A DNA stretch of 64,000 nucleotides, from positions 10,611 to 74,610 of the forward strand of contig CAYSRJ010000014.1 in the NCBI GenBank assembly GCA_964433545.1, written 5' to 3'. Below, in pieces: positions 1-64,000 of the stretch (position 1 is its first letter; every line of letters begins with the position of its first letter). The translations under genes and the position numbers were made by a program. The notes under the pieces were generated by a model. That model made no database searches. It was not told the origin of the DNA and saw only the letters and a list, made by a program, of their open reading frames with translations. Origin of the DNA: an uncultured Spirochaetota bacterium (lineage in GTDB: Bacteria; Spirochaetota; B62-G9; DRHN01).

Positions 1-1
1 C

Positions 2-1252
2 GACGATAAGACCATATTCCAGCACCTGCTTGACGTGGCGCCGCAGGGGCAGGTACTGGCAAGCGGAGGAAGTATTGAAAAGGGCCGCAGTCTCGCGACC
101 AGGACCTTCGAAGAAACCTACCTGAACGGGTATGTGGCCCATACCCCCATCGAGACACACACGGCGGTAGTGCAGATAAAAGGAGGAAGGGCTACTGTCT
201 GGGCGTCGACTCAGACTCCTTTCCCGGCTCAGAACGAAGTTGCAGAGGCCCTCGGTATCCCCGTCGAGAGAGTCAGAATAATTACTCCTTTTTTGGGCGG
301 AGGATTCGGCGGAAAGAGCAGGAATCAGCAGGTCGTCGAAGCGGCTCTCCTGTCAAAGCTGACCGGCAGGCCGGTGCAGGTGTCATGGAGCCGGGAAGAG
401 GAATTCTTCAACGATTCCTTCCGCCCAGCTGCAGTGGTTAAAATAAGCTCCGGCATTCAAAACAGAGGCAGGATCGTGTTCTGGGATTACAATGTCTATT
501 TCGCCGGCGACAGGGGAGCGGCTCAGTTTTATGAAATACCTCATCACCGCACCTATTCCACCGGGTTTTCGTACAGTGGAAGCTCTCGGCGGTACCACCC
601 CTTTAACACCGGGCCGTGGCGGGCACCAGGAGCCAACACCAATGTCTTTGCAATGGAGTCCCAGATCGATATAATGGCAGCAGGCGCCGGAATGGATCCC
701 CTGGAATTCAGGCTCAGCAATCTGCGGGACACGAGAATGAAAAGGGTTCTCAACGCGGCTGCTTCAAAATTCGGATGGGTTCCCGCAAGGGCGCCGAGCG
801 GCCGCGGCTATGGTGTCGCATGTGCAAGAGATGCGGGCAGCTATGTTGCCCACATGGCTGAAGTCGAGGTCGATCGTTCAAAAGGCAGCGTGCAGGTCAA
901 TCGCGTGGTGTGCGCGCAAGACATGGGCCTTGTGATCAATCCGGAAGGAGCGGTGCAGCAGATTGAAGGATGTGTCACCATGGGGCTTGGATACGCGCTG
1001 GCCGAAGAGATTCACTTTCAAGAGGGAAAGATTTTCGATCTCAATTTCGACACCTATAAAATACCAAGGTTTTCCTGGCTGCCGAAGATCGACACGGTGC
1101 TGATCGATAATAAGGATTTTTCTCCCCAGGGATGCGGAGAGCCCGCCATCGTTTGTATGGGCGCTGTAATCGCAAACGCGATTTACGATGCGGTCGGCGC
1201 GAGGCTCCGCCAGCTTCCCATGATCCCGGAGCGGGTCAGAGAAGCGTTGTAA
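2..1252 (+). CDS. xanthine dehydrogenase/aldehyde oxidase family molybdopterin-binding subunit, C-terminal part; 5' end lies outside the window
   Basis: The reading frame is open from base 2, with no stop upstream of the GTG at 35. The translation contains a GGGFGGKS motif and hammerhead/MoCo-binding-like segments typical of XDH/CoxL-family large subunits. Confidence 0.7.
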   Translation, partial: DDKTIFQHLLDVAPQGQVLASGGSIEKGRSLATRTFEETYLNGYVAHTPIETHTAVVQIKGGRATVWASTQTPFPAQNEVAEALGIPVERVRIITPFLGGGFGGKSRNQQVVEAALLSKLTGRPVQVSWSREEEFFNDSFRPAAVVKISSGIQNRGRIVFWDYNVYFAGDRGAAQFYEIPHHRTYSTGFSYSGSSRRYHPFNTGPWRAPGANTNVFAMESQIDIMAAGAGMDPLEFRLSNLRDTRMKRVLNAAASKFGWVPARAPSGRGYGVACARDAGSYVAHMAEVEVDRSKGSVQVNRVVCAQDMGLVINPEGAVQQIEGCVTMGLGYALAEEIHFQEGKIFDLNFDTYKIPRFSWLPKIDTVLIDNKDFSPQGCGEPAIVCMGAVIANAIYDAVGARLRQLPMIPERVREAL

Positions 1253-1395
1253 ATAGCTATGGGGTTGGGACTGGGGGAGCGACAATATAATTTCCGGGAG
1301 CAGTGAGATCTGTACTGTAATGACGTCATCCTTGGTCCCCATAAGATTTTTAAGAGAGAAAGGTTAAATACCCTATCGGATCTTCGCTTTCATGT

Positions 1396-2082
1396 CTAAA
1401 TCCCGAGAAGGGCAGGTAATTCTGCCAAGGTAGGTACTTCAGCGTCGGGATTCCCCGGGAGTTTCTCAGGACGCTGGCCGTAACGGTTGCACCACACTAC
1501 ACGCAATCCAAAGGCAGAAGCCCCATATGCATCCCATGCATTTGAGGATTGAAAACAAATGGCATGCCTTTTGACTCCAAAAGCATCCAAAGCGAGTTGA
1601 TACACGGAAGGGTGAGGCTTGTAGATTCCAGCCGCCTCGATTGACAGGACTTTATCCAGCAGATGGCCGATGCCGGCTCCTTCAACAGCGGCGGACAGCA
1701 TAGTCGGAGATCCGTTGGAGAGTATCGCCGTCTTCATACCGGCAGATTTAAGTTTCTCGAGCATTTCGTAAACTTCAGGAAATGGCTTCAGGGTCAGGTA
1801 TAGTTTCATGAGCCGATCCCACAAGGAGGGATCGTTTATTTCGAGCGTCTCCATGGCAAAGTCAAGTGCGTCACCTGTGACCTCCCAGAAATCTTTATGC
1901 TGCCCCATGAGGGAACGCTGCCATGTGTACTGCAGTTGTTTTTCACGCCAGATCGCTGAAAGGGGATCTGTGTTGTTGCCCAGAGCATCGCGGCATTGAG
2001 CGGCTGCAGCGTTGAAATCGAAGAGCGTTCCGTAGGCATCGAACACACAGACCTCAACGCCTTTTATTTCAGACTCGCTCAT
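1396..2082 (-). CDS. (S)-2-haloacid dehalogenase (HAD superfamily, type II)
   Basis: 228 aa. N-terminal FDAYGTLFD nucleophile motif and overall L-DEX-like architecture. Confidence 0.65.
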   Translation of the reverse strand: MSESEIKGVEVCVFDAYGTLFDFNAAAAQCRDALGNNTDPLSAIWREKQLQYTWQRSLMGQHKDFWEVTGDALDFAMETLEINDPSLWDRLMKLYLTLKPFPEVYEMLEKLKSAGMKTAILSNGSPTMLSAAVEGAGIGHLLDKVLSIEAAGIYKPHPSVYQLALDAFGVKRHAICFQSSNAWDAYGASAFGLRVVWCNRYGQRPEKLPGNPDAEVPTLAELPALLGI

Positions 2083-2174
2083 TTATACACCTTTGATTGT
2101 TACAGTATCATTCTCTTCCTATTTCGAAGAGACCCTTTACATCATGTATCGTGTCCCGAAGTATTGTATCCCCG

Positions 2175-3485
2175 TTACCCCACATAGACAGTTTTTATGT
2201 TGACGAATTCCCTGATTCCGTATGAAGAAAGCTCACGTCCATACCCGCTCTCCTTGACGCCTCCGAATGGAAGTCTGGGATCGGAGCGCACAAAGCTGTT
2301 CACAAAACAGCACCCCGCTTCAAGCTCATGAGCTGCAATCCTCTCACCACGCTTCCTATCCTGTGTATAAACAGCGGCACCCAAGCCGAAGGAGTTGTCG
2401 TTGGCTACCCCTATGGCATCTTGCTCGGTTTTCACGGGGATTACCGCTGCCACTGGACCGAAAAGCTCCTCTTCGTAGGCTGGCATTCCTTTTCCAACGT
2501 CTGTAAGAACCGTGGGCTGATAAAATGCTCCCGGTCCTGCCGGAATCTCGCCTCCAAGAAGGCATTGAGCGCCTTTTCGTACGCTCTCCTGAACCTGCCG
2601 GTGCAGCTCGTCCCTGAGGTCGTGTGTGGCAAGCGGCCCCAGTCTGGTATCCTTTCTTGTTGGATCTCCCGGTTGGTAAGCACGCATTTTTTTCACGAAG
2701 CGTGTTTCGAATTCCTTGCGTATGGCCTCTACCACGACGAACCGTTTCGCTGCGATACAGCTCTGGCCTTTGTTGATAAGCCGGTTGGTCACACAACTCT
2801 CCACCGTATTCTCCAGTTCTGCGTCCGCCAGGATCAGGTATGGATCGCTTCCACCAAGCTCGAGCGCAGATTTTTTGATATTCTTACTGGCCCGGCTTCC
2901 CACCTCGCGGCCTGCGGGTTTACTGCCTGTGAATGTAACGGCGGCCACCCTGCTGTCCTCGATAACGGGCCATATATCCTTGCTTCTGGTTACGAGAGTT
3001 CGAAACACGTTCTCAGGTAACCCGGCGGAGCGAAAGACATCCTCTATGGACAGTGCGCATCCGGGAACGATGGAGGAGTGCTTGAGCACGGCGACGTTTC
3101 CTGCCATGAGAGAAGGTGCGGCAAACCGAAAGACCTGCCAAAAGGGGAAGTTCCAGGGCATGATTGCCAGAACGATACCCAAAGGCTGAAACGTGACGAA
3201 GCTCTTGAGGGCATCGGTCTTGATTGTCTCATCTTGTAAAAAAGTTTGGGTATTTTCAGCATAATAGTCACAGACCCACGCACATTTTTCCACCTCAGAC
3301 AGCCCATCATGTATTGGTTTTCCCATCTCTTCAGCCATCTTCATGGAGAGATGCGTCTTTTTCTCCAGCAGGATTCTGGATACGGCCCTCATGTAATGTG
3401 CCCTCTCTCTGAAGTCGAGTTTCTTCCAGATTCCAAAAGCTTCCTGTGACTGCGACAGTATGGAGTGTATATCTTCCTGCTCCAT
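2175..3485 (-). CDS. NAD(P)-dependent aldehyde dehydrogenase (succinate-semialdehyde dehydrogenase-like)
   Basis: 436 aa. ALDH family motifs ELGGSDP and GQSCIAAKR (catalytic Cys) and Rossmann segments. Confidence 0.75.
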   Translation of the reverse strand: MEQEDIHSILSQSQEAFGIWKKLDFRERAHYMRAVSRILLEKKTHLSMKMAEEMGKPIHDGLSEVEKCAWVCDYYAENTQTFLQDETIKTDALKSFVTFQPLGIVLAIMPWNFPFWQVFRFAAPSLMAGNVAVLKHSSIVPGCALSIEDVFRSAGLPENVFRTLVTRSKDIWPVIEDSRVAAVTFTGSKPAGREVGSRASKNIKKSALELGGSDPYLILADAELENTVESCVTNRLINKGQSCIAAKRFVVVEAIRKEFETRFVKKMRAYQPGDPTRKDTRLGPLATHDLRDELHRQVQESVRKGAQCLLGGEIPAGPGAFYQPTVLTDVGKGMPAYEEELFGPVAAVIPVKTEQDAIGVANDNSFGLGAAVYTQDRKRGERIAAHELEAGCCFVNSFVRSDPRLPFGGVKESGYGRELSSYGIREFVNIKTVYVG

Positions 3486-4414
3486 CAGGGTGTATTCACG
3501 AATGATCTTTCCTGTTGCTGGGTTTATGGTCTTCTTGGGTCACAACTCATAGTATAGTCTTTGATGAAATAAACTTGGCTTAAGTTACTCTTTCGATCGA
3601 AACGCCTTTTTGATGACACACTTTTAAGCTTTTTACAGGGGCATTTCTTTACAATGAAATCTCAGAATCATTGCACTTTTAATAAGTAATTCGATATCAT
3701 TTTAATTGCATGGATATTACCAGTCAATGAGAAACAACCCCGTATAGATCTTTTTCACAATCACACATGACCGCTTCCAGCCACCGCACTTCTCCCGGAA
3801 AGTTGGTGGCTTGAAAATGTTTTTCTTGCAGCAGCCAGGTTTCCTACCTATAATGTACCGTAGAATAGAGCAGTAATTTGTGACAACTGTGATGAATCTT
3901 TCATTTCAGAAAATGTATCTCGGGAAGTCATGAAATTGGCAGAAAAAGGAGTAATAAGTAGAGGTATTGAGATTGAAATACTCAACTTTGCGGCATAATT
4001 TAATGAAACTTGAAAATAATCGACTTCTCAGGTTGTAATTTACTGGATTTTTTGCCTAAAGAGGTGCGTGTTTCAGGGTATTCATTTTCCCAAGCTGCCT
4101 CCTGAGAACCCACGACGTTGGAATCTCCCTTGGTACTGTTTCAAGAAATCGTGCGCAATCAGGGATACCCAATAACTCGTTCAAGATAACGAGGAAGCCT
4201 GCGTGATCCATGAGGTGCGAAGATTTGATATCCAGGGCAAGAGATATCTGGAATTGTGTGGAAAACACTACATGAATGATCTATGTCTCCGGCATGGATT
4301 TGCAGGATTTACTGATAGGGATACTTCCGGTATTCTTGAGATTGTGGTATATTTCGAATTACTTGCGCGCAGATTTAAGATTAGTATTGGAAGTCTTTAA
4401 AATAAAGAGGTCGA

Positions 4415-4912
4415 TTGATTATGGGTATCATTGAAATATGCGGCTATGTTCCCGGAGCAATAGGTCGGGTGACAGCGCTGCATGCGCTCTACTACCATAA
4501 AAACTGGGGTTTCGGACTGTATTTTGAAGCAAAAGTCGCCAGAGAAGTCGGGGAGTTCTTGAGCCGTTTCGACGAAACGGCCGACGGCTTCTGGACAGTT
4601 TGCTCCAAAAATGTAGTTGAAGGCTCGATTTCGATTGACGCTATCAATGCTGCAGATGAAGGAGCACACCTCAGGTGGTTTATTCTGTCTCCAGAGCTAC
4701 AAGGTCGTGGGTACGGCAATAGACTTATGGAAAGAGCGGTCTCTTTTTGCCGGATGAATGGGTATAGATCAGTCTACCTCTGGACATTCACGGGACTTGA
4801 TGCCGCAAAACATATCTATGATAAGTTCGGTTTCAGAATTGTGAAGCAGGAAAAAGGAACGCAGTGGGGAAAGGAAGTCCTCGAACAGAAGTATGTATTA
4901 CGACTGTCCTGA
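4415..4912 (+). CDS. GNAT family N-acetyltransferase
   Basis: 165 aa. Acetyl-CoA-binding motif LQGRGYGNRLM and a C-terminal FGF..V segment typical of GNAT. Confidence 0.7.
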   Translation: MIMGIIEICGYVPGAIGRVTALHALYYHKNWGFGLYFEAKVAREVGEFLSRFDETADGFWTVCSKNVVEGSISIDAINAADEGAHLRWFILSPELQGRGYGNRLMERAVSFCRMNGYRSVYLWTFTGLDAAKHIYDKFGFRIVKQEKGTQWGKEVLEQKYVLRLS

Positions 4913-5089
4913 TTTATCCTGTCTATCGTACAAGTCCGGTTTTACGGCATTATGTGATATCTGGTATCACAGGCGATCACAGAAAAAACGCGGGAAATTG
5001 GGATTCGTGGATCATTTGTGGATGGGTTGTCCGAGGAACGTCCATGTTCGGCCCAAAACATGGAAGGTCAAGACGCGGTCGGCTCCCCA

Positions 5090-5770
5090 CTATTGAAATA
5101 GAGACGGTACAAAAGCAATGCTTTGTATAATATGAGTGTGTTGTTCCTTTGATAGTTGTTCGGCAGTATGGGCGCCCGACAGCACGGCTATATTCCAGCG
5201 CACTCCTGCCTTCCAGCCGGCCTGCAGGTCGAGCGCAGTATCTCCGATGTTCGCAACCTGTCGTATATCGATGATCTCCGCTAGCTCCATTGCCCGAAAT
5301 ATCATAAATGGAGCAGGGCGGCCGCGGGACACGTCCTCTCCGCAAACGACTGCATCAAATACATCATTTTTCCAGCCTGAACTATTAAGAATAATTTCCA
5401 CGATGGATCGATCGAATCCCGTATTAAGCGCCGCTTTTATACCGTGTTCGCGAAGCCATTTGAATGTTTGTGCAGCTCCGGGAACAGCACGCACACCCTG
5501 TTTTAGATAAGTGCCCGCCAATCGGTTATTAAAATCCTTGTAAATCGTTTCCATTAAATGAATGGTATCTTTCCGCCTGTCTGGATAAGAGACGGAGATC
5601 AGACTGTGGATTGCTTCTCTCTTTGAAGCTCCTCGGAATTTGCGTATATCTTCATTGGAGACATTAATTCCACATGCGTTCAGCGCGGCAATAAATGCGG
5701 CAGGAACCTGCCCGTTGTCTACTATCGTCGTCCCGGCCAAATCAAAGATGATTAACCGAATATCGTCCAT
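5090..5770 (-). CDS. PhnX-like HAD hydrolase (phosphonoacetaldehyde hydrolase family, short form)
   Basis: FDLAGTTIVD nucleophile motif. Segments DVSRGRPAPFMIFRAMELA and IGDTALDLQAGWKAG resemble PhnX DVPAGRPYPWMCYKNAMELG and VGDTVSDMKEGRNAG. Confidence 0.55.
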   Translation of the reverse strand: MDDIRLIIFDLAGTTIVDNGQVPAAFIAALNACGINVSNEDIRKFRGASKREAIHSLISVSYPDRRKDTIHLMETIYKDFNNRLAGTYLKQGVRAVPGAAQTFKWLREHGIKAALNTGFDRSIVEIILNSSGWKNDVFDAVVCGEDVSRGRPAPFMIFRAMELAEIIDIRQVANIGDTALDLQAGWKAGVRWNIAVLSGAHTAEQLSKEQHTHIIQSIAFVPSLFQ

Positions 5771-5936
5771 GAATACTCAGGGTCTCTTGTAGGATGCCAT
5801 TTTTATATAGTGTTGCGATGGTGGTCTCCTCCTGGAAAACGGAGGAGCTTCAATTATTTTAACCACCTGGATGAAATAGTATCGTATTTCTTCCATTTCC
5901 ACAAATTAAAAGTGGTGTATGCTCTCCTTGGGAAAG

Positions 5937-5964
5937 TCCCTGGCGGGATGTATCCCTGGCGGGA
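5937..5964. promoter_or_regulatory. tandem direct repeat TCCCTGGCGGGA-TGTA-TCCCTGGCGGGA in the divergent phnX-like/deoR intergenic region; candidate regulator-binding site
   Basis: Exact 12-mer duplicated with a 4-nt spacer, seen directly in the sequence. Confidence 0.3.
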
Positions 5965-5977
5965 CTGAATATTAAAA

Positions 5978-6002
5978 AGTAACTTTTATGAAGTTACTTA
6001 GA
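5978..6002. repeat. REP/MITE-like palindromic element copy (AGTAACTT-ttatg-AAGTTACT-TAGA)
   Basis: 8-bp perfect inverted repeat with a 5-nt loop. Same core as the copies at 7058, 39297, 53647, 53706 and 58047. Confidence 0.6.
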
Positions 6003-6178
6003 TGTATATAGGTTTTTAATCAACAATATTAGGTGATGGAGGGGGCGGAGCCATATTGGAAACAAAACTGGCGCAGGATAAGTAATGATGAGAGGGTGGT
6101 GATGAAGTTCAGGCAGTGTTTTTTTGTCTTTATCAATGGAGATTGGATTAAAGATTCAGAAATATTCAAAATAATTAC

Positions 6179-6206
6179 TTGACATTCAGAATATTTTTAA
6201 TATGAT
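6179..6206 (+). promoter_or_regulatory. sigma70-like promoter (TTGACA-16-TATGAT) upstream of the DeoR regulator gene
   Basis: Consensus -35 and near-consensus -10 with 16-nt spacing, about 40 nt upstream of the ATG at 6247. Confidence 0.35.
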
Positions 6207-6246
6207 TCAATAATATACATTATAAATTCTTCCTTTGGAAAAGTTA

Positions 6247-7062
6247 ATGCCTTCAGGTCTTATTCCTGCTGATAGGCAAAAGCGGATTTACGATCTCCTC
6301 CGCGAACAGGGTGTTGTCAAAGTCAATGAAATTAGTAAACTATTAGGTGTATCCGAGTTAACTATCAGAAGGGATCTCGATGTATTGGAAAAAAAGGAAA
6401 TCCTCGAGAGAACACACGGCGGGGCGATTTACAATCAGAGAATGCCGGTAGAGCCTCTCTATGAGCAGAAGCATAGGCTGCACAAAGAGGAAAAAAAAGC
6501 AATTGGACGGTATGCAGCAGAACTTATAGAAGACGGTGATACTATTCTGATTAATAGTGGTTCTACAACGCTGGAAGTAATCAACAATCTTCGAAATAAA
6601 AGCGTGAGAATCATTACAAGTAATCTTGGTGCTATATATAAATCCGTAGAAAGTAAATTTGAGCTTATAATGCTTGGAGGTTTATTTCGTTCACAATCAA
6701 ACTCCCTCGTTGGTGAGTTTGCTCAGATTTTGCTTAAACGTGTATACGGTGCAAAGACAATTATAGGCGTTGATGGTTTCAGCATAAAGTATGGACTGAC
6801 TACTCCTGTACTTGAAGAAGCGGGCATTGCCAATAAGATGATTGAATCTACGCTGGGGATGGTCATAGTCGTAGCTGATTATAGTAAATTAGGGGTTGTA
6901 TCAAACTTTGTTTCTGCACCAATAAATAAGGTGAATGTTCTGGTTACAGATGATAAGATAGATGACGAGTATCGAAATAGCCTCGAGGAGATAGGAATAC
7001 GGGTAGTGGTTGCATCCTTAAATGTGGCCAAAGCCACTTCGCGGCCGAGTATCAAACAGTAA
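6247..7062 (+). CDS. DeoR/GlpR family transcriptional regulator
   Basis: N-terminal HTH (RQKRIYDLLREQGVVKVNEISKLLGVSELTIRRDLDVLE) and C-terminal DeoR sugar-binding domain. The last 8 codons and the stop codon lie inside a repeat element. Confidence 0.8.
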   Translation: MPSGLIPADRQKRIYDLLREQGVVKVNEISKLLGVSELTIRRDLDVLEKKEILERTHGGAIYNQRMPVEPLYEQKHRLHKEEKKAIGRYAAELIEDGDTILINSGSTTLEVINNLRNKSVRIITSNLGAIYKSVESKFELIMLGGLFRSQSNSLVGEFAQILLKRVYGAKTIIGVDGFSIKYGLTTPVLEEAGIANKMIESTLGMVIVVADYSKLGVVSNFVSAPINKVNVLVTDDKIDDEYRNSLEEIGIRVVVASLNVAKATSRPSIKQ

Positions 7063-7086
7063 CTTCGCGAGAAGTTACTCAGAAGC
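7037..7086. repeat. REP/MITE-like element copy (CTTCGCGGCCGAGTATCAAAC + AGTAACTTC-gcga-GAAGTTACT + CAGAAG)
   Basis: 9-bp stem with a 4-nt loop. The left arm is near-identical to 53623-53646 and 37395-37410. The TAA inside AGTAACTT is the deoR stop codon. Confidence 0.65.
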
Positions 7087-7187
7087 CAAGGTTGCATCTC
7101 ATATATGATAACCAGAGTGGTCTTCTGCTGGAATTAATGCAGAATCTGAGTTAAAATATAAAAAAATTTAAGAGTGGGAGGTAAGCA

Positions 7188-8270
7188 ATGAAAAAGCTTT
7201 TAGTTGTTTTGCTCATCATTTTTTTTGGTGTCACAGCTAATTTGTTTGCGGCAGGTACTAAAGAAGTGGAGAATAAAGTCTTGAGACTCATTACCTGGTC
7301 AGGTTACGCACCACCGCAGCTTGTTGAAAAGTTTAAAGAAGAAACAGGCATAACGGTGGAAGTTACCCTCAGTAACAACGAAGAGATGATCTCGAAACTC
7401 AGAGCCACGAGGGGCGGGGGTTTTGACCTTGCCCAGCCATCACAGGACAGAATTTCTGCAGTGGTAGAGCAGTATAATATCTATCAGCCAATTGACTATT
7501 CAAAGGTCGATACTGATCAGATAGACCCGTCACTTCTGGAAGCTGTAAAGAAAAATACCCTTGTGAACGGGAAATCCTATGCAGTACCTCACGTGTACGG
7601 CACTTCAGGTCTTGTGATAAATAAAGCAAAAGCACCGGATGTGAAAGATTATAAAGACCTGCTTAATCCTAAATATACGGGAAGGGTCTCATACAGGATG
7701 AAAAGGCCTACCCTGCTTGCAATGGGATATTCTTTCGGGTACGATCCTTTTTCTCTCTATGACGATAAAGCTGCCTATCAGAAGTTTCTCGATGAGATAG
7801 CAGAGAAACTTATTGCCGGAAAACCGGTTGTAAGATTCTACTGGGATAACGGCGATCAGCTGCTTGAATCACTTCGATCAGGAGAAGTCTGGGCTGCAAT
7901 GGCCTGGGAGCAGGCAGGCTGGAAACTGCACGGGGAGAACCCTGATATAGATTATGTTGCACCGACGAGCGGTGCAATGGCATGGATTGATACATTTGCC
8001 ATTCCTGCAAAGTCTGAAAACATCGAAGGTGCATACAAATGGATCAATTTCAGCCTGAGGCCTGAGAATGCTGCGGTATTCACCAATAAGGAAAAATACG
8101 GCACAGCTTCAAAAGATGCTGTAAAATTCCTGGAACCCAGTACTGCTGACAACTTCAAGAGATGTCTTCCTCCCGAAGTGCTGGCGAAAGCCCACTGGTA
8201 TCCTCCCGTACCCCCGGGTTTGGAAGAAATGGAAGGAAAGGTACTGGACAGAATCAGGGCCTCGAAATAA
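7188..8270 (+). CDS. ABC transporter periplasmic substrate-binding protein, PotD/PotF/PhnS family
   Basis: Signal peptide MKKLLVVLLIIFFGVTANLFAAG. Polyamine/2-AEP-type SBP fold. Good RBS GGAGG. Confidence 0.75.
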   Translation: MKKLLVVLLIIFFGVTANLFAAGTKEVENKVLRLITWSGYAPPQLVEKFKEETGITVEVTLSNNEEMISKLRATRGGGFDLAQPSQDRISAVVEQYNIYQPIDYSKVDTDQIDPSLLEAVKKNTLVNGKSYAVPHVYGTSGLVINKAKAPDVKDYKDLLNPKYTGRVSYRMKRPTLLAMGYSFGYDPFSLYDDKAAYQKFLDEIAEKLIAGKPVVRFYWDNGDQLLESLRSGEVWAAMAWEQAGWKLHGENPDIDYVAPTSGAMAWIDTFAIPAKSENIEGAYKWINFSLRPENAAVFTNKEKYGTASKDAVKFLEPSTADNFKRCLPPEVLAKAHWYPPVPPGLEEMEGKVLDRIRASK

Positions 8271-8277
8271 AACATTC

Positions 8278-8318
8278 AAACCGGCAGTAGAGACACTACT
8301 GCCGGTTTTTTTACTGTA
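8278..8318 (+). terminator. intrinsic terminator/attenuator hairpin after the SBP gene
   Basis: AACCGGCAGTAG-agaca-CTACTGCCGGTT followed by TTTTTTT. Confidence 0.5.
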
Positions 8319-8339
8319 TACCCGGAAGGTGAAATCAAA

Positions 8340-9452
8340 ATGCAGATTGCATTATCTGTACAAAACGTAACGAAAAAATTCGGTGATTTTATAGCAGTTG
8401 ATAGTGTTTCCTTCGATGTGGAAGACGGAAAATTTTTTTCAATACTCGGGCCTTCAGGATCCGGTAAAACAACACTACTGAGAATGATAGCAGGGTTTTA
8501 TGAACCCTCAAGCGGGTCAATCAAGATACGCGAAAAAGATATGGCTGGGGTTGGTCCGAACAAGAGGCCGGTTAATCTTGTTTTTCAGAGTCTCGCCTTA
8601 TTTCCGATGATGAACGTTTTTGAGAATGTTTCGTTTGGATTGAAAAGGAGAGGTGAGAAGAGCGGGGATGTGAAAAAAAAGGTCGAATCTATGCTGGAAA
8701 GGGTCGGTCTCATCGACTTTGGAAACAGGAAGATAAATCAGCTCTCCGGCGGACAAAAACAGAGAGTTGCCATCGCACGATGTCTGGTGATGGATCCGAC
8801 GGTTCTGCTTTTAGATGAGCCGCTTGGTGCATTGGACTTTAAATTACGAGAAAATATGAAAGTTGAGCTTAAAAAACTGCAGGCAAAAGTAGGAACCACC
8901 TTTGTCTATATAACCCATGATCAATCGGAAGCAATGGTGATGAGCGATCATGTAGCTGTTCTGAATGCTGGCCGTTTTGAACAGATAGATACTCCGCAAA
9001 ACCTCTATAACAAACCGGCCTCCGCGTTTGTTGCACAGTTTGTCGGAGACAATAATAAGTTCCATGTCAAACTCGGTACGGACAGGCACGGTGTTTTTTA
9101 CGCAACGACAGATGAAGGACAATCGTTTAAACTGGACAAATCGTATGATTTAACGAGAGACAATTCATTCGAAATGTATGTGAGACCCGAGGCAATAATA
9201 ATCAATCCCAAGGAAGACAAGGACAGTGTTAATCTATTGAATGTAGAAGTGAAGTCTATACTATTTGACGGTGGCAACAGTAGAATCCTCATTGTGCCGG
9301 AGGGTTCCAACAAAGAGATTATTGTTTCCCTCCCGCAGAACAGGAAATATGATACGCTCAAAGTCAAAGATAGATTGAAAATTGGCTGGTATCCTTCTGC
9401 AGTCGTATGTTTCAAGGGGACAGGTAAGAGGATATATGAAGAAATCTCATAA
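8340..9452 (+). CDS. ABC transporter ATP-binding protein, PotA/PhnT-like with C-terminal TOBE domain
   Basis: Walker A GPSGSGKTT, signature LSGGQKQRVAIARC, Walker B LLLDEP. The 370 aa length is consistent with an added C-terminal regulatory domain. Confidence 0.85.
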   Translation: MQIALSVQNVTKKFGDFIAVDSVSFDVEDGKFFSILGPSGSGKTTLLRMIAGFYEPSSGSIKIREKDMAGVGPNKRPVNLVFQSLALFPMMNVFENVSFGLKRRGEKSGDVKKKVESMLERVGLIDFGNRKINQLSGGQKQRVAIARCLVMDPTVLLLDEPLGALDFKLRENMKVELKKLQAKVGTTFVYITHDQSEAMVMSDHVAVLNAGRFEQIDTPQNLYNKPASAFVAQFVGDNNKFHVKLGTDRHGVFYATTDEGQSFKLDKSYDLTRDNSFEMYVRPEAIIINPKEDKDSVNLLNVEVKSILFDGGNSRILIVPEGSNKEIIVSLPQNRKYDTLKVKDRLKIGWYPSAVVCFKGTGKRIYEEIS

Positions 9453-10305
9453 GTTCGGAATTCGGTGGGGTTTTATAATCTTTTTTACACCGGTTTTTCT
9501 CTGGTTATTTATGTTGATCATTTTACCGCATCTTGAGCTTCTCAGAATGTCGTTCATAGGTACCGATTATTACGGGAAATCCGGGTTCACCCTTGAGAAT
9601 TATGGAGGGTTTTTTAAAGAGCCTGTTTACTGGCTTACATATGTAAGAACAACGTTATATTCTATTCTGGTTACATTTATCGTTTTAATTATAGCGCTTC
9701 CGGTTTCCTTCTATGTAACAAAAATTGTAAAAGTGAAATTCCAGGGATTTTTAATGGTTCTCCTGCTGGTCCCATTTTGGGTCAGCGAGCTCATCAGAAT
9801 TTATGGCTGGATAATAATTTTACGCGAAAGTGGAGTGTTGAATTATTTCCTTACCAGAGCGCATATACTAAAACAGCCTTTAGAGATGCTCTATCATGAT
9901 GCGACCATGATTCTTGGGCTGGTGTATACCACCATGTTGTTTATGATCGTTCCAATCATCGGAGTTATGGAGAGCCTCGACGATTCTATCATTGAGGCAG
10001 CCCTTGATCTCGGAGCCAGCAAATTAACAATATGGCGTAAAATTATCATACCGTATTGCATGCCCGGAATTATGTCGGGAAGCATCATTGTTTTCATGCT
10101 GGTTCTTGGCAGTTATCTGACACCGAAGCTGATGGGGGGGAAGAATGCGTTGTGGTTCACGGAGCAGATTTACAACCAGATTATTATTTACTTTAACTGG
10201 AATCAGGGGTCGGCATTCGGTTTCCTGCTCCTGTTTATTTCTTCACTGATAATACTTGCTGCGTTGAAGATTACAGGGCAGAAATTTTCACAGGTAATAA
10301 GATGA
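9436..10305 (+). CDS. ABC transporter permease, PotB/PhnU-like
   Basis: Six-TM permease with an EAA-like loop (EAALDLGASKLTIWRKIIIP). Start chosen at the ATG preceded by AAGAGGA. Confidence 0.8.
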   Translation: MKKSHKFGIRWGFIIFFTPVFLWLFMLIILPHLELLRMSFIGTDYYGKSGFTLENYGGFFKEPVYWLTYVRTTLYSILVTFIVLIIALPVSFYVTKIVKVKFQGFLMVLLLVPFWVSELIRIYGWIIILRESGVLNYFLTRAHILKQPLEMLYHDATMILGLVYTTMLFMIVPIIGVMESLDDSIIEAALDLGASKLTIWRKIIIPYCMPGIMSGSIIVFMLVLGSYLTPKLMGGKNALWFTEQIYNQIIIYFNWNQGSAFGFLLLFISSLIILAALKITGQKFSQVIR

Positions 10306-11159
10306 TACGTACTTTGCCGAACACAAAAGTATATTTAACAGGCTTCAGGATTTTCATAATACTTTATTTTATATTTCTATTTTCACCTCTTTTAGTAACC
10401 ATGGTTCTTGCATTCAATGACTCAATGTTTCCTTCTTTGCCATGGAAAGGCTTTACACTCTCGTGGTTTTTAGGCAAAGGTCCGGACAAAATCGGTATTT
10501 TTCATGATGCGATCAATTTGCGGAGTATTTTTAATTCCTTCAGGGTTGCAATTGCCGTTACCATTCTTTCTACAATTGTCGGGACAATGGCAGCATTTCT
10601 CTTTGAGCAGGAAGATTTCAAGTTTAAGAATATTCTCTATTTCCTCATGCTCGCTCCCATGGTTATACCGGGAGTTATTTTAGGTATATCCCTATTAATG
10701 TTTTCCACTGCTGTGGGTTTGTTTTTTGAAAATGCATTTGGTTGGAATATTAAGATGTTGAGTCCGGGTATATGGCTTGTAGTGATGGGCCAGTTTTCAT
10801 TTATTACCACCATTGTAGCATTGTTTGTTTCTGCACGGTTGAGGAAATTTGACAGAACGCTCGAAGAAGCTGCGTACAACCTTGGGGCAACCAGATTAGA
10901 AGTAATATGGTTTATTACATTGAAGTATCTACGTCCCTCAATTATTGGCGGAGCTGCAGTTGCATTCCTGATGTCCTTTGAGAACTTCAACACAACATTA
11001 TTCCTTGTTGGTTCTGACGCCACCCTGCCCATAAATCTTTACCTGCAAGTACGAGACGGATCAACCCCTGTTATAAATGCGATTGCATTACTGCTCATTA
11101 TTACCACTTCCACCTTAGCAGTTACCAATCTTTATCTGGGTAGAAAGAACCATGAGTGA
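10302..11159 (+). CDS. ABC transporter permease, PotC/PhnV-like
   Basis: EAA-like motif EEAAYNLGATRLEVIWFITL. ATGA overlap with the upstream permease gene. Confidence 0.8.
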   Translation: MIRTLPNTKVYLTGFRIFIILYFIFLFSPLLVTMVLAFNDSMFPSLPWKGFTLSWFLGKGPDKIGIFHDAINLRSIFNSFRVAIAVTILSTIVGTMAAFLFEQEDFKFKNILYFLMLAPMVIPGVILGISLLMFSTAVGLFFENAFGWNIKMLSPGIWLVVMGQFSFITTIVALFVSARLRKFDRTLEEAAYNLGATRLEVIWFITLKYLRPSIIGGAAVAFLMSFENFNTTLFLVGSDATLPINLYLQVRDGSTPVINAIALLLIITTSTLAVTNLYLGRKNHE

Positions 11160-11327
11160 GTGATACGCTCAGTACTATTCAACACAGACTCAAAGAGGTT
11201 TTTTATTTTTTTGAGCACGACTTGCTTTTCGGTTTACATGGTGGTGTGGAGTGGTTTGCATTTTGGGTATCCGGGTGGTTGGTATTATATTCAGATGAAC
11301 CGGGAATTCAAGGGGATAATAATAGAG

Positions 11328-12821
11328 ATGAAAAACCGGTATATCCTCGCCATCGACCAGGGAACAACCGGCACAAAGGCGGTTATATACGATCAAAACG
11401 GCATGCAGGTTGCAGGTGCATACGAAGAGCTTCACCAGTACTACCCGAAACCGGGCTGGGTTGAACACGACCCGATGGAGATCTGGGAGACCGTTGAAAA
11501 TACGATTCATGTCGTTCTGAAAATGATTCCTGTGGAGTCTCTTACAGCGATCGGCATCACCAATCAGCGGGAAACGACAATACTCTGGGACAGGGTAACC
11601 GGGGAGCCTGTTCATAACGCCATCGTGTGGCAGTGCAGAAGGACCTCGGATCGATGCAGTACACTCAAAGGGGTTAAAGAGAAGAGCCGACTTGTCTCAC
11701 TTCGTACGGGCCTTCCGATCGACGCTTATTTTTCAGCGACAAAACTGGAGTGGCTTTTGCAGAATGTTCCCGATGCCCTCCGGGATGCGAAAGATGGAAG
11801 GCTCGCCTTTGGAACACCCGATTCGTGGGTGCTCTGGAAACTGACCGGCGGTGCGGTTCATGCCACGGACTTTACCAATGCCTCTCGCACCATGCTGTTC
11901 AATATCGAAACGCGTACATGGGATGAGGACCTTCTGAAGATGTTCGGCATTCCAATGAAGGTCCTCCCGGATGTCAAAAGATCTTCCGGGGTTTTCGGGA
12001 AGAGCGCCGAAACGGATGTTCTTCCTGCCGGTATTCCAATATCAGGAATGGCTGGCGATCAACAGGCGGCTCTTTTTGGGCAGGCCTGCTTTGATGCGGG
12101 ATCGATAAAAAACACATACGGTACCGGCTGTTTCGTTCTTATGAATACCGGAGTGGTACGCCCCGTTTCAAAATACGGGCTTGCCACAACCCTGGCCTGT
12201 AACGGGAGCGGCAAACCGGTATTTGCGCTAGAGGGTTCTATATTTGTCGCGGGTGCTGCAGTACAGTGGCTTCGTGACGGGTTAAAAATTCTTGGCAGTG
12301 CATCAGAATCAGAACCGATGGCCCGGTCAGTTGAAGATACTGCGGGAATATATTTCGTACCTGCTTTCGTCGGGCTCGGTGCTCCATACTGGGACCCTGA
12401 TGCCCGGGGGAGCATATTCGGGATAACCCGTGGAACGACTCAAAATCATATTGTGCGTGCCGCCCTCGAGGCGATGTGTTACCAGACGAGAGATGTTCTC
12501 GAATCGATGTTGAAAGATACAGGCCTGCATGTTCAGGCTTTAAGGGTTGACGGCGGCGCTGCAGAAAACGATTTTCTCTGCCAGTTTCAGGCGGATATTC
12601 TCGGTATCGATGTAATTAGACCGAGGTGTATAGAGAGTACGTCGTTGGGGGTAGCCTTTCTTGCCGGGCTTGCGATCGGATACTGGGAAGATGCAGACGC
12701 ACTGAAGAGGTGTAGTGTAGTCAACACGCGGTTCTCACCGAGTATTTCACAGGCGGATGCCGACATACTGTACGCCGGTTGGCGGGATGCGGTCGAAAGA
12801 ACACGTTCAAAGATGGGATGA
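11328..12821 (+). CDS. glpK: glycerol kinase
   Basis: MKNRYILAIDQGTTGTKAVIYD and the FGGY-family motifs throughout. ATG at 11328 preceded by AAGGGGA. The ORF-track start at 11160 is an upstream extension. Confidence 0.9.
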   Translation: MKNRYILAIDQGTTGTKAVIYDQNGMQVAGAYEELHQYYPKPGWVEHDPMEIWETVENTIHVVLKMIPVESLTAIGITNQRETTILWDRVTGEPVHNAIVWQCRRTSDRCSTLKGVKEKSRLVSLRTGLPIDAYFSATKLEWLLQNVPDALRDAKDGRLAFGTPDSWVLWKLTGGAVHATDFTNASRTMLFNIETRTWDEDLLKMFGIPMKVLPDVKRSSGVFGKSAETDVLPAGIPISGMAGDQQAALFGQACFDAGSIKNTYGTGCFVLMNTGVVRPVSKYGLATTLACNGSGKPVFALEGSIFVAGAAVQWLRDGLKILGSASESEPMARSVEDTAGIYFVPAFVGLGAPYWDPDARGSIFGITRGTTQNHIVRAALEAMCYQTRDVLESMLKDTGLHVQALRVDGGAAENDFLCQFQADILGIDVIRPRCIESTSLGVAFLAGLAIGYWEDADALKRCSVVNTRFSPSISQADADILYAGWRDAVERTRSKMG

Positions 12822-12956
12822 TGAAGTTTACAGAATCAAATGGCATCTGTGTGACTCAATTCGTGTTTTAGATGTCTTTTTTATCTGCGTGCATGCTGAC
12901 TCACTAGTATATTTTATAGATGTGATGTCAATACAGAGTTGATACACGAAGTCGAT

Positions 12957-12972
12957 TGAATCATGTGATTCA
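12957..12972. promoter_or_regulatory. palindrome TGAATCA-TG-TGATTCA about 50 nt upstream of the class V aminotransferase gene; candidate operator
   Basis: 7-bp perfect inverted arms with a 2-nt spacer, seen in the sequence. Confidence 0.25.
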
Positions 12973-13022
12973 GCCACCGATGCTGGATTTACAGACGACC
13001 TAATTTCATCAAAGAGGAAACT

Positions 13023-14138
13023 ATGAAAAATCTACTGGATAACATCGATGAAGTACTGCTTATGGGTCCGGGGCCTTCCTGCGTTCCGGATGAGGTGTAC
13101 AGGGCTCTCTCATGTAAGACGCTCGGGCATATGGACTACTATTTTATCCGGATCATGGATGAAATCAAAGACCTGCTTCAAAAACTGATGGAGACTCAAA
13201 ACAGCCTGACCCTTGCGGTTTCAGGAACAGGTTCTGCGGGCATGGAGACCTGCTTTGTGAACCTGATAGAGCGGGGGGACAGGGTCCTCATTCTGATAAA
13301 CGGTGTATTCGGCAAGAGGATGGCGGATGTTGCGGACAGGCTCGGGGCACAGGTTGATACGCTCGAGTTCGAGTGGGGAACACCGGTTGTTCCCGATCAG
13401 GTGGCTAAAAAGTTGTCAGGTAAATCATACAAAATTGTGGCGGTCGTTCATGCGGAAACTTCGACAGGGGTAAGAAATCCGGTGGAAGAGATCAGCCGGC
13501 TGGTGAAGGACAGCGAAGCTTTTTATCTGGTGGATTGTGTTACCAGCCTTGGAGGTATACCGGTTGAGGCCGACCGCTGGGGGGTGGATGCTTTGTACAG
13601 CGGTACACAGAAATGCCTGTCCTGCCCTCCGGGCCTTTCGCCCGCGACCTTCTCAAAACGCACTGTTGAATTGATAAAAAACAGGAAGAGCAAGGTTCCC
13701 AACTGGTACCTCGACATGAGCATGATCATTCAGTACTGGGAGGGCAAAAAGCGGGCATATCACCACACCGCACCGATCAATATGCTGTACGGTCTGTACC
13801 AGGCCCTTCTGCTGATCTTTGATGAGGGAATTGACCGGGTGCATCAACGGCACCTTGATGCACACCAGCGGCTCGTAGAAGGGCTGGAGGAACTTGGCAT
13901 GGAAATGCTCGTTCAGCCGGAATACCGTCTGCCCATGCTGAATGCAGTGAAGGTACCTGAAGGGGTTGATGAAGCCAAGGCAAGAAACCAGTTTCGAAAA
14001 GAGCATTTTATCGAGATAGGCGGGGGGCTTGGGCCGCTTGCGGGGAAGATATGGAGAATCGGCCTGATGGGCCACACTGCACGGGAGGAAAACGTCGAAA
14101 GATTGCTTTCTGCTCTGAAAAAAATTCTGAAGCGCTGA
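13023..14138 (+). CDS. class V PLP aminotransferase (alanine-glyoxylate/serine-pyruvate aminotransferase family; could be a 2-aminoethylphosphonate-pyruvate transaminase PhnW-like)
   Basis: LLMGPGPSCVPDEV N-terminus, SGTQKCL PLP-lysine region, 371 aa. Confidence 0.75.
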   Translation: MKNLLDNIDEVLLMGPGPSCVPDEVYRALSCKTLGHMDYYFIRIMDEIKDLLQKLMETQNSLTLAVSGTGSAGMETCFVNLIERGDRVLILINGVFGKRMADVADRLGAQVDTLEFEWGTPVVPDQVAKKLSGKSYKIVAVVHAETSTGVRNPVEEISRLVKDSEAFYLVDCVTSLGGIPVEADRWGVDALYSGTQKCLSCPPGLSPATFSKRTVELIKNRKSKVPNWYLDMSMIIQYWEGKKRAYHHTAPINMLYGLYQALLLIFDEGIDRVHQRHLDAHQRLVEGLEELGMEMLVQPEYRLPMLNAVKVPEGVDEAKARNQFRKEHFIEIGGGLGPLAGKIWRIGLMGHTAREENVERLLSALKKILKR

Positions 14139-14314
14139 ACTGTATCGTCTTGATATAGATAGAAGCAGGTGTAGGGAATATAATTGAATAGCATGGGTCG
14201 GTTGTTCTTATTGTACGTTGAGGTGAAGCTACGCTTTTAAGTAGAGGAAAAAAGCCCTGTGCCCGGTAACAAAACTATTTCTCTGGTGCCCGTACAGTGT
14301 ATTAGCGCCCTTTA

Positions 14315-15586
14315 TTGATTTTGAAGTCTCAGGAAGAGGTACGGCAACTGCAGATTAAATACGTAAGCAATAGATGGCAGATCGTAAAGTCCTTCTACAC
14401 CGGTATCGGAAAATCGGCGGTACTGCTGCCGGCCGCCTTCCTCGTCGCCGCTGGTGTCGGTACTGTGGCCCTGGGTATGATTTTTTACGTGCGCGATGTC
14501 TTTGCAGCAACCCCGTCCCAGGTTGGATATCTTACCGCCCTGTGGTCCCTGAGCTATATCATGGGATGCCTCTTCATCCGCCAGGCATTCAACAGGGTTC
14601 TTCCACGCTTTCTTTTAATCGCTTCCACCTTTTTAATGAGTATGTTTGTGTTGGCTTCGGTTTTGTCACACAGGTTTTTCATGGTATACGTTTTTTACAG
14701 CCTGTGGGGCATTGCGATGTCACTTTTCTGGCCCTTTATTATGGGATGGCTGTCATACGGCATTGAAGGTGCGAAACTTGGCAGGGTATTATCCAACTAC
14801 AACTTTTCCTGGAGTATAGGCACAATAATCAGCCCCTTTCTCGCAGGTATTTTGAGCACGTTCTCCTCGCCACTGCCGCTTTTTTTTGGGAGTTCTCTAT
14901 TTTTCCTTACCTGCGTCTTTATCATCGGAGCCACCCTTACCCTGCCGAAGATCAAAGCTGATCGCTGGATCGAGGCCGCAAAAAAGAGTAACACATCCTT
15001 AAAGGACAGCAGTACACCGCTGAGATTCCCATCCCGGATTGGTTTATTCACGACCTATACGGTGGTTGGCGTGATTCTCAATATCTTTCCGGTTTACGCC
15101 CAGGCCGATCTCGGTGTGAGCAAGAGCCTCGTGGGTCTCATCCTCCAGCAGAGGGCAATCTTCGCGACCGTAGGGTTTATCGTTCTTGGACGAACCTCGT
15201 TCTGGCACTTTAAACCCTCGCAGATGATCGTCGGGCAGATTCTGCTTTCGGCAATGGTTTTCTTGCTTCAATATACGAGTATGCCTTTTCCCCTGGGCAT
15301 ACTGCTTGCCCTTATCGGTATCCTCATGTCGTTGAGCTATTTCAACAGCCTCTTCCACGGTGTATCGGGAAGCATCAACAGGGCGGGGAGGATGGCGATT
15401 CACGAGTCGATACTATCGGCGGGGCTCATAGTCGGGTCTTCAGTCGGCGGAATCCTGTATGAAAAATATGCCATGTCAACTGTATACCAGTTTTGCGCCG
15501 CTCTCGTGTTGATTGGGACAGTCCTGCAAACAGGCCTTGTTTTTAAAATACACGGAAAAGATGCTGTCATGAAAAACAGAAGGTAA
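14315..15586 (+). CDS. MFS transporter
   Basis: About 12 predicted TM helices. TTG start required to include TM1. Substrate unknown. Confidence 0.55.
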   Translation: MILKSQEEVRQLQIKYVSNRWQIVKSFYTGIGKSAVLLPAAFLVAAGVGTVALGMIFYVRDVFAATPSQVGYLTALWSLSYIMGCLFIRQAFNRVLPRFLLIASTFLMSMFVLASVLSHRFFMVYVFYSLWGIAMSLFWPFIMGWLSYGIEGAKLGRVLSNYNFSWSIGTIISPFLAGILSTFSSPLPLFFGSSLFFLTCVFIIGATLTLPKIKADRWIEAAKKSNTSLKDSSTPLRFPSRIGLFTTYTVVGVILNIFPVYAQADLGVSKSLVGLILQQRAIFATVGFIVLGRTSFWHFKPSQMIVGQILLSAMVFLLQYTSMPFPLGILLALIGILMSLSYFNSLFHGVSGSINRAGRMAIHESILSAGLIVGSSVGGILYEKYAMSTVYQFCAALVLIGTVLQTGLVFKIHGKDAVMKNRR

Positions 15587-15909
15587 AGCTCATCTCCGCA
15601 GTATACTGTTGGTGAGCGGCTTCTCTTAGCAACCGCTGATTTGCAAAAAGCGCCCTTATACGAAAAATTTTACAGTGCATCGGGGATTTTTCTAGCAATC
15701 AAGTTTTTTAAAAAAACCTTGACAGGTTTTTCACGGCATGATATCGTTTGCACAATCGTTTTCATACGGAAAACTTCCAACATAGTATAAAAGAGTCTAT
15801 TAATGTGCCATCTGTATTAAAAAATGTATTCACAAAAAAAACATGTAGGTATGTGGCTGTAAGTGGAAGTATTGGAATTGTTTTAATTTGATGGGTAGGA
15901 TTAAATGGT

Positions 15910-16914
15910 ATGCCTTCTATGAAGGATGTTGCCTCTATGGCGGGGGTTTCGACCTCTACAGTATCGAGAGTCATTAATCAAACCATTCCTGTCGACAAAC
16001 AGACTCGATCAAAAGTGCTTGATGCAATTGAAAGTTTAAATTACAGACCAAATCTTCTTGCCAAAGGCCTCAGAGTTAAAAGCGGACAATTAATAGGTTT
16101 GATTTTGCCCGAGATACGAATGCACGCTTTTGTCCAGATCATCAACAGTGTTGAGGAATATGTCGTAAACAGGGGATTCAGCCTCATTATAGGGAATACC
16201 CATAACGATCCTGATATTGAGGAGAAGTTACTCGATAACCTGCTTCGAAGAAATGTCGATGGAATCATTTTTTCACGGTTATCAGATGAAAGCAGAGTTC
16301 TGAATCTCATCAAAAAAAGCAGAGTAAAGGTTGTCGCAATAGATAGAGAGCTTGATGTAAAGGACGTGCCGCACGTAATTCTTGATAACTACGGGGCAGG
16401 GGTAACGGCTGCGCGCCACCTTATCTCGCTCGGTCATAAGAAAATGGCGTGTATCACCGGGCCCCTGAATATTAAACTGTGCAGAGAACGCCTGGCCGGT
16501 TTTTCCGATACAATTAAAGATGAACATTTACAACTTGAAGATAATCAGATCTATGAGGGAAGATTTGACTTTGATTCCGGGTTCAAAGGAGCGGAGCATC
16601 TTCTTTCGCAACACAGCGATATAAGCGCTTTGTGGGCACAAAATGACCTTATGGCAATCGGAGCGTTAAAGGCATTGAAAATACATTCACACCTCGTCCC
16701 TGAGGAGATAGCTCTCATGGGGATGGATAATCTTGAGATCTCACGTATGGTCTCACCGGCTTTAACAACAATCATGCAGCCCTTTGACGAAATGAGCAAG
16801 AAAGCAGTTGAAATTCTTTTCAGTAAAGAAAATAAAGCAGGACAACAGCGAATAATTCTTAAACCCGGGCTTGTTGTGCGGGATTCCACCGTTTTAAATA
16901 GTAGCAAAACATAG
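15910..16914 (+). CDS. LacI family transcriptional regulator
   Basis: N-terminal HTH MKDVASMAGVSTSTVSRVIN and periplasmic-binding-protein-like effector domain. Confidence 0.8.
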   Translation: MPSMKDVASMAGVSTSTVSRVINQTIPVDKQTRSKVLDAIESLNYRPNLLAKGLRVKSGQLIGLILPEIRMHAFVQIINSVEEYVVNRGFSLIIGNTHNDPDIEEKLLDNLLRRNVDGIIFSRLSDESRVLNLIKKSRVKVVAIDRELDVKDVPHVILDNYGAGVTAARHLISLGHKKMACITGPLNIKLCRERLAGFSDTIKDEHLQLEDNQIYEGRFDFDSGFKGAEHLLSQHSDISALWAQNDLMAIGALKALKIHSHLVPEEIALMGMDNLEISRMVSPALTTIMQPFDEMSKKAVEILFSKENKAGQQRIILKPGLVVRDSTVLNSSKT

Positions 16915-16965
16915 TAAAATCAGGCAAGGTTTTAGTAATTTCTTGGATAGAGGAGAAACAATAAG

Positions 16966-18468
16966 TTGTCTGAAGAACCATACATTCTAGAGATGAACAA
17001 TATTTCAAAAGAGTTTCCCGGTGTAAAGGCTCTTGAGGATGTCAGTTTGCGACTCAGAAAGGGAGAAGCCTTCGCACTGGTTGGTGAAAACGGCGCGGGT
17101 AAATCCACGCTTATCAAAATCCTTTCAGGAGTATACAGCAACGATACTGGCGAGGTAATAATAAATGGTCAAATGGTAAACATAAAGGGACCGAAAAATG
17201 CAATTGACCTCGGAATCAACACCATTTATCAGGAAACATCCCTGGTACAGGATATTACAGTTGCGGAAAATATATTTCTTGGAAGACAGCCGCAAACCAG
17301 ATGGGGACGGATTAACTGGAAGGAAATGATTGAGTCTTCCGAGAAAATACTTCGGAATCTTTCTATCCCCCTTTCACCTTTATCGATTGTTGCTGAATTA
17401 TCGGCTGCACAGCAACAGCTTATCGAAATAGCGAAGGCATTTTCCCGTGAAGCGAAAATCATCATCATGGACGAGCCGACCGCATCTATTACCGAGGAGG
17501 ATACGGAAAACCTATTCAACCTTATTCGTCGTATTGTCAAAACGGGGACGTCGATAATCTATATTTCACACAGAATACAGGAGATTTTCGTAATAGCGGA
17601 TATGGTCAAGGTGCTTCGTGACGGTAAGACAGTTAAAACGATGAAGATAAGTGAAACAAACGAAAACGAAATAGTCAAATACATGGTGGGACGCGATATA
17701 GGCAATATCTTCGGCGATAAAAGTTATCAATCAAAAGAAAACATCGTCCTTCAGGTACAAAATCTCACCACATCCGGCGTGTTTGAAAATATCAGTTTTG
17801 ATTTAAAGGAAGGCGAAATTCTCGGCTTTTCCGGTCTCGTTGGGGCCGGCCGCAGTGAAATCGTTCGCGCGATTTTCGGACTTGATGAAATAGAAATCGG
17901 AGAAATATATCTATACGGAAAGAAAATAACTTCCCGAAAACCGGACGATGTTATCAAAATGGGTGTTGCCTTTGTGTCGGAGGACAGAAGGCTGGAAAGT
18001 ATAATTCAGGGTTTCAGTGTAAAGGCAAATATTACTATCCTATTATTAAAAGAAGTGCTTTCGAAACTCAGGCTCATTAAAAGAAAAAAAGAAAATGACC
18101 TCGCTGCGCGCTACGTACGTGAATTCGATATTAAAACACCATCACTGGAACAGCTTGTAATGAATCTAAGCGGGGGTAACCAGCAGAAGGTGGCTCTCGC
18201 AAAGTGCCTTTCAACCAAACCGAAAATTCTCATACTTGATGAACCGACAAAAGGAATCGACGTTGGCGCAAAAAAAGAAATTCATACCCTTATAAAAGAA
18301 CTCGCAAACAGGGGAGTTTCGATTATCCTCGTTTCTTCTGAATTGCCGGAAATCATCGGTATGTGTCACCGCGTTGTCGTAATACACGAGGGAAGGTTGA
18401 TGAAGATATTTGAAAAAGAGGAAATAAACGAAGAAAATCTAATGTATGCAGCGGTCGGGAATATGTGA
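16966..18468 (+). CDS. sugar ABC transporter ATP-binding protein with duplicated ABC domains (RbsA/MglA/XylG-like, CUT2)
   Basis: Aligns along its full length to E. coli RbsA (FPGVKAL, GENGAGKST, second domain LSGGNQQKVALAK). TTG start 10 nt after GAGGAG. Confidence 0.85.
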   Translation: MSEEPYILEMNNISKEFPGVKALEDVSLRLRKGEAFALVGENGAGKSTLIKILSGVYSNDTGEVIINGQMVNIKGPKNAIDLGINTIYQETSLVQDITVAENIFLGRQPQTRWGRINWKEMIESSEKILRNLSIPLSPLSIVAELSAAQQQLIEIAKAFSREAKIIIMDEPTASITEEDTENLFNLIRRIVKTGTSIIYISHRIQEIFVIADMVKVLRDGKTVKTMKISETNENEIVKYMVGRDIGNIFGDKSYQSKENIVLQVQNLTTSGVFENISFDLKEGEILGFSGLVGAGRSEIVRAIFGLDEIEIGEIYLYGKKITSRKPDDVIKMGVAFVSEDRRLESIIQGFSVKANITILLLKEVLSKLRLIKRKKENDLAARYVREFDIKTPSLEQLVMNLSGGNQQKVALAKCLSTKPKILILDEPTKGIDVGAKKEIHTLIKELANRGVSIILVSSELPEIIGMCHRVVVIHEGRLMKIFEKEEINEENLMYAAVGNM

Positions 18469-18484
18469 CAGAGGGTTATACTGA

Positions 18485-19462
18485 ATGAATGTTCAGAAAC
18501 AGCATACTTCTTTTAAGTTTCGACGAAGTCTCGCACGTTTTTTCTTTAACCAGGCAATGCTCATTGTTCTGCTTGTATTTATTATCGGGATGAGTCTTGT
18601 TGCAAAAGATTTTCTAACGGTAGGAAACATTTTTAATATAATTCGACAGATCACCGTACACGGCATTGTGGCGTGCGGCATGACGATCGTTGTAATCGGA
18701 AAAGGTATGGATCTTTCTGCCGCTTCGATTCTTGCCCTGTGCGCAGTCGTCAATGTGATGCTTCAGCCATTCGGTTATCTCGTTGCTATTGTTGCAGCAG
18801 TTGCTGTCGGTTTTATCGCAGGGTTCATCAACGGATATCTCATCGGAAAGGTGAAAGCAAATTTTATAATAGTAACACTGGGAACGTCGATCTTCTATAA
18901 AGGTGTCGCTCTCATTATTTCCGGTGGAAGGAATTTGAAGAGCAGGCCGGAAAGAATATTCCATTTCATCGGTGATGAAAGCCTGTTTGGCATACCGGTA
19001 CTTGCATATTTTCTTGTTGTGACTATGGTTTTTGTGGGAATTCTTCTGCATAAAACAATTTCCGGCAGATGGTTGTATGCTGTCGGTCTGAACGATAGAG
19101 CTGCCCGGGTTGCCGGTATCAATGTTTCGAATGTTGTCATGTGGAGTTATATCATCAACGGATTAATTATTTCGCTGGGCTCTATTGTTCTCACCTCTCG
19201 TTTGCCCAGAATCAGGGTGGGTACCGCTTCAACGTACCTGTTTGATGTAATCACAATTGTCGTTCTCGGTGGGACAGCCCTGTCCGGCGGTGTTGGCGGT
19301 ATTTATAAAACGGCGATCGGACTTTTTATTTTCGCCATTATCAATAACGGTATGGCTCTTCTGTCTATTCCTTTCGAATACCAGCAGTTAATAAAAGGAG
19401 TAATTCTTATTCTTGCTGTGCTGTATGATGAATTCAATAGAAGAAAGAGGTTGATGTATTAA
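18485..19462 (+). CDS. sugar ABC transporter permease (RbsC/AraH family)
   Basis: Polytopic membrane protein with CUT2 permease signature regions. Confidence 0.8.
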   Translation: MNVQKQHTSFKFRRSLARFFFNQAMLIVLLVFIIGMSLVAKDFLTVGNIFNIIRQITVHGIVACGMTIVVIGKGMDLSAASILALCAVVNVMLQPFGYLVAIVAAVAVGFIAGFINGYLIGKVKANFIIVTLGTSIFYKGVALIISGGRNLKSRPERIFHFIGDESLFGIPVLAYFLVVTMVFVGILLHKTISGRWLYAVGLNDRAARVAGINVSNVVMWSYIINGLIISLGSIVLTSRLPRIRVGTASTYLFDVITIVVLGGTALSGGVGGIYKTAIGLFIFAIINNGMALLSIPFEYQQLIKGVILILAVLYDEFNRRKRLMY

Positions 19463-19465
19463 AAA

Positions 19466-20425
19466 ATGAAGGGAAAAATTACACATTTTATAAGAGAGCA
19501 GAAACTTCTTTTTATCACACTTGTGCTGCTCATAATCCTGACGGCAGCTGATCCCAGATTTTTTACAATAAGAAGCCTGTACAGTATTCTTGACCACATC
19601 ACGATAAACGGAATCATGGCGGCTGGAATGACCGTTCTTCTGATCAGCGGGTCCTTTGACCTCTCCGTCGGTTCTGTCATGTCGTTTACCGGCATAGTCA
19701 CAATAATGATGCAGCCTCACGGTATGCTCCTATCGATTCTCAGTGGGCTAATCGTTGGTACATGCGTGGGTGCATTAAACGGCCTTCTTGTAGTAAAGGG
19801 AAGGATCAATGCGTTTATCGTTACGCTCGGCACAATGATTATTTTCAAAGGTCTGGGGCTTGCCGTAACAGGAAGCCACCCGGTGAAAGGCAGTATTGAT
19901 GCATATCAATTTATCGGCCAGGAAAATATCCTTGGTATACCTGCGCCCGTTTTCTACTTGATAATTTCTTATGTGATTGTATGGTATATTTTAAAATACA
20001 CGAAATTTGGAAGAAACGATTATGCGATTGGAGGAAATCCACTTTCATCAAGGCTTGCAGGTATCAACGTAAATCTGTATACCTTTTTTTATTTCGTTCT
20101 GTGTTCTTTTACTGCCGCCGTATCGGGAGTAATTCTCTCTTCCAGAGTCAATACCGGATCGGCTGTATTCGGTGATAATACACCCCTCATCGTGATCGCT
20201 GCTGCGGTGCTTGGCGGTACGAGCCTTTTTGGCGGAAAGGGTAAAGTAATCGGTACCCTCCAGGGTGTATTGATCCTGGGGCTTGTGGAAAGGGCGATGG
20301 TTATCTTTAACGTTTCGACCAACTATCAGCTGCTTTTACGCGGGTTGATAATACTGGCTGTTGTCGTTACTGATGCTCTCACTGTATCAAAGGAAAAAGT
20401 TGCTTTTCGGGCGGGTGAAACCTAG
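19466..20425 (+). CDS. sugar ABC transporter permease (RbsC/AraH family), second paralogue
   Basis: Homologous to the preceding permease. Heterodimeric permease arrangement. Confidence 0.8.
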   Translation: MKGKITHFIREQKLLFITLVLLIILTAADPRFFTIRSLYSILDHITINGIMAAGMTVLLISGSFDLSVGSVMSFTGIVTIMMQPHGMLLSILSGLIVGTCVGALNGLLVVKGRINAFIVTLGTMIIFKGLGLAVTGSHPVKGSIDAYQFIGQENILGIPAPVFYLIISYVIVWYILKYTKFGRNDYAIGGNPLSSRLAGINVNLYTFFYFVLCSFTAAVSGVILSSRVNTGSAVFGDNTPLIVIAAAVLGGTSLFGGKGKVIGTLQGVLILGLVERAMVIFNVSTNYQLLLRGLIILAVVVTDALTVSKEKVAFRAGET

Positions 20426-20554
20426 AATTGTCACCATCAGCATATACCTGTAACTGGAGCCCGAAACCAAGTTTATTTATGAAAGGGGTGATGTTTGCCG
20501 GAACAGATAATCAGAAGTTTTTATTTTATTACAATTCAAATAGGAGGGTTAATT

Positions 20555-21574
20555 ATGAAAAAGCAGGTAAAAATTTTACTGTTTGCTGTGGTGCTCATCA
20601 CATTTGCGTTCAGCGCCTTCATGGTGTATGCCGGAGGGGGTGAAAAAAAGGGGGGTAAGGAGCAGATTACAGTGGGCTTCTCACTGCCCTTCATAGAAGA
20701 CAGCCCCTACTGTTTTCCCTATGCAGAGGAGTTGAAAAAAGAGGCAGCAAAACGCGGCTGGAAACTTATCATGACTGATGCCAGTGGTGATCTGAACAAG
20801 CAGGTGAATCAGGTAGAAGACCTTGTCGCAAAGGGAGTGGACGGGTTGATGATCATGCCTGTTGATGCAGCCGGTATTGTGCCGGTGATCAATGAGGTCT
20901 ACAAAGAAACCAATGGAAAGCTCCCGGTTATTACCTCAAATGTTATGACAGATCCGCCGAAGCTTGACTCGTTAATTGGTTTTGCAGGACCGAACAGCTA
21001 CCTCGAGGGAAGGCTGATGGGCAAGACCTATGTCGAATACCTCGACTCTAAAGGAATCGACAAAATAAACTTCTGCGAATTAACTGGAACGGCAGGATAC
21101 TCCGCGGCAATTGACAGGCAGAAGGGGTTTGCAGACCAGATTAAGGAGATGGGCGCAGAGGATCGTTTCGTCCTGCTCGATCGACAGCCGGGTGACTGGT
21201 CTCCGGATAAGGCCCAGACAATGACAGAGAATTGGCTTACGACCTATGGTGATAAGCTCCAGATGATCTACTCGCATAATGACGGAATGGCGATCGGTAT
21301 CGCCAAAGCTCTTCAGAATGCAGGACTTAAGCCGGGCCAGGTCATTTTCAACGGATGCGACGGTCAGACAGAAGCGGTCAAGAATATAAAAGACGGATGG
21401 CAGTTGTTTACCGTTTTTCAGTCTCCCGCTGTTGATGCGGCAACGAGTATGCAGGTAATGGAGAAGATTCTGGGCGGTGAAAAGGTTGATTACTATACCT
21501 ATATGGATACCCCCATTATCAATGCTGACAATGCTGACAAGTATCTACCCATTGTGGAAGAACTCTGGAAGTAG
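20555..21574 (+). CDS. sugar ABC transporter periplasmic binding protein (RbsB-like, PBP type I)
   Basis: Signal/TM anchor MKKQVKILLFAVVLITFAFSAFMVYA and type-I periplasmic-binding-protein fold segments. RBS TAGGAGGG. Confidence 0.75.
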   Translation: MKKQVKILLFAVVLITFAFSAFMVYAGGGEKKGGKEQITVGFSLPFIEDSPYCFPYAEELKKEAAKRGWKLIMTDASGDLNKQVNQVEDLVAKGVDGLMIMPVDAAGIVPVINEVYKETNGKLPVITSNVMTDPPKLDSLIGFAGPNSYLEGRLMGKTYVEYLDSKGIDKINFCELTGTAGYSAAIDRQKGFADQIKEMGAEDRFVLLDRQPGDWSPDKAQTMTENWLTTYGDKLQMIYSHNDGMAIGIAKALQNAGLKPGQVIFNGCDGQTEAVKNIKDGWQLFTVFQSPAVDAATSMQVMEKILGGEKVDYYTYMDTPIINADNADKYLPIVEELWK

Positions 21575-21675
21575 TGTCGTTTACCTTGATTTGTATAAAG
21601 TATCACTCAAGCGAATGGCCCGATATCCAGAATGGTATGGGGCCATTGTTAAATCAGCTTAATTGGGAGCAGAAG

Positions 21676-23067
21676 ATGTTTTACAAGGAGAAAACAACAA
21701 AAGCAGGACTTATTGTTACCATGTCACCGGATGAGACATGGCCCGAGAGTTTTGTAAGCCGGGTAAAAGGTTATCTCCCGAAGGTGCGAAAATCCCTTGA
21801 AAAGATCGGCATGCAGGTGTTTGATTGTGGAAAAATTGCCCGGACAAACAGGCAGATGGCTCAACAGGGTGAAACATTGAGGCAAAAGGGTGTGCACGTT
21901 CTTGTTATTTATGTCGGAACATGGACGTATTCCAGTACGGCTGTTATGGCTGCATTTAAAACCGATGTGCCGGTTATCGTATGGGCGGATCCGCACATTG
22001 AAACCTTCGGGATCGTCGGCGGTTCGATCGTCCGTGGTGCGCTCGATGAAGTCGGCATAAAGAACTATCTGGTGTACGGCGGCTTTGAAGAACAGAGGGT
22101 TCTCGACAGGATGAAAATACTCTGCAACGGTATCGCCGGAGCGACGAAGCTCCGGGGTATGATATACGGTGAGGGCGGCAGCAGATGCATGGGTATGTAT
22201 ACGGCCCGCATTGACCCGTCGGAATGGATGAGTCGATTCGGTATTGATGTAGACGGCTTCGAGCAGGTCGATGTAATCAAAAGGGCCGAGAGATACGACT
22301 CAAAAGAGGTGGTCACCCTCCTTGATTGGATTAAAAATGATTTTGGCGGAGTAGAGGTGAAGGATGAGGTTATGGCCTCACAGATCAGGATGTACCTGGC
22401 TCTGCGTGAAGTGATACGTGAAAAGGGGTATGATTTTATTTCGGTGAAATGTCTGCCTGAGCTCCCGTCCTGCTATACCACATTCTGCGTTGCGCATGCT
22501 CTCCTCAACGATTCGTCAGATGACGGATTCGATGAAAAAAGCTCGTTTGTCTGTGCCTGCGAGGCTGATGCCAACGGCGCCCTTACCATGCAGATACTGA
22601 ACAACATCACGAACGATACCACGATGTTTACCGATGTTCTGTACTATGATTACGATGAGAATATGGTGAGGATGTGCAATTGCGGGTCACAACCCACAGA
22701 CTTTGCACGATCGAGGAAGGATGTTACCTGGGTTGCTGAGGGGTTGAGGGAATTCAACTGGGTGGTCGGCGGTGCCTGCCCCAGATATGTGGGTAAGCCG
22801 GGAAAGGTGACCATCGCACGGCTCAGCAGGATCAACGGGGAATATGTCATGCTCATTACCGGCGGAGAGGCCCTGGATATGCCTCTTGAAAAGATCAACG
22901 AGACGAACTCACAGCAGCCCCATGTATTTGTTCGGCTTGACTGCAATCAGGAAGGCTTTATTAGTGCTCTCCGGGCGAATCACGTACACGTCGTGTACGG
23001 TGATTACAAAAATGAACTTGAAACAACGTGTGAGGTGCTTGGAATAGAACCGGTGATTCCTGAATAG
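21676..23067 (+). CDS. L-fucose isomerase/L-arabinose isomerase superfamily sugar isomerase (specificity unknown)
   Basis: About 460 aa. The C-terminal half has a CEADANGAL segment resembling the AraA/FucI catalytic-domain Mn-binding region. Start chosen at MFYKEK. Confidence 0.5.
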   Translation: MFYKEKTTKAGLIVTMSPDETWPESFVSRVKGYLPKVRKSLEKIGMQVFDCGKIARTNRQMAQQGETLRQKGVHVLVIYVGTWTYSSTAVMAAFKTDVPVIVWADPHIETFGIVGGSIVRGALDEVGIKNYLVYGGFEEQRVLDRMKILCNGIAGATKLRGMIYGEGGSRCMGMYTARIDPSEWMSRFGIDVDGFEQVDVIKRAERYDSKEVVTLLDWIKNDFGGVEVKDEVMASQIRMYLALREVIREKGYDFISVKCLPELPSCYTTFCVAHALLNDSSDDGFDEKSSFVCACEADANGALTMQILNNITNDTTMFTDVLYYDYDENMVRMCNCGSQPTDFARSRKDVTWVAEGLREFNWVVGGACPRYVGKPGKVTIARLSRINGEYVMLITGGEALDMPLEKINETNSQQPHVFVRLDCNQEGFISALRANHVHVVYGDYKNELETTCEVLGIEPVIPE

Positions 23068-23126
23068 CTGATCATAAGAGGCTGTTTGACATCAGTATTT
23101 AAATCCAATTATACGGGAGGCGTGTA

Positions 23127-24329
23127 ATGAAAAATACAATCGAACTGCTGAAAAATGCCCTTGACAGGGGGAACGGTATTTTACGCCTTTTTCCTAACTG
23201 GGTTCCCAGGGAGTTCTGCATTCCCGGAAGGCGGCTGAAGCTGCATCCGGATGATTATTTCTCGTTCGGCGCGCACAGGGGTGGAATCAGCGAGCGGTGG
23301 TTTGCATCAACCACAAAGGCTGATAACGGGCCTGAAACTCTTGAGGATGAGGGCTTGAGTTACATTTACATTGAGGACGGTTCCAAATCTGAAAAAGTAC
23401 TTTTCAAAGATGCGGTAGAGCTGATTGGGGAGGAAATTCTCGGAAAAGCGGTGATGGAAAAGCACGGCGGCTGGACGATGTATTCGAAATTCTTCGACAA
23501 TATGCAGCCTCTTCCCCATCATCTCCACCAGGATGATGAGAGTGCGGCGAAGGTGGGGCGAAAGGGAAAACCCGAGGGCTACTATTTTCCAAAGCAGCTC
23601 AACAACCATCCGGCCTGGTTCCCCTATACATTTTTCGGTCTCAACCCCGGTACCACGAAAGATCAGGTGCGAAAATGCCTGGAGAACTGGGAAAGGGGAG
23701 ACAACGGAATCCTGTACCTCTCGTGTGCGTATAAGCTGAAGCCGGGTACAGGCTGGGATGTTCCGTCCGGTATTCTTCACGCGCCCGGATCGTTTTTGAC
23801 CTATGAACCGCAGAGAGCTTCCGATGTGTTTGCCATGTTTCAGTCCCTTGTGTGGGAGCAGTATACTCCGTGGGACCTCCTGGTAAAGGATGTGCCGGAG
23901 GAGTACAGGCATGATCTTGACTACATTATAAATATGATAGACTGGGACCTGAATCTCGACCCGGATTTTTACAAAAACCGGTTTTTAGAGCCGAAACCCA
24001 TCAGGCCCGTAGAAGAGATGCGGGAAGAGGGCCATGCGGAATACCACATTGTGTATAACTCTGAGTATTTCAGTGCCAGGGAACTGACGGTTCTGCCTGG
24101 ACGTTCGGTCACAATAAAGGATGATGCCGCGTACGGATTAATTGTCATTCAGGGGCACGGAAAGTTCGGTGTGCTTGATGTGGAAGCACCTGCACTGATC
24201 AGATTCGGCCAGATGACGGGTGATGAGCTTTTCGTCAGCGTGAATGCCGCCCGGGAAGGCATCGCTGTTACAAATGAAAGCAGTACCGACGACCTCGTCA
24301 TGCTCAAGCATTTCGGACCGGGAGTGTAA
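23127..24329 (+). CDS. cupin-fold protein, class I mannose-6-phosphate-isomerase-like (function unknown)
   Basis: 400 aa. His-rich PHHLHQDD segment and SGILHAPGS resemble the Q/H metal-ligand and TPHAYLQG regions of type I PMI. Similarity is weak. Confidence 0.35.
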   Translation: MKNTIELLKNALDRGNGILRLFPNWVPREFCIPGRRLKLHPDDYFSFGAHRGGISERWFASTTKADNGPETLEDEGLSYIYIEDGSKSEKVLFKDAVELIGEEILGKAVMEKHGGWTMYSKFFDNMQPLPHHLHQDDESAAKVGRKGKPEGYYFPKQLNNHPAWFPYTFFGLNPGTTKDQVRKCLENWERGDNGILYLSCAYKLKPGTGWDVPSGILHAPGSFLTYEPQRASDVFAMFQSLVWEQYTPWDLLVKDVPEEYRHDLDYIINMIDWDLNLDPDFYKNRFLEPKPIRPVEEMREEGHAEYHIVYNSEYFSARELTVLPGRSVTIKDDAAYGLIVIQGHGKFGVLDVEAPALIRFGQMTGDELFVSVNAAREGIAVTNESSTDDLVMLKHFGPGV

Positions 24330-24793
24330 TAAGAGACTGAAACTGTTACTGGTAGTATAGGATTTAACGGTATATTTTACACATTATGAAAACAGGGTAT
24401 TTTTTATCATTTTTGATCCTTACCCTGACTGCAGTTCCGTGCGGTTATGTGGAAGAGATAGATTTTATATAACCGCCGGGTTCAACGGGTACGGCCCTCT
24501 TTTGAATAATTTCGATGTAGTGTCGGACCTGTATATAGAGGAGAGAAGCTCAGGTGCCGGGGTCAGTGCGGTATCAGATAAGCAACGACGGAACAACCTG
24601 GCACTGGTGGAACGGGAGCACATGGACCAATGCTGCCTCTTCTGCAGAGGCAAATACGGCGTCTGAAGTCAATGCCCGGATTTCACGGTTCGCGACCGAT
24701 GTTGGAACCGGCTCCTTTTGCCTCAGGGCGTTTCTTGTTTCCGACCGGACACAGCAGGTGCGGCTCGATGCAGTTGCCATTGACTACCGATGA

Positions 24794-25246
24794 TTACACC
24801 CACTTGTTGAAGTTTTTAATGGTAACGAGGCTTTCGGTCGATGCAACCGTTCCGATTGTTGATAATTCATTGGTGAGAAAGTTTATAAGGTTATGCGGCT
24901 CGATGAAGAGTTCGACTATCAGGTCGAATCTTCCTGTGATCATCGAGACAGACCGTACATTGGGGAGATCTGATACTCTCTGCGCGGTTTCTTTCCACTT
25001 TTTATTCATCTGCAGCGTGACCAGGATATAGATGAGCTGTTTTTCCGTACCCTCGTCCGGATTGATGAGTCCTTTCACTTTCAGGAGGTTGTTCACGGTG
25101 AGTTTCTTTATGCGGTTTCGGACCGTGCCTTCCGAAATGGAAAGTCTGGCCGCTATCTCGTTGTTGGGTATACGCCCGTTTTGGGAGAGTATATCAACAA
25201 TTTCGAGGTCTATGGCATCTATTTTGATCATTCCATACTGTATCAT
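24794..25246 (-). CDS. Lrp/AsnC family transcriptional regulator
   Basis: HTH IDLEIVDILSQNGRIPNNEIAARLSISEGTVRNRIKKL plus a C-terminal RAM domain. Confidence 0.8.
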   Translation of the reverse strand: MIQYGMIKIDAIDLEIVDILSQNGRIPNNEIAARLSISEGTVRNRIKKLTVNNLLKVKGLINPDEGTEKQLIYILVTLQMNKKWKETAQRVSDLPNVRSVSMITGRFDLIVELFIEPHNLINFLTNELSTIGTVASTESLVTIKNFNKWV

Positions 25247-25474
25247 TTATTGCTGCTGTTGTCAATCCAGTGCCGCAGTGATTTCCGGCTCGATAAAAAT
25301 ATACTGTGCAAGGTGATTGAAAAGTAGTATGTTTGGGAGGAATTACAGACAATCCGGGTTTTTGTTTCACCGTATGGCGTTGATTTCAATAGTGAAGAGC
25401 GTTATGAATGAAATAAATATCTGCGGGACATAGTTCCCCCCCTTATTAAATAAATCAGGAAAAAATATCCGAAC

Positions 25475-25609
25475 CTTACGAACAGAGAGCTCGAAGTCGC
25501 CTCACTGATTACCGAGGGAAATACGAGTAAGGAGATTGTGGATATCCTCTGCATAACACAAAAGGCGGTTGAGTTTTACAGGATGAACCTGAGAAAAAAA
25601 CTCAATCTC
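25475..25609 (+). pseudogene. orphan LuxR/FixJ-type C-terminal HTH fragment, in frame with and immediately upstream of the OYE-like gene
   Basis: Translation LTNRELEVASLITEGNTSKEIVDILCITQKAVEFYRMNLRKKLNL matches the LuxR-type HTH. No receiver or N-terminal domain, and no ATG between the upstream stop at 25451 and the HTH. Confidence 0.4.
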
Positions 25610-25711
25610 GGCCGCCGCGAAATGAATCTCAGGATGTGTCTGCTGTGTATACCTGTTCAATCAGAACGGGGTGAATTCCAACAGGATGTTTTACAACAGG
25701 AGGTTTTATTT

Positions 25712-26953
25712 ATGGAAGAAAACGATATTCTCTTTACACCGATCAAAATCGGAAGCAGGCAGGTGGAAAATCGTTTTGCAATCAACGCCATGGAATGCTG
25801 CGACTCGGACGAGGAGGGAAACCCAACGGACAAGACGTATCGGCGGTACGAGCGTCATTTCAGAGGGGAATCCGGGGTTATCGTGCTCGAAGCAATCACC
25901 GTTACCTACGAAAGCAGGGGACGACTCATGGAGCTCAGTGTTATGCCCCGGAACCGGAAAGCGCTGACTAAATTCGTGTCGGAAATGAAAAAGGTGAACG
26001 ACAAACCTCTCTTCTTCTGGCAACTTACCCACTCAGGCGAGTTGAGTCACCCGGATTTTTCCCGTCGGGTGTGTGTTAAACCGCTTCCCGGGTTCGGGGG
26101 AGACCTGCTCACCGAGGAAGATATCGGGAAGATCATGGACCAGTTCGTGCTTTCTGCCAAAATCGCCCACGACTGCGGCGCGGACGGCATAGATTTCAAA
26201 CTCTGCCACGGGTACCTGGGTTCACAGCTCCTCAGGCCCTACAATGACAGAAAATGGAAGTACGGCGGTTCATGGGAAAACCGAACGCGATTTGCCTATG
26301 AAACATACGAGAGAATCATAAGAGAGGTGAACGATCCGGATTTCATCGTCGGATCCAAGGTTTCGATATGGGAGGGTTTTCCGGGCGGCCAGGGCAGCGC
26401 CGGTCCGGATACGGCGATAATCGACCTTACAGAATCTTTAAATCTCGTGAAGGGTATCGAGGAGCGGGGCGCCCGATTCATCCTCGTTTCTGCAGGCTCC
26501 CCGTCGATTACCCTTGCACTTTCACAGCCTGATAAAAGCATACCGGACGATGTGTATCTTCACCATACCTTCCAGAAGGCGGTCAGCGATGTGGTCAAAC
26601 CTGAGACCGTCGTTATCGGCTCCGCCTACTCGGTGCTGCGGAACGGAAAGAACAAGCTCCTTGCGGTAAAGGAAGAGGAGGCGTCTGCACTGTACTGGGC
26701 GCGAAAGAACATCAAGGACGGGGTATGCGATATGATAGCCTTCGGACGCCAGTCGCTTGCGGACAGCCTTATTCCACTGAAGCTGAAAGAGGGGCGGGAA
26801 GATGAGATCAAGTGGTGCACGGCATGCGATAACTGCATAGAATTTTTGATCCGGCAGAAGAATGTCGGGTGCGCAACCTACGACAGGGAGTATACCGAGT
26901 CTTTGAAGAGAATCAGGGAAGAAGAGGGCTCCTTGAGGGCCAAGCATACCTGA
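25712..26953 (+). CDS. Old Yellow Enzyme-family FMN oxidoreductase with C-terminal 4Fe-4S cysteine motif (2,4-dienoyl-CoA reductase N-domain-like)
   Basis: HG(A)HGY-like CHGYLGSQLLRP, and C-x2-C-x2-C-x11-C (CTACDNCIEFLIRQKNVGC). ATG at 25712 preceded by AGGAGG. The ORF track extends it upstream through the LuxR fragment. Confidence 0.6.
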   Translation: MEENDILFTPIKIGSRQVENRFAINAMECCDSDEEGNPTDKTYRRYERHFRGESGVIVLEAITVTYESRGRLMELSVMPRNRKALTKFVSEMKKVNDKPLFFWQLTHSGELSHPDFSRRVCVKPLPGFGGDLLTEEDIGKIMDQFVLSAKIAHDCGADGIDFKLCHGYLGSQLLRPYNDRKWKYGGSWENRTRFAYETYERIIREVNDPDFIVGSKVSIWEGFPGGQGSAGPDTAIIDLTESLNLVKGIEERGARFILVSAGSPSITLALSQPDKSIPDDVYLHHTFQKAVSDVVKPETVVIGSAYSVLRNGKNKLLAVKEEEASALYWARKNIKDGVCDMIAFGRQSLADSLIPLKLKEGREDEIKWCTACDNCIEFLIRQKNVGCATYDREYTESLKRIREEEGSLRAKHT

Positions 26954-27127
26954 GCCGAATCGATCTCGAACAATGTAGTTCGGTACGACGGAATATATTC
27001 CGTCAGCCTCCGTCGGCAGATGCGCTGTTGTTCGGTATGGTATCCGGAAGCAAGCGTCCGGATAACGTGCCGGAGTCAGATGCGGTTTATTATACAGGCG
27101 ACAGATCCTGGAAAAACGCTAAACAGT

Positions 27128-27649
27128 TTATACATCGATATCCACATCGATTTCAAGGCCGATACGGTCGAGGTCTTTTTTCATCCTTTCGAGGGAGACA
27201 TCCCCGGGAACCTGTATCTCGATATCCAGGGAGTAACGTACCGTTCCGCTCTCAGGCGAGGTGATGCGCCGGGATGTCAGGTTGGCGATATTCACCTTCA
27301 TCGATGAAAGGTAATCGCTTATCCGATACACGATACCGGTATGGTCGACCCCTTCGACATGTACACGCCGGGGGATAAACGGCTCCACTATCCACCCGCC
27401 TGATCTGTTTGCCGGACGGAAAAAGGCAGAAATTCCCCGCTGTTTCTCGAGCCGCCTGCATGCTTTTGCAAGGTCATCCTCGATATCCTCACGAATCGAG
27501 AAGAGGAGGATGATTGCGAATTCATCGGCAAGCCGGGTCATGGTGGAATCTTCGAGATTTCCCCCGATTTCGAATATAAGCCCGGCAACATCCGCAACGA
27601 CGCCAGGACGGTCTTTTCCGAATGCAGTTAGTACGTAATGCTTTTCCAT
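27128..27649 (-). CDS. gcvR: glycine cleavage system transcriptional regulator GcvR-like (tandem ACT domains)
   Basis: HYVLTAFGKDRPGVVADV aligns to E. coli GcvR HYLVITALGADRPGIV. Two ACT-like halves. Second ATG chosen because it follows GGGAGTGA. Confidence 0.6.
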   Translation of the reverse strand: MEKHYVLTAFGKDRPGVVADVAGLIFEIGGNLEDSTMTRLADEFAIILLFSIREDIEDDLAKACRRLEKQRGISAFFRPANRSGGWIVEPFIPRRVHVEGVDHTGIVYRISDYLSSMKVNIANLTSRRITSPESGTVRYSLDIEIQVPGDVSLERMKKDLDRIGLEIDVDIDV

Positions 27650-27924
27650 GTGTTTCACTCCCATTTCATATCACCGATTGATTACGTGTACAAAGACCTT
27701 TAATCCATGATAAATCAGGTGATTCCCTGTTTTTGCATCATTAATTATTGCATAAAAAACACAGCTTATCCAGTTCTTCTTCGTCTATGTGAACTTGATC
27801 ACGCCTGTAACGGCACTGTTATTAAACAAAGGTCTCGCTATTGATTATTTTCGTATTAATATAGCTCATATTACATATTATATGTAATTTTTTATAAATA
27901 AATTGTGTTATCTGTATTTATCAC

Positions 27925-27953
27925 TTGACAGAAAAGGTGGTACGGAGTATACT
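27925..27953 (+). promoter_or_regulatory. sigma70-like promoter TTGACA-17-TATACT for the SHMT-GcvT gene
   Basis: Perfect -35 and near-consensus -10 about 18 nt upstream of RBS GAAGGAG and the ATG at 27971. The leader is too short for a riboswitch. Confidence 0.4.
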
Positions 27954-27970
27954 GGCTGAAGGAGTGTACC

Positions 27971-30900
27971 ATGCATTATGCTGGTTATGTATTCGGCAAG
28001 ACGCTTGAGGATATCGATCCGACTATAGCAGGAATCGTAGAATTCGAGGAGGCGCGGCAGGCAAGAAAAATTATTCTCATTCCCTCCGAGAGCATATGCC
28101 CGGCGCCTGTGCTCAGAGCGCTTGGCTCTTCCTTTAATAACGTATATGCGGAAGGATATCCCTCTCGTTTCATGGAGGGTGAAGATGAGCCGACTCTGGC
28201 TGACATTGATTTCCAGCTCACCCGGTATAGGCGGTACGCGGACAGGCGGTTCTACAAGGGGTGTGAGTATGCAGATCTCGTCGAGAAGATCGCGGCGCGC
28301 AGGGCGGCACAGCTGTTTCGGACCAGGAAGAATTCACCTGAAAATATTTTTATCAATGTTCAGCCGCTCTCGGGTTCGATTGCAGTGAGCGCCGTATACG
28401 ATGCCTTTGTACAGCCCGGTGAAACCGTGATGGGTATGTCACTGATGCACGGTGGGCATCTCACCCACGGAAGCGAGTTCAACAGGTCTGGAAAACAGCA
28501 CCGAATCGTCTCCTACGAGGTTGATCCCGTATCGGGGAGGCTCGACTACTCCCGTATCATCGATCTTGCCGCTACACATAGGCCGCGGATGATTATTGCA
28601 GGCTATACCTCGTACCCCTGGGCCCCGGACTGGAAAAAATTCAGGAAGGCTGCTGATAGTGCCGGGGCAATACTGCTGGCCGATATTTCTCACCCGGCGG
28701 GGATGGTTACAGCCGGTGTATACCCAAATCCGGTCGATTATGCGGATGTTGTTGTATTCACCACGCATAAAACACTGTTCGGTCCCCGTGGCGCGGTCAT
28801 CATGACCACAAACAGGGAGTACGCTGAACGTATTGATCAGGCGGTGTTCCCCGGTGAGCAGGGGGGGCCCCACGTGAACAAGTTTGCAGCAATGGCGGTG
28901 GCATTCGGAATCGCAGGAAGTAGTGCATTTAAAAAAGTACAGAAGGATATTGTTGAAAACGCGCATTTTCTCGGACAGGTGCTCGAGCGAAACGGGCTGA
29001 AACTCGCCTACGGCGGAACAGATACCCATCTTCTTCTTCTCGACCTCAATTCGGTTGAAACGAAGAGCGGTTTTCCGCTCAAAGGTGAGATAGCTGTTCG
29101 AATCCTGGACCTTTGCGGGATCGTCGCCAACAAGAACACCATACCGGGCGACACAGCAACAGCCGAAGCGAGTGGCGTGCGTATCGGCACACCGTGGATC
29201 ACGCAAAGAGGAATAACGAGGACTGGGCTCGAGGAGTTAGGCGTTCTCATAGCAAAGACAATTAAAAACATACAGCCTTTCACCTACAGAGGGATCACCG
29301 GCGACCTGCCGAGAGGCAAGATTGACCTCGATCTGCTTGTCGATATACAAAGTCGCGTGGCGTCTCTTGCCGGGAGCCTCGAAAAACAGAAAGATGCAGC
29401 GGTAATGGGTTACCCCCAGTATGGCTTGCAGTCTGCAAAAGAAACTGCAGACAGCGCACATCACTTTTGCTCAATCCTGATTAAAGGGGAACGTTCTCCT
29501 CTGTTTCTTGAAGGGGTTTCCACACGTGCGATCAGCACATCTATACAGGGTAATGCAGTCGAAACCTTTTTACTCGGGGGTGACGGTACGCTTATTTCGC
29601 AGGCTGTTGTGGTAAGACTTTCTCCCGATAAAAGGGGGAAAGATCGATTTCTCCTCGTGTGCCCGGGTGAAACCTGTCAAAAGGTCCTGACCTGGCTCAG
29701 GGGCCTGTCCGACGGATACATCGCTTTTGATCCTCGTGATATTTTCAGAAAGATTGATGGCCCTGTTGTGATCAGGGAGCATGATGAGTGCAGTGAAGAC
29801 GAGAAACATGAGATCGAAGGTATGCTTGAAACGATTTCGCCACATCTGAAAATAGAGCAGAAAATAAAGGGGAAAAATTCCTCATCTTTCAAACCGGGGG
29901 CAGAGTCCCAGGAACTATATAGACAGCGGCCGGATTGCTTTGATGTTTCAAAGCCCTATTTTATCGGCATGCATGCTCTGGGTCGTGCGGCGAAAAATAC
30001 CGGTAAGAAAATTTTCCGCCCGGCAGAAGTGCTTCATAATAAACCAGGTGCAGGGAAACAAGGTGCAAAGCCGAGCTGTCTCTACGCGGAACACCTGAAG
30101 CTCAGGGCGCATATGGTTGCCTTTGCAGGATGGGAAATGCCGGTACGGTACGAGCGGATAATCGATGAGCACAGGGCTGTGCGACAGAACGCCGGGCTGT
30201 TCGATATCAGTCATATGGGTATTCTTGAGGTAAGTGGCAGGTTTTCAACACAGTTTCTTGATACGGTATACAGCAACTATGTCCCCTGGATAAAAACAGG
30301 GGAATCGATGTACGGGTACCTGCTTGACCCGGATGGCCACACGATCGATGATATCATGATTTACAAACTAGGCCATGAGAGATACATTGTGGTCGTAAAT
30401 GCGGCAAACAGTGACGTCGATATCAGGTGGCTCAATGCGGTAAATGAAAAAGCAGTTTGTATTGATGCCGATGTGCCGGTTCGGGAAATAATCGGTGATG
30501 TAGTTATTCGGAACCTCAAGGATATTCAGGCTGTCGGATCTGATGCGCGTGTCGGCATGGCCCTTCAGGGACCGGCCTCTTTGAAAGCCCTGTGCGCTCT
30601 CACCGACGCGGTCGGGACACAAATTTCACGCCTTGAGAAATCGACTTTTATTCAGTGTGAGATCGGCGGTTGCGATGTTCTGGTATCGAGGACAGGCTAT
30701 ACGGGGGAGGAGATAGGGTATGAGATCATGGTTCATCCAGACAGTGCGTCTCTTCTTTGGAACAGCCTACTCGATGTGGGTAGACCGTACGGAGTAAAGC
30801 CTGCGGGTCTTGGGGCGCGCGATTCTCTCAGAATCGAAGCAGGCCTCCCCCTGCATGGCCATGAGCTTGCAGGACCCTGGGATATAACTCCCCTGGAGGC

Positions 30901-31273
30901 AGGATTCGGCCCCTATGTAAAGTTTCACAAGGCTTTTTTCATCGGGAGAGACGCCTTTTTGCAGCGTATGAAGAAATCTACGATGGAGGTCGTACGTTTC
31001 AAGGTACGGACACGCGGTGTGCGCATGGCGAAAACGGGTGACTGCGTGGTTGAAATCAGAAGCCAGCGTATTATCGGCAGGGTGACGAGCTGCGCACAGG
31101 GAACCGATGAGCTGCAGGTCGGTATGGCGTATATCGACACCCGGTTTTCACGGGAGGGGACTCTGATAGGTATTATCAGTGCCTTTTCGGAAAATGAGAA
31201 AACTGTTTCCGGAAAAATCGGAGAAAAGTATCATCTACATATCGATGCCGGGATAATCAGCAGGTTTCCTTAG
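27971..31273 (+). CDS. fused serine hydroxymethyltransferase (N-terminal, about aa 1-460) - unknown middle region (about 200 aa) - aminomethyltransferase GcvT (C-terminal, about aa 690-1100)
   Basis: N-terminal SHMT segments (NVYAEGYP, LMHGGHLTHGS, TTHKTLFGPRG, VFPGEQGGPH). C-terminal GcvT segments (MPVRYERIIDEHRAVRQNAGLFDISHM, SRTGYTGEEIGYEI, GLGARDSLRIEAGLPL). A single continuous 1100-codon frame. Confidence 0.7.
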   Translation: MHYAGYVFGKTLEDIDPTIAGIVEFEEARQARKIILIPSESICPAPVLRALGSSFNNVYAEGYPSRFMEGEDEPTLADIDFQLTRYRRYADRRFYKGCEYADLVEKIAARRAAQLFRTRKNSPENIFINVQPLSGSIAVSAVYDAFVQPGETVMGMSLMHGGHLTHGSEFNRSGKQHRIVSYEVDPVSGRLDYSRIIDLAATHRPRMIIAGYTSYPWAPDWKKFRKAADSAGAILLADISHPAGMVTAGVYPNPVDYADVVVFTTHKTLFGPRGAVIMTTNREYAERIDQAVFPGEQGGPHVNKFAAMAVAFGIAGSSAFKKVQKDIVENAHFLGQVLERNGLKLAYGGTDTHLLLLDLNSVETKSGFPLKGEIAVRILDLCGIVANKNTIPGDTATAEASGVRIGTPWITQRGITRTGLEELGVLIAKTIKNIQPFTYRGITGDLPRGKIDLDLLVDIQSRVASLAGSLEKQKDAAVMGYPQYGLQSAKETADSAHHFCSILIKGERSPLFLEGVSTRAISTSIQGNAVETFLLGGDGTLISQAVVVRLSPDKRGKDRFLLVCPGETCQKVLTWLRGLSDGYIAFDPRDIFRKIDGPVVIREHDECSEDEKHEIEGMLETISPHLKIEQKIKGKNSSSFKPGAESQELYRQRPDCFDVSKPYFIGMHALGRAAKNTGKKIFRPAEVLHNKPGAGKQGAKPSCLYAEHLKLRAHMVAFAGWEMPVRYERIIDEHRAVRQNAGLFDISHMGILEVSGRFSTQFLDTVYSNYVPWIKTGESMYGYLLDPDGHTIDDIMIYKLGHERYIVVVNAANSDVDIRWLNAVNEKAVCIDADVPVREIIGDVVIRNLKDIQAVGSDARVGMALQGPASLKALCALTDAVGTQISRLEKSTFIQCEIGGCDVLVSRTGYTGEEIGYEIMVHPDSASLLWNSLLDVGRPYGVKPAGLGARDSLRIEAGLPLHGHELAGPWDITPLEAGFGPYVKFHKAFFIGRDAFLQRMKKSTMEVVRFKVRTRGVRMAKTGDCVVEIRSQRIIGRVTSCAQGTDELQVGMAYIDTRFSREGTLIGIISAFSENEKTVSGKIGEKYHLHIDAGIISRFP

Positions 31274-31314
31274 AAGGGTTTAGCGCTGAACAAAACATCT
31301 ACCGGGGGTATACC

Positions 31315-32541
31315 ATGGCAACAATTAAAGCATTCAGGGCGCTTGCCCCTGCACCAGAAAAGGCGCGGGCGGTTTCGAGTGTTCCGTACGATGTAGTAAC
31401 TGTTGAAGAGGCGAAAAATATGGCTGAGGGGAATCCGCTCAGCTTCCTTCATGTCATTCGTCCTGAAATAGATCTACCTGAGGGTATGAATCCATACGAC
31501 CCTGCGGTGTACCAGAAGGCCGCTCAAAATTTCCATACCCTGCGGCAAAAAAATCTTCTAATTCAGGACGACAGTCCTGTCCTGTATATCTACCGGCTGC
31601 AGGTAAACAGCCATGAGCAGACTGGTGTTGCGGGTTGCTGCCGGGTCGATGAATATGACCGTGACATTATTAAAAAACATGAACATACCAGGAAGGAAAA
31701 GGAGGATGACCGGGTCCGGCATATGCTCGCTCTCTCTGCCCATGCAGGACCTGTACTTATGACCTATCGGGGGATCCGGCATCTTGATGCATTGATCGAT
31801 CGCGAGAGAAAAAATGCTCCTCTCCATGATTTTACTGCCGTCGACGGTGTCCGGCATACGGTCTGGCGGGCTGAAAATTCTGAAGAGATAGAGGCTGTTT
31901 TTAAAGAGGTGCCTTATTTGTATATTGCAGATGGTCATCACCGGGCTGCAGGTGCGAGCCGAGTCCGGGAGGAAATGAGGAAAAAAAATATTGGTCGCGG
32001 TGACGACTCTTCAGCAGAGTACAATTTTTTTCTTGCCGTGCTCTTTCCATCTGAACAGCTCAGGATACTTTCGTACAACAGGCATGTCAGCGATCTCAAC
32101 GGACGAAGTGAAAAAGATTTTATGAAAGAAGTAAAAGCCCGATTCGATGTAGCTGAAACGACGAATCCTGCTCCAGCGCAAAAGGGTGTTTTTTGCATGT
32201 ATCTTGAAGGAACCTGGTTCAGCCTTACCGCTGCCGGAGATGTGAGCTCGAATGATCCTGTAAGTGCGCTCGATCTGAGCATATTTCAGAGACTGCTTTT
32301 AGAGCCGATACTCGGGATTATGGATCAGAAGAAGGACCGGCGCATCGATTTTGCCGGCGGTTCGGACAGCACCGAAAAACTCAAGGGGCTTGTCGATAAA
32401 AAGGGCGGGGTTGCATTTTCATTTTATCCTGTGGGCGCCGAGGAGCTTCTTGCGGTTGCCGATGCCGGCATGGTAATGCCGCCAAAATCGACCTGGTTTT
32501 CACCGAAGCTTCGGTCCGGGCTGCTCGTTCATCTATTCTGA
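31315..32541 (+). CDS. DUF1015 domain-containing protein (function unknown)
   Basis: 408 aa. Architecture and motifs (YIADGHHR) match the DUF1015 family, which commonly neighbours serA/serC. Confidence 0.55.
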   Translation: MATIKAFRALAPAPEKARAVSSVPYDVVTVEEAKNMAEGNPLSFLHVIRPEIDLPEGMNPYDPAVYQKAAQNFHTLRQKNLLIQDDSPVLYIYRLQVNSHEQTGVAGCCRVDEYDRDIIKKHEHTRKEKEDDRVRHMLALSAHAGPVLMTYRGIRHLDALIDRERKNAPLHDFTAVDGVRHTVWRAENSEEIEAVFKEVPYLYIADGHHRAAGASRVREEMRKKNIGRGDDSSAEYNFFLAVLFPSEQLRILSYNRHVSDLNGRSEKDFMKEVKARFDVAETTNPAPAQKGVFCMYLEGTWFSLTAAGDVSSNDPVSALDLSIFQRLLLEPILGIMDQKKDRRIDFAGGSDSTEKLKGLVDKKGGVAFSFYPVGAEELLAVADAGMVMPPKSTWFSPKLRSGLLVHLF

Positions 32542-32640
32542 CTATAAAGGCGAGCTAAGTGTGTCGGTATTCTTCGATCATATAAAAGGGGCACCTTAAG
32601 TAAATACCGGGGATTTTGAAGCTGTAAAAGGAGGTGGAAC

Positions 32641-33858
32641 ATGTCCATGAAGGTTTTAATTGCAGACAAGTTCCCAGATGAAAAGATCGATGAGTTGAGA
32701 AGTCTCGGATGCGAGACCATGTATGACCAGTCTCTCAAGGATGATTCGCTGCTTTCTGCTCTTCATACGCAGCAACCGGATGTGCTCATTGTACGTTCTA
32801 CTAAAGTGGACGCTGATATGATTAAAGCAGACAGGGGGCTGAACCTCATTATCAGGGCCGGCTCAGGGGTAAATACCATCGATGTAGAAACCGCATCGGC
32901 TAGGAGCATATACGTTGCCAACTGTCCCGGAAAAAATGCTGTGGCTGTTGCTGAGCTTGCGTTCGGGTTGATTCTTGCTCTGGACAGGAAGATTCCGGAC
33001 AATGTAATCCAGTTGAGGGACGGGAGGTGGAACAAGAAGGAATTTTCAAAGGCGAGCGGGATCAGCGGACGGACGCTTGGTGTGGTCGGTGTAGGCAGGA
33101 TCGGTAAAGAGGTCATTTCAAGGGCGCGGGCGTTCGGTATGCATGTGATTGCATGGAGCAGGTCCCTCGACCAACAGAAGGCCCGGCTTCTCGGCATCGA
33201 TTATCGAAAGAGTCCTGAGGCCCTGGCTCGCGATGCGGATATCGTGACGATTCACCTTGCACTTACCTCGGAAACCACTGGTCGTATTGGAAATACCTTC
33301 TTTCAGGCGATGAAACCAGGCGCCTGTTTCATCAATACATCGAGGGCTGAAGTCGTCGATGAACGGGCATTGTTGCTGGCCATAGCTGAAAAAGGAATAC
33401 GGGCCGGACTTGACGTTTTTGCAGAAGAACCCGCGGCGAAGGAAGGCGAGATTAAAAGTTCACTCACCGAATCTCCGAATGTGTACGGTACACATCATAT
33501 CGGTGCATCCACCGAGCAGGCGCAGAATGCTGTTGCAGACGAAACCATACATATCCTGCGGGAGTTTCTCCGAACTGGAAAGGTTGCCAATTGTGTGAAT
33601 CTCATGGAACGAACCCCCGCTCGCTGGATGCTTTCTGTTCATCACAAGAATCGTGTCGGGGTGCTTGCAGGAGTTCTTGATATTATTCGGGATGCTGGCA
33701 TAAATATCGAAACAATGGAGAATATTATTTTCAAGGGAGCAGACGGCGCCTGCGCGCGTATTCAGCTTGATGGTAAGATTTTAGACCGGAACATCAAGAA
33801 AATTGAAAACAGCAATGAAGATATACTATACGTATCGCAAGTAGAACTGGGAAGGTGA
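32641..33858 (+). CDS. serA: D-3-phosphoglycerate dehydrogenase (2-hydroxyacid dehydrogenase with C-terminal ACT domain)
   Basis: NAD-binding GVVGVGRIGKEV, catalytic R/E/H region and a C-terminal ACT-like segment. RBS AGGAGGTG. Confidence 0.8.
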   Translation: MSMKVLIADKFPDEKIDELRSLGCETMYDQSLKDDSLLSALHTQQPDVLIVRSTKVDADMIKADRGLNLIIRAGSGVNTIDVETASARSIYVANCPGKNAVAVAELAFGLILALDRKIPDNVIQLRDGRWNKKEFSKASGISGRTLGVVGVGRIGKEVISRARAFGMHVIAWSRSLDQQKARLLGIDYRKSPEALARDADIVTIHLALTSETTGRIGNTFFQAMKPGACFINTSRAEVVDERALLLAIAEKGIRAGLDVFAEEPAAKEGEIKSSLTESPNVYGTHHIGASTEQAQNAVADETIHILREFLRTGKVANCVNLMERTPARWMLSVHHKNRVGVLAGVLDIIRDAGINIETMENIIFKGADGACARIQLDGKILDRNIKKIENSNEDILYVSQVELGR

Positions 33859-33892
33859 GTCGCGGTTCAAGCGCGCGAAAGAGGAGGCGGTT

Positions 33893-34288
33893 ATGAAGTT
33901 TCCGGAAAATTTACGTTATACCGATGAGCATGAATGGATTTTACAGGATGGAAGTTTGGTGACGGTGGGTATTACGGATTATGCTCAGGGCCGGCTGGGT
34001 GATGTTGTATTCGTCGAAATGCCTGCAATCGGAACAAGGCTCAAACGGGGAGAAGCTGTCGGCGTCGTAGAATCCGTGAAAGCGGCATCGGATGTGTATG
34101 CACCTGTGGGTGGGGAGGTGGTCGAAACGAACGAGACTCTAATCGAGCATCCCGAATACGTCAATCTTTCTCCCTATAACGACGGCTGGATGGTGAGAAT
34201 TAAAATGAACGAACCATCCGAGATATCTCAACTGATGGACGGCGGCGCATACGGTGAGCTCGTAAAAAAAGAGTCTAAGGAAGGCTGA
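33893..34288 (+). CDS. gcvH: glycine cleavage system H protein
   Basis: 131 aa. Lipoyl-lysine motif ESVKAASDV. Confidence 0.9.
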   Translation: MKFPENLRYTDEHEWILQDGSLVTVGITDYAQGRLGDVVFVEMPAIGTRLKRGEAVGVVESVKAASDVYAPVGGEVVETNETLIEHPEYVNLSPYNDGWMVRIKMNEPSEISQLMDGGAYGELVKKESKEG

Positions 34289-34418
34289 AGCACATACTCG
34301 GCGTCGATCTACCTGGATTTAACAATTTTTGAGATATTACGGTTTGGTTGAATCGCCAGGTCGATGCTGAATGGGAATCGGCGGCATAGTACCGGTGTGT
34401 GATGAGAGGAGCGAATCG

Positions 34419-35765
34419 ATGAGTTATATTCCGAATACCGATGAAGATATTCACGATATGCTCCGGCTTATAGGATGCAGGGATGTTTCAGACCTGTTTT
34501 CACACATACCCGAAGATTTACAATTTAGTGAAGAACTTGATCTCCCGAAACCGCTTTCCGAACCCGACCTTGTTCGGCACATGCGGGGCCTGAGCATGAA
34601 GAACGCCCACCTGCGTGAATACTCCTCTTTTCTCGGCGGCGGTCTGTACAACCACTATATTCCTTCGGCTGTAAGCCAGCTTGCAGCACGTTCGGAGTTT
34701 TATACTTCCTATACTCCATATCAACCGGAGGTAAGCCAGGGAACACTGCAGGCCATATTCGAGTACCAGTCGCTTATGTGCTCACTTTCCGGTATGGATG
34801 TTTCTAATGCTTCGGTGTATGACGGGGCAACGAGTGTTGCCGAGGCGGTGCTCATGGGACTCAGGATAAACAGGCGAAATACAGTTATCCTGTCCAGATC
34901 CTTGAACCCGCAGTACCGCGCGGTGATAGAGACGTACATGAAAGGGCATGCGAAGATACTCGAAACTCCATGGGACAAACATGGGGTAACGGATATCAAA
35001 AAACTCTCGGCAATGCTCGATGAATCCGTATCAAGCGTTGTGCTTCAGTCACCTAACTTCTTTGGGATTCTCGAAGACCTACAGAAGTTTGAAAAAGAGG
35101 TACACGCGCAGGGCGCGCTTTTTATCGCCGTGTTTTCAGAGCCGCTTGCCTTCGGAATAATCAACCCACCCGGTGTGTACAATGCGGATATCGCCTGCGG
35201 TGAGGGACAGAGCCTTGGAATTCCTCCCGGGTACGGCGGACCGCTGCTCGGTATACTCACCTGCAAGAGGGATTTCATTCGCAGCATGCCGGGGCGTATT
35301 GCAGGCATGTCCGTCGACCGGAAAGGAAACAGGGCGTTCGTGCTCACTCTGACGGCGCGCGAACAGCATATACGGCGTGAAAAGGCGACGTCGAATATCT
35401 GCACCAATCAGGGGTTATGTGCGCTGACGGCTGCACTGTATCTGAGCGCATTGGGAAAGAAGGGATTTCAACGCGTCGGTCTGCTTAATTATGAGCGTGC
35501 CGAATACGCTAAGAAGGTTTTTGCCGGGGTCAGCGGATTCAGATTGAAGTTCAACGCGCCTACATTCAACGAATTTGTTCTCGAAACCGACCTGAATGTT
35601 GAAAAACTCATGCAGCACGCAATCGAGAAGAAGTTTATTCCCGGGCTGTCTCTTTCACCTTATTATAAGGAGCTTACAAACTGTCTGCTGGTAAACGTTA
35701 CTGAGATGAACACAAAAAAAGAGATCGATTCACTTGGCACCGTCTTGAGTGAATGCGGAAAGTAA
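34419..35765 (+). CDS. gcvPA: glycine dehydrogenase (decarboxylating) subunit 1
   Basis: Split-type P-protein N-terminal subunit. ATG preceded by GAGAGGAG. Confidence 0.85.
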   Translation: MSYIPNTDEDIHDMLRLIGCRDVSDLFSHIPEDLQFSEELDLPKPLSEPDLVRHMRGLSMKNAHLREYSSFLGGGLYNHYIPSAVSQLAARSEFYTSYTPYQPEVSQGTLQAIFEYQSLMCSLSGMDVSNASVYDGATSVAEAVLMGLRINRRNTVILSRSLNPQYRAVIETYMKGHAKILETPWDKHGVTDIKKLSAMLDESVSSVVLQSPNFFGILEDLQKFEKEVHAQGALFIAVFSEPLAFGIINPPGVYNADIACGEGQSLGIPPGYGGPLLGILTCKRDFIRSMPGRIAGMSVDRKGNRAFVLTLTAREQHIRREKATSNICTNQGLCALTAALYLSALGKKGFQRVGLLNYERAEYAKKVFAGVSGFRLKFNAPTFNEFVLETDLNVEKLMQHAIEKKFIPGLSLSPYYKELTNCLLVNVTEMNTKKEIDSLGTVLSECGK

Positions 35766-35783
35766 TAAAACCGGAGAACGTAC

Positions 35784-37268
35784 GTGGACATTTCATTGGA
35801 TAAAGAAACGGCTTTTGCAGAAGAGCCGCTTGTTTTTGAAAAGGGATCGCCGGGAAGAACCGCTGTCGAGCTCCCCGAGACCTGGAATAATGAAACCCTG
35901 CTGAAGAAATCGCTGCCTCCATCGATGATCCGAAATTCCTTCGAAGGGTTTCCAGAGATAAGCCAGGTCGAACTTGTCAGGCATTTCACGAGGCTTTCAC
36001 AGTGGAACTACGGGCTCGACACCGGGTTCTATCCCCTTGGTTCGTGTACCATGAAGTATAATCCGAAGGTCCATGAAGACATCGTGAAGCTCGAGGGTTT
36101 CAGCTTCATCCACCCCCTGCAACCGGAGGAGCTTGCACAGGGTGCTTTGCAGATTATGTACGAGCTTGAAAGATACCTGGCTTCTATCACCGGAATGGAC
36201 AGGGTTACGCTGCAGCCTGCGGCCGGAGCGCACGGGGAACTGACCGGCATGACTATGATACGGGCCTATTTTACGGACCGGGGAGAGAAACGGACAAAGG
36301 TGCTTATCCCTGATACAGCACACGGCACAAACCCCGCGAGTGTGAGTATGTGCGGGTTTACACCGGTGCCGATCAAATCGGGGAAAGGAGGGTGGCTGGA
36401 AGCTGCTGCGGTCGATGCGGTAATGGACGAAAACACCGCGGCGATCATGATCACCAACCCGAATACACTCGGAATATTCGAGGAGGAGATGGGCAGGATT
36501 GCAGAAATAGTACACAGTAAGGGCGGGCTTTTGTATATAGACGGTGCAAATCTCAACGCACTTATGGGAATTGTCCGCTTCGGGGATATCGGGTGTGATG
36601 TGCTTCACATGAATCTGCACAAGACCTTTTCAACTCCGCATGGCGGCGGGGGTCCCGGAGCCGGACCTGTTGCAGTCAAAGATACACTCGCCTCGTTTCT
36701 CCCTGTGCCCGTTATCGAGAAGAAAGACGATGTATTCAGCCTCGATTACGATCTTAAAAAATCGATCGGCAGGGTAAAAAGCTTTTACGGCAATTTTCTC
36801 GTCTGCGTCAGGGCGTATGCGTATATACGAACCCTGGGCTGGGCGGGACTGAAGAGGGTATCTCAGACAGCGGTGGTAAACGCGAACTACCTGCGTAAGA
36901 GGCTCGAGAGATATTTTTTCCTTCCATATAAAACACCGTGTATGCATGAGTGCGTCTTTACCGACAGGGAGCAGCAAAAACACGGTGTCAGCACACTTGA
37001 TATTGCGAAACGGCTCATCGATTACGAATTTCACCCGCCGACTATTTACTTTCCCCTCGTTGTGCATGGTGCGCTCATGGTCGAACCGACGGAAACCGAA
37101 AGCAGGGTAACGCTTGATCGTTTCATAGATGCAATGATAGCTATTGCTGATGAAGCGGAGAAATCCCCCGATATACTGCACAATGCACCGCAGAGGGTGA
37201 AAATAACGAGAGTCGATGAGGTACAGGCAGCGAGAAAGCCGATACTTCGATGGAAGGATATGAAATAG
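35784..37268 (+). CDS. gcvPB: glycine dehydrogenase (decarboxylating) subunit 2
   Basis: PLP-lysine region HMNLHKTFSTPHGGGGPGAGP. GTG start after GGAGAA. Confidence 0.85.
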   Translation: MDISLDKETAFAEEPLVFEKGSPGRTAVELPETWNNETLLKKSLPPSMIRNSFEGFPEISQVELVRHFTRLSQWNYGLDTGFYPLGSCTMKYNPKVHEDIVKLEGFSFIHPLQPEELAQGALQIMYELERYLASITGMDRVTLQPAAGAHGELTGMTMIRAYFTDRGEKRTKVLIPDTAHGTNPASVSMCGFTPVPIKSGKGGWLEAAAVDAVMDENTAAIMITNPNTLGIFEEEMGRIAEIVHSKGGLLYIDGANLNALMGIVRFGDIGCDVLHMNLHKTFSTPHGGGGPGAGPVAVKDTLASFLPVPVIEKKDDVFSLDYDLKKSIGRVKSFYGNFLVCVRAYAYIRTLGWAGLKRVSQTAVVNANYLRKRLERYFFLPYKTPCMHECVFTDREQQKHGVSTLDIAKRLIDYEFHPPTIYFPLVVHGALMVEPTETESRVTLDRFIDAMIAIADEAEKSPDILHNAPQRVKITRVDEVQAARKPILRWKDMK

Positions 37269-37445
37269 GAACCTTAGAAGTGGTGTGAATCCCCCCGGGG
37301 AATGACATTTGCGGGACGTGCCATTTCGAGGTCGATCCTTGACAGGGCTCGGTATCACAACTATCTTAATAAAAGTTACTTAGAAATGGAACCATTTCGC
37401 GGCCGAGTATTACAACTATCTTAATCCAAGGTACTTAGAAACAGC
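37269..37445. repeat. degenerate composite copies of the REP/MITE-like family in the convergent gcvPB/HDAC intergenic region
   Basis: CTTAGAAG at 37273. CCCCCCGGGG box at 37291. AAGTTACTTAGAA at 37373. TTTCGCGGCCGAGTAT at 37395. Direct 16-mer duplication CACAACTATCTTAAT at 37356 and 37412. Confidence 0.5.
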
Positions 37446-38505
37446 TCCAGAACTCCCTTTGAACACCCGAAACCTGATTGATTATCAGGTCGACATCCTG
37501 CCTGCGTCTGACACTGGGTTGTTCCGGAGAAACGTCATCTCTCTCACCGTTGAGGCGCAGCAAAACTTTTTTTACACTTTCTCTCAATGCCTCGAGGTTG
37601 TACCCTCCTTCGAGGGAGAGCAGTAGTTTCCCGTTCGCCGTGCTTTCTGCTGTATCCATTACTACACCGGCGAGAGAGGCGAATCCATCGGTTGTAACCT
37701 CCATTCCACCCAATGGGTCTTCGTAGTGGGCATCAAATCCTGCGGATACGAGCACGAGTTGCGGCCTGTACAGCAGCGAAATGGGTTTGAGCACTTTTTC
37801 AAACAGGGTTACGTATGCGTAGTCTCCGTATCTTGGTCCGAGAGGAATATTGACGGTGAACCCTCTGCCCCTTCCGCTTCCGGCTTCCATGACATCACCG
37901 GTTCCCGGATAGTAAGGGTATTGATGAATTGAAAAATAGAGCACCCTGTCATCCGAGTAGAAGGAATGCTGTGTACCATTACCATGATGAAGGTCCCAAT
38001 CGACGATAAGCACCCGTTCGAGCGCGTGATTCCTGATTGCATGTTCTGCGCCGACTGCGATGTTGTTGAAGATGCAGAAGCCCATGCCTCTGTTTGCCTC
38101 CGCATGATGGCCGGGTGGGCGAATAAGCGCAAAGACATTGTCACACTCTTCATTCATCAGTGCGTCGATACCACGCAGAACACCTCCTGCAGCGTAGAGG
38201 GCTGCTTCGAAAGACTTTGCAGAAAGCTGGGTATCCATATCGAGGGACGAATAAGGGATGCCTTCTGTCATAGCCACCTGTTCATAATATGCAGGCTTGT
38301 GGTTATACTCAATCTCCTCCTTTGTAGCCTTCCTGGGGGGAAGGTATTCGAGCTTTCCCGATATGTCTTTATCTTCAAGCATATCATAGAGAACCTCGAG
38401 CCGGCGGGGACTTTCCGGATGCGGCGGTCCAGTTTTGTGCTCGATAAAAATAGCGTCTTTCACGACTCCTGTCATAGGCACCCTCCTGACCATGAAGACA
38501 CACAT
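37435..38505 (-). CDS. histone deacetylase-family protein (acetoin utilization AcuC / acetylpolyamine amidohydrolase-like)
   Basis: HDAC motifs RPPGHHA, DWDLHHGNGTQ and GFD. The true start may be the internal Met (MTGVVKD, 38475). Confidence 0.75.
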   Translation of the reverse strand: MCVFMVRRVPMTGVVKDAIFIEHKTGPPHPESPRRLEVLYDMLEDKDISGKLEYLPPRKATKEEIEYNHKPAYYEQVAMTEGIPYSSLDMDTQLSAKSFEAALYAAGGVLRGIDALMNEECDNVFALIRPPGHHAEANRGMGFCIFNNIAVGAEHAIRNHALERVLIVDWDLHHGNGTQHSFYSDDRVLYFSIHQYPYYPGTGDVMEAGSGRGRGFTVNIPLGPRYGDYAYVTLFEKVLKPISLLYRPQLVLVSAGFDAHYEDPLGGMEVTTDGFASLAGVVMDTAESTANGKLLLSLEGGYNLEALRESVKKVLLRLNGERDDVSPEQPSVRRRQDVDLIINQVSGVQREFWSCF

Positions 38506-38558
38506 ATTCTACGGGGTGTATGGAACATGTGTTGTTTTTTCATTGAGTAAAAGTGCTT

Positions 38559-38688
38559 CCAGTACTACAGCGATACTTTTCATCTCAAGAGCGATTATGA
38601 TACGTTTTGCAGCGGGAAATACGGCCTGTTTTATGTCAAAGGTCTGCTTTTAAAACCATATAATCATTAAGTATCGCTGTAGTACCAG
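38559..38688. repeat. 20-bp inverted repeats (CCAGTACTACAGCGATACTT ... AAGTATCGCTGTAGTACCAG) flanking a 90-bp spacer; possible structured RNA or MITE
   Basis: 19 of 20 positions are complementary. Located between the HDAC-like and YbaK-like genes. Confidence 0.35.
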
Positions 38689-38708
38689 TCAAAGCGACAT
38701 TAATGAAT

Positions 38709-39170
38709 TCATTTGGCGATCTTTGCGATTTTCGGCTGAACCAGTTTATCAAAATCTTTGAAGGCGAGCTGAATGAGCTCCGTATGGGATCCTGCATTGA
38801 ATGCTATTTCTTCATTATTTTTTAAGGAGCTGTCGGCATACACTTCCATTCCGTACAGGTTGCCGAACGGCGGCATTGCACCCACTGCGCAGTCGGGAAA
38901 GAGGTCCTGAAACTCCTGTTCTCCGGCGATTTCCACCTTTTTTACACCTGTTGCTTTTTTGAGCATGTCCAGGTTTATCCTCATGCTTGCCGGAAGAACT
39001 GCCATAGCCATTTTTCCATCAGCCTTGATGACGACAGTTTTGGCAATCTTCTTTCCCCGTATATGGGTGGATGCTGCGACCTCCTGTGCCGTGTATGCGA
39101 GTGAATGCTTGATACTAACGTATTTAATAGTATTATCATCAAGAAACTGTTTTACTTTTTTAACCGGCAT
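38709..39170 (-). CDS. YbaK/ProX-type aminoacyl-tRNA deacylase domain protein
   Basis: 153 aa. YbaK-like fold motifs (KTVVIKADGKMAMAVLP ... GAMPPFG). Confidence 0.65.
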   Translation of the reverse strand: MPVKKVKQFLDDNTIKYVSIKHSLAYTAQEVAASTHIRGKKIAKTVVIKADGKMAMAVLPASMRINLDMLKKATGVKKVEIAGEQEFQDLFPDCAVGAMPPFGNLYGMEVYADSSLKNNEEIAFNAGSHTELIQLAFKDFDKLVQPKIAKIAK

Positions 39171-39296
39171 CTTTTGCCTCCTGTATAATGAATTATTTCC
39201 TGTTTTTCACAGTGTGGGCCGGAATTTAGATTCCCTCGGGCGCTGGCAGTGTAACGCTCAGTTCAATGTATGAATACAGAGTCAGCGGCACTGTTG

Positions 39297-39345
39297 AGTA
39301 ACTTCTCGCGAAGTTACTTTATGATATTCGGTCCCCGGGTACGTA
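39297..39345. repeat. REP/MITE-like element copy in reverse orientation (AGTAACTTC-tcgc-GAAGTTACT then TTATGATATTCGGTCCCCGGGTAC)
   Basis: The reverse complement matches the second module of the 53682-53727 copy, including the CCCCGGGGAC box. Confidence 0.6.
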
Positions 39346-39512
39346 AACCACTTTTAAGTAAATTGTTACACCAAAAAGCTGAAATTGCAATTGTATTATA
39401 TGCGGGAAAAAAAGAGGAAAATGATGTAATGTATGTAGGGTTTACAGTGGGGTTCTTTCTCTTGCGGTCTCACACGGGATTTATTATAATAGGCAGAAAA
39501 TGGAGGAATAAA

Positions 39513-40553
39513 ATGACCAAAAAGCTTATATCCATTGTTTTTTTCATCCTGACACTGGTTGCGGTTCCAGTTCTATCCTATTCCGCTGTCGTCGACTGGG
39601 TTTCAGGTGATGTTGCATACAGTCATCTGAAAAGCGCCTGGGAACAGCTTGATTCGGGGATGACACTGGTCTCAGGTGACATTGTCAAAACAGGCGAAGG
39701 CGGTGAGGCTACCCTCATTGACGAAGGGAGTGAAATGCATATAATGGCAAACTCTCAATTCACTATCTCGGAAAAATACGTGCAGGAGCAGAAAAAACCT
39801 TCTTTCATGCTTTTTATCGGGAGAATGAAGTTCAAGCTGGGCAAAAAAGCAAAGACTGAGCCGGATATTCAGACTCAAACGGTAAATCTCACCATCAGGG
39901 GCACCGAGTTTGAGGTGGGATCCGGATATGACGGGTCGACTATTGTCCTTTTGAATGAAGGAAGCGTTGCAGTGCAGGGGCAGAAGAATGAATTGGTTCT
40001 GCAGACGGGTGAAGGGACAGAGGTTGCGTTCGGGGAGGAACCGACGGAAAAGTTTAGAGTCATGACCAGAGTCATCGACTGGGACGCCTGGCTCGCAGAT
40101 TCACAGGAGGCCGTTAAAGGAAACGAAGTCTCACTTTTGGACAAAGTACTCGGCAGGTTTCAAGGGATAGAAGAAGACATCAATAAAAATGAGGTGCTGC
40201 GAGCTAGTGCGCAGAAAAAAAAGGATGAGTTTATTGCCGAGCGGGACAGGCTCATCGATGAGGGGAAAAAGGAGGAGGCGGATACATACTCCAAAAAAGC
40301 AGGGGAGCAAAGCAAGCTCGCTTTTCATTCTTTTGTGAATATACGGTTTTTAGCCCTTTCCACGATTGGTCTCTTTGACATGGCTGAAAGGATATATACG
40401 GGGATTGAAAAGCCGCCTAAAGAAGCTAGTGACCTGTTTGAACAGATTCAAAAAATATATAAAGATATAGAAGCAAAATATCTGTATGAAGGAGACAGGG
40501 AACGGCTCGAAAAAAAGGCTGAAAAGAAAAAGGGGTGTAGCAAACTGTTTTAA
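39513..40553 (+). CDS. secreted FecR-domain protein with C-terminal coiled-coil/charged region
   Basis: Signal peptide, then a FecR-like domain (VSGDVAY...LVSGDIVKTGEGGEATLIDEGSEMHIMANSQF...RGTEFEVGS...EGSVAVQG). Confidence 0.6.
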   Translation: MTKKLISIVFFILTLVAVPVLSYSAVVDWVSGDVAYSHLKSAWEQLDSGMTLVSGDIVKTGEGGEATLIDEGSEMHIMANSQFTISEKYVQEQKKPSFMLFIGRMKFKLGKKAKTEPDIQTQTVNLTIRGTEFEVGSGYDGSTIVLLNEGSVAVQGQKNELVLQTGEGTEVAFGEEPTEKFRVMTRVIDWDAWLADSQEAVKGNEVSLLDKVLGRFQGIEEDINKNEVLRASAQKKKDEFIAERDRLIDEGKKEEADTYSKKAGEQSKLAFHSFVNIRFLALSTIGLFDMAERIYTGIEKPPKEASDLFEQIQKIYKDIEAKYLYEGDRERLEKKAEKKKGCSKLF

Positions 40554-40557
40554 GACC

Positions 40558-40582
40558 GCCGCCCTCAACCGGGCGGCATTTT
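40558..40582 (+). terminator. intrinsic terminator GCCGCCC-tcaacc-GGGCGGC-ATTTT
   Basis: 7-bp GC stem followed by a T-tract immediately after the stop codon. Confidence 0.5.
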
Positions 40583-40631
40583 AATACATGCCGGTTAGAG
40601 CGTTTTTTGGGTATATTAGTTTCAGGTATAT

Positions 40632-41846
40632 ATGGAACCGAAACGATACACATGTATGTTACTGCTGTTGCTGATCCTTTCCTTTTTCAATTCTCAATTT
40701 CTATCCGCTCAGGTACACAATGAGAAGCCCCTGAATGCAGGTGAAGATGAATCTTTATTCCCTGAGTATGAGGTGGAACACCTGAGTGAGCCTCCGGAAG
40801 GAGCCGATACGATTTTTCCGGTAATTTTTAATGGCTCACTCTACTCTTTTTCTCTCGGCAGCTCAAAACCCATCTGGAAGATATTTATTGGCGGTGATCT
40901 TTTAAATCCATTTACTGTTCAAAATGGAGATGTTTACTTCTACGACATTTATAACAGATTGTACGCTGTTGATTTAAGAAGTGGAAAAGTGTCCTGGGTA
41001 TCCATGATCAAGGAAGAAATCAGGGGGGAACCGGTTATTTATGGTGATTATTTGATTGTTTCCACCTTTAACGGCGGTATATATGTCCTGATTCGCTCGG
41101 ACGGACATCTGGTATATTCGTATGAAAATGAGGATGAGATAATTGCGGGGATGAATATATATAAAAACCTTCTGGTCGTTCCATTTAAGAGCGGGAAGCT
41201 GGTTGCCTATGATATGGGATCAAGAAAGCAACAATGGAGCTTTGGCACGAATGGTATCATCAACGTATCTCCGGTGGTGAGGGACACCAGCCTTTATTTC
41301 GGTGCATGGGATGGAACATTCTATGCACTCGATGTTAGAACTGGTAAATCAAAATGGATACGTTATGTTGGCGATAATACAACAAGAGATTTTCTTGTTT
41401 TTAAAAACGTGATCGTTCTTTTTTTCTCAAAGGGAGAAGTCGTGTGTTTAAATCGAGAAACGGGCGCTATTGAATGGATAAAATATTTTTCCGGTGTGGA
41501 TTTCAATTACAATTATTTTTCGGGAGAAAAGGCGATGTATGTTTTTCTGCCTGATTTCACTGCCTTCGACCCGATGAACGGTGGTTTGCTCTTCGATTAT
41601 AGAGAGAGAGCGTTCAATTTATATAAGGAGATGCTGTTTGACAATATGGTTGAGGGAAAAAATCCACTTTCTAACGAAGATAGAATCGGGCTCCTTTCCG
41701 ATGAGTTTTTTTCTGTCGATGCCTTTCCCTATCTTCCGCCGGCGAGGGCCGGTAAAAACCTTGTGTACTTTGTCACTGGTAATGCCTATCTATACGTGTA
41801 CGATTTGCTCAAGGATTTTTTTATTTTAAAATATAAAATGAGTTAG
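40632..41846 (+). CDS. secreted PQQ-repeat beta-propeller protein (BamB-like fold)
   Basis: Signal peptide. Repeated 'Y..D...G...W' blades (LYAVDLRSGKVSW, LVAYDMGSRKQQW, FYALDVRTGKSKW, VVCLNRETGAIEW). Confidence 0.6.
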   Translation: MEPKRYTCMLLLLLILSFFNSQFLSAQVHNEKPLNAGEDESLFPEYEVEHLSEPPEGADTIFPVIFNGSLYSFSLGSSKPIWKIFIGGDLLNPFTVQNGDVYFYDIYNRLYAVDLRSGKVSWVSMIKEEIRGEPVIYGDYLIVSTFNGGIYVLIRSDGHLVYSYENEDEIIAGMNIYKNLLVVPFKSGKLVAYDMGSRKQQWSFGTNGIINVSPVVRDTSLYFGAWDGTFYALDVRTGKSKWIRYVGDNTTRDFLVFKNVIVLFFSKGEVVCLNRETGAIEWIKYFSGVDFNYNYFSGEKAMYVFLPDFTAFDPMNGGLLFDYRERAFNLYKEMLFDNMVEGKNPLSNEDRIGLLSDEFFSVDAFPYLPPARAGKNLVYFVTGNAYLYVYDLLKDFFILKYKMS

Positions 41847-41856
41847 GAATACAAAG

Positions 41857-42354
41857 ATGAAGACAAAAAAAATGTATTGTCCTAAAACCGGGTGGCTGTG
41901 TATTGCCGTGATCACGGTTGTGCTTCTGATTGCTGTTTCCTGTGCAACCAGAGAAAAGACAATTGTCGATCGTGCCGGAATAAAGGGTACGGTTGTGCCG
42001 ACTGATGCATCCGGAAATGAAATAGAGATGCAGGACAGAGGCGGCGTCATTATCAACTGCATTCCGTTGCGTGAAGGAAAGCAAAAACAGGAGATGGCTA
42101 TCACGGCAAATACGCAGAATGACGGAAGTTTTTCTATTGGTTTACCAGGCGGTGAGTATATGATCGAAATATTTCTCGAGGGGTTCTATGTCAAGAGCTT
42201 TCACCTCGACCTCAAGGCCGGTAAACGGTACAATCTGGGGAAGATAGCACTTCGAAAGATAGAGGTGGGTGAGGGAATGCCACTCAAAAATAGCGAACAG
42301 AAGGAAAATATCGGCAGCGAGGGTGATGTTACCATACAGCCGCCTGTGATGTAA
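41857..42354 (+). CDS. lipoprotein with carboxypeptidase-regulatory-like (CarboxypepD_reg) domain
   Basis: Lipobox-like IAVSC. GIKGTVV...DGSFSIGLPGGEYMIEI pattern. Confidence 0.5.
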   Translation: MKTKKMYCPKTGWLCIAVITVVLLIAVSCATREKTIVDRAGIKGTVVPTDASGNEIEMQDRGGVIINCIPLREGKQKQEMAITANTQNDGSFSIGLPGGEYMIEIFLEGFYVKSFHLDLKAGKRYNLGKIALRKIEVGEGMPLKNSEQKENIGSEGDVTIQPPVM

Positions 42355-42381
42355 TACCACCGACAAAGTCGAGTTGAGTCA

Positions 42382-45081
42382 TTGAACAGATTAAACACAT
42401 TTATTATCCTTTTTTTCAGTTTTGCTCTCACGGTTCTTGTAATGTATCTATTTATTACCGAACAGTATGAAAAAGAGATCGTAACGATTACGGCACCCCT
42501 CAAGATTGAAACCTACAGAATCGACCGTTTTCCCCTTCCGGATGCCGACATATACCTCAACCAGAAATTTATAGGTAAAACAGATGAAAAGGGTTTTTTT
42601 TCAACAAATGTGGATTTGAATGTTGGCGAGTCGTATACACTTATTATTGAAAGAGAGAACAATGGGTATGAATACGGGCCGTGGGAAACCCATTTCAAAG
42701 TCGTCGGGGAAGAACAGAGGGCAAAGAAGAAAGAAAAAAAGGGTGAGGAGAACATGCCGACTCTTGAAGGGGAATCTGATATACTGACAGAGCTTCAACG
42801 CGCAGAGCTCGGGAAGGCGAGTCTGTATGAAAAGTATCACTTTCTCGCTATCATAGACGGTCATATGTACTACACCCTGGAAGTACGCCGGGGCAATCCG
42901 GTGGCGGACGCATCGGTTATTATAAACGGCACATATATGGGAAAGACCGACAGGACCGGCCGATTTACCGTGCAGTACTCCGGACAGGAGAAACGGAAGG
43001 AAGAAATACAGGTCTCGAAGGAGGGGGAGCACACCTGGATTAAACGAATTGACGTATATCCCGATGCAGTAATAACGGCTGATCTTGACAGGAGGCTCTC
43101 TATCGAGATGTATGCGGTAACTGATAATTATAACGTTATTAGAGGCATTGAAGGTACGCGGGTTTTCATAGATGACCGGTATATGGGTATATCCGGGCCC
43201 GATGGTCGGATCTCGTTCAATTATGAAAGTGAAAAAGGAGTGGACCGGGAACTACAACTTGTCGTTTTATACCCATCGAACTACTTCCCTGACAGAATTG
43301 TTATAACATACGATATACATAGGGAGCTGCCTGCTTTGCAGGATTATGTGTTTTCCTATACAAAGACACCTGTCCCTCCGGGTGTCGCTGTATTCCCGCT
43401 TGCCGTCAGCAACAGGGATGATCCGCTTCTCAAACGCAAGGCTGAGGATGTCAAAACGAGGATTATCGACTATCTTACGAGTGCCGGAGTATTTCACAAT
43501 GTGTCCAGTAAGGCCATGCAATTGGCGCGTGAAGAGGGCCTAACCCTTGCGAAGAAAGGTGTGAACTGGAGTGATATTCCGGAGATTAAAAGTAAAGTGG
43601 ATGGAGTAATATTCGGAAGTCTGGGTCGAAGCGGAACATTATTTCAACTGTACTTATGCGGTGTTGACTACACAGGGGAAGTTATCAGTGAGATAAACAA
43701 GTTTGTTACGATGCGGGAAGTACAGTCAGTGCTCGAAGATTTTACCACTTCCTTCATGAAAAATTTTCCGTTTGAAGGGAACATTTCTTCGATCGGAAAT
43801 AAAATGTATATTAATCTCGGAAGACGGCAGGGTGTTGCGCGGGATAACAAATTTTACAGCTACTACGAATATTTTGATAGAATAAAGGGTGATTATTCAA
43901 AAAAAAGAGTGGCGCGGCTCGTTGTTGTTGATACCGGCGAGACACTTTCTGCATGCACCCTGGAGACGATAAGTGAGGGGTATCTTCTCGAAGCAGGCGG
44001 AAGGGTAAAACGGTATCGGGAACCGATACAGGAATTAAAAGAGATTCCTGTCACTATTGTTGTTACTTCGGGCAGGGACATGGTTGGGAATGCAAATGTA
44101 TACCTCGATGACCGCTGGCGGGGGCAGACGAATGAGAATGGGGAGCTTCAGCTCTCTCTGGCCGAGAGTCTCGATGCAGACATTCTCGTGTACAAAGAGG
44201 GGTATAAGCCTGCAAAAATTGCGCTTAAAGTTCGGGAAGACAGCAGGAAGATAACTGTTGATCTTAGGCGTGGAAAGACCGCATTTATTGTCGATTCGAA
44301 TCCCCGTGATGCGCTTCTTTTTATTGACGGTGATTTCAAAGGAAAAACTCCGATAATAAAAAAGCCGATACAGGTGCCGTACGGCTATCATCTTGTTGAG
44401 TTGAAGCGTGAAGGGTATAAAGAGTATAAAAAATATATAAGCTTCGGAGAGAAGAGGTTTTCTCTAACCGGTGATGAAGCTGTTCGCCTCTATAAAGATT
44501 ACTATACTGATGCTGAAAATGAATATAAAAAAGGGAATATACACGGGGCAATTATCACCCTGCAATCGGTCTCCCGTGAGCACCCTGATTTCGGACGGGC
44601 GGCTGAATTTCTTGCCTTTATATACTTGAATGATTTGAAAGATAATGAACAGGCACTTTATTATTACAACAGAGCAATTGAAGTTTTAAATGATGATCTA
44701 TCTGTCATTTCATACTACAACATGGGGCAGGCATATTTCAATATTGCTGAAAAGCTCTTTTATACCGATGCACGAATTGCAGAGGAAAATTATAGAAATG
44801 CGATTTCAGCATTCAATGTGATCCGGGAGAAAAAGAATCGTCTCAATATCGGCCAAAGGAAAAATGTATACCAGAATACTCTTTTTTATCTTTCTGTATC
44901 CTATCAGAAGTTGTACTATATGACCAATCAGAGTGAGTATTTGACAAAAGCGTTTTACTCCTGGGCAGACTATTTCGATTTTTTTAATGAAAAACTTATG
45001 GAAGAGCAGCAATTTAGAGACCAGTATGCGGTTGCGGTTTCATACAGAGATGAGGTGAAGAGGTTGAGAGGTGAAAAGTAA
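42382..45081 (+). CDS. large membrane-anchored envelope protein: N-terminal TM, multiple PEGA domains, TolB_N-like domain, C-terminal TPR repeats
   Basis: PEGA-like repeats (ADIYLNQKFIGKTDEKGFFS; ASVIINGTYMGKTDRTGRFTV; TRVFIDDRYMGISGPDGRISF; ANVYLDDRWRGQTNENGELQ; ALLFIDGDFKGKTP...GYHLVELKREGY). VAVFPLAVSNRDD is a TolB_N-type segment. TPR-like C-terminus. Confidence 0.55.
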   Translation: MNRLNTFIILFFSFALTVLVMYLFITEQYEKEIVTITAPLKIETYRIDRFPLPDADIYLNQKFIGKTDEKGFFSTNVDLNVGESYTLIIERENNGYEYGPWETHFKVVGEEQRAKKKEKKGEENMPTLEGESDILTELQRAELGKASLYEKYHFLAIIDGHMYYTLEVRRGNPVADASVIINGTYMGKTDRTGRFTVQYSGQEKRKEEIQVSKEGEHTWIKRIDVYPDAVITADLDRRLSIEMYAVTDNYNVIRGIEGTRVFIDDRYMGISGPDGRISFNYESEKGVDRELQLVVLYPSNYFPDRIVITYDIHRELPALQDYVFSYTKTPVPPGVAVFPLAVSNRDDPLLKRKAEDVKTRIIDYLTSAGVFHNVSSKAMQLAREEGLTLAKKGVNWSDIPEIKSKVDGVIFGSLGRSGTLFQLYLCGVDYTGEVISEINKFVTMREVQSVLEDFTTSFMKNFPFEGNISSIGNKMYINLGRRQGVARDNKFYSYYEYFDRIKGDYSKKRVARLVVVDTGETLSACTLETISEGYLLEAGGRVKRYREPIQELKEIPVTIVVTSGRDMVGNANVYLDDRWRGQTNENGELQLSLAESLDADILVYKEGYKPAKIALKVREDSRKITVDLRRGKTAFIVDSNPRDALLFIDGDFKGKTPIIKKPIQVPYGYHLVELKREGYKEYKKYISFGEKRFSLTGDEAVRLYKDYYTDAENEYKKGNIHGAIITLQSVSREHPDFGRAAEFLAFIYLNDLKDNEQALYYYNRAIEVLNDDLSVISYYNMGQAYFNIAEKLFYTDARIAEENYRNAISAFNVIREKKNRLNIGQRKNVYQNTLFYLSVSYQKLYYMTNQSEYLTKAFYSWADYFDFFNEKLMEEQQFRDQYAVAVSYRDEVKRLRGEK

Positions 45082-46429
45082 GGGCTGGCTGGTAATTTTA
45101 GTGCTTATGATCGTATCACTGGTTCTTTCAGCAGGCTGTGCAGGGGAAGCTGTACGCTCCACACACCCTGAAAAGCCCGATGAATCTGTGATTGAACCTG
45201 AACAGCCTGAGGAAAAAGCTGCTGAAGAAAACGTTACCGTTGATTATCAGGGAATCGAGTTGAAGCTCTTTGATTTCATGCAGGTGGAGCAAATACCGGG
45301 CCTGTATAACTCATACAATCCTCAATTCTCGACAAATGAAAAGTATCTGGCATTCGAGGTGGATCAGGGCACGATTAAAAAGATCCGTATCTATACAATC
45401 GGTATCAACAAGCCGACTTATGCACTGGAGTTTGAAAAGGTGAAAGAAGTTTCTCTGACAGATACATCAGCGGATCAGCTTACGGACGATCTTTTCGAGT
45501 CTTTTACCGAGGAAAGTTTCAATTATGAATTCACCTGGTTTCCGTTCAGCAGCTCGTTTATATTTACGTCCAATGCAGGCCGCGGCGAATACAATTTATA
45601 CGCGGGTTCAGTGCAGGAGAATGACCGGGTGCTGAGGCAAATACAGGAGTCGTTGCATCCAAAACAATACAACGGCTATTTCATGGTCACCGAAGAGTTC
45701 AGAAAAGACGGACAGGCACGGGTTTCCCCGGATGGAAAAAAGATAGTATTCAGCTCAGGAAGAACCGGCAACGGAGACCTCTACCTTTTTGACATAACGA
45801 ACGGGACGCTTGACCAACTCACTACCGGCATGGCTACCGATCTTTTTCCACAGTGGTCTCCTGACGGTAAGGATATCGTATTTACCACCGGGGGAAAGAC
45901 CGCTCATGATATTCATATAATTCGTGATGTAGGTTCTCCCGGTCAGCATGAAGATGTGCTGGTGAGCTGGTTTTTCGACGATGAGCTTCCATCTTTTTCG
46001 CCTGACGGCAAATTTGTTTCCTTTTATACAACCTATAATCGGGAGCGCGACCCGTTCAATACAAAACGGTGGGGAATAATGATTGTTCCTTCAGACGGTT
46101 CGGGACCCAATGCCGGGAAAGAACTTATAGATTATTTCCATATCCCGAATGTAATTAAAGACAACACGCAGGGAACTGCATGGTTCCCCGACAGCAGGCA
46201 TATCATCTTTGCTAAAAATATTGATAGCGATTACAATCCAATTTATATTTATGATATCCAGAAGAGAACAGAAGAGTATGTCGATACCGGTACACGCATA
46301 AATCACGATATAACTGTTTCCCGCCATGGATTAGTCTCATTCCGTGCCCAACAGCTGGGCTGGGACAGAATATTTACCGCATCTTCTACATATTTTCAGG
46401 AATATTTGAATGAAAAATTTGCGAAATAA
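45071..46429 (+). CDS. TolB-like WD40/beta-propeller lipoprotein
   Basis: Lipobox LSAGC. Repeated SPDGK.IVF motifs (SPDGKKIVFSS, SPDGKDIVFTT, SPDGKFVSFYT). Confidence 0.6.
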   Translation: MKSKGWLVILVLMIVSLVLSAGCAGEAVRSTHPEKPDESVIEPEQPEEKAAEENVTVDYQGIELKLFDFMQVEQIPGLYNSYNPQFSTNEKYLAFEVDQGTIKKIRIYTIGINKPTYALEFEKVKEVSLTDTSADQLTDDLFESFTEESFNYEFTWFPFSSSFIFTSNAGRGEYNLYAGSVQENDRVLRQIQESLHPKQYNGYFMVTEEFRKDGQARVSPDGKKIVFSSGRTGNGDLYLFDITNGTLDQLTTGMATDLFPQWSPDGKDIVFTTGGKTAHDIHIIRDVGSPGQHEDVLVSWFFDDELPSFSPDGKFVSFYTTYNRERDPFNTKRWGIMIVPSDGSGPNAGKELIDYFHIPNVIKDNTQGTAWFPDSRHIIFAKNIDSDYNPIYIYDIQKRTEEYVDTGTRINHDITVSRHGLVSFRAQQLGWDRIFTASSTYFQEYLNEKFAK

Positions 46430-47990
46430 GCGCCCTGGTGCCGTTTTACTATTTTTGCTGCTTTTTTTTTCCAGCACTCAGGCGGTATACCCGATTCCGA
46501 AGGAGATCGAGGAGGCGCTGAAGCTGAATCGTGTAAACCATTTTGATGAAGCGCTGCAGGTTGTCGAGAAAGCACTGGCGGAAGAAAAAATAACACCCGA
46601 CATTACTTCAGCGTATACTGTAGGTCGAATACTGTACCGCAAAGGCGAACTATACCGTAAAATTGCCGAAGTAAGTATATTGACCAGCATTGGACGCATA
46701 CGGCAGATCAAAGATGATGAAAAAAAATTACCGGACGAACTGAAATTATTTCTCGCAAAAGGATACTTTTTCAATCACCAGTATACGGATGCTGCTGAAA
46801 TTCTGAAACAGGTGGTAAACAGCTCTAAACTATCTGACGAGTTTTTGGCCCTCGCACGGGTGTACCTCGGTGCAACCTATTACCGGCTCGGTGATAAGAA
46901 AAAGGCTGAAGCGATGTGGCAGGGTATACGTGAAAAGCAGGTATACGCCTATTCCACACTCGGACTGTTATACGCGCTTCTAGGTATCAATCCATCCGGG
47001 GGAGAGCTGATGACGAGAAAGGCGATCGAGCACCTCTCCGATTTGAGAAAATCACTTTCACCGGAAATGATGAAGTCCTACAAGTATGTATTGCAGGTAT
47101 ACCATGCGTTCTCACTGCTGACGCTTGGCAGATTTCATGATGCCTATTCGGAAGTCAAAGGTGTCAGGCTCGATATGCCGGTGTACGTATACACTCCTTC
47201 TAGGGTTACATCCTCTAAAGAGGATGTATCCTCTTTAGAGAACATGCACATGAGGTTTTATGATGTCGCACTCCTGCTTTGCTACAGCAGGATTATTTTC
47301 GGCGAATCTATAAAGAATCTCGAACCGATTGTTTCAGCTTCATCCGGAGAACTTGCGAGCTTCGCCTCTTTTTACGTGGCTCAGATGTACCTGTATCTGG
47401 AGGATTATGAAACCAGCCTCAAGTTTGCATTAAAGGCCAGAAAGTTATCGGTAACAGGTTCGCTTACGATGTACAGGGCAATTGCATGCGAAAGCGTAAA
47501 CTATATGCTTGCCGGAAAACAGAAAAAGGGTAACAGGATCATTTTAAAGGAAATGGAATCAATATTCGGTAAACCCTCATTTCTTCTTGAAATGATGAAA
47601 GTTGTTATATCATCCGGCGTCACGTACAAGCAGGTGAAGGATATAATCGCTGATGTCGAATCTTATATATATGAAACAGAGTGGGAGAAAACAAGAAGAG
47701 ATTCTGCTTTGATGGGTGAGCTGTCTTTCTTTGCGGGTAACTTCCCAAAGGCTCTGTACTATCTCGAACGGGCCCGTGACAAAGGCAACAAGAACAGGAT
47801 TGAGACCAATGACCCGGGTTTCCTGCTGAAACTGTCATACGTATATTACAGCAGAGAAAGTTACCCGGAGAGTCTAGAGATTCTTTTTTCTCTCGGAAAA
47901 TATTTTTCCGGTATAAGACCTGTGCAGGATGCTATACAGACTGTTTACTCGTATAAGCAGAAAGGTACAGGTGAGATACTCATCGAGTGA
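46410..47990 (+). CDS. secreted tetratricopeptide-repeat protein
   Basis: Signal peptide and multiple TPR-like helical hairpins. Overlaps the preceding gene by 20 nt. Confidence 0.5.
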   Translation: MKNLRNKRPGAVLLFLLLFFSSTQAVYPIPKEIEEALKLNRVNHFDEALQVVEKALAEEKITPDITSAYTVGRILYRKGELYRKIAEVSILTSIGRIRQIKDDEKKLPDELKLFLAKGYFFNHQYTDAAEILKQVVNSSKLSDEFLALARVYLGATYYRLGDKKKAEAMWQGIREKQVYAYSTLGLLYALLGINPSGGELMTRKAIEHLSDLRKSLSPEMMKSYKYVLQVYHAFSLLTLGRFHDAYSEVKGVRLDMPVYVYTPSRVTSSKEDVSSLENMHMRFYDVALLLCYSRIIFGESIKNLEPIVSASSGELASFASFYVAQMYLYLEDYETSLKFALKARKLSVTGSLTMYRAIACESVNYMLAGKQKKGNRIILKEMESIFGKPSFLLEMMKVVISSGVTYKQVKDIIADVESYIYETEWEKTRRDSALMGELSFFAGNFPKALYYLERARDKGNKNRIETNDPGFLLKLSYVYYSRESYPESLEILFSLGKYFSGIRPVQDAIQTVYSYKQKGTGEILIE

Positions 47991-48090
47991 AAGTCTCGTT
48001 TCTTTTATCTGCCCGGAAAATTTGAAGTATTGTGAATTTATCGGAGTGTATTGCAAGATTCCCAATCAGGATTAAAATCGGGGATGTGAA

Positions 48091-49707
48091 ATGAAACAGT
48101 TCAAACGAACAGTATTTTTCAGTGCGGTTTTTATTCTTATAGCCCTGTGTGCTGCACCCATACTTTTTTCGCAGGAGCCGGGCGGCACCCTCGTATATGG
48201 AGAGTACGGCGCACCAACACGTCTTGTGCCGATACTTGCGAACGATTCGATATCCATCCGCCTCATAGAGCTGATCTATGGTTCTCTTGTATACTACGAC
48301 CCCGACGGAGAAATAAAGGGTGACCTTGCTAAAAGCTGGGACATTGCAAAGGATTTAAAAACCGTGACCTTTTATCTACGCGATGATGTCCGCTGGCATC
48401 CGATGCCCGGAGAATCGGATGGAGAGCTGTTTACCGCCGATGACGTTGTAAAAACATATAAAATCATGATGCACCCGAATACGATAACCTCGCTGCAATC
48501 CAGATACAATTTTATCGCTTCAGTGAAGAAGATCGATGATTATACCGTTATGTTTAAATTGAAAAAACCGGTTTTGAATGTGCTGGGCAGATTCAGCTTC
48601 AAGATTCTTCCGGCATACCTCCTGAGGGGTGTATCGTATCTGCGCGGCGATGAAGATCTCTCCATTTATAAACATCCGATCGGAACGGGCCCGTATATGT
48701 TCGTTTCTCAGAAAGGACCGTCTTCAGAGATAGTATTGAAGGCGTATGACGCGTATCATCTCGGGAGGCCCTTTATAGATACAATCATTATGCGGCCCTT
48801 TGCCGATCAGAATATTATAACTCAAACTCTCCTCTACGGCGGTATCGATATGGAGATCAGGGTTCCGCCGCGTGACATCGCCGAGATACAGGGAGACTCG
48901 CGTTTTGAGCTCAATCCCTACAGCACACTATCATTTTCCTTTTTCGGATATAATTTGAGAAATCCGGTGCTTGCGATAAAGGAGGTGCGGCAGGCGATAT
49001 CCTACGCGATCAACAGACAGGAAATGCTTGATTCATTTTTTGAAGGCAAGGGCCAGCTGATTTCCGGACCTTTCGCACCGGGAAGCTGGGCATACAACCT
49101 CGATGTCAAGCCAATCGTCTATTCTGTGGACAAGGCAAACAGTCTCCTCGACCGGGCCGGGTTTACCGAGTGGACAAAGGGTATTCGCAAGAGAGGCAGC
49201 TATGAGCTCAGATTTGAGATGGTGGTGCCCATATCGAAGGAGAACGAAACAACAAAGAGGGTCATACTCGCATTTCAGAATTACCTGCAGAAGGTCGGCA
49301 TACAGGTAGATATTAAATGGCTTGAATGGAAGGCGTGGACAGAGGCCGTGTTCATAGACCATAAGTTTGATATAATTTATGCAGACTGGATTTTCGATGA
49401 TTCATTTGATATTTCCTCTCTGTTTCACTCACGGGAAATCGGGATTGGGAAAAACAACTTTGGGGCCTATAGAAATCCCGAGGTTGATGCCCTGCTGGAT
49501 GAAGCGAATACAACCCTTGATATGGAGAAAAAAAGAACCATATACAGGCAGCTCCACGCTATCCTTGCAGAGGATGTACCGTATACCTACCTGTGGACCC
49601 TTACAAATTATGCAGCCTATAACAGGAAGGTGAGACGGGTGGAGATTCATCCAACCCGTTTCTTTACCTACGTGAGGGAATGGTATATCCAGAGAGGGGG
49701 AGGATGA
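48091..49707 (+). CDS. ABC transporter substrate-binding protein, family 5 (peptide/nickel, DppA/OppA-like)
   Basis: Signal peptide. SBP_bac_5 signature region (LVYYDPDGEIKGDLAKSWDI...). Confidence 0.8.
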   Translation: MKQFKRTVFFSAVFILIALCAAPILFSQEPGGTLVYGEYGAPTRLVPILANDSISIRLIELIYGSLVYYDPDGEIKGDLAKSWDIAKDLKTVTFYLRDDVRWHPMPGESDGELFTADDVVKTYKIMMHPNTITSLQSRYNFIASVKKIDDYTVMFKLKKPVLNVLGRFSFKILPAYLLRGVSYLRGDEDLSIYKHPIGTGPYMFVSQKGPSSEIVLKAYDAYHLGRPFIDTIIMRPFADQNIITQTLLYGGIDMEIRVPPRDIAEIQGDSRFELNPYSTLSFSFFGYNLRNPVLAIKEVRQAISYAINRQEMLDSFFEGKGQLISGPFAPGSWAYNLDVKPIVYSVDKANSLLDRAGFTEWTKGIRKRGSYELRFEMVVPISKENETTKRVILAFQNYLQKVGIQVDIKWLEWKAWTEAVFIDHKFDIIYADWIFDDSFDISSLFHSREIGIGKNNFGAYRNPEVDALLDEANTTLDMEKKRTIYRQLHAILAEDVPYTYLWTLTNYAAYNRKVRRVEIHPTRFFTYVREWYIQRGGG

Positions 49708-50579
49708 CACGTTTTCTGAAGCTTATCGTGAAAGAAGTCGTCTATACATTCCTCCTTGTCATTGGCGTGAGTTTTCTTCTCTTTTTACTTTTTAACATGA
49801 TGCCTGGGGAATTCCTGGGAAAAGGGGAAGGGGTTCGTTCCTTCATGCTTCTCCTTAAAAGGTTATTCACTCTCCATTTCGGTGTTTCGATTGTTTCAGG
49901 AATCGATATCAACAGTATTATCTTCCCCGCATTTAAAAATACGCTTATTCTTACTGTTGGTGCCCTGTTTATTTCTCTCCTGTTCGCAGTTCCTATTGGT
50001 ATCTTTTCCGCATTCAGAGGATTTAAAACATACTCCTGGCCACTCTCAATGCTTTCGTATATCGTATCCTCGATCCCTGTTTTTTATTTCGGCTACCTTG
50101 TGCTTTATCTGGTATCAAGATACACGGGATACCTGCCTATCTACTACGTGCAGGCCAGTGGAACAGGCAGTAGAGTTCTGGCATATTTGCTTCCGATTCT
50201 TGTTCTCGGCCTGGGTAACAATTCCATCTGTGAAATTGTTCGTTTGATTACTATTGAACTGGATAGGGTAATCGGCACCGACTACGTCGCCGCTTCCAGG
50301 GCGCGGGGGGAGTCGATTCTTGCAAGCGCGGCAGGCGAGGGTATTCTTATACCGCTGGTATCAATTGTATTTTCGAAGGTGCCGTTTATAATAGGCGGGG
50401 CTGTAATTGTTGAACAGGTTTTCAACTGGCCCGGCATGGGAAGGCTGGCCTTTCAATCGACACTCGACAGGGATATGCCTGTTCTTATCGTTATTGCATT
50501 TCTTTCAGTCCTGATGGTGCGGGTGGGGATGATTGCACGAAATATACTACTCTTTCACCTGAATCCGAGAGAGGCATAA
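49704..50579 (+). CDS. peptide ABC transporter permease (DppB/OppB-like)
   Basis: ATGA overlap with the SBP stop. RBS GAGAGGGGGAGG. BPD_transp_1 fold. Confidence 0.8.
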   Translation: MTRFLKLIVKEVVYTFLLVIGVSFLLFLLFNMMPGEFLGKGEGVRSFMLLLKRLFTLHFGVSIVSGIDINSIIFPAFKNTLILTVGALFISLLFAVPIGIFSAFRGFKTYSWPLSMLSYIVSSIPVFYFGYLVLYLVSRYTGYLPIYYVQASGTGSRVLAYLLPILVLGLGNNSICEIVRLITIELDRVIGTDYVAASRARGESILASAAGEGILIPLVSIVFSKVPFIIGGAVIVEQVFNWPGMGRLAFQSTLDRDMPVLIVIAFLSVLMVRVGMIARNILLFHLNPREA

Positions 50580-50582
50580 TAT

Positions 50583-51476
50583 ATGAAGCGATTTTACTAC
50601 GAAGAGGAACCGGTCGATATCGAAGAGTTTTATGTTCCGATATACAGAAGGGCAAGTGTTCGTGATGTTGTCTCCATAGGATTCGGTCTTTTTGTTGTTG
50701 CGTATCTCTTTATTTTTTATTTCATATCGATAACCAATACCTTCATTCAGAATCCGATGGACGTGCATGTTGATCAGATGTTTCAGCGGCCGTCGTTTGA
50801 GCACCTGTTTGGAACAGATTTTCTCGGACGCGATATATTTTCAAGAATTGTCAAGGGCACAGAAGCATTTTTTGTTCCCGGGCTGCTATCAATAGTCATC
50901 TCGACCTCTTTCGGTCTCCTCTTCGGAGTTGTCACCGGTTTTTACCCAAAAATCTTGTCGAGTATAATCTTCTATTTTCTCAATATCATAGATTCAATAC
51001 CGCGCCTGATTCTAATCCTCATTATCATTGTGCTGTTCAGGCCGTCAATATACCTTGTCATGGTTTTTGTCGGTATAACGAGCATTCCGAAAATGACCGC
51101 CTATATACGATCGAAAGTAGAGATATTGAAAAACCAGCGTTTCATTGAAGCGGGGAAAGCTCTCGGCCTTTCACCGGGAAGCATTGTTTTCAAACATATT
51201 GTATGGCTTTCAGCGAAGTCTGTATTAATAATCCATGCAACACTGGGGATGGGAGAAGCTGTGCTGATCGAGACGTCACTCTCATATCTGGGTTTTGGTG
51301 TTCAGGAACCCGACCCAAGCTGGGGGAATATGGTTGCTATGGGTATCGATTTCTTTTTTCAGGGCAGGCTGTGGTTGTCGACAATCCCCGCTGTTGTCAT
51401 CCTTACAACCATAATGGGCCTCTATTTACTCGGTGACGGACTGAACTCCATTTATAATGAAAAGGTTTCTCGATAA
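50583..51476 (+). CDS. peptide ABC transporter permease (DppC/OppC-like)
   Basis: N-terminal OppC_N-like segment and permease core. Confidence 0.8.
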   Translation: MKRFYYEEEPVDIEEFYVPIYRRASVRDVVSIGFGLFVVAYLFIFYFISITNTFIQNPMDVHVDQMFQRPSFEHLFGTDFLGRDIFSRIVKGTEAFFVPGLLSIVISTSFGLLFGVVTGFYPKILSSIIFYFLNIIDSIPRLILILIIIVLFRPSIYLVMVFVGITSIPKMTAYIRSKVEILKNQRFIEAGKALGLSPGSIVFKHIVWLSAKSVLIIHATLGMGEAVLIETSLSYLGFGVQEPDPSWGNMVAMGIDFFFQGRLWLSTIPAVVILTTIMGLYLLGDGLNSIYNEKVSR

Positions 51477-52627
51477 TGCCGTTAATTGCATCGTTGGGCG
51501 GATTGAAGGTCTATTTTTACGACCAGAAGGACAAGCGGTTCATTCGCGCAGTGGAGGATGCTTCGCTGAGTATCGATGAAGGCTCTGTACTGGGACTGGT
51601 GGGTGAATCTGGGTGCGGCAAGACCGTCACCGCGCTTTCCTTGATGGGACTCGTTGATTCCGAACCAGGTATCGTGGGAGGCGAGTTTTACTTTCGGCCG
51701 AAAAGGGATGACAGGAGGGCGGTTATACATGCGATTCTACGCGGCTTCGGGAAATCGAGGAACTACAGACGGGGGGAGCTCGTTAATCTCTTCTACGGAC
51801 TCGAAAGCTTCATCGAGTTTCGGTATAACCCCTTTACAATGATCAAGGATAACGAAAAATGGCTCCGCAGGCATAACAGAATCATGGAGCACATACGGGG
51901 AAGAAATATTTCAATGATTTTTCAGAATCCGCTTCGAAGCCTCAATCCTTTTACACCGGTCGGAGCGCAGCTCATGAAAACCATCGAACGATTCAATCAG
52001 GAGAAGAATGAGAATGAGATTTATGAGATGGCTGTGGGTCTTCTGCGGTCTACACTGCTGTACAATCCGGAGAGTATTATGAAGATGTACCCCGGCTCAC
52101 TCTCTCTGGGTATGGCGCAGAGAGTCATTATTGCGATTGCCCTTGCATCAAATCCGACACTCCTTATTGCCGATGAGCCGACTTCCGGACTTGATACGAC
52201 GAACAGGTACAGGATCATCGATCTTCTTGAAACAATCATTGAAAAAATGAATCTGACACTTATGCTCATATCGCACAATATACACATTGTCGGGCTTATT
52301 GCAACCAATGTAGCCGTCATGTATGCGGGTATAATTGTGGAGAGCGGGAGCAAGCGGGATGTAATAGGCAAGAAGCACGGACCGAAGCATCCTTATACAC
52401 GGGCTCTTGTTTCCTCAATGCCGACAGATTCGGATATCAAGAGGGGGAAGAGACTGCGGGTGATTCAGGGTACTGTACCGGATAATAAAATAGCGATACG
52501 CGGCTGCCCCTTCATAGACAGGTGTCAATATGCAAAGGGAAAAATCAGGAGGAGGTGCAGGGAGAAGTGCCCTGATCTTGTCGAGGTTGGGAAGAATCAT
52601 TTTATACGCTGTTATCTTTATTATTGA
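51476..52627 (+). CDS. peptide ABC transporter ATP-binding protein (DppD/OppD-like) with about 55-aa insertion after Walker A
   Basis: GESGCGKTVTA, then an unusual insert before MIFQNPLRSLNP. C-terminal oligopeptide-ABC Cys-rich tail. Confidence 0.8.
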   Translation: MPLIASLGGLKVYFYDQKDKRFIRAVEDASLSIDEGSVLGLVGESGCGKTVTALSLMGLVDSEPGIVGGEFYFRPKRDDRRAVIHAILRGFGKSRNYRRGELVNLFYGLESFIEFRYNPFTMIKDNEKWLRRHNRIMEHIRGRNISMIFQNPLRSLNPFTPVGAQLMKTIERFNQEKNENEIYEMAVGLLRSTLLYNPESIMKMYPGSLSLGMAQRVIIAIALASNPTLLIADEPTSGLDTTNRYRIIDLLETIIEKMNLTLMLISHNIHIVGLIATNVAVMYAGIIVESGSKRDVIGKKHGPKHPYTRALVSSMPTDSDIKRGKRLRVIQGTVPDNKIAIRGCPFIDRCQYAKGKIRRRCREKCPDLVEVGKNHFIRCYLYY

Positions 52628-52639
52628 TGCGAGGAGGGC

Positions 52640-53578
52640 ATGAAGGAAACCGAAGGGTTATGCGCGGATTGCCTGCAGGGCCGGCATCTGACCAAATACT
52701 ACTATGGGAAGAGCAGAAGGATTACAGCCTGTAGTGATGTGTCAATATCGATTTTTCGTGAAAAAACGGTGGGTCTCGTCGGTGAATCGGGTTGCGGCAA
52801 GACGACAGCGGGGCGTCTCCTCCTACGGCTCATTGATGCTGATTGGGGAGAGGTGTTTTACAAAGACAACAATCTCTCCATCATCTCAGAGAAAGATATC
52901 CGGCCCTTGAGAAAAAATTTTCAGATGATGTTTCAGGATTCTAAATCGGCTTTCAATCCCCGCATGAGAGTATTCGATGCTCTTCGTGAATCCATAAAGC
53001 TGTACGAAGAGATGAAAGCCAGGGAGCTCCGTTATAGAGTAACGGAGATCATTTCCAGGGTCAATTTGAGCAGAGGCATACTCCAAAACTTTATTGGGAA
53101 CCTCTCCGGTGGTGAGCTTAAACGCCTCGACATTGCCCGTGCCCTTACCATTCATCCCGAATACCTCATTGCGGATGAACCGCTCACTCTGCTCGATATA
53201 TCGATTCAGGGGCAGATCGCCCAGTTGCTTATGGAAGTACAGGAAACGGAACACACCGGAATTCTTTTTATTTCGCATGATCTCCGGATGGTTGAGATGC
53301 TCAGCGATACGGTAGCGGTTATGTACAGGGGCAAAATCATAGAGCGTGCATCCAAGAAAGATATAACAGGAAGGCCGCTCCATCCATACACCCGGCATCT
53401 CTGGAATCCTATGAGTTCACTCTTTTTCATAGGTTTCCGCGAAGGTGGTTGTGTGTACAAAAACAGGTGTTTTCTCTTTCAGAAGAAGGAGTTTCCGCCC
53501 ATTTGTTCCGAAATACAGCCTGACCTGCTCGAGTACAGAAAAGGGCATTACGCGGCATGCCATTTTGCCGGTGAATAA
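52640..53578 (+). CDS. peptide ABC transporter ATP-binding protein (DppF/OppF-like)
   Basis: GESGCGKTT, LSGGELKRLDIARAL, C-terminal oligopeptide-ABC domain. Confidence 0.8.
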   Translation: MKETEGLCADCLQGRHLTKYYYGKSRRITACSDVSISIFREKTVGLVGESGCGKTTAGRLLLRLIDADWGEVFYKDNNLSIISEKDIRPLRKNFQMMFQDSKSAFNPRMRVFDALRESIKLYEEMKARELRYRVTEIISRVNLSRGILQNFIGNLSGGELKRLDIARALTIHPEYLIADEPLTLLDISIQGQIAQLLMEVQETEHTGILFISHDLRMVEMLSDTVAVMYRGKIIERASKKDITGRPLHPYTRHLWNPMSSLFFIGFREGGCVYKNRCFLFQKKEFPPICSEIQPDLLEYRKGHYAACHFAGE

Positions 53579-53622
53579 GCGCACCGGTGTAGAAATTCTG
53601 TATTTTGCCGATATAAAAGCGG

Positions 53623-53735
53623 CGGCTTCGCGGCTGAGTATCAAACAGTAACTTGTTCGAAGTTACTTAGAAGCGGCATACGTCCCCGGGGACCGAATAT
53701 CATAAAGTAACTTCGTGAGAAGTTACTTAGAAGAA
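53623..53735. repeat. full-length composite REP/MITE-like element with two hairpins and a central GTCCCCGGGGAC box
   Basis: GGCTTCGCGGCTGAGTATCAAAC. AGTAACTT-gttcg-AAGTTACT-TAGAAG. GTCCCCGGGGAC (53682-53693). AGTAACTTC-gtga-GAAGTTACT-TAGAAG. Confidence 0.65.
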
Positions 53736-53762
53736 TCGTGTATACAATAATAGAAGGGTATC

Positions 53763-55307
53763 ATGGAAAACAGACGCATAGCGCGCTCGGCCTTCAGTAT
53801 CAGTTCGGTTACCTTTGTTTCGCGCGTATTCGGCCTCGTGCGTGAATGGCTGAGGGGCTATCTTCTCGGCACCTCCGGAAGTTCGGATGCATTTACGCTC
53901 GCCTTTATGTTTCCGAATCTGATGCGGCGTCTGGTCGGTGAGGGAGCGCTGATGGCCGCCTTCATACCTGTTATTTCCGAGTACATTGAAAACCGGGATA
54001 AGCGGGAACTGGAGGACTTTTTATACAGTTTTTTCTCGATTTTGCTCGTTATTTTGCTTGTTATTACAGCAGCAGTTGTACTTGCCGCGCCGCTTCTTCG
54101 GTTCTTTCTTCCCCAGTTTACGAAGGTTGAGGGCAAGATAGAGCTTACCGTTCTTCTCACCCGGATCATGTTTCCCTACTTGCTCTTCATCAGTCTGGCC
54201 GCGCTGTCACAGGGAATACTCAACGCGCACAAAATATTTATCCCGTCTGCGGTTACACCGATTTTACTGAATATTTCGATTATCTTCTTTGGACTGCTTG
54301 CAGGTAATAGGTTTTTCGATCCGGCTATTGCCCTTGGGGTGGGTGTAATTACCGGCGGAGTGATCCAGTTCTTTTTTCAGTGGCCTTTTTTAGCAAAGAG
54401 GGGATTCAGCTACAGGCTTCATTTTAATTTTCACAGCCAGGGGGTGAAGAGGGTGTTTATGCTTATGGTACCCGGTGCCATCGGTGCCGGCGTATACCAG
54501 ATCAATGCACTCGTTTCCCAGTTTATTGCGGCTTTTTTAGAGGAGGGCACGGTCGCCGCCCTGAGGTTTTCGCTGACCCTTATAGAACTTGTGCTCGGTA
54601 TATTTGTCATTTCTCTTACAACGGTGATACTCCCGGTTCTCTCGGAAAAATCGGCACACGATGACAGGGAGGGGATGAAGGATACGCTTCGGTATGCACT
54701 GCGCTTGATGTTCGTTATCACCATGCCTGCAATGGCCGGGCTTATACTGCTACGGTATCCCATTGTGACAATGTTGTTCAGATACGGGAGATTTACCGCT
54801 GATTCCGCATCGCTCGTTTCATACGCACTTCTGTTTCATGCGGCCGGCCTGCCGGGTATCGGGGGAAACCGGGTTCTCGTGCAGATGTTCTATTCCATGA
54901 AGGATACGAAAACTCCCGTCTATGTGGCGGGAGCCTCCATGATAATAAATCTTATGCTCTGCTACTATCTGCGGTATCCGCTGCGGATAGGTGGTATAGC
55001 TCTTGCGGGAACAGTATCTTCCTACTGCAATCTATTTCTCCTTGTCTTCCTATTGCGGAGGAGAGTCGGGGTCATCATGGACAGGACCGTTTATATTTCA
55101 CTTGTAAAATCCAGCACAGCAGCAGCCGGTATGGGTGCTGCAATACTGATGCTGTACATGCGGTTGAAGAGCATTATGCAGATGGGCAGGTCCTACAATG
55201 CGGGTACCACACTCGGTCTGATAGTTGTTGGCCTCTTTGTGTATATTGCGATAAGTATTTTGATGAAAAACAGGGACATCACCGAACTGAAGAAGATATT
55301 CAGGTAA
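53763..55307 (+). CDS. murJ: lipid II flippase MurJ
   Basis: 514 aa, 14-TM MOP-superfamily protein. N-terminus SVTFVSRVFGLVRE...AFTLAFMFPNLMRRL is typical of MurJ/MviN. Confidence 0.85.
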   Translation: MENRRIARSAFSISSVTFVSRVFGLVREWLRGYLLGTSGSSDAFTLAFMFPNLMRRLVGEGALMAAFIPVISEYIENRDKRELEDFLYSFFSILLVILLVITAAVVLAAPLLRFFLPQFTKVEGKIELTVLLTRIMFPYLLFISLAALSQGILNAHKIFIPSAVTPILLNISIIFFGLLAGNRFFDPAIALGVGVITGGVIQFFFQWPFLAKRGFSYRLHFNFHSQGVKRVFMLMVPGAIGAGVYQINALVSQFIAAFLEEGTVAALRFSLTLIELVLGIFVISLTTVILPVLSEKSAHDDREGMKDTLRYALRLMFVITMPAMAGLILLRYPIVTMLFRYGRFTADSASLVSYALLFHAAGLPGIGGNRVLVQMFYSMKDTKTPVYVAGASMIINLMLCYYLRYPLRIGGIALAGTVSSYCNLFLLVFLLRRRVGVIMDRTVYISLVKSSTAAAGMGAAILMLYMRLKSIMQMGRSYNAGTTLGLIVVGLFVYIAISILMKNRDITELKKIFR

Positions 55308-56324
55308 TCACAAAGGCTTGAACCTTTCGCATGATTCTCTTACCACCAGTATCGGTTCGAGTAATATTTTTTGACCCTTTTCTTTGACCTGTTTAATGCC
55401 TTTAAGAAGCATGTTAACTGCAATTCTTCCTAGTTCTTCGAGGGGTGTTGCAATTGTCGAGATTCGAGGTGTTATTAGATCATCAATAAAAATGTTATCG
55501 TAACCCAATACTGAGATGTCCCGGGGTACTCTCAGATTGAGTTTATTAAATGCTTTTATTGAACCGATTGCCATCATATCATTGAATGTAAATACTGCAG
55601 AAAAACTCAGCCCCTTTTCTATTGCATTAATGACAATATTATATGCGGATTCAATGTCATATTGGCCTTCAATGATGAGGTCCTGTTTTATTTCAATGTT
55701 ATTGTCTTCCAAGAAATCCATGAATCCTTTTAATCTGTTCTGTGAGGATCCACGCGACAAAGGTCCTGTAATAACGAGAATTTCTCTATGTCCTAAGTTG
55801 AATAAATAACGGGCCCCCTCGTACCCACCTTTGTAATCATCCCCTATTATTATATCGCTTTCAAAATTTGATATTTCCTCATCCAATAAGATCACTCTTA
55901 TTTGCGGCGGTACAATTGATTTGATTTTATCTCCCATGAGACCAGTACTGCACAACAGAATGCCCGTTACTCTCTGTCCAATTAAATGCCGTAAATAATC
56001 AATTTCTCTCCTTTTATCAGAATTGGTGTTGCAGATGAGTGTCATGTACTCATTATTGAAACATTCATTTTCAATGGCTTTTCCTAATTGGGCGTAATAT
56101 GGATTTACATTATCCGGAAGTATTACACCGATGACATTCGATAATCCGCGACGCAGACCAGACGCAAGGGCATGGGGTGTATAGCCGGTTTCATCGATAA
56201 TTTTCTTGATACGTTCGTATGTCTCGGTACTCATATTACCTTCTGTATTGTCGTTGAGGACTCTTGAGACAGTTGCAGTAGATACCTTCGCCAGTTTAGC
56301 AATATCTTTGAGTGTTATTGACAT
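55308..56324 (-). CDS. LacI family transcriptional regulator
   Basis: HTH ITLKDIAKLAKVSTATVSRVLN plus a sugar-binding domain. Confidence 0.8.
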   Translation of the reverse strand: MSITLKDIAKLAKVSTATVSRVLNDNTEGNMSTETYERIKKIIDETGYTPHALASGLRRGLSNVIGVILPDNVNPYYAQLGKAIENECFNNEYMTLICNTNSDKRREIDYLRHLIGQRVTGILLCSTGLMGDKIKSIVPPQIRVILLDEEISNFESDIIIGDDYKGGYEGARYLFNLGHREILVITGPLSRGSSQNRLKGFMDFLEDNNIEIKQDLIIEGQYDIESAYNIVINAIEKGLSFSAVFTFNDMMAIGSIKAFNKLNLRVPRDISVLGYDNIFIDDLITPRISTIATPLEELGRIAVNMLLKGIKQVKEKGQKILLEPILVVRESCERFKPL

Positions 56325-56528
56325 TTTTGCGCAAAACCCTTAAACGTTTTCCTAAAACGTTTACTAGACTATCTCAGATATTAAATATAGTCAATATTTT
56401 TAAAGAAATAGTAGAGATATTACGAAATTTTTTTAAAGATTACTACGGTATTATGTAGCTGAAAATCTGTTTATTTAAAAATCGAGTGGAATTTAGGAAA
56501 TATAAGTTTATAAATTTCTCAAAAATGC

Positions 56529-56588
56529 TTGACAATATGTTTTTAAAAAATTAAAATGACGATTAAACGTAATCCTTTACGTTAATCG
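56529..56588 (+). promoter_or_regulatory. promoter TTGACA-17-TAAAAT followed by a 29-bp near-perfect palindrome (CGATTAAACGTAA-tcc-TTTACGTTAATCG), candidate LacI-family operator
   Basis: The palindrome overlaps the predicted +1, upstream of the sugar SBP gene and divergent from the LacI gene. Two AAACGTTT palindromes also lie at 56341-56365. Confidence 0.4.
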
Positions 56589-56609
56589 ATTAAGTCATAG
56601 GAGGAAGTT

Positions 56610-57962
56610 ATGAGGCAAAAGATCTTACTGTTTTTTTGTGTATTTGTTATTCTGATGTTCAGTATGGGTATACTCTATGCGGGGAGCAATAAGAAAGCTG
56701 AAAAATCCTCATCGGGTAAACCATATGAAGGTGTAACTTTACATCTTCTTATGGAGGATGTGCCTGATACCACGTCAATCGAACCCCTGCTGCCTGAATT
56801 CGAGGCTCAAACAGGCATTAAAGTCGTTTTTGAAAAGGTTGTGTATACGGTTATGCACGATAAACTGGTACCGCAGCTCATGGCCGGTGAAGAAGGTGGA
56901 TCTTATGATGTTCTCGAGTGTGACAACTACTGGGTAGGTGAGTTTGTTATGGCGGGATGGCTACGACAGATCGACGGCTATTTAAATAAGACGCCTGAAG
57001 TTGATTTAAATAATTACCTGGAATCTGTTGTCGAAATGTTTACGGTAGGTGATAAAAAATATTTTGTCCCGATGTGGACATACCCAATGGGGATCGTGTA
57101 TCGGACGGATATCGTCAATGATCCGAAATTCCAGTCTTTTTATGAAAAGGAAACAGGCAAGTCCTGGGAATTTCCGCCAAAAGACCTGTTTGAATATGCA
57201 GAAATGGCAAAAGTTGCAGAAAAGTATACCCCGGACGATATATACGGTGTTGCTATGCAGGGAGCAAAGATAGATCCTCTTGTAATGGAGATTACAAACT
57301 ATCTTTTTGCATTGGGCGGCGATTACTACAATAGAAATACCTGGAAAGCAACTTTTGACAGCCCGGAAGGCAAAGATGCACTTCTAGTCTATAAGGACCT
57401 TCTCAACAATGCTGCCCAGCCAGGGGCAAGTGGTGCAAATTTTGATGATGCATTCAATGTCTTCGGTCAAGGAAAGGCAGTCTTTGCAATTACGTACAAC
57501 TTTCTTATGTCCTGGTTGCTTGATGAAAACAACAGCGTAGTGTATGATAAAGTAGATTTTATACCGCTGCCCGGTGGCGGGCTACTTGGAGGTTGGGCGT
57601 GGGCTGTCCCTGTATCCTCACCGAATCCTGACGCTGCCTGGGAGTTCATCAAATGGGTTGAGACAAAAAAAGTCCAGAAGGCACGGGCAATGGACGGTGG
57701 TATGCCAACAGCCAAATGGATTTATGATGATCCTGAATTCCTCGAAAAATACAAGTATCAAAAGAGGGCGAAGGATATTCTTTTAACATCAAAACCGGTG
57801 CCAATTATATCACAGTCGACCCGGATGGTTGAGATCATTGGTGAGGCTTCTTCAAGTGCAATAATCGGTGATATTTCTATCGAAGAGGCATTGAAACAGG
57901 CTAATAAGAAACTGAATGAGATCGTTGTTGATGATCCTCTTGTTGAGATGCAGAAAAAGTAA
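56610..57962 (+). CDS. sugar ABC transporter substrate-binding protein (family 1, CUT1)
   Basis: Signal peptide. SBP_bac_1 fold. RBS AGGAGG. Confidence 0.75.
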   Translation: MRQKILLFFCVFVILMFSMGILYAGSNKKAEKSSSGKPYEGVTLHLLMEDVPDTTSIEPLLPEFEAQTGIKVVFEKVVYTVMHDKLVPQLMAGEEGGSYDVLECDNYWVGEFVMAGWLRQIDGYLNKTPEVDLNNYLESVVEMFTVGDKKYFVPMWTYPMGIVYRTDIVNDPKFQSFYEKETGKSWEFPPKDLFEYAEMAKVAEKYTPDDIYGVAMQGAKIDPLVMEITNYLFALGGDYYNRNTWKATFDSPEGKDALLVYKDLLNNAAQPGASGANFDDAFNVFGQGKAVFAITYNFLMSWLLDENNSVVYDKVDFIPLPGGGLLGGWAWAVPVSSPNPDAAWEFIKWVETKKVQKARAMDGGMPTAKWIYDDPEFLEKYKYQKRAKDILLTSKPVPIISQSTRMVEIIGEASSSAIIGDISIEEALKQANKKLNEIVVDDPLVEMQKK

Positions 57963-58040
57963 CGTGGTAAGATAAACTGTGGGCGTCTTATTTTTCAACA
58001 CGATGAGACGCCCGCATAAAATAAAAAAAATGTATGCCAG

Positions 58041-58067
58041 CTTCTAAGTAACTTCGGGCAAGTTACT
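58041..58067. repeat. REP/MITE-like element copy, reverse orientation (CTTCTA-AGTAACTT-cgggc-AAGTTACT)
   Basis: 8-bp stem. CTTCTA is the reverse complement of the TAGAAG tail. Confidence 0.6.
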
Positions 58068-58147
58068 GTTTGGTACTCGGTTCCGCCAGGGATACATCCT
58101 GTCAAGGACGTACAAAGCTTTTAATTACATCGGTGGATTTATATTCA

Positions 58148-59032
58148 ATGAGAAATAAAACTGTTTTACAGAGGGTTTTTCAATTCAAATACACCATGAT
58201 TTACCCTACGATTTTCATCCTGCTTCTGGTTATAGTGGCTCCGCTTGTATACTCCTTTTATATAAGCCTCCATAAATACATCCTACAGTTTGGTATCGGG
58301 AAATGGGTCTATTTGAAGAACTACTTGAATGCATTTCAAGATAGGGAATTCCTTATATCAATGAAGAACACATTTATTCTAACTTTTTCAGTTGTTACAC
58401 TTGAGTTCCTCATTGCTCTCGGAACAGCTTTACTTCTGAATCGTGATGATCTGAAAGGGAAAACTTTTTACACTATAATTCTTATGATTCCTGTTATGAT
58501 GCCTCCGATTGCAGTCGGCTTGATATGGAGACTTCTCCTTCAACCCGACCTTGGAATTGTCAACTACGTACTTGGCCTTTTTGGAGCCAAAAGCTATGGT
58601 TGGTACGGCGATCCCAAGCTTGCCATGCTTACGGTAATCAGCGTTGACGTGTGGCATGAAACATCTCTGATATTGATAATTATTCTTGCGGGATTGACTA
58701 GCCTCGATAAAACCCCCTATGAGGCAGCAAGGGTGGACGGTGCTTCAGGTTTCCAGACGTTTTTTTATATAACACTTCCGATGCTTGCGCCGGTTCTTAT
58801 GGTTGCAATTTTGATCCGGATGATAGCCGCCATTAAAACGTATGACTTAATATATATACTGACTCGAGGCGGACCTGGTTTCAGAACGGAAACGATGAGC
58901 TTCTTTGTGTATAAAAAAGCATTCAGGGAATTAAGTATGGGAGATGCGTCTTCTCAATCTTTTATTCTTTTAATCATTATTTTAATTTTCAGTATCGTCC
59001 TATTGAAAGTAATGAATCGGCAGGAAACATAA
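58148..59032 (+). CDS. sugar ABC transporter permease (MalF/UgpA-like)
   Basis: BPD_transp_1 with an EAA-like loop (YEAARVDGASGFQTFFYITLP). Confidence 0.75.
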   Translation: MRNKTVLQRVFQFKYTMIYPTIFILLLVIVAPLVYSFYISLHKYILQFGIGKWVYLKNYLNAFQDREFLISMKNTFILTFSVVTLEFLIALGTALLLNRDDLKGKTFYTIILMIPVMMPPIAVGLIWRLLLQPDLGIVNYVLGLFGAKSYGWYGDPKLAMLTVISVDVWHETSLILIIILAGLTSLDKTPYEAARVDGASGFQTFFYITLPMLAPVLMVAILIRMIAAIKTYDLIYILTRGGPGFRTETMSFFVYKKAFRELSMGDASSQSFILLIIILIFSIVLLKVMNRQET

Positions 59033-59097
59033 TTTGATAAGAAAACCCCTGTTGAAATGACAAAAACCGGCCGGGAGGAGTTGAGAGGATAGTTCTT

Positions 59098-59931
59098 ATG
59101 ATAAATTACAGACTGAAAAAGAAGGTATCGTTATCTCTGGTACATCTGATACTCATCATTGAATGTCTGATAGTAATCCTGCCTATTCTGTGGATTTTCC
59201 GAACCTCTCTCGTGCATCGCGTTTTGGCATATCGTATTCCACCGAAGTGGATTTTTATTCCAACATTAGAAAACTACAGTGTTATCTTTAAAGAAGAGCC
59301 ATTCAAGCTATTTTTTGCAAACAGCATCATTGTGGCTGTGTCATCAACGCTGATCTGTCTGGCAGTCGGCGCTCCTGCTGCTTTTAGCTATTCCAGATTT
59401 AAAACTGGGGGCAACGCACTGGTTATAGGAATACTGTCAACACAGATGCTCCCTCCGATTACTCTGGTTATTCCGTTTTTTCTCGTATATAAAACAATTG
59501 GACTATACAACACAAGGATAGGCCTTATAATTACATATATCACATTCAATATACCATTTATTATCTGGATATTAATTGGGTTCTTTCAGGGTGTTCCAAA
59601 AGAATTAGAAGAAAGCGCTATGGTTGATGGCTGCAACAGGTTTACAGCTTTTATTCGTATTATACTGCCGATTTCCCTTCCCGGCATTCTCTCCGCTGGT
59701 GTGTTCAGCTTTGTTCTATCGTGGAATGAATTCCTCTTTGCTCTGATACTAACCGGTAAAAAAAGCAAAACACTTCCTGTCGCGGTATCAGGTTTGATAA
59801 CCCAACAGGGTACCCAGATCGGCGCTGTATGTGCGGCAGTTATATTAATAATTCTTCCCATGGTGATACTCTATTTCGGTCTTAGAACCTTTCTTATAAA
59901 GGGTCTTGTTGCCGGAGCAGTGAAAGAATAG
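59098..59931 (+). CDS. sugar ABC transporter permease (MalG/UgpE-like)
   Basis: EAA-like loop (EESAMVDGCNRFTAFIRIILP). Confidence 0.8.
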   Translation: MINYRLKKKVSLSLVHLILIIECLIVILPILWIFRTSLVHRVLAYRIPPKWIFIPTLENYSVIFKEEPFKLFFANSIIVAVSSTLICLAVGAPAAFSYSRFKTGGNALVIGILSTQMLPPITLVIPFFLVYKTIGLYNTRIGLIITYITFNIPFIIWILIGFFQGVPKELEESAMVDGCNRFTAFIRIILPISLPGILSAGVFSFVLSWNEFLFALILTGKKSKTLPVAVSGLITQQGTQIGAVCAAVILIILPMVILYFGLRTFLIKGLVAGAVKE

Positions 59932-59999
59932 GCGATGAGTAGATAATTATTTATGTACCGTTTTAAAGATGGTACAATCTTATTACAAGGAGTGAAATA

Positions 60000-61424
60000 A
60001 TGATAAAAGGATTTCGTGAAAGACTGATTGGTCAGCGAGAGAAACTCAAGGTAACGGAAAAAGAGCTGCTTGAAAGGATAGAGTCCTCTCCTTTTGGAGA
60101 TAAATCGAAAGAACTTGCTCGAAAATGGGCGCAGTACGAATCGTTTGGGGGAGTCGGTTGGGGAATTTTTGATGTTACACCGATAATTGAACGGGCCCAG
60201 GGAGCATATTTATACGATGCCGACGGAAAAAAGTATCTTGATTTGCTTGCAGGTTTTGCGGTGAATGCGCTTGGGGAGTGCAATAAAGAAATAACCAAAA
60301 TCATACAGGAACAGGCTTCAAAACTGACACATTTCTTTGACTTTCCTCATGTTGAACGAATAAAGCTTGCAGAGAAATTATCGAAACATTCGAAGATCAA
60401 AGGGAAAACAAGAGTGATGTTCGGGGTAACCGGAAGTGACGGTATAGAGCTTGCGGTGAGGGCGGCCCGATACTTTACAGGAAACCCGTATATTTTGACG
60501 GCGTACGGCGACTATCACGGTGTAACATATGGGACCATGGGATTGACCGGCAAAGGAAACATGCAGCCCTTTTTCTACCCGGTCTTGCCGGATAAGGCAA
60601 TAGGATATTTCCAATTTCCCCATGAGTATAGAAGCGAGCCCGGACATGCAATGGACTGTATAAGGGATTTTGAGAAACTGCTTGACAGCAAGGAATCACC
60701 GTACACGGATGGTGCCAACGGGATATGCAACGTCGCTGCAATATTGGTGAGCCCGTTTCAGAGCAGTGCGGGGTACTACATACCACCTGTTGAATATCTG
60801 CAGGAATTACGGCGTATCGCGGATAAATTCGGGATGCTTCTGATAGTTGATGAGATACAGACCGGCCTCGGGAGAAGCGGGAAACTGTGGGCCTTCGAGC
60901 ACTCGGGTATAGAACCTGATATGATCGTAACATCAAAGGCCTTGGGAGGAGGGCTTCCGATATCCGCGGTCATTGCACGGGATGAGATACTAACGGAGTG
61001 GGGACCTGGCGCGCATGTATCGACGCAGGCAGGTAACGTGCTGGCATGTGCAGCAGGGAACTACGTGCTCGATGTGGTGACAGGCGATGAGTTTTTAAAA
61101 AAGGTAAACGAGATCGGATCATATTTTGTTGAGGGCCTCAAGGGACTCCAGAAGAAGCACACAATTTTAGGATGGATAGACAATAAGGGGATATATACCG
61201 GGCTGGAGCTTGTTCGTGACAGGAAAACGAAGGAACCAGCCTCAAAAGAAGCGACATATATCAGGGACCGGTGTGTCGCAGAGGGGCTGTTGTACGAGAA
61301 GGGTGGCTATTATCACAACCGAATGCAGCTTATACCTCCGTTGAATATAACCAGAGATGAAATAGACCGCGTGATTGAGATATTCGACAGGGTATTCGGG
61401 GAAGCTGAGAAAAAATTCGAGTAA
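60000..61424 (+). CDS. class III PLP-dependent aminotransferase (substrate unknown)
   Basis: VDEIQTGLGRSGKLWAFEH and TSKALGGGLPISAV (PLP-Lys) motifs. 474 aa with an N-terminal extension. Confidence 0.75.
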   Translation: MIKGFRERLIGQREKLKVTEKELLERIESSPFGDKSKELARKWAQYESFGGVGWGIFDVTPIIERAQGAYLYDADGKKYLDLLAGFAVNALGECNKEITKIIQEQASKLTHFFDFPHVERIKLAEKLSKHSKIKGKTRVMFGVTGSDGIELAVRAARYFTGNPYILTAYGDYHGVTYGTMGLTGKGNMQPFFYPVLPDKAIGYFQFPHEYRSEPGHAMDCIRDFEKLLDSKESPYTDGANGICNVAAILVSPFQSSAGYYIPPVEYLQELRRIADKFGMLLIVDEIQTGLGRSGKLWAFEHSGIEPDMIVTSKALGGGLPISAVIARDEILTEWGPGAHVSTQAGNVLACAAGNYVLDVVTGDEFLKKVNEIGSYFVEGLKGLQKKHTILGWIDNKGIYTGLELVRDRKTKEPASKEATYIRDRCVAEGLLYEKGGYYHNRMQLIPPLNITRDEIDRVIEIFDRVFGEAEKKFE

Positions 61425-61534
61425 GAAACGGTATTTGTGCGTGCTGCGTCCGGATAACGCCGTCGGGCTCCACTTCCATATCGTGGAAAACCAACCGCTC
61501 ACCGTTGGCGGCATGTTTGTATTGCAAGATTATT

Positions 61535-62530
61535 TCAGACCGGGTTTTTAAGATAATCGAGCTGGACTTGTTCCAGCAGTTTGTTCGCCTCGTCTTTGCT
61601 GAAACGGCCGGCTCCGGAGATCAGTGTATTCGCCCCGCCCATGGCACAGGCGAGACGGGCTGTATCCTCGTCGCTGAGATTTCTGATTATGCCGATCACT
61701 CCGCCTGCAACAGCGCAGTCACCTGATCCGACTGTGTTTATCGGATGCTTGATTACAAGTCTGGCCTCTAGAATGCCGTTTCCGCAGGAATAAACTATGC
61801 CATCCTTTCCCCTTGAAATCATCACCCGCTCAGTACCCATGTTGTGAAAGGTTTCAACCGCTTTAATAAAATCCGTGTTCGACGACGGTAAAAACCCGAG
61901 CGCATCTCCAACCTCCCGCATATTCGGCTTGATAAGGAGAGGAGCTGCTCGGACCCCTTCCCTGAAGGCTTCACCCGACGCGTCAAGTATAGAGGGGCAC
62001 TTCCACTCCGTAACTGTCTCTATGAGCTCTCTGTACGTATGTTGTGAAAGGCCCGTCGGCAATCCGCCTGCGAATATGAAAAGGACGGGGAGGCGGGATA
62101 CGATCTTTTCATGCAATCCGGCAGCAAATTCATTGATCGATTTATCCTTCAACTCCTGGAGCTTTCCTGCAAATTCCAAAAGAACGCTGTTATGTACGGA
62201 GAGGCCCTTTTCCCGCAGATGGGTTTCTCTGCCGGTCTCAGGTGAGACAACAGTAATATTGGTGCGAACGGGTCCCCGGGTTATAAAAAAAGCATGCTCG
62301 ATTCCATCGGCATCAAGAAGTCTACGGTAGGTATCTTTTCCCTCGTCTCCGAGAATACCTGTTGCAGTTGTGCGGATAGAAAAATTGAGCAGTGCCCGGG
62401 ATACGTTTACGCCTTTGCCGCCGGCGTACGTTTCAGACTGTGACGCAAGAAAAGTTTTTCCGATACTGAAATTGCGAATCCATAGTGTCTTATCGAACAC
62501 AGGGCTAAGAGTTACAGTAATAACCTGCAT
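61535..62530 (-). CDS. PfkB-family carbohydrate kinase (1-phosphofructokinase/tagatose-6-phosphate kinase-like)
   Basis: GGKGVNVSRAL N-terminal motif and C-terminal GSGDCAVAGG anion-hole motif. Start chosen at MQVITVT; the ORF-track N-terminal extension is Arg/Cys-rich and unlikely. Confidence 0.65.
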   Translation of the reverse strand: MQVITVTLSPVFDKTLWIRNFSIGKTFLASQSETYAGGKGVNVSRALLNFSIRTTATGILGDEGKDTYRRLLDADGIEHAFFITRGPVRTNITVVSPETGRETHLREKGLSVHNSVLLEFAGKLQELKDKSINEFAAGLHEKIVSRLPVLFIFAGGLPTGLSQHTYRELIETVTEWKCPSILDASGEAFREGVRAAPLLIKPNMREVGDALGFLPSSNTDFIKAVETFHNMGTERVMISRGKDGIVYSCGNGILEARLVIKHPINTVGSGDCAVAGGVIGIIRNLSDEDTARLACAMGGANTLISGAGRFSKDEANKLLEQVQLDYLKNPV

Positions 62531-62702
62531 ATCGCTGATTTCTTCAGTTCCAACCATAACATGTCCAATTGCATGCTCAATACGGTTGATTTTTTTTCTG
62601 TATCCGATTACTATTAATGCCGTCGGTGAGCGGCATTCGCACCGGCGGCGTTTAGTCGGCCGCAAGTCGGTTGAGTATTCAGATTACGAGGAGGCGGCAG
62701 TG

Positions 62703-63110
62703 CTCATTGGAATAATATACTCCACTGAAAAAAAAGTCATTGAAAAACTGGTTCAGGGGTTGAAAAGAGGGCTCGAAGAACAGGGGCATCGTGTGCAGGT
62801 CTATTCTGATAGCGATGAGAGGTTTTCAGGACTTGCCGGCTGCAGGCATCTGTTTGTTGGTTCGTTTTCGACCGGGGGCTTCAAACCAAAAACACCGATG
62901 CGACTCAGGGAAATGCTCAGTAATACTGGCGGAATCTCAGGTAAACGGTCGATAGCCTTCCTTGCAAAGGGAGGGATGAGTGAAAGAAAAGCCCTGGCTG
63001 CGCTGATGAATGACATGGAAAAACAGGGCTGTTATATCATCGACCAGGAGATTTTTTCCTCTCAACAGCACGCGTATAATTTTGGAAAGTCTGTTAATCT
63101 GAAAGAATAG
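62703..63110 (+). CDS. hypothetical protein (possible flavodoxin-like fold)
   Basis: GTG start 5 nt after GAGGAGG. 135 aa. Alternating beta-alpha pattern (VLIGIIYSTEKKVIEKLVQGL...). No recognizable cofactor motif. Confidence 0.3.
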   Translation, partial: LIGIIYSTEKKVIEKLVQGLKRGLEEQGHRVQVYSDSDERFSGLAGCRHLFVGSFSTGGFKPKTPMRLREMLSNTGGISGKRSIAFLAKGGMSERKALAALMNDMEKQGCYIIDQEIFSSQQHAYNFGKSVNLKE

Positions 63111-63117
63111 CGACGAT

Positions 63118-63924
63118 TTATATATTTTCGGCCTTCTTGCTCATGAGGATGGCTATCGGCTTCATTGTCTCTATGTTCATAAGCACTATTTTCATGATTG
63201 CTGTAATCGGTATCGCTATGAAGGCTCCAACAATACCCCACACGTAACTCCAGAAAAACAGTGACACGATTATCAGGATAGGCGAAAGGTTGAAGCGGTT
63301 GCCCATCATTTCAGGGTCAAGATAACTCCCCATGAAAACCTGAATGACTATCAGTGAAATAGCTGCAATGAGTGGGATATAGGAATGGGGAAACTGAAAC
63401 AGGGAGAGAATAATCGGAAATACTACTGCGGCAAGTGATCCGATATACGGTATGTAGTTGAGCATGAATGCAAGAAACCCCCATAAAACCGCAAACTTGA
63501 TGCCCAGAAGCCAGCATGCAATTCCGGTAAGAAAGCCAGTTCCCATACTGATCAGTGTTTTTATAAAGATGTAGTTAATTATTTGAAAGTTGATATTACG
63601 GAGGACCTTGAATATTTCGCTCACCCGCTTTTTTCTGAAGGCCTTCTTTATGAGACGGGGGTAGTTGTGATAGGTCAGGTAAATGAATATGAGAAAGACC
63701 AATGTGAGAAGAGACTTGCCTGCAAAAGAGAGGGAAAAACTGAAAGCCGACTGTAGAAACTCCGTAACCCTGGTGCTTCGCAAAATGCTCGTTAGGTTTG
63801 TCGTATCGATTTTAACGTACGTTGTTAAAAATCGGCCGAAGTTGGTTATGATCTGGCTCTCTATTGTCGGCCAAAAGACGATAAACTCCTTCGCGTTCTT
63901 TACGAGGATCTGCGCAACGAACAT
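63118..63924 (-). CDS. AI-2E family transporter (PerM/YhhT-like, UPF0118); possibly N-terminally incomplete
   Basis: Polytopic membrane protein with AI-2E-like C-terminal helices. A hydrophobic stretch continues upstream of the ATG with no alternative start before a TAA at 63982-63984. Confidence 0.55.
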   Translation of the reverse strand: MFVAQILVKNAKEFIVFWPTIESQIITNFGRFLTTYVKIDTTNLTSILRSTRVTEFLQSAFSFSLSFAGKSLLTLVFLIFIYLTYHNYPRLIKKAFRKKRVSEIFKVLRNINFQIINYIFIKTLISMGTGFLTGIACWLLGIKFAVLWGFLAFMLNYIPYIGSLAAVVFPIILSLFQFPHSYIPLIAAISLIVIQVFMGSYLDPEMMGNRFNLSPILIIVSLFFWSYVWGIVGAFIAIPITAIMKIVLMNIETMKPIAILMSKKAENI

Positions 63925-64000
63925 GCCGATGAGAGATATAATCGCGAGGAGTATAAAGAGGGAGAATATCCTGGGAATTTTTATTTTTGCAAAAAATTCG

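Follow-up and report, generated by a model that had tools for sequence, protein, structure and literature searches.

The 64,000-nucleotide stretch of an uncultured Spirochaetota genome analyzed here (the window) carries an operon-like block of 12 genes, all on the + strand (g1-g12), whose core is a nine-gene cassette, g3-g11. The last five genes of the cassette encode a peptide-type ABC importer, and we have moderate confidence that the four preceding genes (g3-g6) encode a periplasmic accessory scaffold for this dedicated Opp/Dpp-type system (g7-g11). Since a split TolB-like scaffold travels with the peptide ABC importer, the cassette would be a transporter equipped with unusual helper proteins, as opposed to a self-contained envelope complex.

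Organization and conservation of the block

Features of the block are summarized in Table 1. The first six genes, g1-g6 (39513-47990), are those for which the original prediction proposed an undescribed cell-envelope complex. Their reading frames, common orientation and export signals were confirmed: each product has a signal peptide, a lipobox or a membrane anchor, and type-I signal peptides can be read from the translations of g1, g2 and g6. Two predicted overlapping junctions are also present (g4/g5, 11 nt; g5/g6, 20 nt), the first of which recurs in relatives, and the assignments of FecR, PQQ_2, PEGA and TPR domains and of a TolB-like propeller (PD40 repeats) proved essentially right by Pfam search. 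For g1, the start at 39513 is favored over a longer ORF from 39270 because it is preceded at 7 nt by GGAGG, a REP-like palindrome falls inside the putative extension and the orthologues are 345-359 aa long. The terminator predicted before g2 is indeed a GC-rich hairpin, but its T tail is poor and it is kept only in the two closest relatives (L009 and L010); in the others the g1-g2 gap is -10 to +135 nt and has no hairpin. It is possibly a partial terminator or an RNA-stabilizing element. Intergenic gaps among relatives lie between -22 and about 60 nt. The block encodes no protease, no peptidoglycan-binding domain and no outer-membrane barrel, and no evidence was found for the suggestion that its proteins are related to an S-layer.

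Table 1. Genes and other features of the 12-gene block, with positions in the window
Feature	Position	Strand	Description
g1	39513..40553	+	Secreted FecR-domain protein, 346 aa, K/E-rich helical C-terminal half
hairpin	40558..40577	+	GC-rich, GCCGCCC-N6-GGGCGGC, 3' of g1, weak T tail
g2	40632..41846	+	Secreted PQQ/BamB-like beta-propeller, 404 aa
g3	41857..42354	+	Small lipoprotein, 165 aa; first gene of the nine-gene cassette
g4	42382..45081	+	TTG start; membrane-anchored multi-domain scaffold, 899 aa
g5	45071..46429	+	GTG start; PD40 beta-propeller lipoprotein, 452 aa
g6	46410..47990	+	Secreted TPR/helical-repeat protein, 526 aa
g7	48091..49707	+	Periplasmic substrate-binding protein, SBP_bac_5, 538 aa
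g8	49680..50579	+	ABC permease, BPD_transp_1
g9	50583..51476	+	ABC permease, BPD_transp_1
g10	51476..52627	+	ABC ATPase, oligo_HPY C-terminal domain, OppD/DppD-like
g11	52640..53578	+	ABC ATPase, OppF/DppF-like; the nine-gene cassette ends here
g12	53763..55307	+	MurJ lipid II flippase; closes the conserved Spirochaetota block on its 3' side

Genes g1-g12 are strictly colinear in 17/17 species-level Spirochaetota MAGs, among which g4 identity is 40-90% and the flanks on both sides vary. The g3-g11 block recurs in MAGs labelled Pseudomonadota or Gammaproteobacteria. Outside the spirochaetes, a true g5 orthologue is present in 37 metagenome loci. Here (counts are present/assessable) g4 lies beside it in 23/23 and g6 in 27/29, while the substrate-binding protein (SBP) g7 accompanies it in 24/24 and g8-g11 in 6/7; g3 is upstream of g4 in 16/18. 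None of these neighbor genes occurs in the controls, 40 loci that encode generic PD40 proteins. FecR or PQQ genes (g1/g2) are absent from all nine assessable non-spirochaete loci and MurJ (g12) from all six. g1 is present in every Spirochaetota relative, and g12 comes after g11 in every one of the 11 Spirochaetota loci reaching that point, past which the genes differ. Taken together, the neighbor counts and the colinearity identify the nine-gene cassette g3-g11 as the evolutionary unit, to which g1, g2 and g12 are clade-specific additions. Synteny is strongly conserved in Spirochaetota, but g1-g6 do not by themselves make up the unit, as g1 and g2 are confined to this clade.

Of the clade-specific proteins, g12 passes the MurJ equivalog TIGR01695 (417 bits, cut-off 235; Pfam MurJ E 5e-109). 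g1 has a Pfam FecR match (E 1.2e-10), weak matches to LipL45 (E 6e-5, 22 bits against a cut-off of 350) and to LapA-retention, and no relative among solved structures. It was rejected as a FecR-type anti-sigma factor, which would combine a cytoplasmic anti-sigma domain, a transmembrane helix and a periplasmic FecR domain beside genes for an ECF sigma factor and a TonB-dependent receptor: of these features g1 has no more than the FecR domain, behind a signal peptide, and upstream of it lie genes for a tRNA_edit protein and a deacetylase but none for a sigma factor. g2 matches PQQ_2 (E 2.8e-20) and aligns partially with BamB TIGR03300 at 84.6 bits, below the cut-off of 285. With that score and no lipobox, it was also rejected as a BAM accessory lipoprotein (BamB, BamD).

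The cassette also has reduced forms. In one variant lineage g4, g5 and the SBP remain, but a PilZ protein takes the place of g6 and the permease and ATPase genes; two loci (L032 and L034) have only g4 and PilZ; and one (L028) has g3-g5 alone. The scaffold thus also occurs where no transporter adjoins it. Orthologous PilZ proteins lie 3' of the module in six loci (L030-L032, L034, L072 and L073), as would be expected of an accessory module for exopolysaccharide or fibre secretion under c-di-GMP control, of the type that combines a PelC/CsgG-like ring with TPR proteins. Such a role is very improbable, as PilZ is missing from the window and from the main nine-gene form, none of the cassettes examined encodes a glycosyltransferase, a synthase or an outer-membrane barrel, and g12 scores above the MurJ equivalog threshold and is no generic Wzx-type flippase.

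The ABC importer and its binding protein

The original prediction saw no enzyme, transporter ATPase or regulator among the six genes and hence a pure scaffold. This holds within g1-g6, but the conclusion fails in context because g3-g6 are always followed by a dedicated SBP and, in the main form of the cassette, by a complete ABC importer. The five adjacent genes g7-g11 have the layout of the PepT family: a family-5 SBP, two BPD_transp_1 permeases and two ABC_tran ATPases with oligo_HPY. No other component of the cassette is as conserved as g7, which matches SBP_bac_5 with an E-value of 1e-76 (259 bits, cut-off 32). Against module SBPs of distant lineages it reaches 612, 519 and 415 bits, and against the best solved SBP, AppA of B. 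subtilis, 199 bits. The module SBPs are 39-53% identical among lineages whose g4 proteins share only about 24% identity. Their WxFDDS motif is invariant. Its Asp aligns with Asp408 of E. coli DppA, which anchors the peptide alpha-amino group in that protein, and is kept in g7; the g7 Lys at the position of DppA Arg355 is missing from some lineages. No equivalog-level match was obtained to any named SBP (OppA, DppA, NikA and MppA were tested among others): the best, Opp4A, reached 194 bits against a cut-off of 650, and E. coli OppA 61 bits. g7 is closer to AppA/DppA than to OppA/MppA and, as judged by these sequence comparisons, is a dedicated SBP subfamily of its own.

These observations bear on whether the six secreted proteins could form a self-contained envelope scaffold, with the ABC transporter and MurJ as functionally unlinked operon neighbors. 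The gaps of 100 nt before g7 and 184 nt before g12 in the window are compatible with such an arrangement, as are the loci with g3-g5 or g4 but no transporter. However, the SBP follows the accessory genes in every assessable locus despite the low identity of g4, it belongs to a dedicated subfamily, the gap 5' of g7 is only -2 to 26 nt in most relatives, and two of the six genes, g1 and g2, fall outside the conserved set. We therefore consider a self-contained scaffold improbable. The proteins are, as predicted, envelope or periplasmic proteins, but four of them (g3-g6) belong to the cassette that contains the importer.

The accessory proteins

The largest accessory protein, g4, begins with a transmembrane segment (1-28, modelled as helix 2-28), followed by beta-sandwiches at 35-106, 153-234 and 238-324, a TolB_N-fold alpha/beta domain (334-461), a small beta-barrel (465-544), a further beta-sandwich (554-627), a PEGA domain (632-695) and a TPR-like region (707-897). 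Pfam detects PEGA (PF08308) in two stretches (E 1e-18, 67.4 bits, cut-off 20.8) and, at 175-235, a third time (E 4e-6), as well as CarbopepD_reg_2 and the C-terminal TPR region. Of the approximately five PEGA domains predicted, two to three are thus recognized by Pfam, while the AF2 model (pLDDT 84.8) contains five beta-sandwich domains. The alpha/beta domain superposes structurally on the TolB_N/LpoB fold class, and its region has no Pfam match at E<=10. g5 has the lipobox LSAGC, an acidic linker of about 45 residues after the lipid anchor and three PD40 repeats (E 3.5e-19). It lacks TolB_N and scores 77 bits against TolB TIGR02800 (cut-off 343), yet each of the 12 best solved relatives of its family profile is a TolB (best E 2.8e-30), which bears out the Tol-like flavor of the original prediction. 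By profile and fold, g5 is the TolB-propeller-like half of a split TolB whose TolB_N fold sits in g4.

No TolQ, TolR, TolA or Pal (OmpA_C) was matched among the 12 genes or their neighbors. With this motor and Pal missing and the TolB equivalog score not reached, the locus was rejected as a Tol-Pal system. A looser relationship can be imagined, namely a Tol-Pal/Lpo-like regulator of cell-wall growth: the split TolB-like pair would connect the membranes together with the TPR proteins and would control peptidoglycan synthases, the SBP being a muropeptide sensor or recycler instead of a nutrient importer and MurJ supplying lipid II. The TolB type of g5 and the constant position of MurJ at the end of the Spirochaetota block point in this direction, as do the YkuD, SLT and SH3_3 genes that immediately precede one distant homologue and the DAP epimerase near another. 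Nevertheless, a regulator of this kind is unlikely, given that MurJ is absent from the assessable non-spirochaete cassettes, that the block lacks PBP genes and a peptidoglycan-binding domain along with TolQRA and Pal, that the SBP is nearer to AppA/DppA than to OppA/MppA, and that the main form of the cassette keeps a complete importer.

The small lipoprotein g3 (lipobox IAVSC) consists of a beta-sandwich, an acidic linker and a C-terminal tail, EGDV(N/T/S)I(Q/E)PP plus 1-2 residues, which does not vary among 18 Spirochaetota orthologues and is also conserved in distant lineages. The CarboxypepD_reg domain assigned to it earlier does give a match, although at 22 bits it is under the 32-bit cut-off.

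g6 matches TPR families and has a strongly conserved C-terminal segment at about 436-521. By word search its family is clade-restricted; it is homologous to proteins of 481-491 aa in two loci (L029 and L033; E 1e-22). Spirochaetal flagellar collar proteins are TPR-rich (bioRxiv 10.64898/2026.05.29.728556), and 4/14 members of the g6 family match FlcA_CTERM (NF047371) inside the most conserved segment (best E 6.7e-5). The score of g6 itself (18.7 bits, E 4.9e-4, cut-off 300) is no better than those of generic TPR matches, and g6 was rejected as the collar protein FlcA. That the TPR, beta-sandwich and TolB_N-fold proteins form a collar-like or H/T-ring-like periplasmic scaffold of the flagellar motor is accordingly highly unlikely: PilZ adjoins g4, with FliK and FlgD within 6 kb, in L032 and L034, but genes on the opposite strand separate FliK/FlgD from g4 there, the block has no flagellar gene within or beside it, either in the window or in the Spirochaetota loci, and the invariant partner is an ABC importer.

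Proposed role and comparison with known systems

Under the favored explanation, an accessory scaffold for the importer, gene order suggests that g3-g6 assemble physically with the transporter. g4 and g5 would act together as a split TolB-like unit, g4 contributing the TolB_N-fold and TPR regions and g5 the propeller, held in the periplasm by a membrane or lipid anchor, five Ig-like beta-sandwiches and long disordered linkers. g3 may dock onto this assembly via its invariant C-terminal tail, and g6 may contribute a further repeat surface. The assembly would position, feed or gate the soluble binding protein g7, whose ligand, most likely a peptide, would carry a free alpha-amino group and be handed over to g8-g11. 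That the ligand is a cell-wall-derived peptide is speculative, hinted at by MurJ and the other clade additions and by the peptidoglycan genes beside one distant homologue. More tentatively, and with some doubt, the cassette could represent an unrecognized trans-periplasmic uptake machine, widespread in uncultured soil, sediment and Spirochaetota lineages, in which the scaffold, with g3 docking by its C-terminal peptide, couples the peptide importer physically to the outer envelope.

Four extra periplasmic proteins are co-inherited with one specific importer across distant uncultured lineages. If the association is functional, it would constitute an undescribed organization of periplasmic solute capture, possibly tied to cell-wall peptide turnover, and the TolB fold would gain a new setting outside Tol-Pal. 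The invariant tail of g3, the WxFDDS motif of g7 and the translationally coupled g4/g5 pair offer experimental handles.

As the original prediction stated, no named system maps to this combination; our literature search found no named system or paper matching the cassette or its accessory genes. Known systems resemble parts of it. g1 resembles Leptospira LipL45 and other FecR secreted proteins in that its FecR domain follows a signal peptide, and g2 shares with BamB a PQQ-like propeller but lacks the lipobox; both score far under the respective family cut-offs. In Tol-Pal, TolB is one protein with TolB_N and a six-bladed PD40 propeller, whereas here the two domains are on two proteins and the module's partner is an ABC importer instead of a proton-motive-force motor. 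The trans-envelope transport auxiliaries PqiC/DUF330, LptE, LpoB, PelC and CsgG have no sequence-level relationship to g4, whose fold is embedded in a protein of about 900 aa with five beta-sandwiches and TPR, and the partner machine here is an SBP-dependent importer. Binding-protein-dependent ABC importers are five-component systems without a dedicated periplasmic scaffold, and no described Opp or Dpp system is known to have four such periplasmic accessory genes ahead of it. g7-g11 share the layout of the Opp/Dpp/App systems of the PepT family (SBP_bac_5, two permeases and two ATPases) and reach no equivalog threshold for any named transporter; here the importer is preceded by four conserved periplasmic accessory genes, g3-g6.

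Gene content and order in Spirochaetota

The original prediction described six consecutive co-oriented genes (g1-g6) for secreted or envelope proteins as one operon. All six ORFs are present (Table), every product carries a signal peptide, a lipobox or an N-terminal hydrophobic helix, and the two expected overlapping junctions are those of g4/g5 (11 nt) and g5/g6 (20 nt). The FecR, PQQ_2, PEGA, TPR and PD40 assignments were matched, while CarboxypepD_reg in g3 stayed below threshold. Three features favour the short start of g1: a GGAGG lies 7 nt upstream, orthologues are 345-359 aa long, and the alternative 5' extension contains a REP-like palindrome. A segment at the C-terminus of g6 is invariant.

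Coordinates of features (window positions unless residues or another locus are named)
Feature	Position	Strand	Description
SHMT-GCV_T fusion	27971-31273	+	1100 aa; SHMT residues 89-425, GCV_T residues 704-980
Glycine-cleavage P-protein subunits	34371-37268		two genes
g1	39513-40553	+	FecR, E 1.2e-10; type-I signal peptide
g1 hairpin	40558-40577		GC-rich, 3' of g1
g2	40632-41846	+	PQQ_2, E 2.8e-20; type-I signal peptide
g3	41857-42354	+	lipobox IAVSC; CarboxypepD_reg 22 bits, sub-threshold
g3 tail	42322-42354		C-terminus
g4	42382-45081	+	PEGA E 1e-18, CarbopepD_reg_2, TPR; uncleaved N-terminal hydrophobic helix
g4 transmembrane helix	residues 1-28		AlphaFold2 model
g4 three beta-sandwiches	residues 35-106, 153-234, 238-324		AlphaFold2 model
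g4 K/E-rich linker	residues 111-150		disordered; AlphaFold2 model
g4 alpha/beta domain	residues 334-461		AlphaFold2 model
g4 small beta-barrel	residues 465-544		AlphaFold2 model
g4 two further beta-sandwiches	residues 554-627, 632-695		AlphaFold2 model; latter is the PEGA match
g4 TPR-like helical domain	residues 707-897		AlphaFold2 model
g5	45071-46429	+	PD40 x3; lipobox LSAGC
g6	46410-47990	+	TPR; type-I signal peptide
g10	51476-52627		OppD-like ATPase
REP-like repeat	7057-7084	+
REP-like repeat	39292-39319	-
REP-like repeat	53705-53732	+
REP-like repeat	~53640-53680		variant
PilZ gene, locus L030	16396-17268
PilZ gene, locus L031	6117-6962
PilZ gene, locus L032	12719-13618
PilZ gene, locus L034	13237-14148

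The g4 family recovered by word-indexed search comprises 42 proteins, each about 900 aa long and each from uncultured Spirochaetota, and a further search with a diverse g4 alignment again recovered this clade alone. Scanning GTDB species genomes for g4 gave 17 loci, all in Spirochaetota MAGs. The expected synteny was confirmed: tblastn with the window proteins found g1-g12 strictly colinear in 17/17 loci as far as the contigs extend, with MurJ (g12) reached by 11. The six genes are not a unit by themselves, as the conserved block runs on through an SBP_bac_5 binding protein (SBP; g7), two permeases (g8, g9), two ATPases (g10, g11) and MurJ. Flanks vary between genomes both 5' of g1 and 3' of MurJ, and intergenic gaps in the relatives are small (-22 to ~60 nt).

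The hairpin 3' of g1 is shared by L009 and L010 alone, the two closest relatives, and shows compensatory differences in its loop; the g1-g2 junctions of other clade members are short or overlapping. Because it is confined to these two, it was ruled out as an operon boundary. An Rfam scan of 38400-56400 gave no match at E<=1, and thus no known riboswitch or leader.

The intergenic REP-like palindromic repeat, AAGTAACTTCG(Y)GAGAAGTTACT(Y)AGAA, is matched 3 times in the window, where chance would give 0. The 12-gene block (g1-g12) is flanked by copies, which make its intergenic gaps larger than those of other clade members, and a copy also lies in the g6-g7 gap of L009. Elsewhere in the window, an unusual fusion of serine hydroxymethyltransferase (SHMT) with a glycine-cleavage T-protein domain (GCV_T) lies upstream of the two P-protein subunit genes.

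The cassette beyond Spirochaetota

When g4 was used in an exhaustive profile search, 237 cluster representatives passed E<=1e-30. Of the 150 matches listed, about 100 span profile positions 160-900 without a break and therefore share the architecture of g4; they are labelled only as "bacterium", "Pseudomonadota bacterium" or "Gammaproteobacteria bacterium" MAGs. Two distant loci (L029, L033) carry g3-like, g4-like, PD40, g6-like and SBP genes, two permeases and two ATPases, L028 has only g3-g4-g5, L030 and L031 have (g3)-g4-g5-SBP-PilZ, and L032 and L034 have g4-PilZ. Homology of these parts was confirmed by phmmer.

When metagenomes were scanned with a g5 alignment, 80 loci were recovered: 40 with true orthologues (E<=1e-51) and, as controls, 40 whose PD40 proteins are generic (E about 1e-15 to 1e-20). 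Among the assessable loci of the 37 non-spirochaete orthologues, the neighbours include g4 (23/23), g3 (16/18), g6 (27/29), the SBP (24/24) and g8-g11 (6/7), but neither MurJ (0/6) nor g1 or g2 (0/9); the PilZ variant (L072, L073) accounts for the exceptions. No control locus (0/40) had another module gene, and flanks outside g3-g11 showed no conservation. The unit conserved in evolution is therefore g3-g11, a cassette of nine genes, and g1, g2 and g12 are additions in this Spirochaetota clade. The independent scaffold of the original prediction is a less likely rival to our reading that g3-g6 would form a periplasmic assembly working with the importer; in its favour, L028 has g3-g4-g5 alone, and against it, the SBP is present in all 24 assessable loci of the g5 scan.

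In the PilZ variant (also L072 and L073), an orthologous PilZ (c-di-GMP-binding) protein of ~290 aa takes the place of g6 and of the permease and ATPase genes, and this lineage has a single-pass membrane protein (x329/x303) 5' of the g4-like gene. The arrangement points to a signalling form of the module. A c-di-GMP-controlled accessory module for exopolysaccharide secretion is a low-probability rival reading.

A putative split TolB and the g3 tail

An alignment of 25 homologues gave an AlphaFold2 model of g4 (mean pLDDT 84.8). It contains five beta-sandwiches where about five PEGA domains had been predicted, and Pfam recognises two to three of them; no evidence was found for the suggested S-layer association of PEGA. 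The central region matched nothing in Pfam at E<=10, and the one PDB sequence hit by a profile search was CofJ (E 0.24, insignificant). Its relatives were recovered by fold comparison alone, led by TolB of E. coli (12.6), which bears out the predicted TolB_N-like domain, and of A. baumannii (11.8), followed by a Vibrio LPHT-ring flagellar basal-body protein (10.9), HP0492 (10.5), HpaA (9.8), PelC (9.1), CsgG (9.0), DUF330 (8.9), LpoB (8.2), PqiC (7.4) and LptE (6.6). Matches of g6 to the flagellar collar protein FlcA were no better than generic TPR noise, so a flagellar-motor scaffold is kept only as a low-probability rival.

The top 12 solved relatives of the g5 family profile are all TolB (best E 2.8e-30); S9 peptidase propellers come next. 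Together with the TolB_N fold in g4 and the conserved 11-nt overlap, this gives g4 and g5 the look of a split TolB. The anchors vary by lineage: g4 is transmembrane in Spirochaetota and a lipoprotein elsewhere, and g5 is lipidated in only some lineages. A Tol/Lpo-like regulator of peptidoglycan synthesis is a less likely rival, favoured by the TolB-type g5 and disfavoured by the lack of MurJ in assessable non-spirochaete cassettes (0/6).

The tail of g3 was compared in L008-L025, L028-L030 and L033. All 18 Spirochaetota orthologues end in EGDV(N/T/S)I(Q/E)PP plus 1-2 residues after a variable acidic linker, and in distant lineages the tail reads GEVNIQPP or GSVSIQPP. This tail is probably a docking peptide on a tether.

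The importer and known systems

By phmmer, g7 scores 612, 519 and 415 bits against the SBPs of distant loci; its highest score against an SBP of solved structure is only 199 bits, for B. subtilis AppA, and on these scores the cassette SBPs form a dedicated subfamily. A type-I signal peptide precedes the mature protein, and its WxFDDS motif is invariant; the first Asp of this motif aligns with Asp408 of E. coli DppA, the residue that binds the peptide alpha-ammonium group in the DppA structure. Reference models match the ATPase g10 in two separate stretches; some 70 additional residues, from about 60 to 130, may be a subfamily-specific insertion, and the counterparts in distant cassettes are likewise long (366-367 aa).

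Domain content, fold assignments, gene order and the dedicated SBP subfamily are shown directly, whereas we infer the function of the locus from sequence and gene context only; all carriers are uncultured. Most economically, g3-g6 would be an accessory scaffold built around the split TolB-like core, elongated by the five Ig-like domains and disordered linkers, that positions, feeds or gates the soluble SBP of a peptide importer. MurJ in the clade, YkuD, SLT and SH3 genes beside L030 and a DAP epimerase near L032 hint weakly at a ligand derived from the cell wall.

As in the original prediction, no named equivalent was found for the combination, and full-text searches for these domains together gave no relevant publication. 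T. pallidum has proteins annotated FecR (TP0484) and PQQ-like (TP0487), for which usable literature was not found. The transporter part belongs to the PepT ABC family at domain level and matched no named equivalog. The accessory part falls outside Tol-Pal, the BAM lipoproteins, FecR anti-sigma factors and FlcA, and has folds in common with TolB, LpoB, PqiC and LptE. The locus is a predicted ABC importer whose conserved accessory module is undescribed, and there is a reasonable chance that it represents a new type of trans-periplasmic uptake machine.

Follow-up and report, generated by a model that had tools for sequence, protein, structure and literature searches.

Small hairpin repeats, of which the REPs are one example, are common, yet the mechanism of their spread has been worked out in only a handful of families. 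The 64,000-nucleotide stretch of DNA from an uncultured Spirochaetota bacterium that we analysed, referred to here as the window, raises this question directly. A palindromic sequence recurs within it at a density of about one locus per 10 kb, and what it is, how it came to occupy these sites and whether it serves its host have to be read from its structure, its junctions and its presence or absence in relatives.

The repeat unit and its distribution

The original prediction of a dispersed palindromic repeat family at six loci was correct, and all six are present as described. The exact pattern AGTAACTT-N4-6-AAGTTACT has 6 matches in the window against 0.00 expected from shuffles, and AAGTTACTTAGAAG, with up to 2 mismatches allowed, has 8 against 0.37 expected. 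An unfiltered scan of the whole window with a covariance model derived from 39 units returned these six loci only, which hold eight units in total (Table 1). Rfam 15 gave no match at the gathering score across the whole window, permissive Rfam searches of single units (E up to 10) gave only chance-level miRNA and snoRNA matches, and a tRNA/tmRNA scan found none. Literature searches, directed at the motif and at repeats reported from these taxa, turned up no description of the family. Neither viral contigs nor PLSDB plasmids contain a match to the family, and on that basis a phage or plasmid origin was rejected.

One unit is non-coding, about 55-105 nt long, and reads, 5' to 3', YGGCNTAY, one or more P1 hairpins, the linker CGARTATCAWAM, the P2 hairpin and TAGAAG, an architecture shared by more than 100 aligned copies. 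The left end and the start of P1 are about 9 nt apart, and P2 stops 6 nt short of the right end; subterminal hairpins are present at both. P1 is made up of one or more GC-rich hairpins that vary in sequence and keep their pairing, with 79 distinct helices counted across three groups and GC-hairpin modules tandemly repeated within units. When RNAalifold was run on all clades together, P2 alone was recovered, and because the longer P1 of the Desulfobacteraceae misaligned, P1 was tested on a subset with a specified structure; in that alignment compensatory changes occur in three of five pairs, and 82% of cells are paired. The P2 hairpin, AGTAACTT-loop-AAGTTACT, is conserved in sequence and AT-rich, has a loop of 4 to 6 nt, and is flanked by AWAM on its 5' side and followed on its 3' side by exactly six bases, TAGAAG. 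The most constrained part of the unit is the 3' arm of P2 together with the tail; the 5' arm accumulates changes for which the 3' arm does not compensate. The tetranucleotide just 5' of P2 differs between units (ATAA, AAAC, TAAC, GTTG, AAGG) and the tail is constant in its GAAG, both TAGAAG and CAGAAG types occurring among the sites. CGTC is found at the foot of P1 in some units only (TACGTCC as opposed to TACATCC, TAAGTCC or CACGCCC). The unit ends, YGGCNTAY... and ...AAGTTACTTAGAAG, are non-complementary and form no terminal inverted repeats. Folding energies of the top and bottom strands, compared in search of a G-U wobble signature, revealed no asymmetry of the kind that would point to a single-stranded intermediate or to the top strand.

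Table 1. Units in the window and associated sites. Unit boundaries were refined by comparing occupied with vacant sites and from the junctions within tandem arrays; scores are those of the covariance model.
Feature	Position	Strand	Length (nt)	Score (bits)	Parts, 5' to 3'	Flank and remarks
U1	5913-6004	+	92	47.4	start TGGTGTATGC; GC-hairpin module twice; TGAATATTAAAA; hairpin AGTAACTT-TTATG-AAGTTACT; tail TAGATG	directly 3' of TTAAAAG (5906-5912)
U2	7025-7085	+	61	65	hairpin GTGGC-CAAA-GCCAC; TTCGCGGCCGAGTATCAAAC; hairpin AGTAACTT-CGCGAG-AAGTTACT; tail CAGAAG	stop codon of DeoR-like ORF (TAA, 7060-7062) within hairpin
U3	37281-37386	+	106		several GC hairpins; degenerate 5' arm (ACTATCTT); intact 3' arm; tail AAGTTACTTAGAAA	long variant; starts directly after CCTTAGAAG (37272-37280); contains promoter-like TTGACA-N17-TATCTT
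U4	37387-37441	+	55		TGGAACCATTTCGCGGCCGAGTATTACA; degenerate hairpin (5' arm ACTATCTT); tail TAGAAA	head-to-tail with U3; now holds stop codon of minus-strand HDAC gene (356 aa here, 346 aa in relatives)
U5	39291-39350	-	60	74.7	TGGTTTAC; GTACCCGGGGAC; CGAATATCATAA; hairpin AGTAACTT-CGCGAG-AAGTTACT; tail CAACAG
Native target	39351-39364	-			AATTTACTTAAAAG	directly 5' of U5, outside the element
Site without element	48049-48050	.				99-nt insertion with one unit here in a related MAG (L084) and a marsh contig (L001)
U6	53620-53673	+	54		CGGCGGCTTCGCGGCTGAGTATCAAAC; hairpin AGTAACTT-GTTCG-AAGTTACT; tail TAGAAG	3' of ATAAAAG (53613-53619)
U7	53674-53733	+	60	86.2	CGGCATAC; GTCCCCGGGGAC; CGAATATCATAA; hairpin AGTAACTT-CGTGAG-AAGTTACT; tail TAGAAG	head-to-tail with U6; best covariance-model match
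U8	58041-58117	-	77	44.3	CTTTGTAC; GC hairpins (GTCCTTGACAGGAT..., CCCTGGCGG); AACCGAGTACCAAAC; hairpin AGTAACTT-GCCCG-AAGTTACT; tail TAGAAG	3' of TTAAAAG (plus strand 58118-58124); antisense to flanking ABC-transporter genes

The locus at 53623 had been taken for a master architecture of which the other loci carried subsets; it actually consists of two complete units head-to-tail, and other loci have arrays of as many as four. Two of the parts then named exist as sequences but have a different identity: the CCCCGGGG box is one instance of the variable GC-rich hairpin carried by every unit, and the left arm TTCGCGGCYGAGTATCAAAC is the GC-rich hairpin and linker of a second unit subtype.

Copies beyond the window, which a dispersed family would be expected to have, are numerous: about 1.2 Mb of fetched sequence holds 120 de-duplicated, independent sites, of which 117 (97%) are intergenic in the sense of lying outside long ORFs. 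Relative to co-directional genes, 28 of these sites point the same way and 24 the opposite way, and among multi-unit arrays the sense orientation is the more frequent (10 same, 4 opposite). Extragenic placement in both orientations, as first described, is upheld. The 3' ends of genes do not account for every copy in the window: U1 and U5 lie in divergent promoter regions, and U2 and U4 overlap stop codons. Many copies sit inside operons or directly upstream of AGGAGG-ATG. The same architecture is found in MAGs of the Spirochaetota, Desulfobacteraceae, Syntrophales, Desulfuromonadales and Schekmanbacteria, and a 14-nt sequence is identical across distant phyla, Spirochaetota and Desulfobacterota included. 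Its occurrence in such distant phyla implies horizontal spread. The family is found in some lineages and is missing from their close relatives.

Occupied and vacant sites in relatives

That the repeats behave as mobile DNA is borne out by sites that are occupied in one genome and vacant in another. Gain and loss of copies is seen among relatives with DNA identities of 80-97%, the same positions are without the element in relatives whose proteins are 77-89% identical, and the family is missing from syntenic stretches of about 21 kb in relatives. Strain variants from the same marsh carry identical alleles and are uninformative as to presence or absence.

Several pairs resolve the junctions to the nucleotide. 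The U1 site is empty in a related MAG (L038), which reads AAATTAAAAG^AATATAG, the target being TTAAAAG^. This MAG has an extra 503-aa gene beside the empty site; as a candidate transposase it was rejected, its product being a Zn-ribbon protein of no Pfam or NCBIfam family. The U3/U4 site is empty in L101 and L102 (...TAAAAA^CAGCTCC), and the flank resumes exactly after the array. U5, missing from both of these relatives, was inserted after the native AATTTACTTAAAAG, which resembles the 3' end of the element itself (AAGTTACTTAGAAG). The segment at 39351-39364 was considered as a second, decayed hairpin, a reading that was discarded since it is native DNA conserved in relatives without the element (AATTTACTCAAAG in L102 and AATTTACCTAATG in L101). 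In L096, an 87%-identity relative, the intergenic spacer that holds U6/U7 measures 18 nt as against 184 nt in the window, and U8 is missing. Elsewhere, a four-unit array in L127 corresponds to the empty site GTAAG^GTGAGC in L176, L125 is filled where L112 has the empty site GTCAGAAG^, and the difference between L033 and L114 is a single 60-nt unit, added exactly behind one already present. At 48049-48050 the window itself is the vacant partner, the 99-nt insertion in the occupied relatives reading CATAAG/CGGCATACGTC...AAGTTACTTAGAAAG.

Units insert in one orientation, and the target that directly precedes them is a T/A-rich heptamer whose last three bases are AAG (TTAAAAG, TTAGAAG, TGTAAG and similar). 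Empty sites end in ...TTAAAAG^, TAAAAA^, CTCAAAG^, GTAAG^ or CAGAAG^, and the left flank, by reading, ends in AAG for 17 of the 22 first units in arrays; the Syntrophales type, seen in filled sites only, has WTAG rather than AAG. Where occupied and vacant sites can be paired, the tail runs straight into the continuing flank, and the heptamers to the left and right of a unit differ (TTAAAAG and TTAGATG for U1), so there is no target-site duplication. The target heptamer resembles the 3' end of the unit. Because each unit thus ends in a copy of the target, the next can land exactly behind it, giving arrays of 2-4 units, all of them head-to-tail, with the junction TTAGAAG/YGGC in U6/U7 and elsewhere.

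Insertion does not account for every difference. At 7.0 kb the window has one unit (U2) where the MAG has two, a difference of 76 nt, and the unit in the window has the loop of the MAG's second unit, for which recombination between hairpin arms is the best explanation. Both the U6/U7 region and the 99-nt indel exceed the size of the units within them, so that deletion and recombination also shape these loci.

Candidate mechanism and competing explanations

On balance, we think it probable that the repeats are a small, non-coding, non-autonomous mobile element with hairpin ends, behaving as IS200/IS605-derived or REP-like elements do, and moved in trans by an enzyme that we infer. P2 and TAGAAG would be the recognition hairpin and, after it, the nick site of a strand-specific nicking-joining enzyme, the likeliest being an HUH-type transposase that acts on single-stranded DNA, as in the IS200/IS605, RAYT or IS91 kinds. 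Such an enzyme would cleave behind AAG both in the left flank and at the right end, freeing the segment, which would then be rejoined behind a different site ending in AAG, with P1 as the second structural end. Any effects on the host are probably incidental.

The enzyme was sought using phmmer with three approximate queries, IS200, IS608 and E. coli RAYT, together with an HUH...Y pattern, on two ORF sets. No HUH/Y1 transposase or RAYT, including the cognate RAYT envisaged in the original prediction, was found in the approximately 1.2 Mb of element-bearing loci, which are contig loci rather than complete genomes. No copy with an ORF between its left and right ends was found among these loci; the search gave only long non-coding variants. 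Megablast, used to look for multi-copy segments longer than 250 bp, returned orthologous blocks and, in the Desulfobacteraceae, a non-coding composite of 285 nt, but no IS. In an all-against-all BLAST of 1,361 ORFs taken from the genome loci, sharing across taxa was limited to generic families, namely response regulators, AMP-binding enzymes and ABC ATPases, and a partner gene next to the copies was rejected. The genes that lie between inverted copies (EtfB, rubrerythrin, ilvC-leuA) are housekeeping genes. Replication strand was assessed by GC skew, a noisy proxy in loci of 4-14 kb: TAGAAG-type sites were 27 concordant and 30 discordant, CAGAAG-type sites 16 to 8, and multi-unit arrays lean concordant at 12 to 4. 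A bias of 22 to 13 in the first sample disappeared with the 120 de-duplicated sites. IS608-like pairing between a guide and the cleavage site is not apparent, the bases 5' of P2 being variable and the tail constant.

There is some chance, which we put forward tentatively, that the system is a transposition system of an undescribed type: an element of about 60 nt that is 'self-targeting', its right end doubling as the preferred insertion site, and whose mover is no recognisable IS200/IS605, RAYT or IS91 transposase and might be a host-encoded or domesticated nicking-joining protein common to anaerobic sediment bacteria. This would also explain a 14-nt end that is identical in Spirochaetota and Desulfobacterota.

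Whether the units are instead classical REP/BIME (REPIN) sequences, extragenic palindromes made and kept by a single-copy domesticated RAYT flanked by repeats, appears doubtful. Their abundance outside genes, their two orientations and a copy content that differs between relatives are all as expected of such sequences, and CGTC-tagged REPs without a dedicated transposase are on record (PMC3733652), but the conserved hairpin has neither a conserved GTAG nor a conserved CGTC tag beside it, the clusters are head-to-tail with no HH/TT dimers or alternating orientation, each unit has two different hairpins and defined asymmetric ends, and the repeat-selected loci yielded no RAYT-like ORF to the approximate queries. 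Of the earlier classification as REP/MITE-like, the dispersed extragenic repeat stands; the direct arrays and the lack of a GTAG tag, of a RAYT in the loci searched, of terminal inverted repeats and of target duplication speak against the remainder. It is also unlikely that the units are selected functional elements, acting at the RNA level as mRNA stabilisers, processing or attenuation sites or translational modulators, or in DNA or RNA as sites for a nucleic-acid-binding protein, with mobility secondary. P1 pairing with compensatory changes across phyla, the identity of 14 nt between distant phyla, the many copies within operons or just upstream of AGGAGG-ATG and the sense leaning of the multi-unit arrays would suit such a role. 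Set against these are orthologous sites that are empty in close relatives with the same genes, the lack of a common neighbouring gene family, folding energies without strand asymmetry and the absence of any Rfam match beyond chance level even at E up to 10; and since the 28 to 24 split leaves no overall orientation bias, the stabiliser and attenuator roles that had been suggested are not favoured.

Replication slippage and unequal or hairpin-arm recombination of an old repeat could in principle generate arrays and copy differences without new insertion. The 7.0-kb unit, with the loop expected from recombination between AGTAACTT arms, the tandem GC-hairpin modules inside units and the indels larger than one unit show where such processes may act, but they cannot seed unrelated unoccupied sites, and empty AAG-ending targets at at least six loci, 120 dispersed sites and the same element in different phyla make it quite improbable that they are the main source of the differences. 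That the repeats are intrinsic terminators, or operators of one regulon, is hardly tenable and already contradicted by the results, although several copies (U2, U3/U4, U6) do come just after stop codons. No unit was called terminator-like, the AT-rich P2 is followed by TAGAAG and not by a T-tract, orientation is mixed, and some copies lie in divergent promoter regions; a loop of 4-6 nt is a poor fit to binding by a dimeric protein, and the neighbouring genes are unrelated housekeeping genes with no family in common. The original prediction had argued against terminators, and rightly so.

A mobile element of this kind has several attractions as a subject of study. The junctions are unusually clean, with oriented insertion after an AAG-ending motif, no duplication and arrays that grow by the exact addition of one unit; turnover is quick between directly comparable relatives; and the hosts are uncultured spirochaetes and sulfate-reducing and syntrophic Desulfobacterota. 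Together these make the search for the enzyme tractable, by comparison of carrier genomes with close relatives that lack the element. In practical terms, the units break metagenome assemblies and can be used as strain markers. They provide stop codons and adjoin ribosome-binding sites, some of them contain promoter-like hexamers, and they shift predicted start and stop codons, here those of the HDAC, DeoR-like and FecR-like genes.

Relation to known systems

The lack of terminal inverted repeats and of target-site duplication separates the family from the classical MITEs. The BOX elements of Streptococcus pneumoniae are extragenic and modular, with a first module followed by variable repeated modules, and we know of no enzyme that has been assigned to their mobilisation. 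The present family shares the modular build and the variable number of repeated modules; it differs in that its sequence is unrelated, that BOX has a distinct terminal boxC module, and that target-specific insertion, shown for the present family, is not known for BOX.

The CGTC-tagged REPs and the Rickettsia palindromic elements, known from several phyla including the Spirochaetes, have no evident dedicated transposase (Di Nocera et al. 2013, PMC3733652). They resemble the present family in being palindromic without such an evident enzyme, but CGTC is not a conserved tag here, the conserved part being AAGTTACTTAGAAG. REPINs and BIMEs are described as HH/TT dimers and as alternating in orientation (PMC2817692, PMC3733652). 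Like the REP, BIME and REPIN sequences associated with a RAYT (TnpA-REP), the present units are abundant extragenic palindromes in both orientations, often between operon genes, with a copy content that varies between strains and species, and the REPs are likewise thought to be processed as single-stranded hairpins by an HUH enzyme. Unlike them, the present arrays are direct, the units are asymmetric with two unlike hairpins, there is no GTAG tag and no RAYT was found in the loci searched; moreover, a given REP sequence is usually confined to one species or genus, whereas the hairpin sequence described here is common to several phyla.

The insertion sites of IS91 adjoin a specific tetranucleotide, which on one strand reads GAAC or CAAG. 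Insertion adjacent to such a tetranucleotide, ends that are not inverted, the absence of duplication, a subterminal hairpin separated from the 3' end by a few bases and the occurrence of tandem and truncated copies are all points of likeness with IS91/ISCR and Helitron-type rolling-circle elements. Those elements, however, are kilobase-sized and carry a gene for a Y2 HUH protein, of which none was seen here, and we know of no established class of miniature forms about 60 nt long.

IS200/IS605 elements, like the palindrome-associated transposable elements (PATEs) that are derived from them and retain the ends only, have subterminal hairpins, no inverted repeats and no duplication, can be mobilised in trans and insert 3' of a specific 4-5-nt sequence; in the IS605 of Halanaerobium the left and right hairpins can differ in sequence (PMC7290912). 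The present family resembles the PATEs in its lack of terminal inverted repeats and target-site duplication, its oriented insertion 3' of a short specific sequence, the subterminal hairpin near each end and its short non-coding copies, presumably moved in trans. It departs from them in that no cognate Y1 TnpA was found in the approximately 1.2 Mb of loci, that the left hairpin is not conserved in sequence and covariation between guide and cleavage site is not apparent, and that there is no overall replication-strand bias, which is expected for IS200/IS605, where the active strand is on the lagging-strand template. The units are also far shorter than typical PATEs, and their target is longer, at about 7 nt, and resembles the right end of the element itself, from which the precise head-to-tail arrays arise.

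Units and their anatomy

The dispersed palindromic repeat family of the original prediction is real. Across the 64-kb window, the exact pattern AGTAACTT-N4-6-AAGTTACT has six matches, where dinucleotide-preserving shuffles give an expectation of 0.00; the 3′ arm with its tail, AAGTTACTTAGAAG, has eight at up to two mismatches against 0.37 expected. In a repeat search, segments 37-68 nt long and 81-95% identical connect the loci. A covariance model trained on 39 units, with which the entire window was scanned with filters off, recovered only the predicted loci, and the window therefore contains eight units at six loci.

Repeat units (U1-U8) in the window
Unit	Position	Strand	Content
U1	5913-6004	+	unit
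U2	7025-7085	+	unit
U3 and U4	37281-37441	+	two units
U5	39291-39350	-	unit
U6 and U7	53620-53733	+	two units
U8	58041-58117	-	unit

The anatomy drawn from more than 100 aligned copies, from the window and related sequence, is that of one oriented unit: a YGGCNTAY start, at least one GC-rich hairpin (P1), the linker CGARTATCAWAM, a hairpin of conserved sequence (P2, with an 8-bp stem and a free loop of 4-6 nt) and, 3′ of P2, exactly six bases, TAGAAG. The composite at 53623, proposed earlier as the master architecture, is in fact two complete units arranged head-to-tail; its supposedly separate CCCCGGGG box is P1 of U7, and its “left arm” belongs to a second subtype of unit, whose P1 and linker it comprises. 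The window sequence at 3569-3589, ATAAACTTGGCTTAAGTTACT, resembles P2 with two mismatches. It lacks the GC hairpin, the linker and the TAGAAG tail, and probably has no relation to the family, or may be a target-like sequence.

Judging from the aligned copies, P1 is kept as structure and not as sequence. Across three groups, 79 different stems were counted (GTCC/GGAC, GTTCC/GGAAC, GTGGC/GCCAC, CCCGGGC/GCCCGGG and CGCCCC/GGGGCG are examples), and in the alignment of spirochaete and Syntrophales units 82% of cells pair, with compensatory changes in three of five pairs. The invariance of P2 in the same alignment carries little information, every locus having been fetched by P2 sequence. In decayed copies, the 5′ arm of P2 drifts to GATAACTT or ACTATCTT and AAGTTACT-TAGAAG stays, without compensating change; the 3′ arm and tail thus appear to be read as sequence.

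Longer forms also occur. The P1 module is tandemly repeated within some units (for example, GGGATACATCCCCCC three times), stretching them beyond 140 nt, as at loci L160, L173, L060 and L127 (1507-1647); U1 has two copies (5938-5967). Desulfobacteraceae MAGs (loci L018, L023, L035 and L059) have in common a repeat of ~285 nt at 87-90% identity (e.g. L059 1320-1612, minus strand), which begins directly 3′ of TAAAAAG with CTGTTTATCC and a GC hairpin and has a ~20-bp stem inside (DNA fold z = -3.75) and a standard unit last.

Several units impinge on neighbouring genes. The TAA stop (7060-7062) of a DeoR-like ORF (6235-7062) lies inside the U2 hairpin, and an HDAC ORF on the minus strand (37435-38505) extends into U4 (37435-37465), so that its product, now ending in U4, has 356 aa compared with 346 aa in element-free relatives, a gain of 10 aa. 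On the marsh contigs, gene callers put the start of a FecR-like gene inside U5 (window 39321-39512), giving 410 aa compared with 345-346 aa for orthologues in relatives; this N-terminal extension is probably a mis-called start. U3 contains a promoter-like TTGACA-N17-TATCTT (37339-37367; 10/12 positions of the sigma-70 consensus), and a recurrent variant with the module GATCCTTTACAGGAC, seen in units of L036, L038, L046, L061, L074 and L082, has TTTACA-N18-TAACTT, whose −10-like hexamer is the 5′ arm of P2. On the strength of these motifs, some units may have an outward-facing promoter.

Filled and empty sites

The element is mobile, or at least of fast turnover, and its junctions are precise (below, ^ marks an empty site and / a unit boundary). 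The U1 site is empty in a related uncultured Spirochaetota genome (the MAG; contigs CAZGJW01), AAATTAAAAG^AATATAG, and filled in the window, AAATTAAAAG/TGGTGTATGC...AAGTTACTTAGATG/TATATAG. Similarly, relatives with 77-81% HDAC identity have ...CCTAAAAA^CAGCTCC where the window has CCTTAGAAG/TGGTG...two units...CTTAGAAA/CAGCTCC (U3/U4). An 87%-identity relative is without U6/U7 (spacer of 18 nt vs 184 nt in the window) and U8 (107 nt vs 185 nt), and relatives with 72-89% MurJ identity have zero copies across a syntenic stretch of ~21 kb that in the window holds three units at two loci. Among marsh contigs, L127 has four units in an array of 259 nt, opposite an empty site in L176, GATAATGTAAG^GTGAGCA. 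A two-unit array (L125) likewise faces an empty site in L112, GTCAGAAG^AAGCCG. Relative to L114, L033 has exactly one additional 60-nt unit, TGGCTTATG...TTAGAAG, placed after the end of a unit already there.

U5 is preceded by native AATTTACTTAAAAG, kept in relatives without the element, which matches the element's own end at 11/14 positions. The left flanks of the first units of arrays end, by our reading, in AAG in 17/22 cases and in G in 21/22. Each unit's end is a copy of the preferred target, from which head-to-tail arrays with their fixed junction, TTAGAAG/YGGC, follow naturally. A unit's left and right flanking heptamers differ, so there is no target duplication, and the two ends of a unit are not inverted copies of one another.

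Some copy differences are other than clean insertion. At 7.0 kb, the loop of the window's lone unit is that of the second unit in the MAG, suggesting unit loss by recombination between hairpin arms, and at 48049/48050 a 99-nt indel is bigger than the unit it encloses. Adjoining the polymorphic U1 site, a gene of the MAG (L038 4211-5722) is deleted in the window (~6040-6110). Its product of 503 aa has a Cys-rich Zn-ribbon at the N-terminus, belongs to no Pfam or NCBIfam family and does not resemble a transposase. The operon containing U8 (55308-59931; LacI-type regulator, sugar-binding protein and permeases) is missing from the relatives L098, where an aminotransferase gene directly follows MurJ, and L100, where the gene after MurJ is that of a PfkB kinase. 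Between the binding-protein stop codon and U8 lies a GC-rich hairpin, GGGCGTCT...AGACGCCC, then an A-rich run (57980-58035); since it is kept in a relative without U8, it is probably a genuine intercistronic structure of the operon.

Distribution and orientation

Contigs encoding the exact window MurJ come from JGI marsh-sediment metagenomes, and the MAG, a GTDB representative, has 83-97% DNA identity to parts of the window. Exact-pattern scans of genome and metagenome collections found the unit architecture, among the matches listed, at more than 35 loci of the MAG, in several Desulfobacteraceae MAGs from independent studies, in Syntrophales, Smithella and Syntrophus MAGs (with the tail CAGAAG), in MAGs labelled Desulfuromonadales, Oryzomonas and Candidatus Schekmanbacteria, and in low-GC contigs of unknown origin, the taxon names being depositors' MAG labels. 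A 545-bp contig (L072) from a Bacillota-labelled MAG is identical, element included, to part of a Syntrophus contig (L015) and is likely a binning contaminant; binning errors therefore occur, and single-hit taxon labels need caution. Desulfobacteraceae copies are often at contig ends, indicating that the repeats break assemblies. The exact pattern was not found in viral contigs, nor was the unit sequence matched in PLSDB plasmids.

With orthologous copies merged, 117 of 120 independent sites in the ~1.2 Mb analysed lie outside long ORFs. The prediction that the repeats are not terminators holds, as no T-tract follows any unit and none is called terminator-like. The units match nothing in Rfam and are not a described RNA. 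They are not a regulon operator or leader either: the adjacent genes are unrelated housekeeping genes, and no neighbouring gene family common across taxa was found. Nor are the units strand-specific, 28 having the same orientation as co-directional flanking genes and 24 the opposite. A post hoc contrast on small numbers (120 de-duplicated sites; window, L007-L087, L103-L182) gave 12 to 4 concordance with local GC skew for multi-unit arrays, with 10 to 4 sense between co-directional genes, and 15 to 26 and 11 to 14, respectively, for single units.

Mechanism and relation to known elements

It is established here that insertion is oriented, targeted to a sequence and free of duplication, that the units are non-coding and have subterminal hairpins, and that tandem addition is exact. 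The same features are listed as hallmarks of the IS200/IS605 elements and of ends-only derivatives of these (PMC7290912). They resemble the mode of action of HUH enzymes, in which a hairpin is followed by a nick site. Our best inference is that P2 and TAGAAG would serve as recognition hairpin and then nick site, that an enzyme supplied in trans would cut after AAG at both the left flank and the right end, and that the released strand would be rejoined 3′ of another AAG-ending site. Several tests did not support this putative enzyme-driven step. Weak probes found no Y1/HUH gene or coding parent element in the ~1.2 Mb of loci. Replication-strand bias is typical of IS200/IS605 and is absent here (27 concordant vs 30 discordant). 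The bases 5′ of P2 vary and the tail is constant, so that IS608-like guide pairing is not apparent, and no strand asymmetry in folding energy was seen. That some REP families have no dedicated transposase is a recognised puzzle (PMC3733652), and the present family may be another case.

The family functions like hairpin elements of the PATE/REP type, yet cannot be filed in either class, and no earlier description was found in Rfam or the searchable literature, within their limited coverage. Unlike classical REPs, it has neither the GTAG tag nor alternating orientation, and no RAYT flanked by repeats was found in the loci searched; unlike classical MITEs, it has neither inverted ends nor target duplication. 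It shares the structural features of IS200/IS605 derivatives, but their enzyme is missing and their strand bias is not seen. What distinguishes it is that the target mimics the end of the element itself, that arrays are exactly head-to-tail and the unit very small, that longer composites, such as the structured 285-nt Desulfobacteraceae version, have the same right end, and that a single end sequence is common to several phyla.
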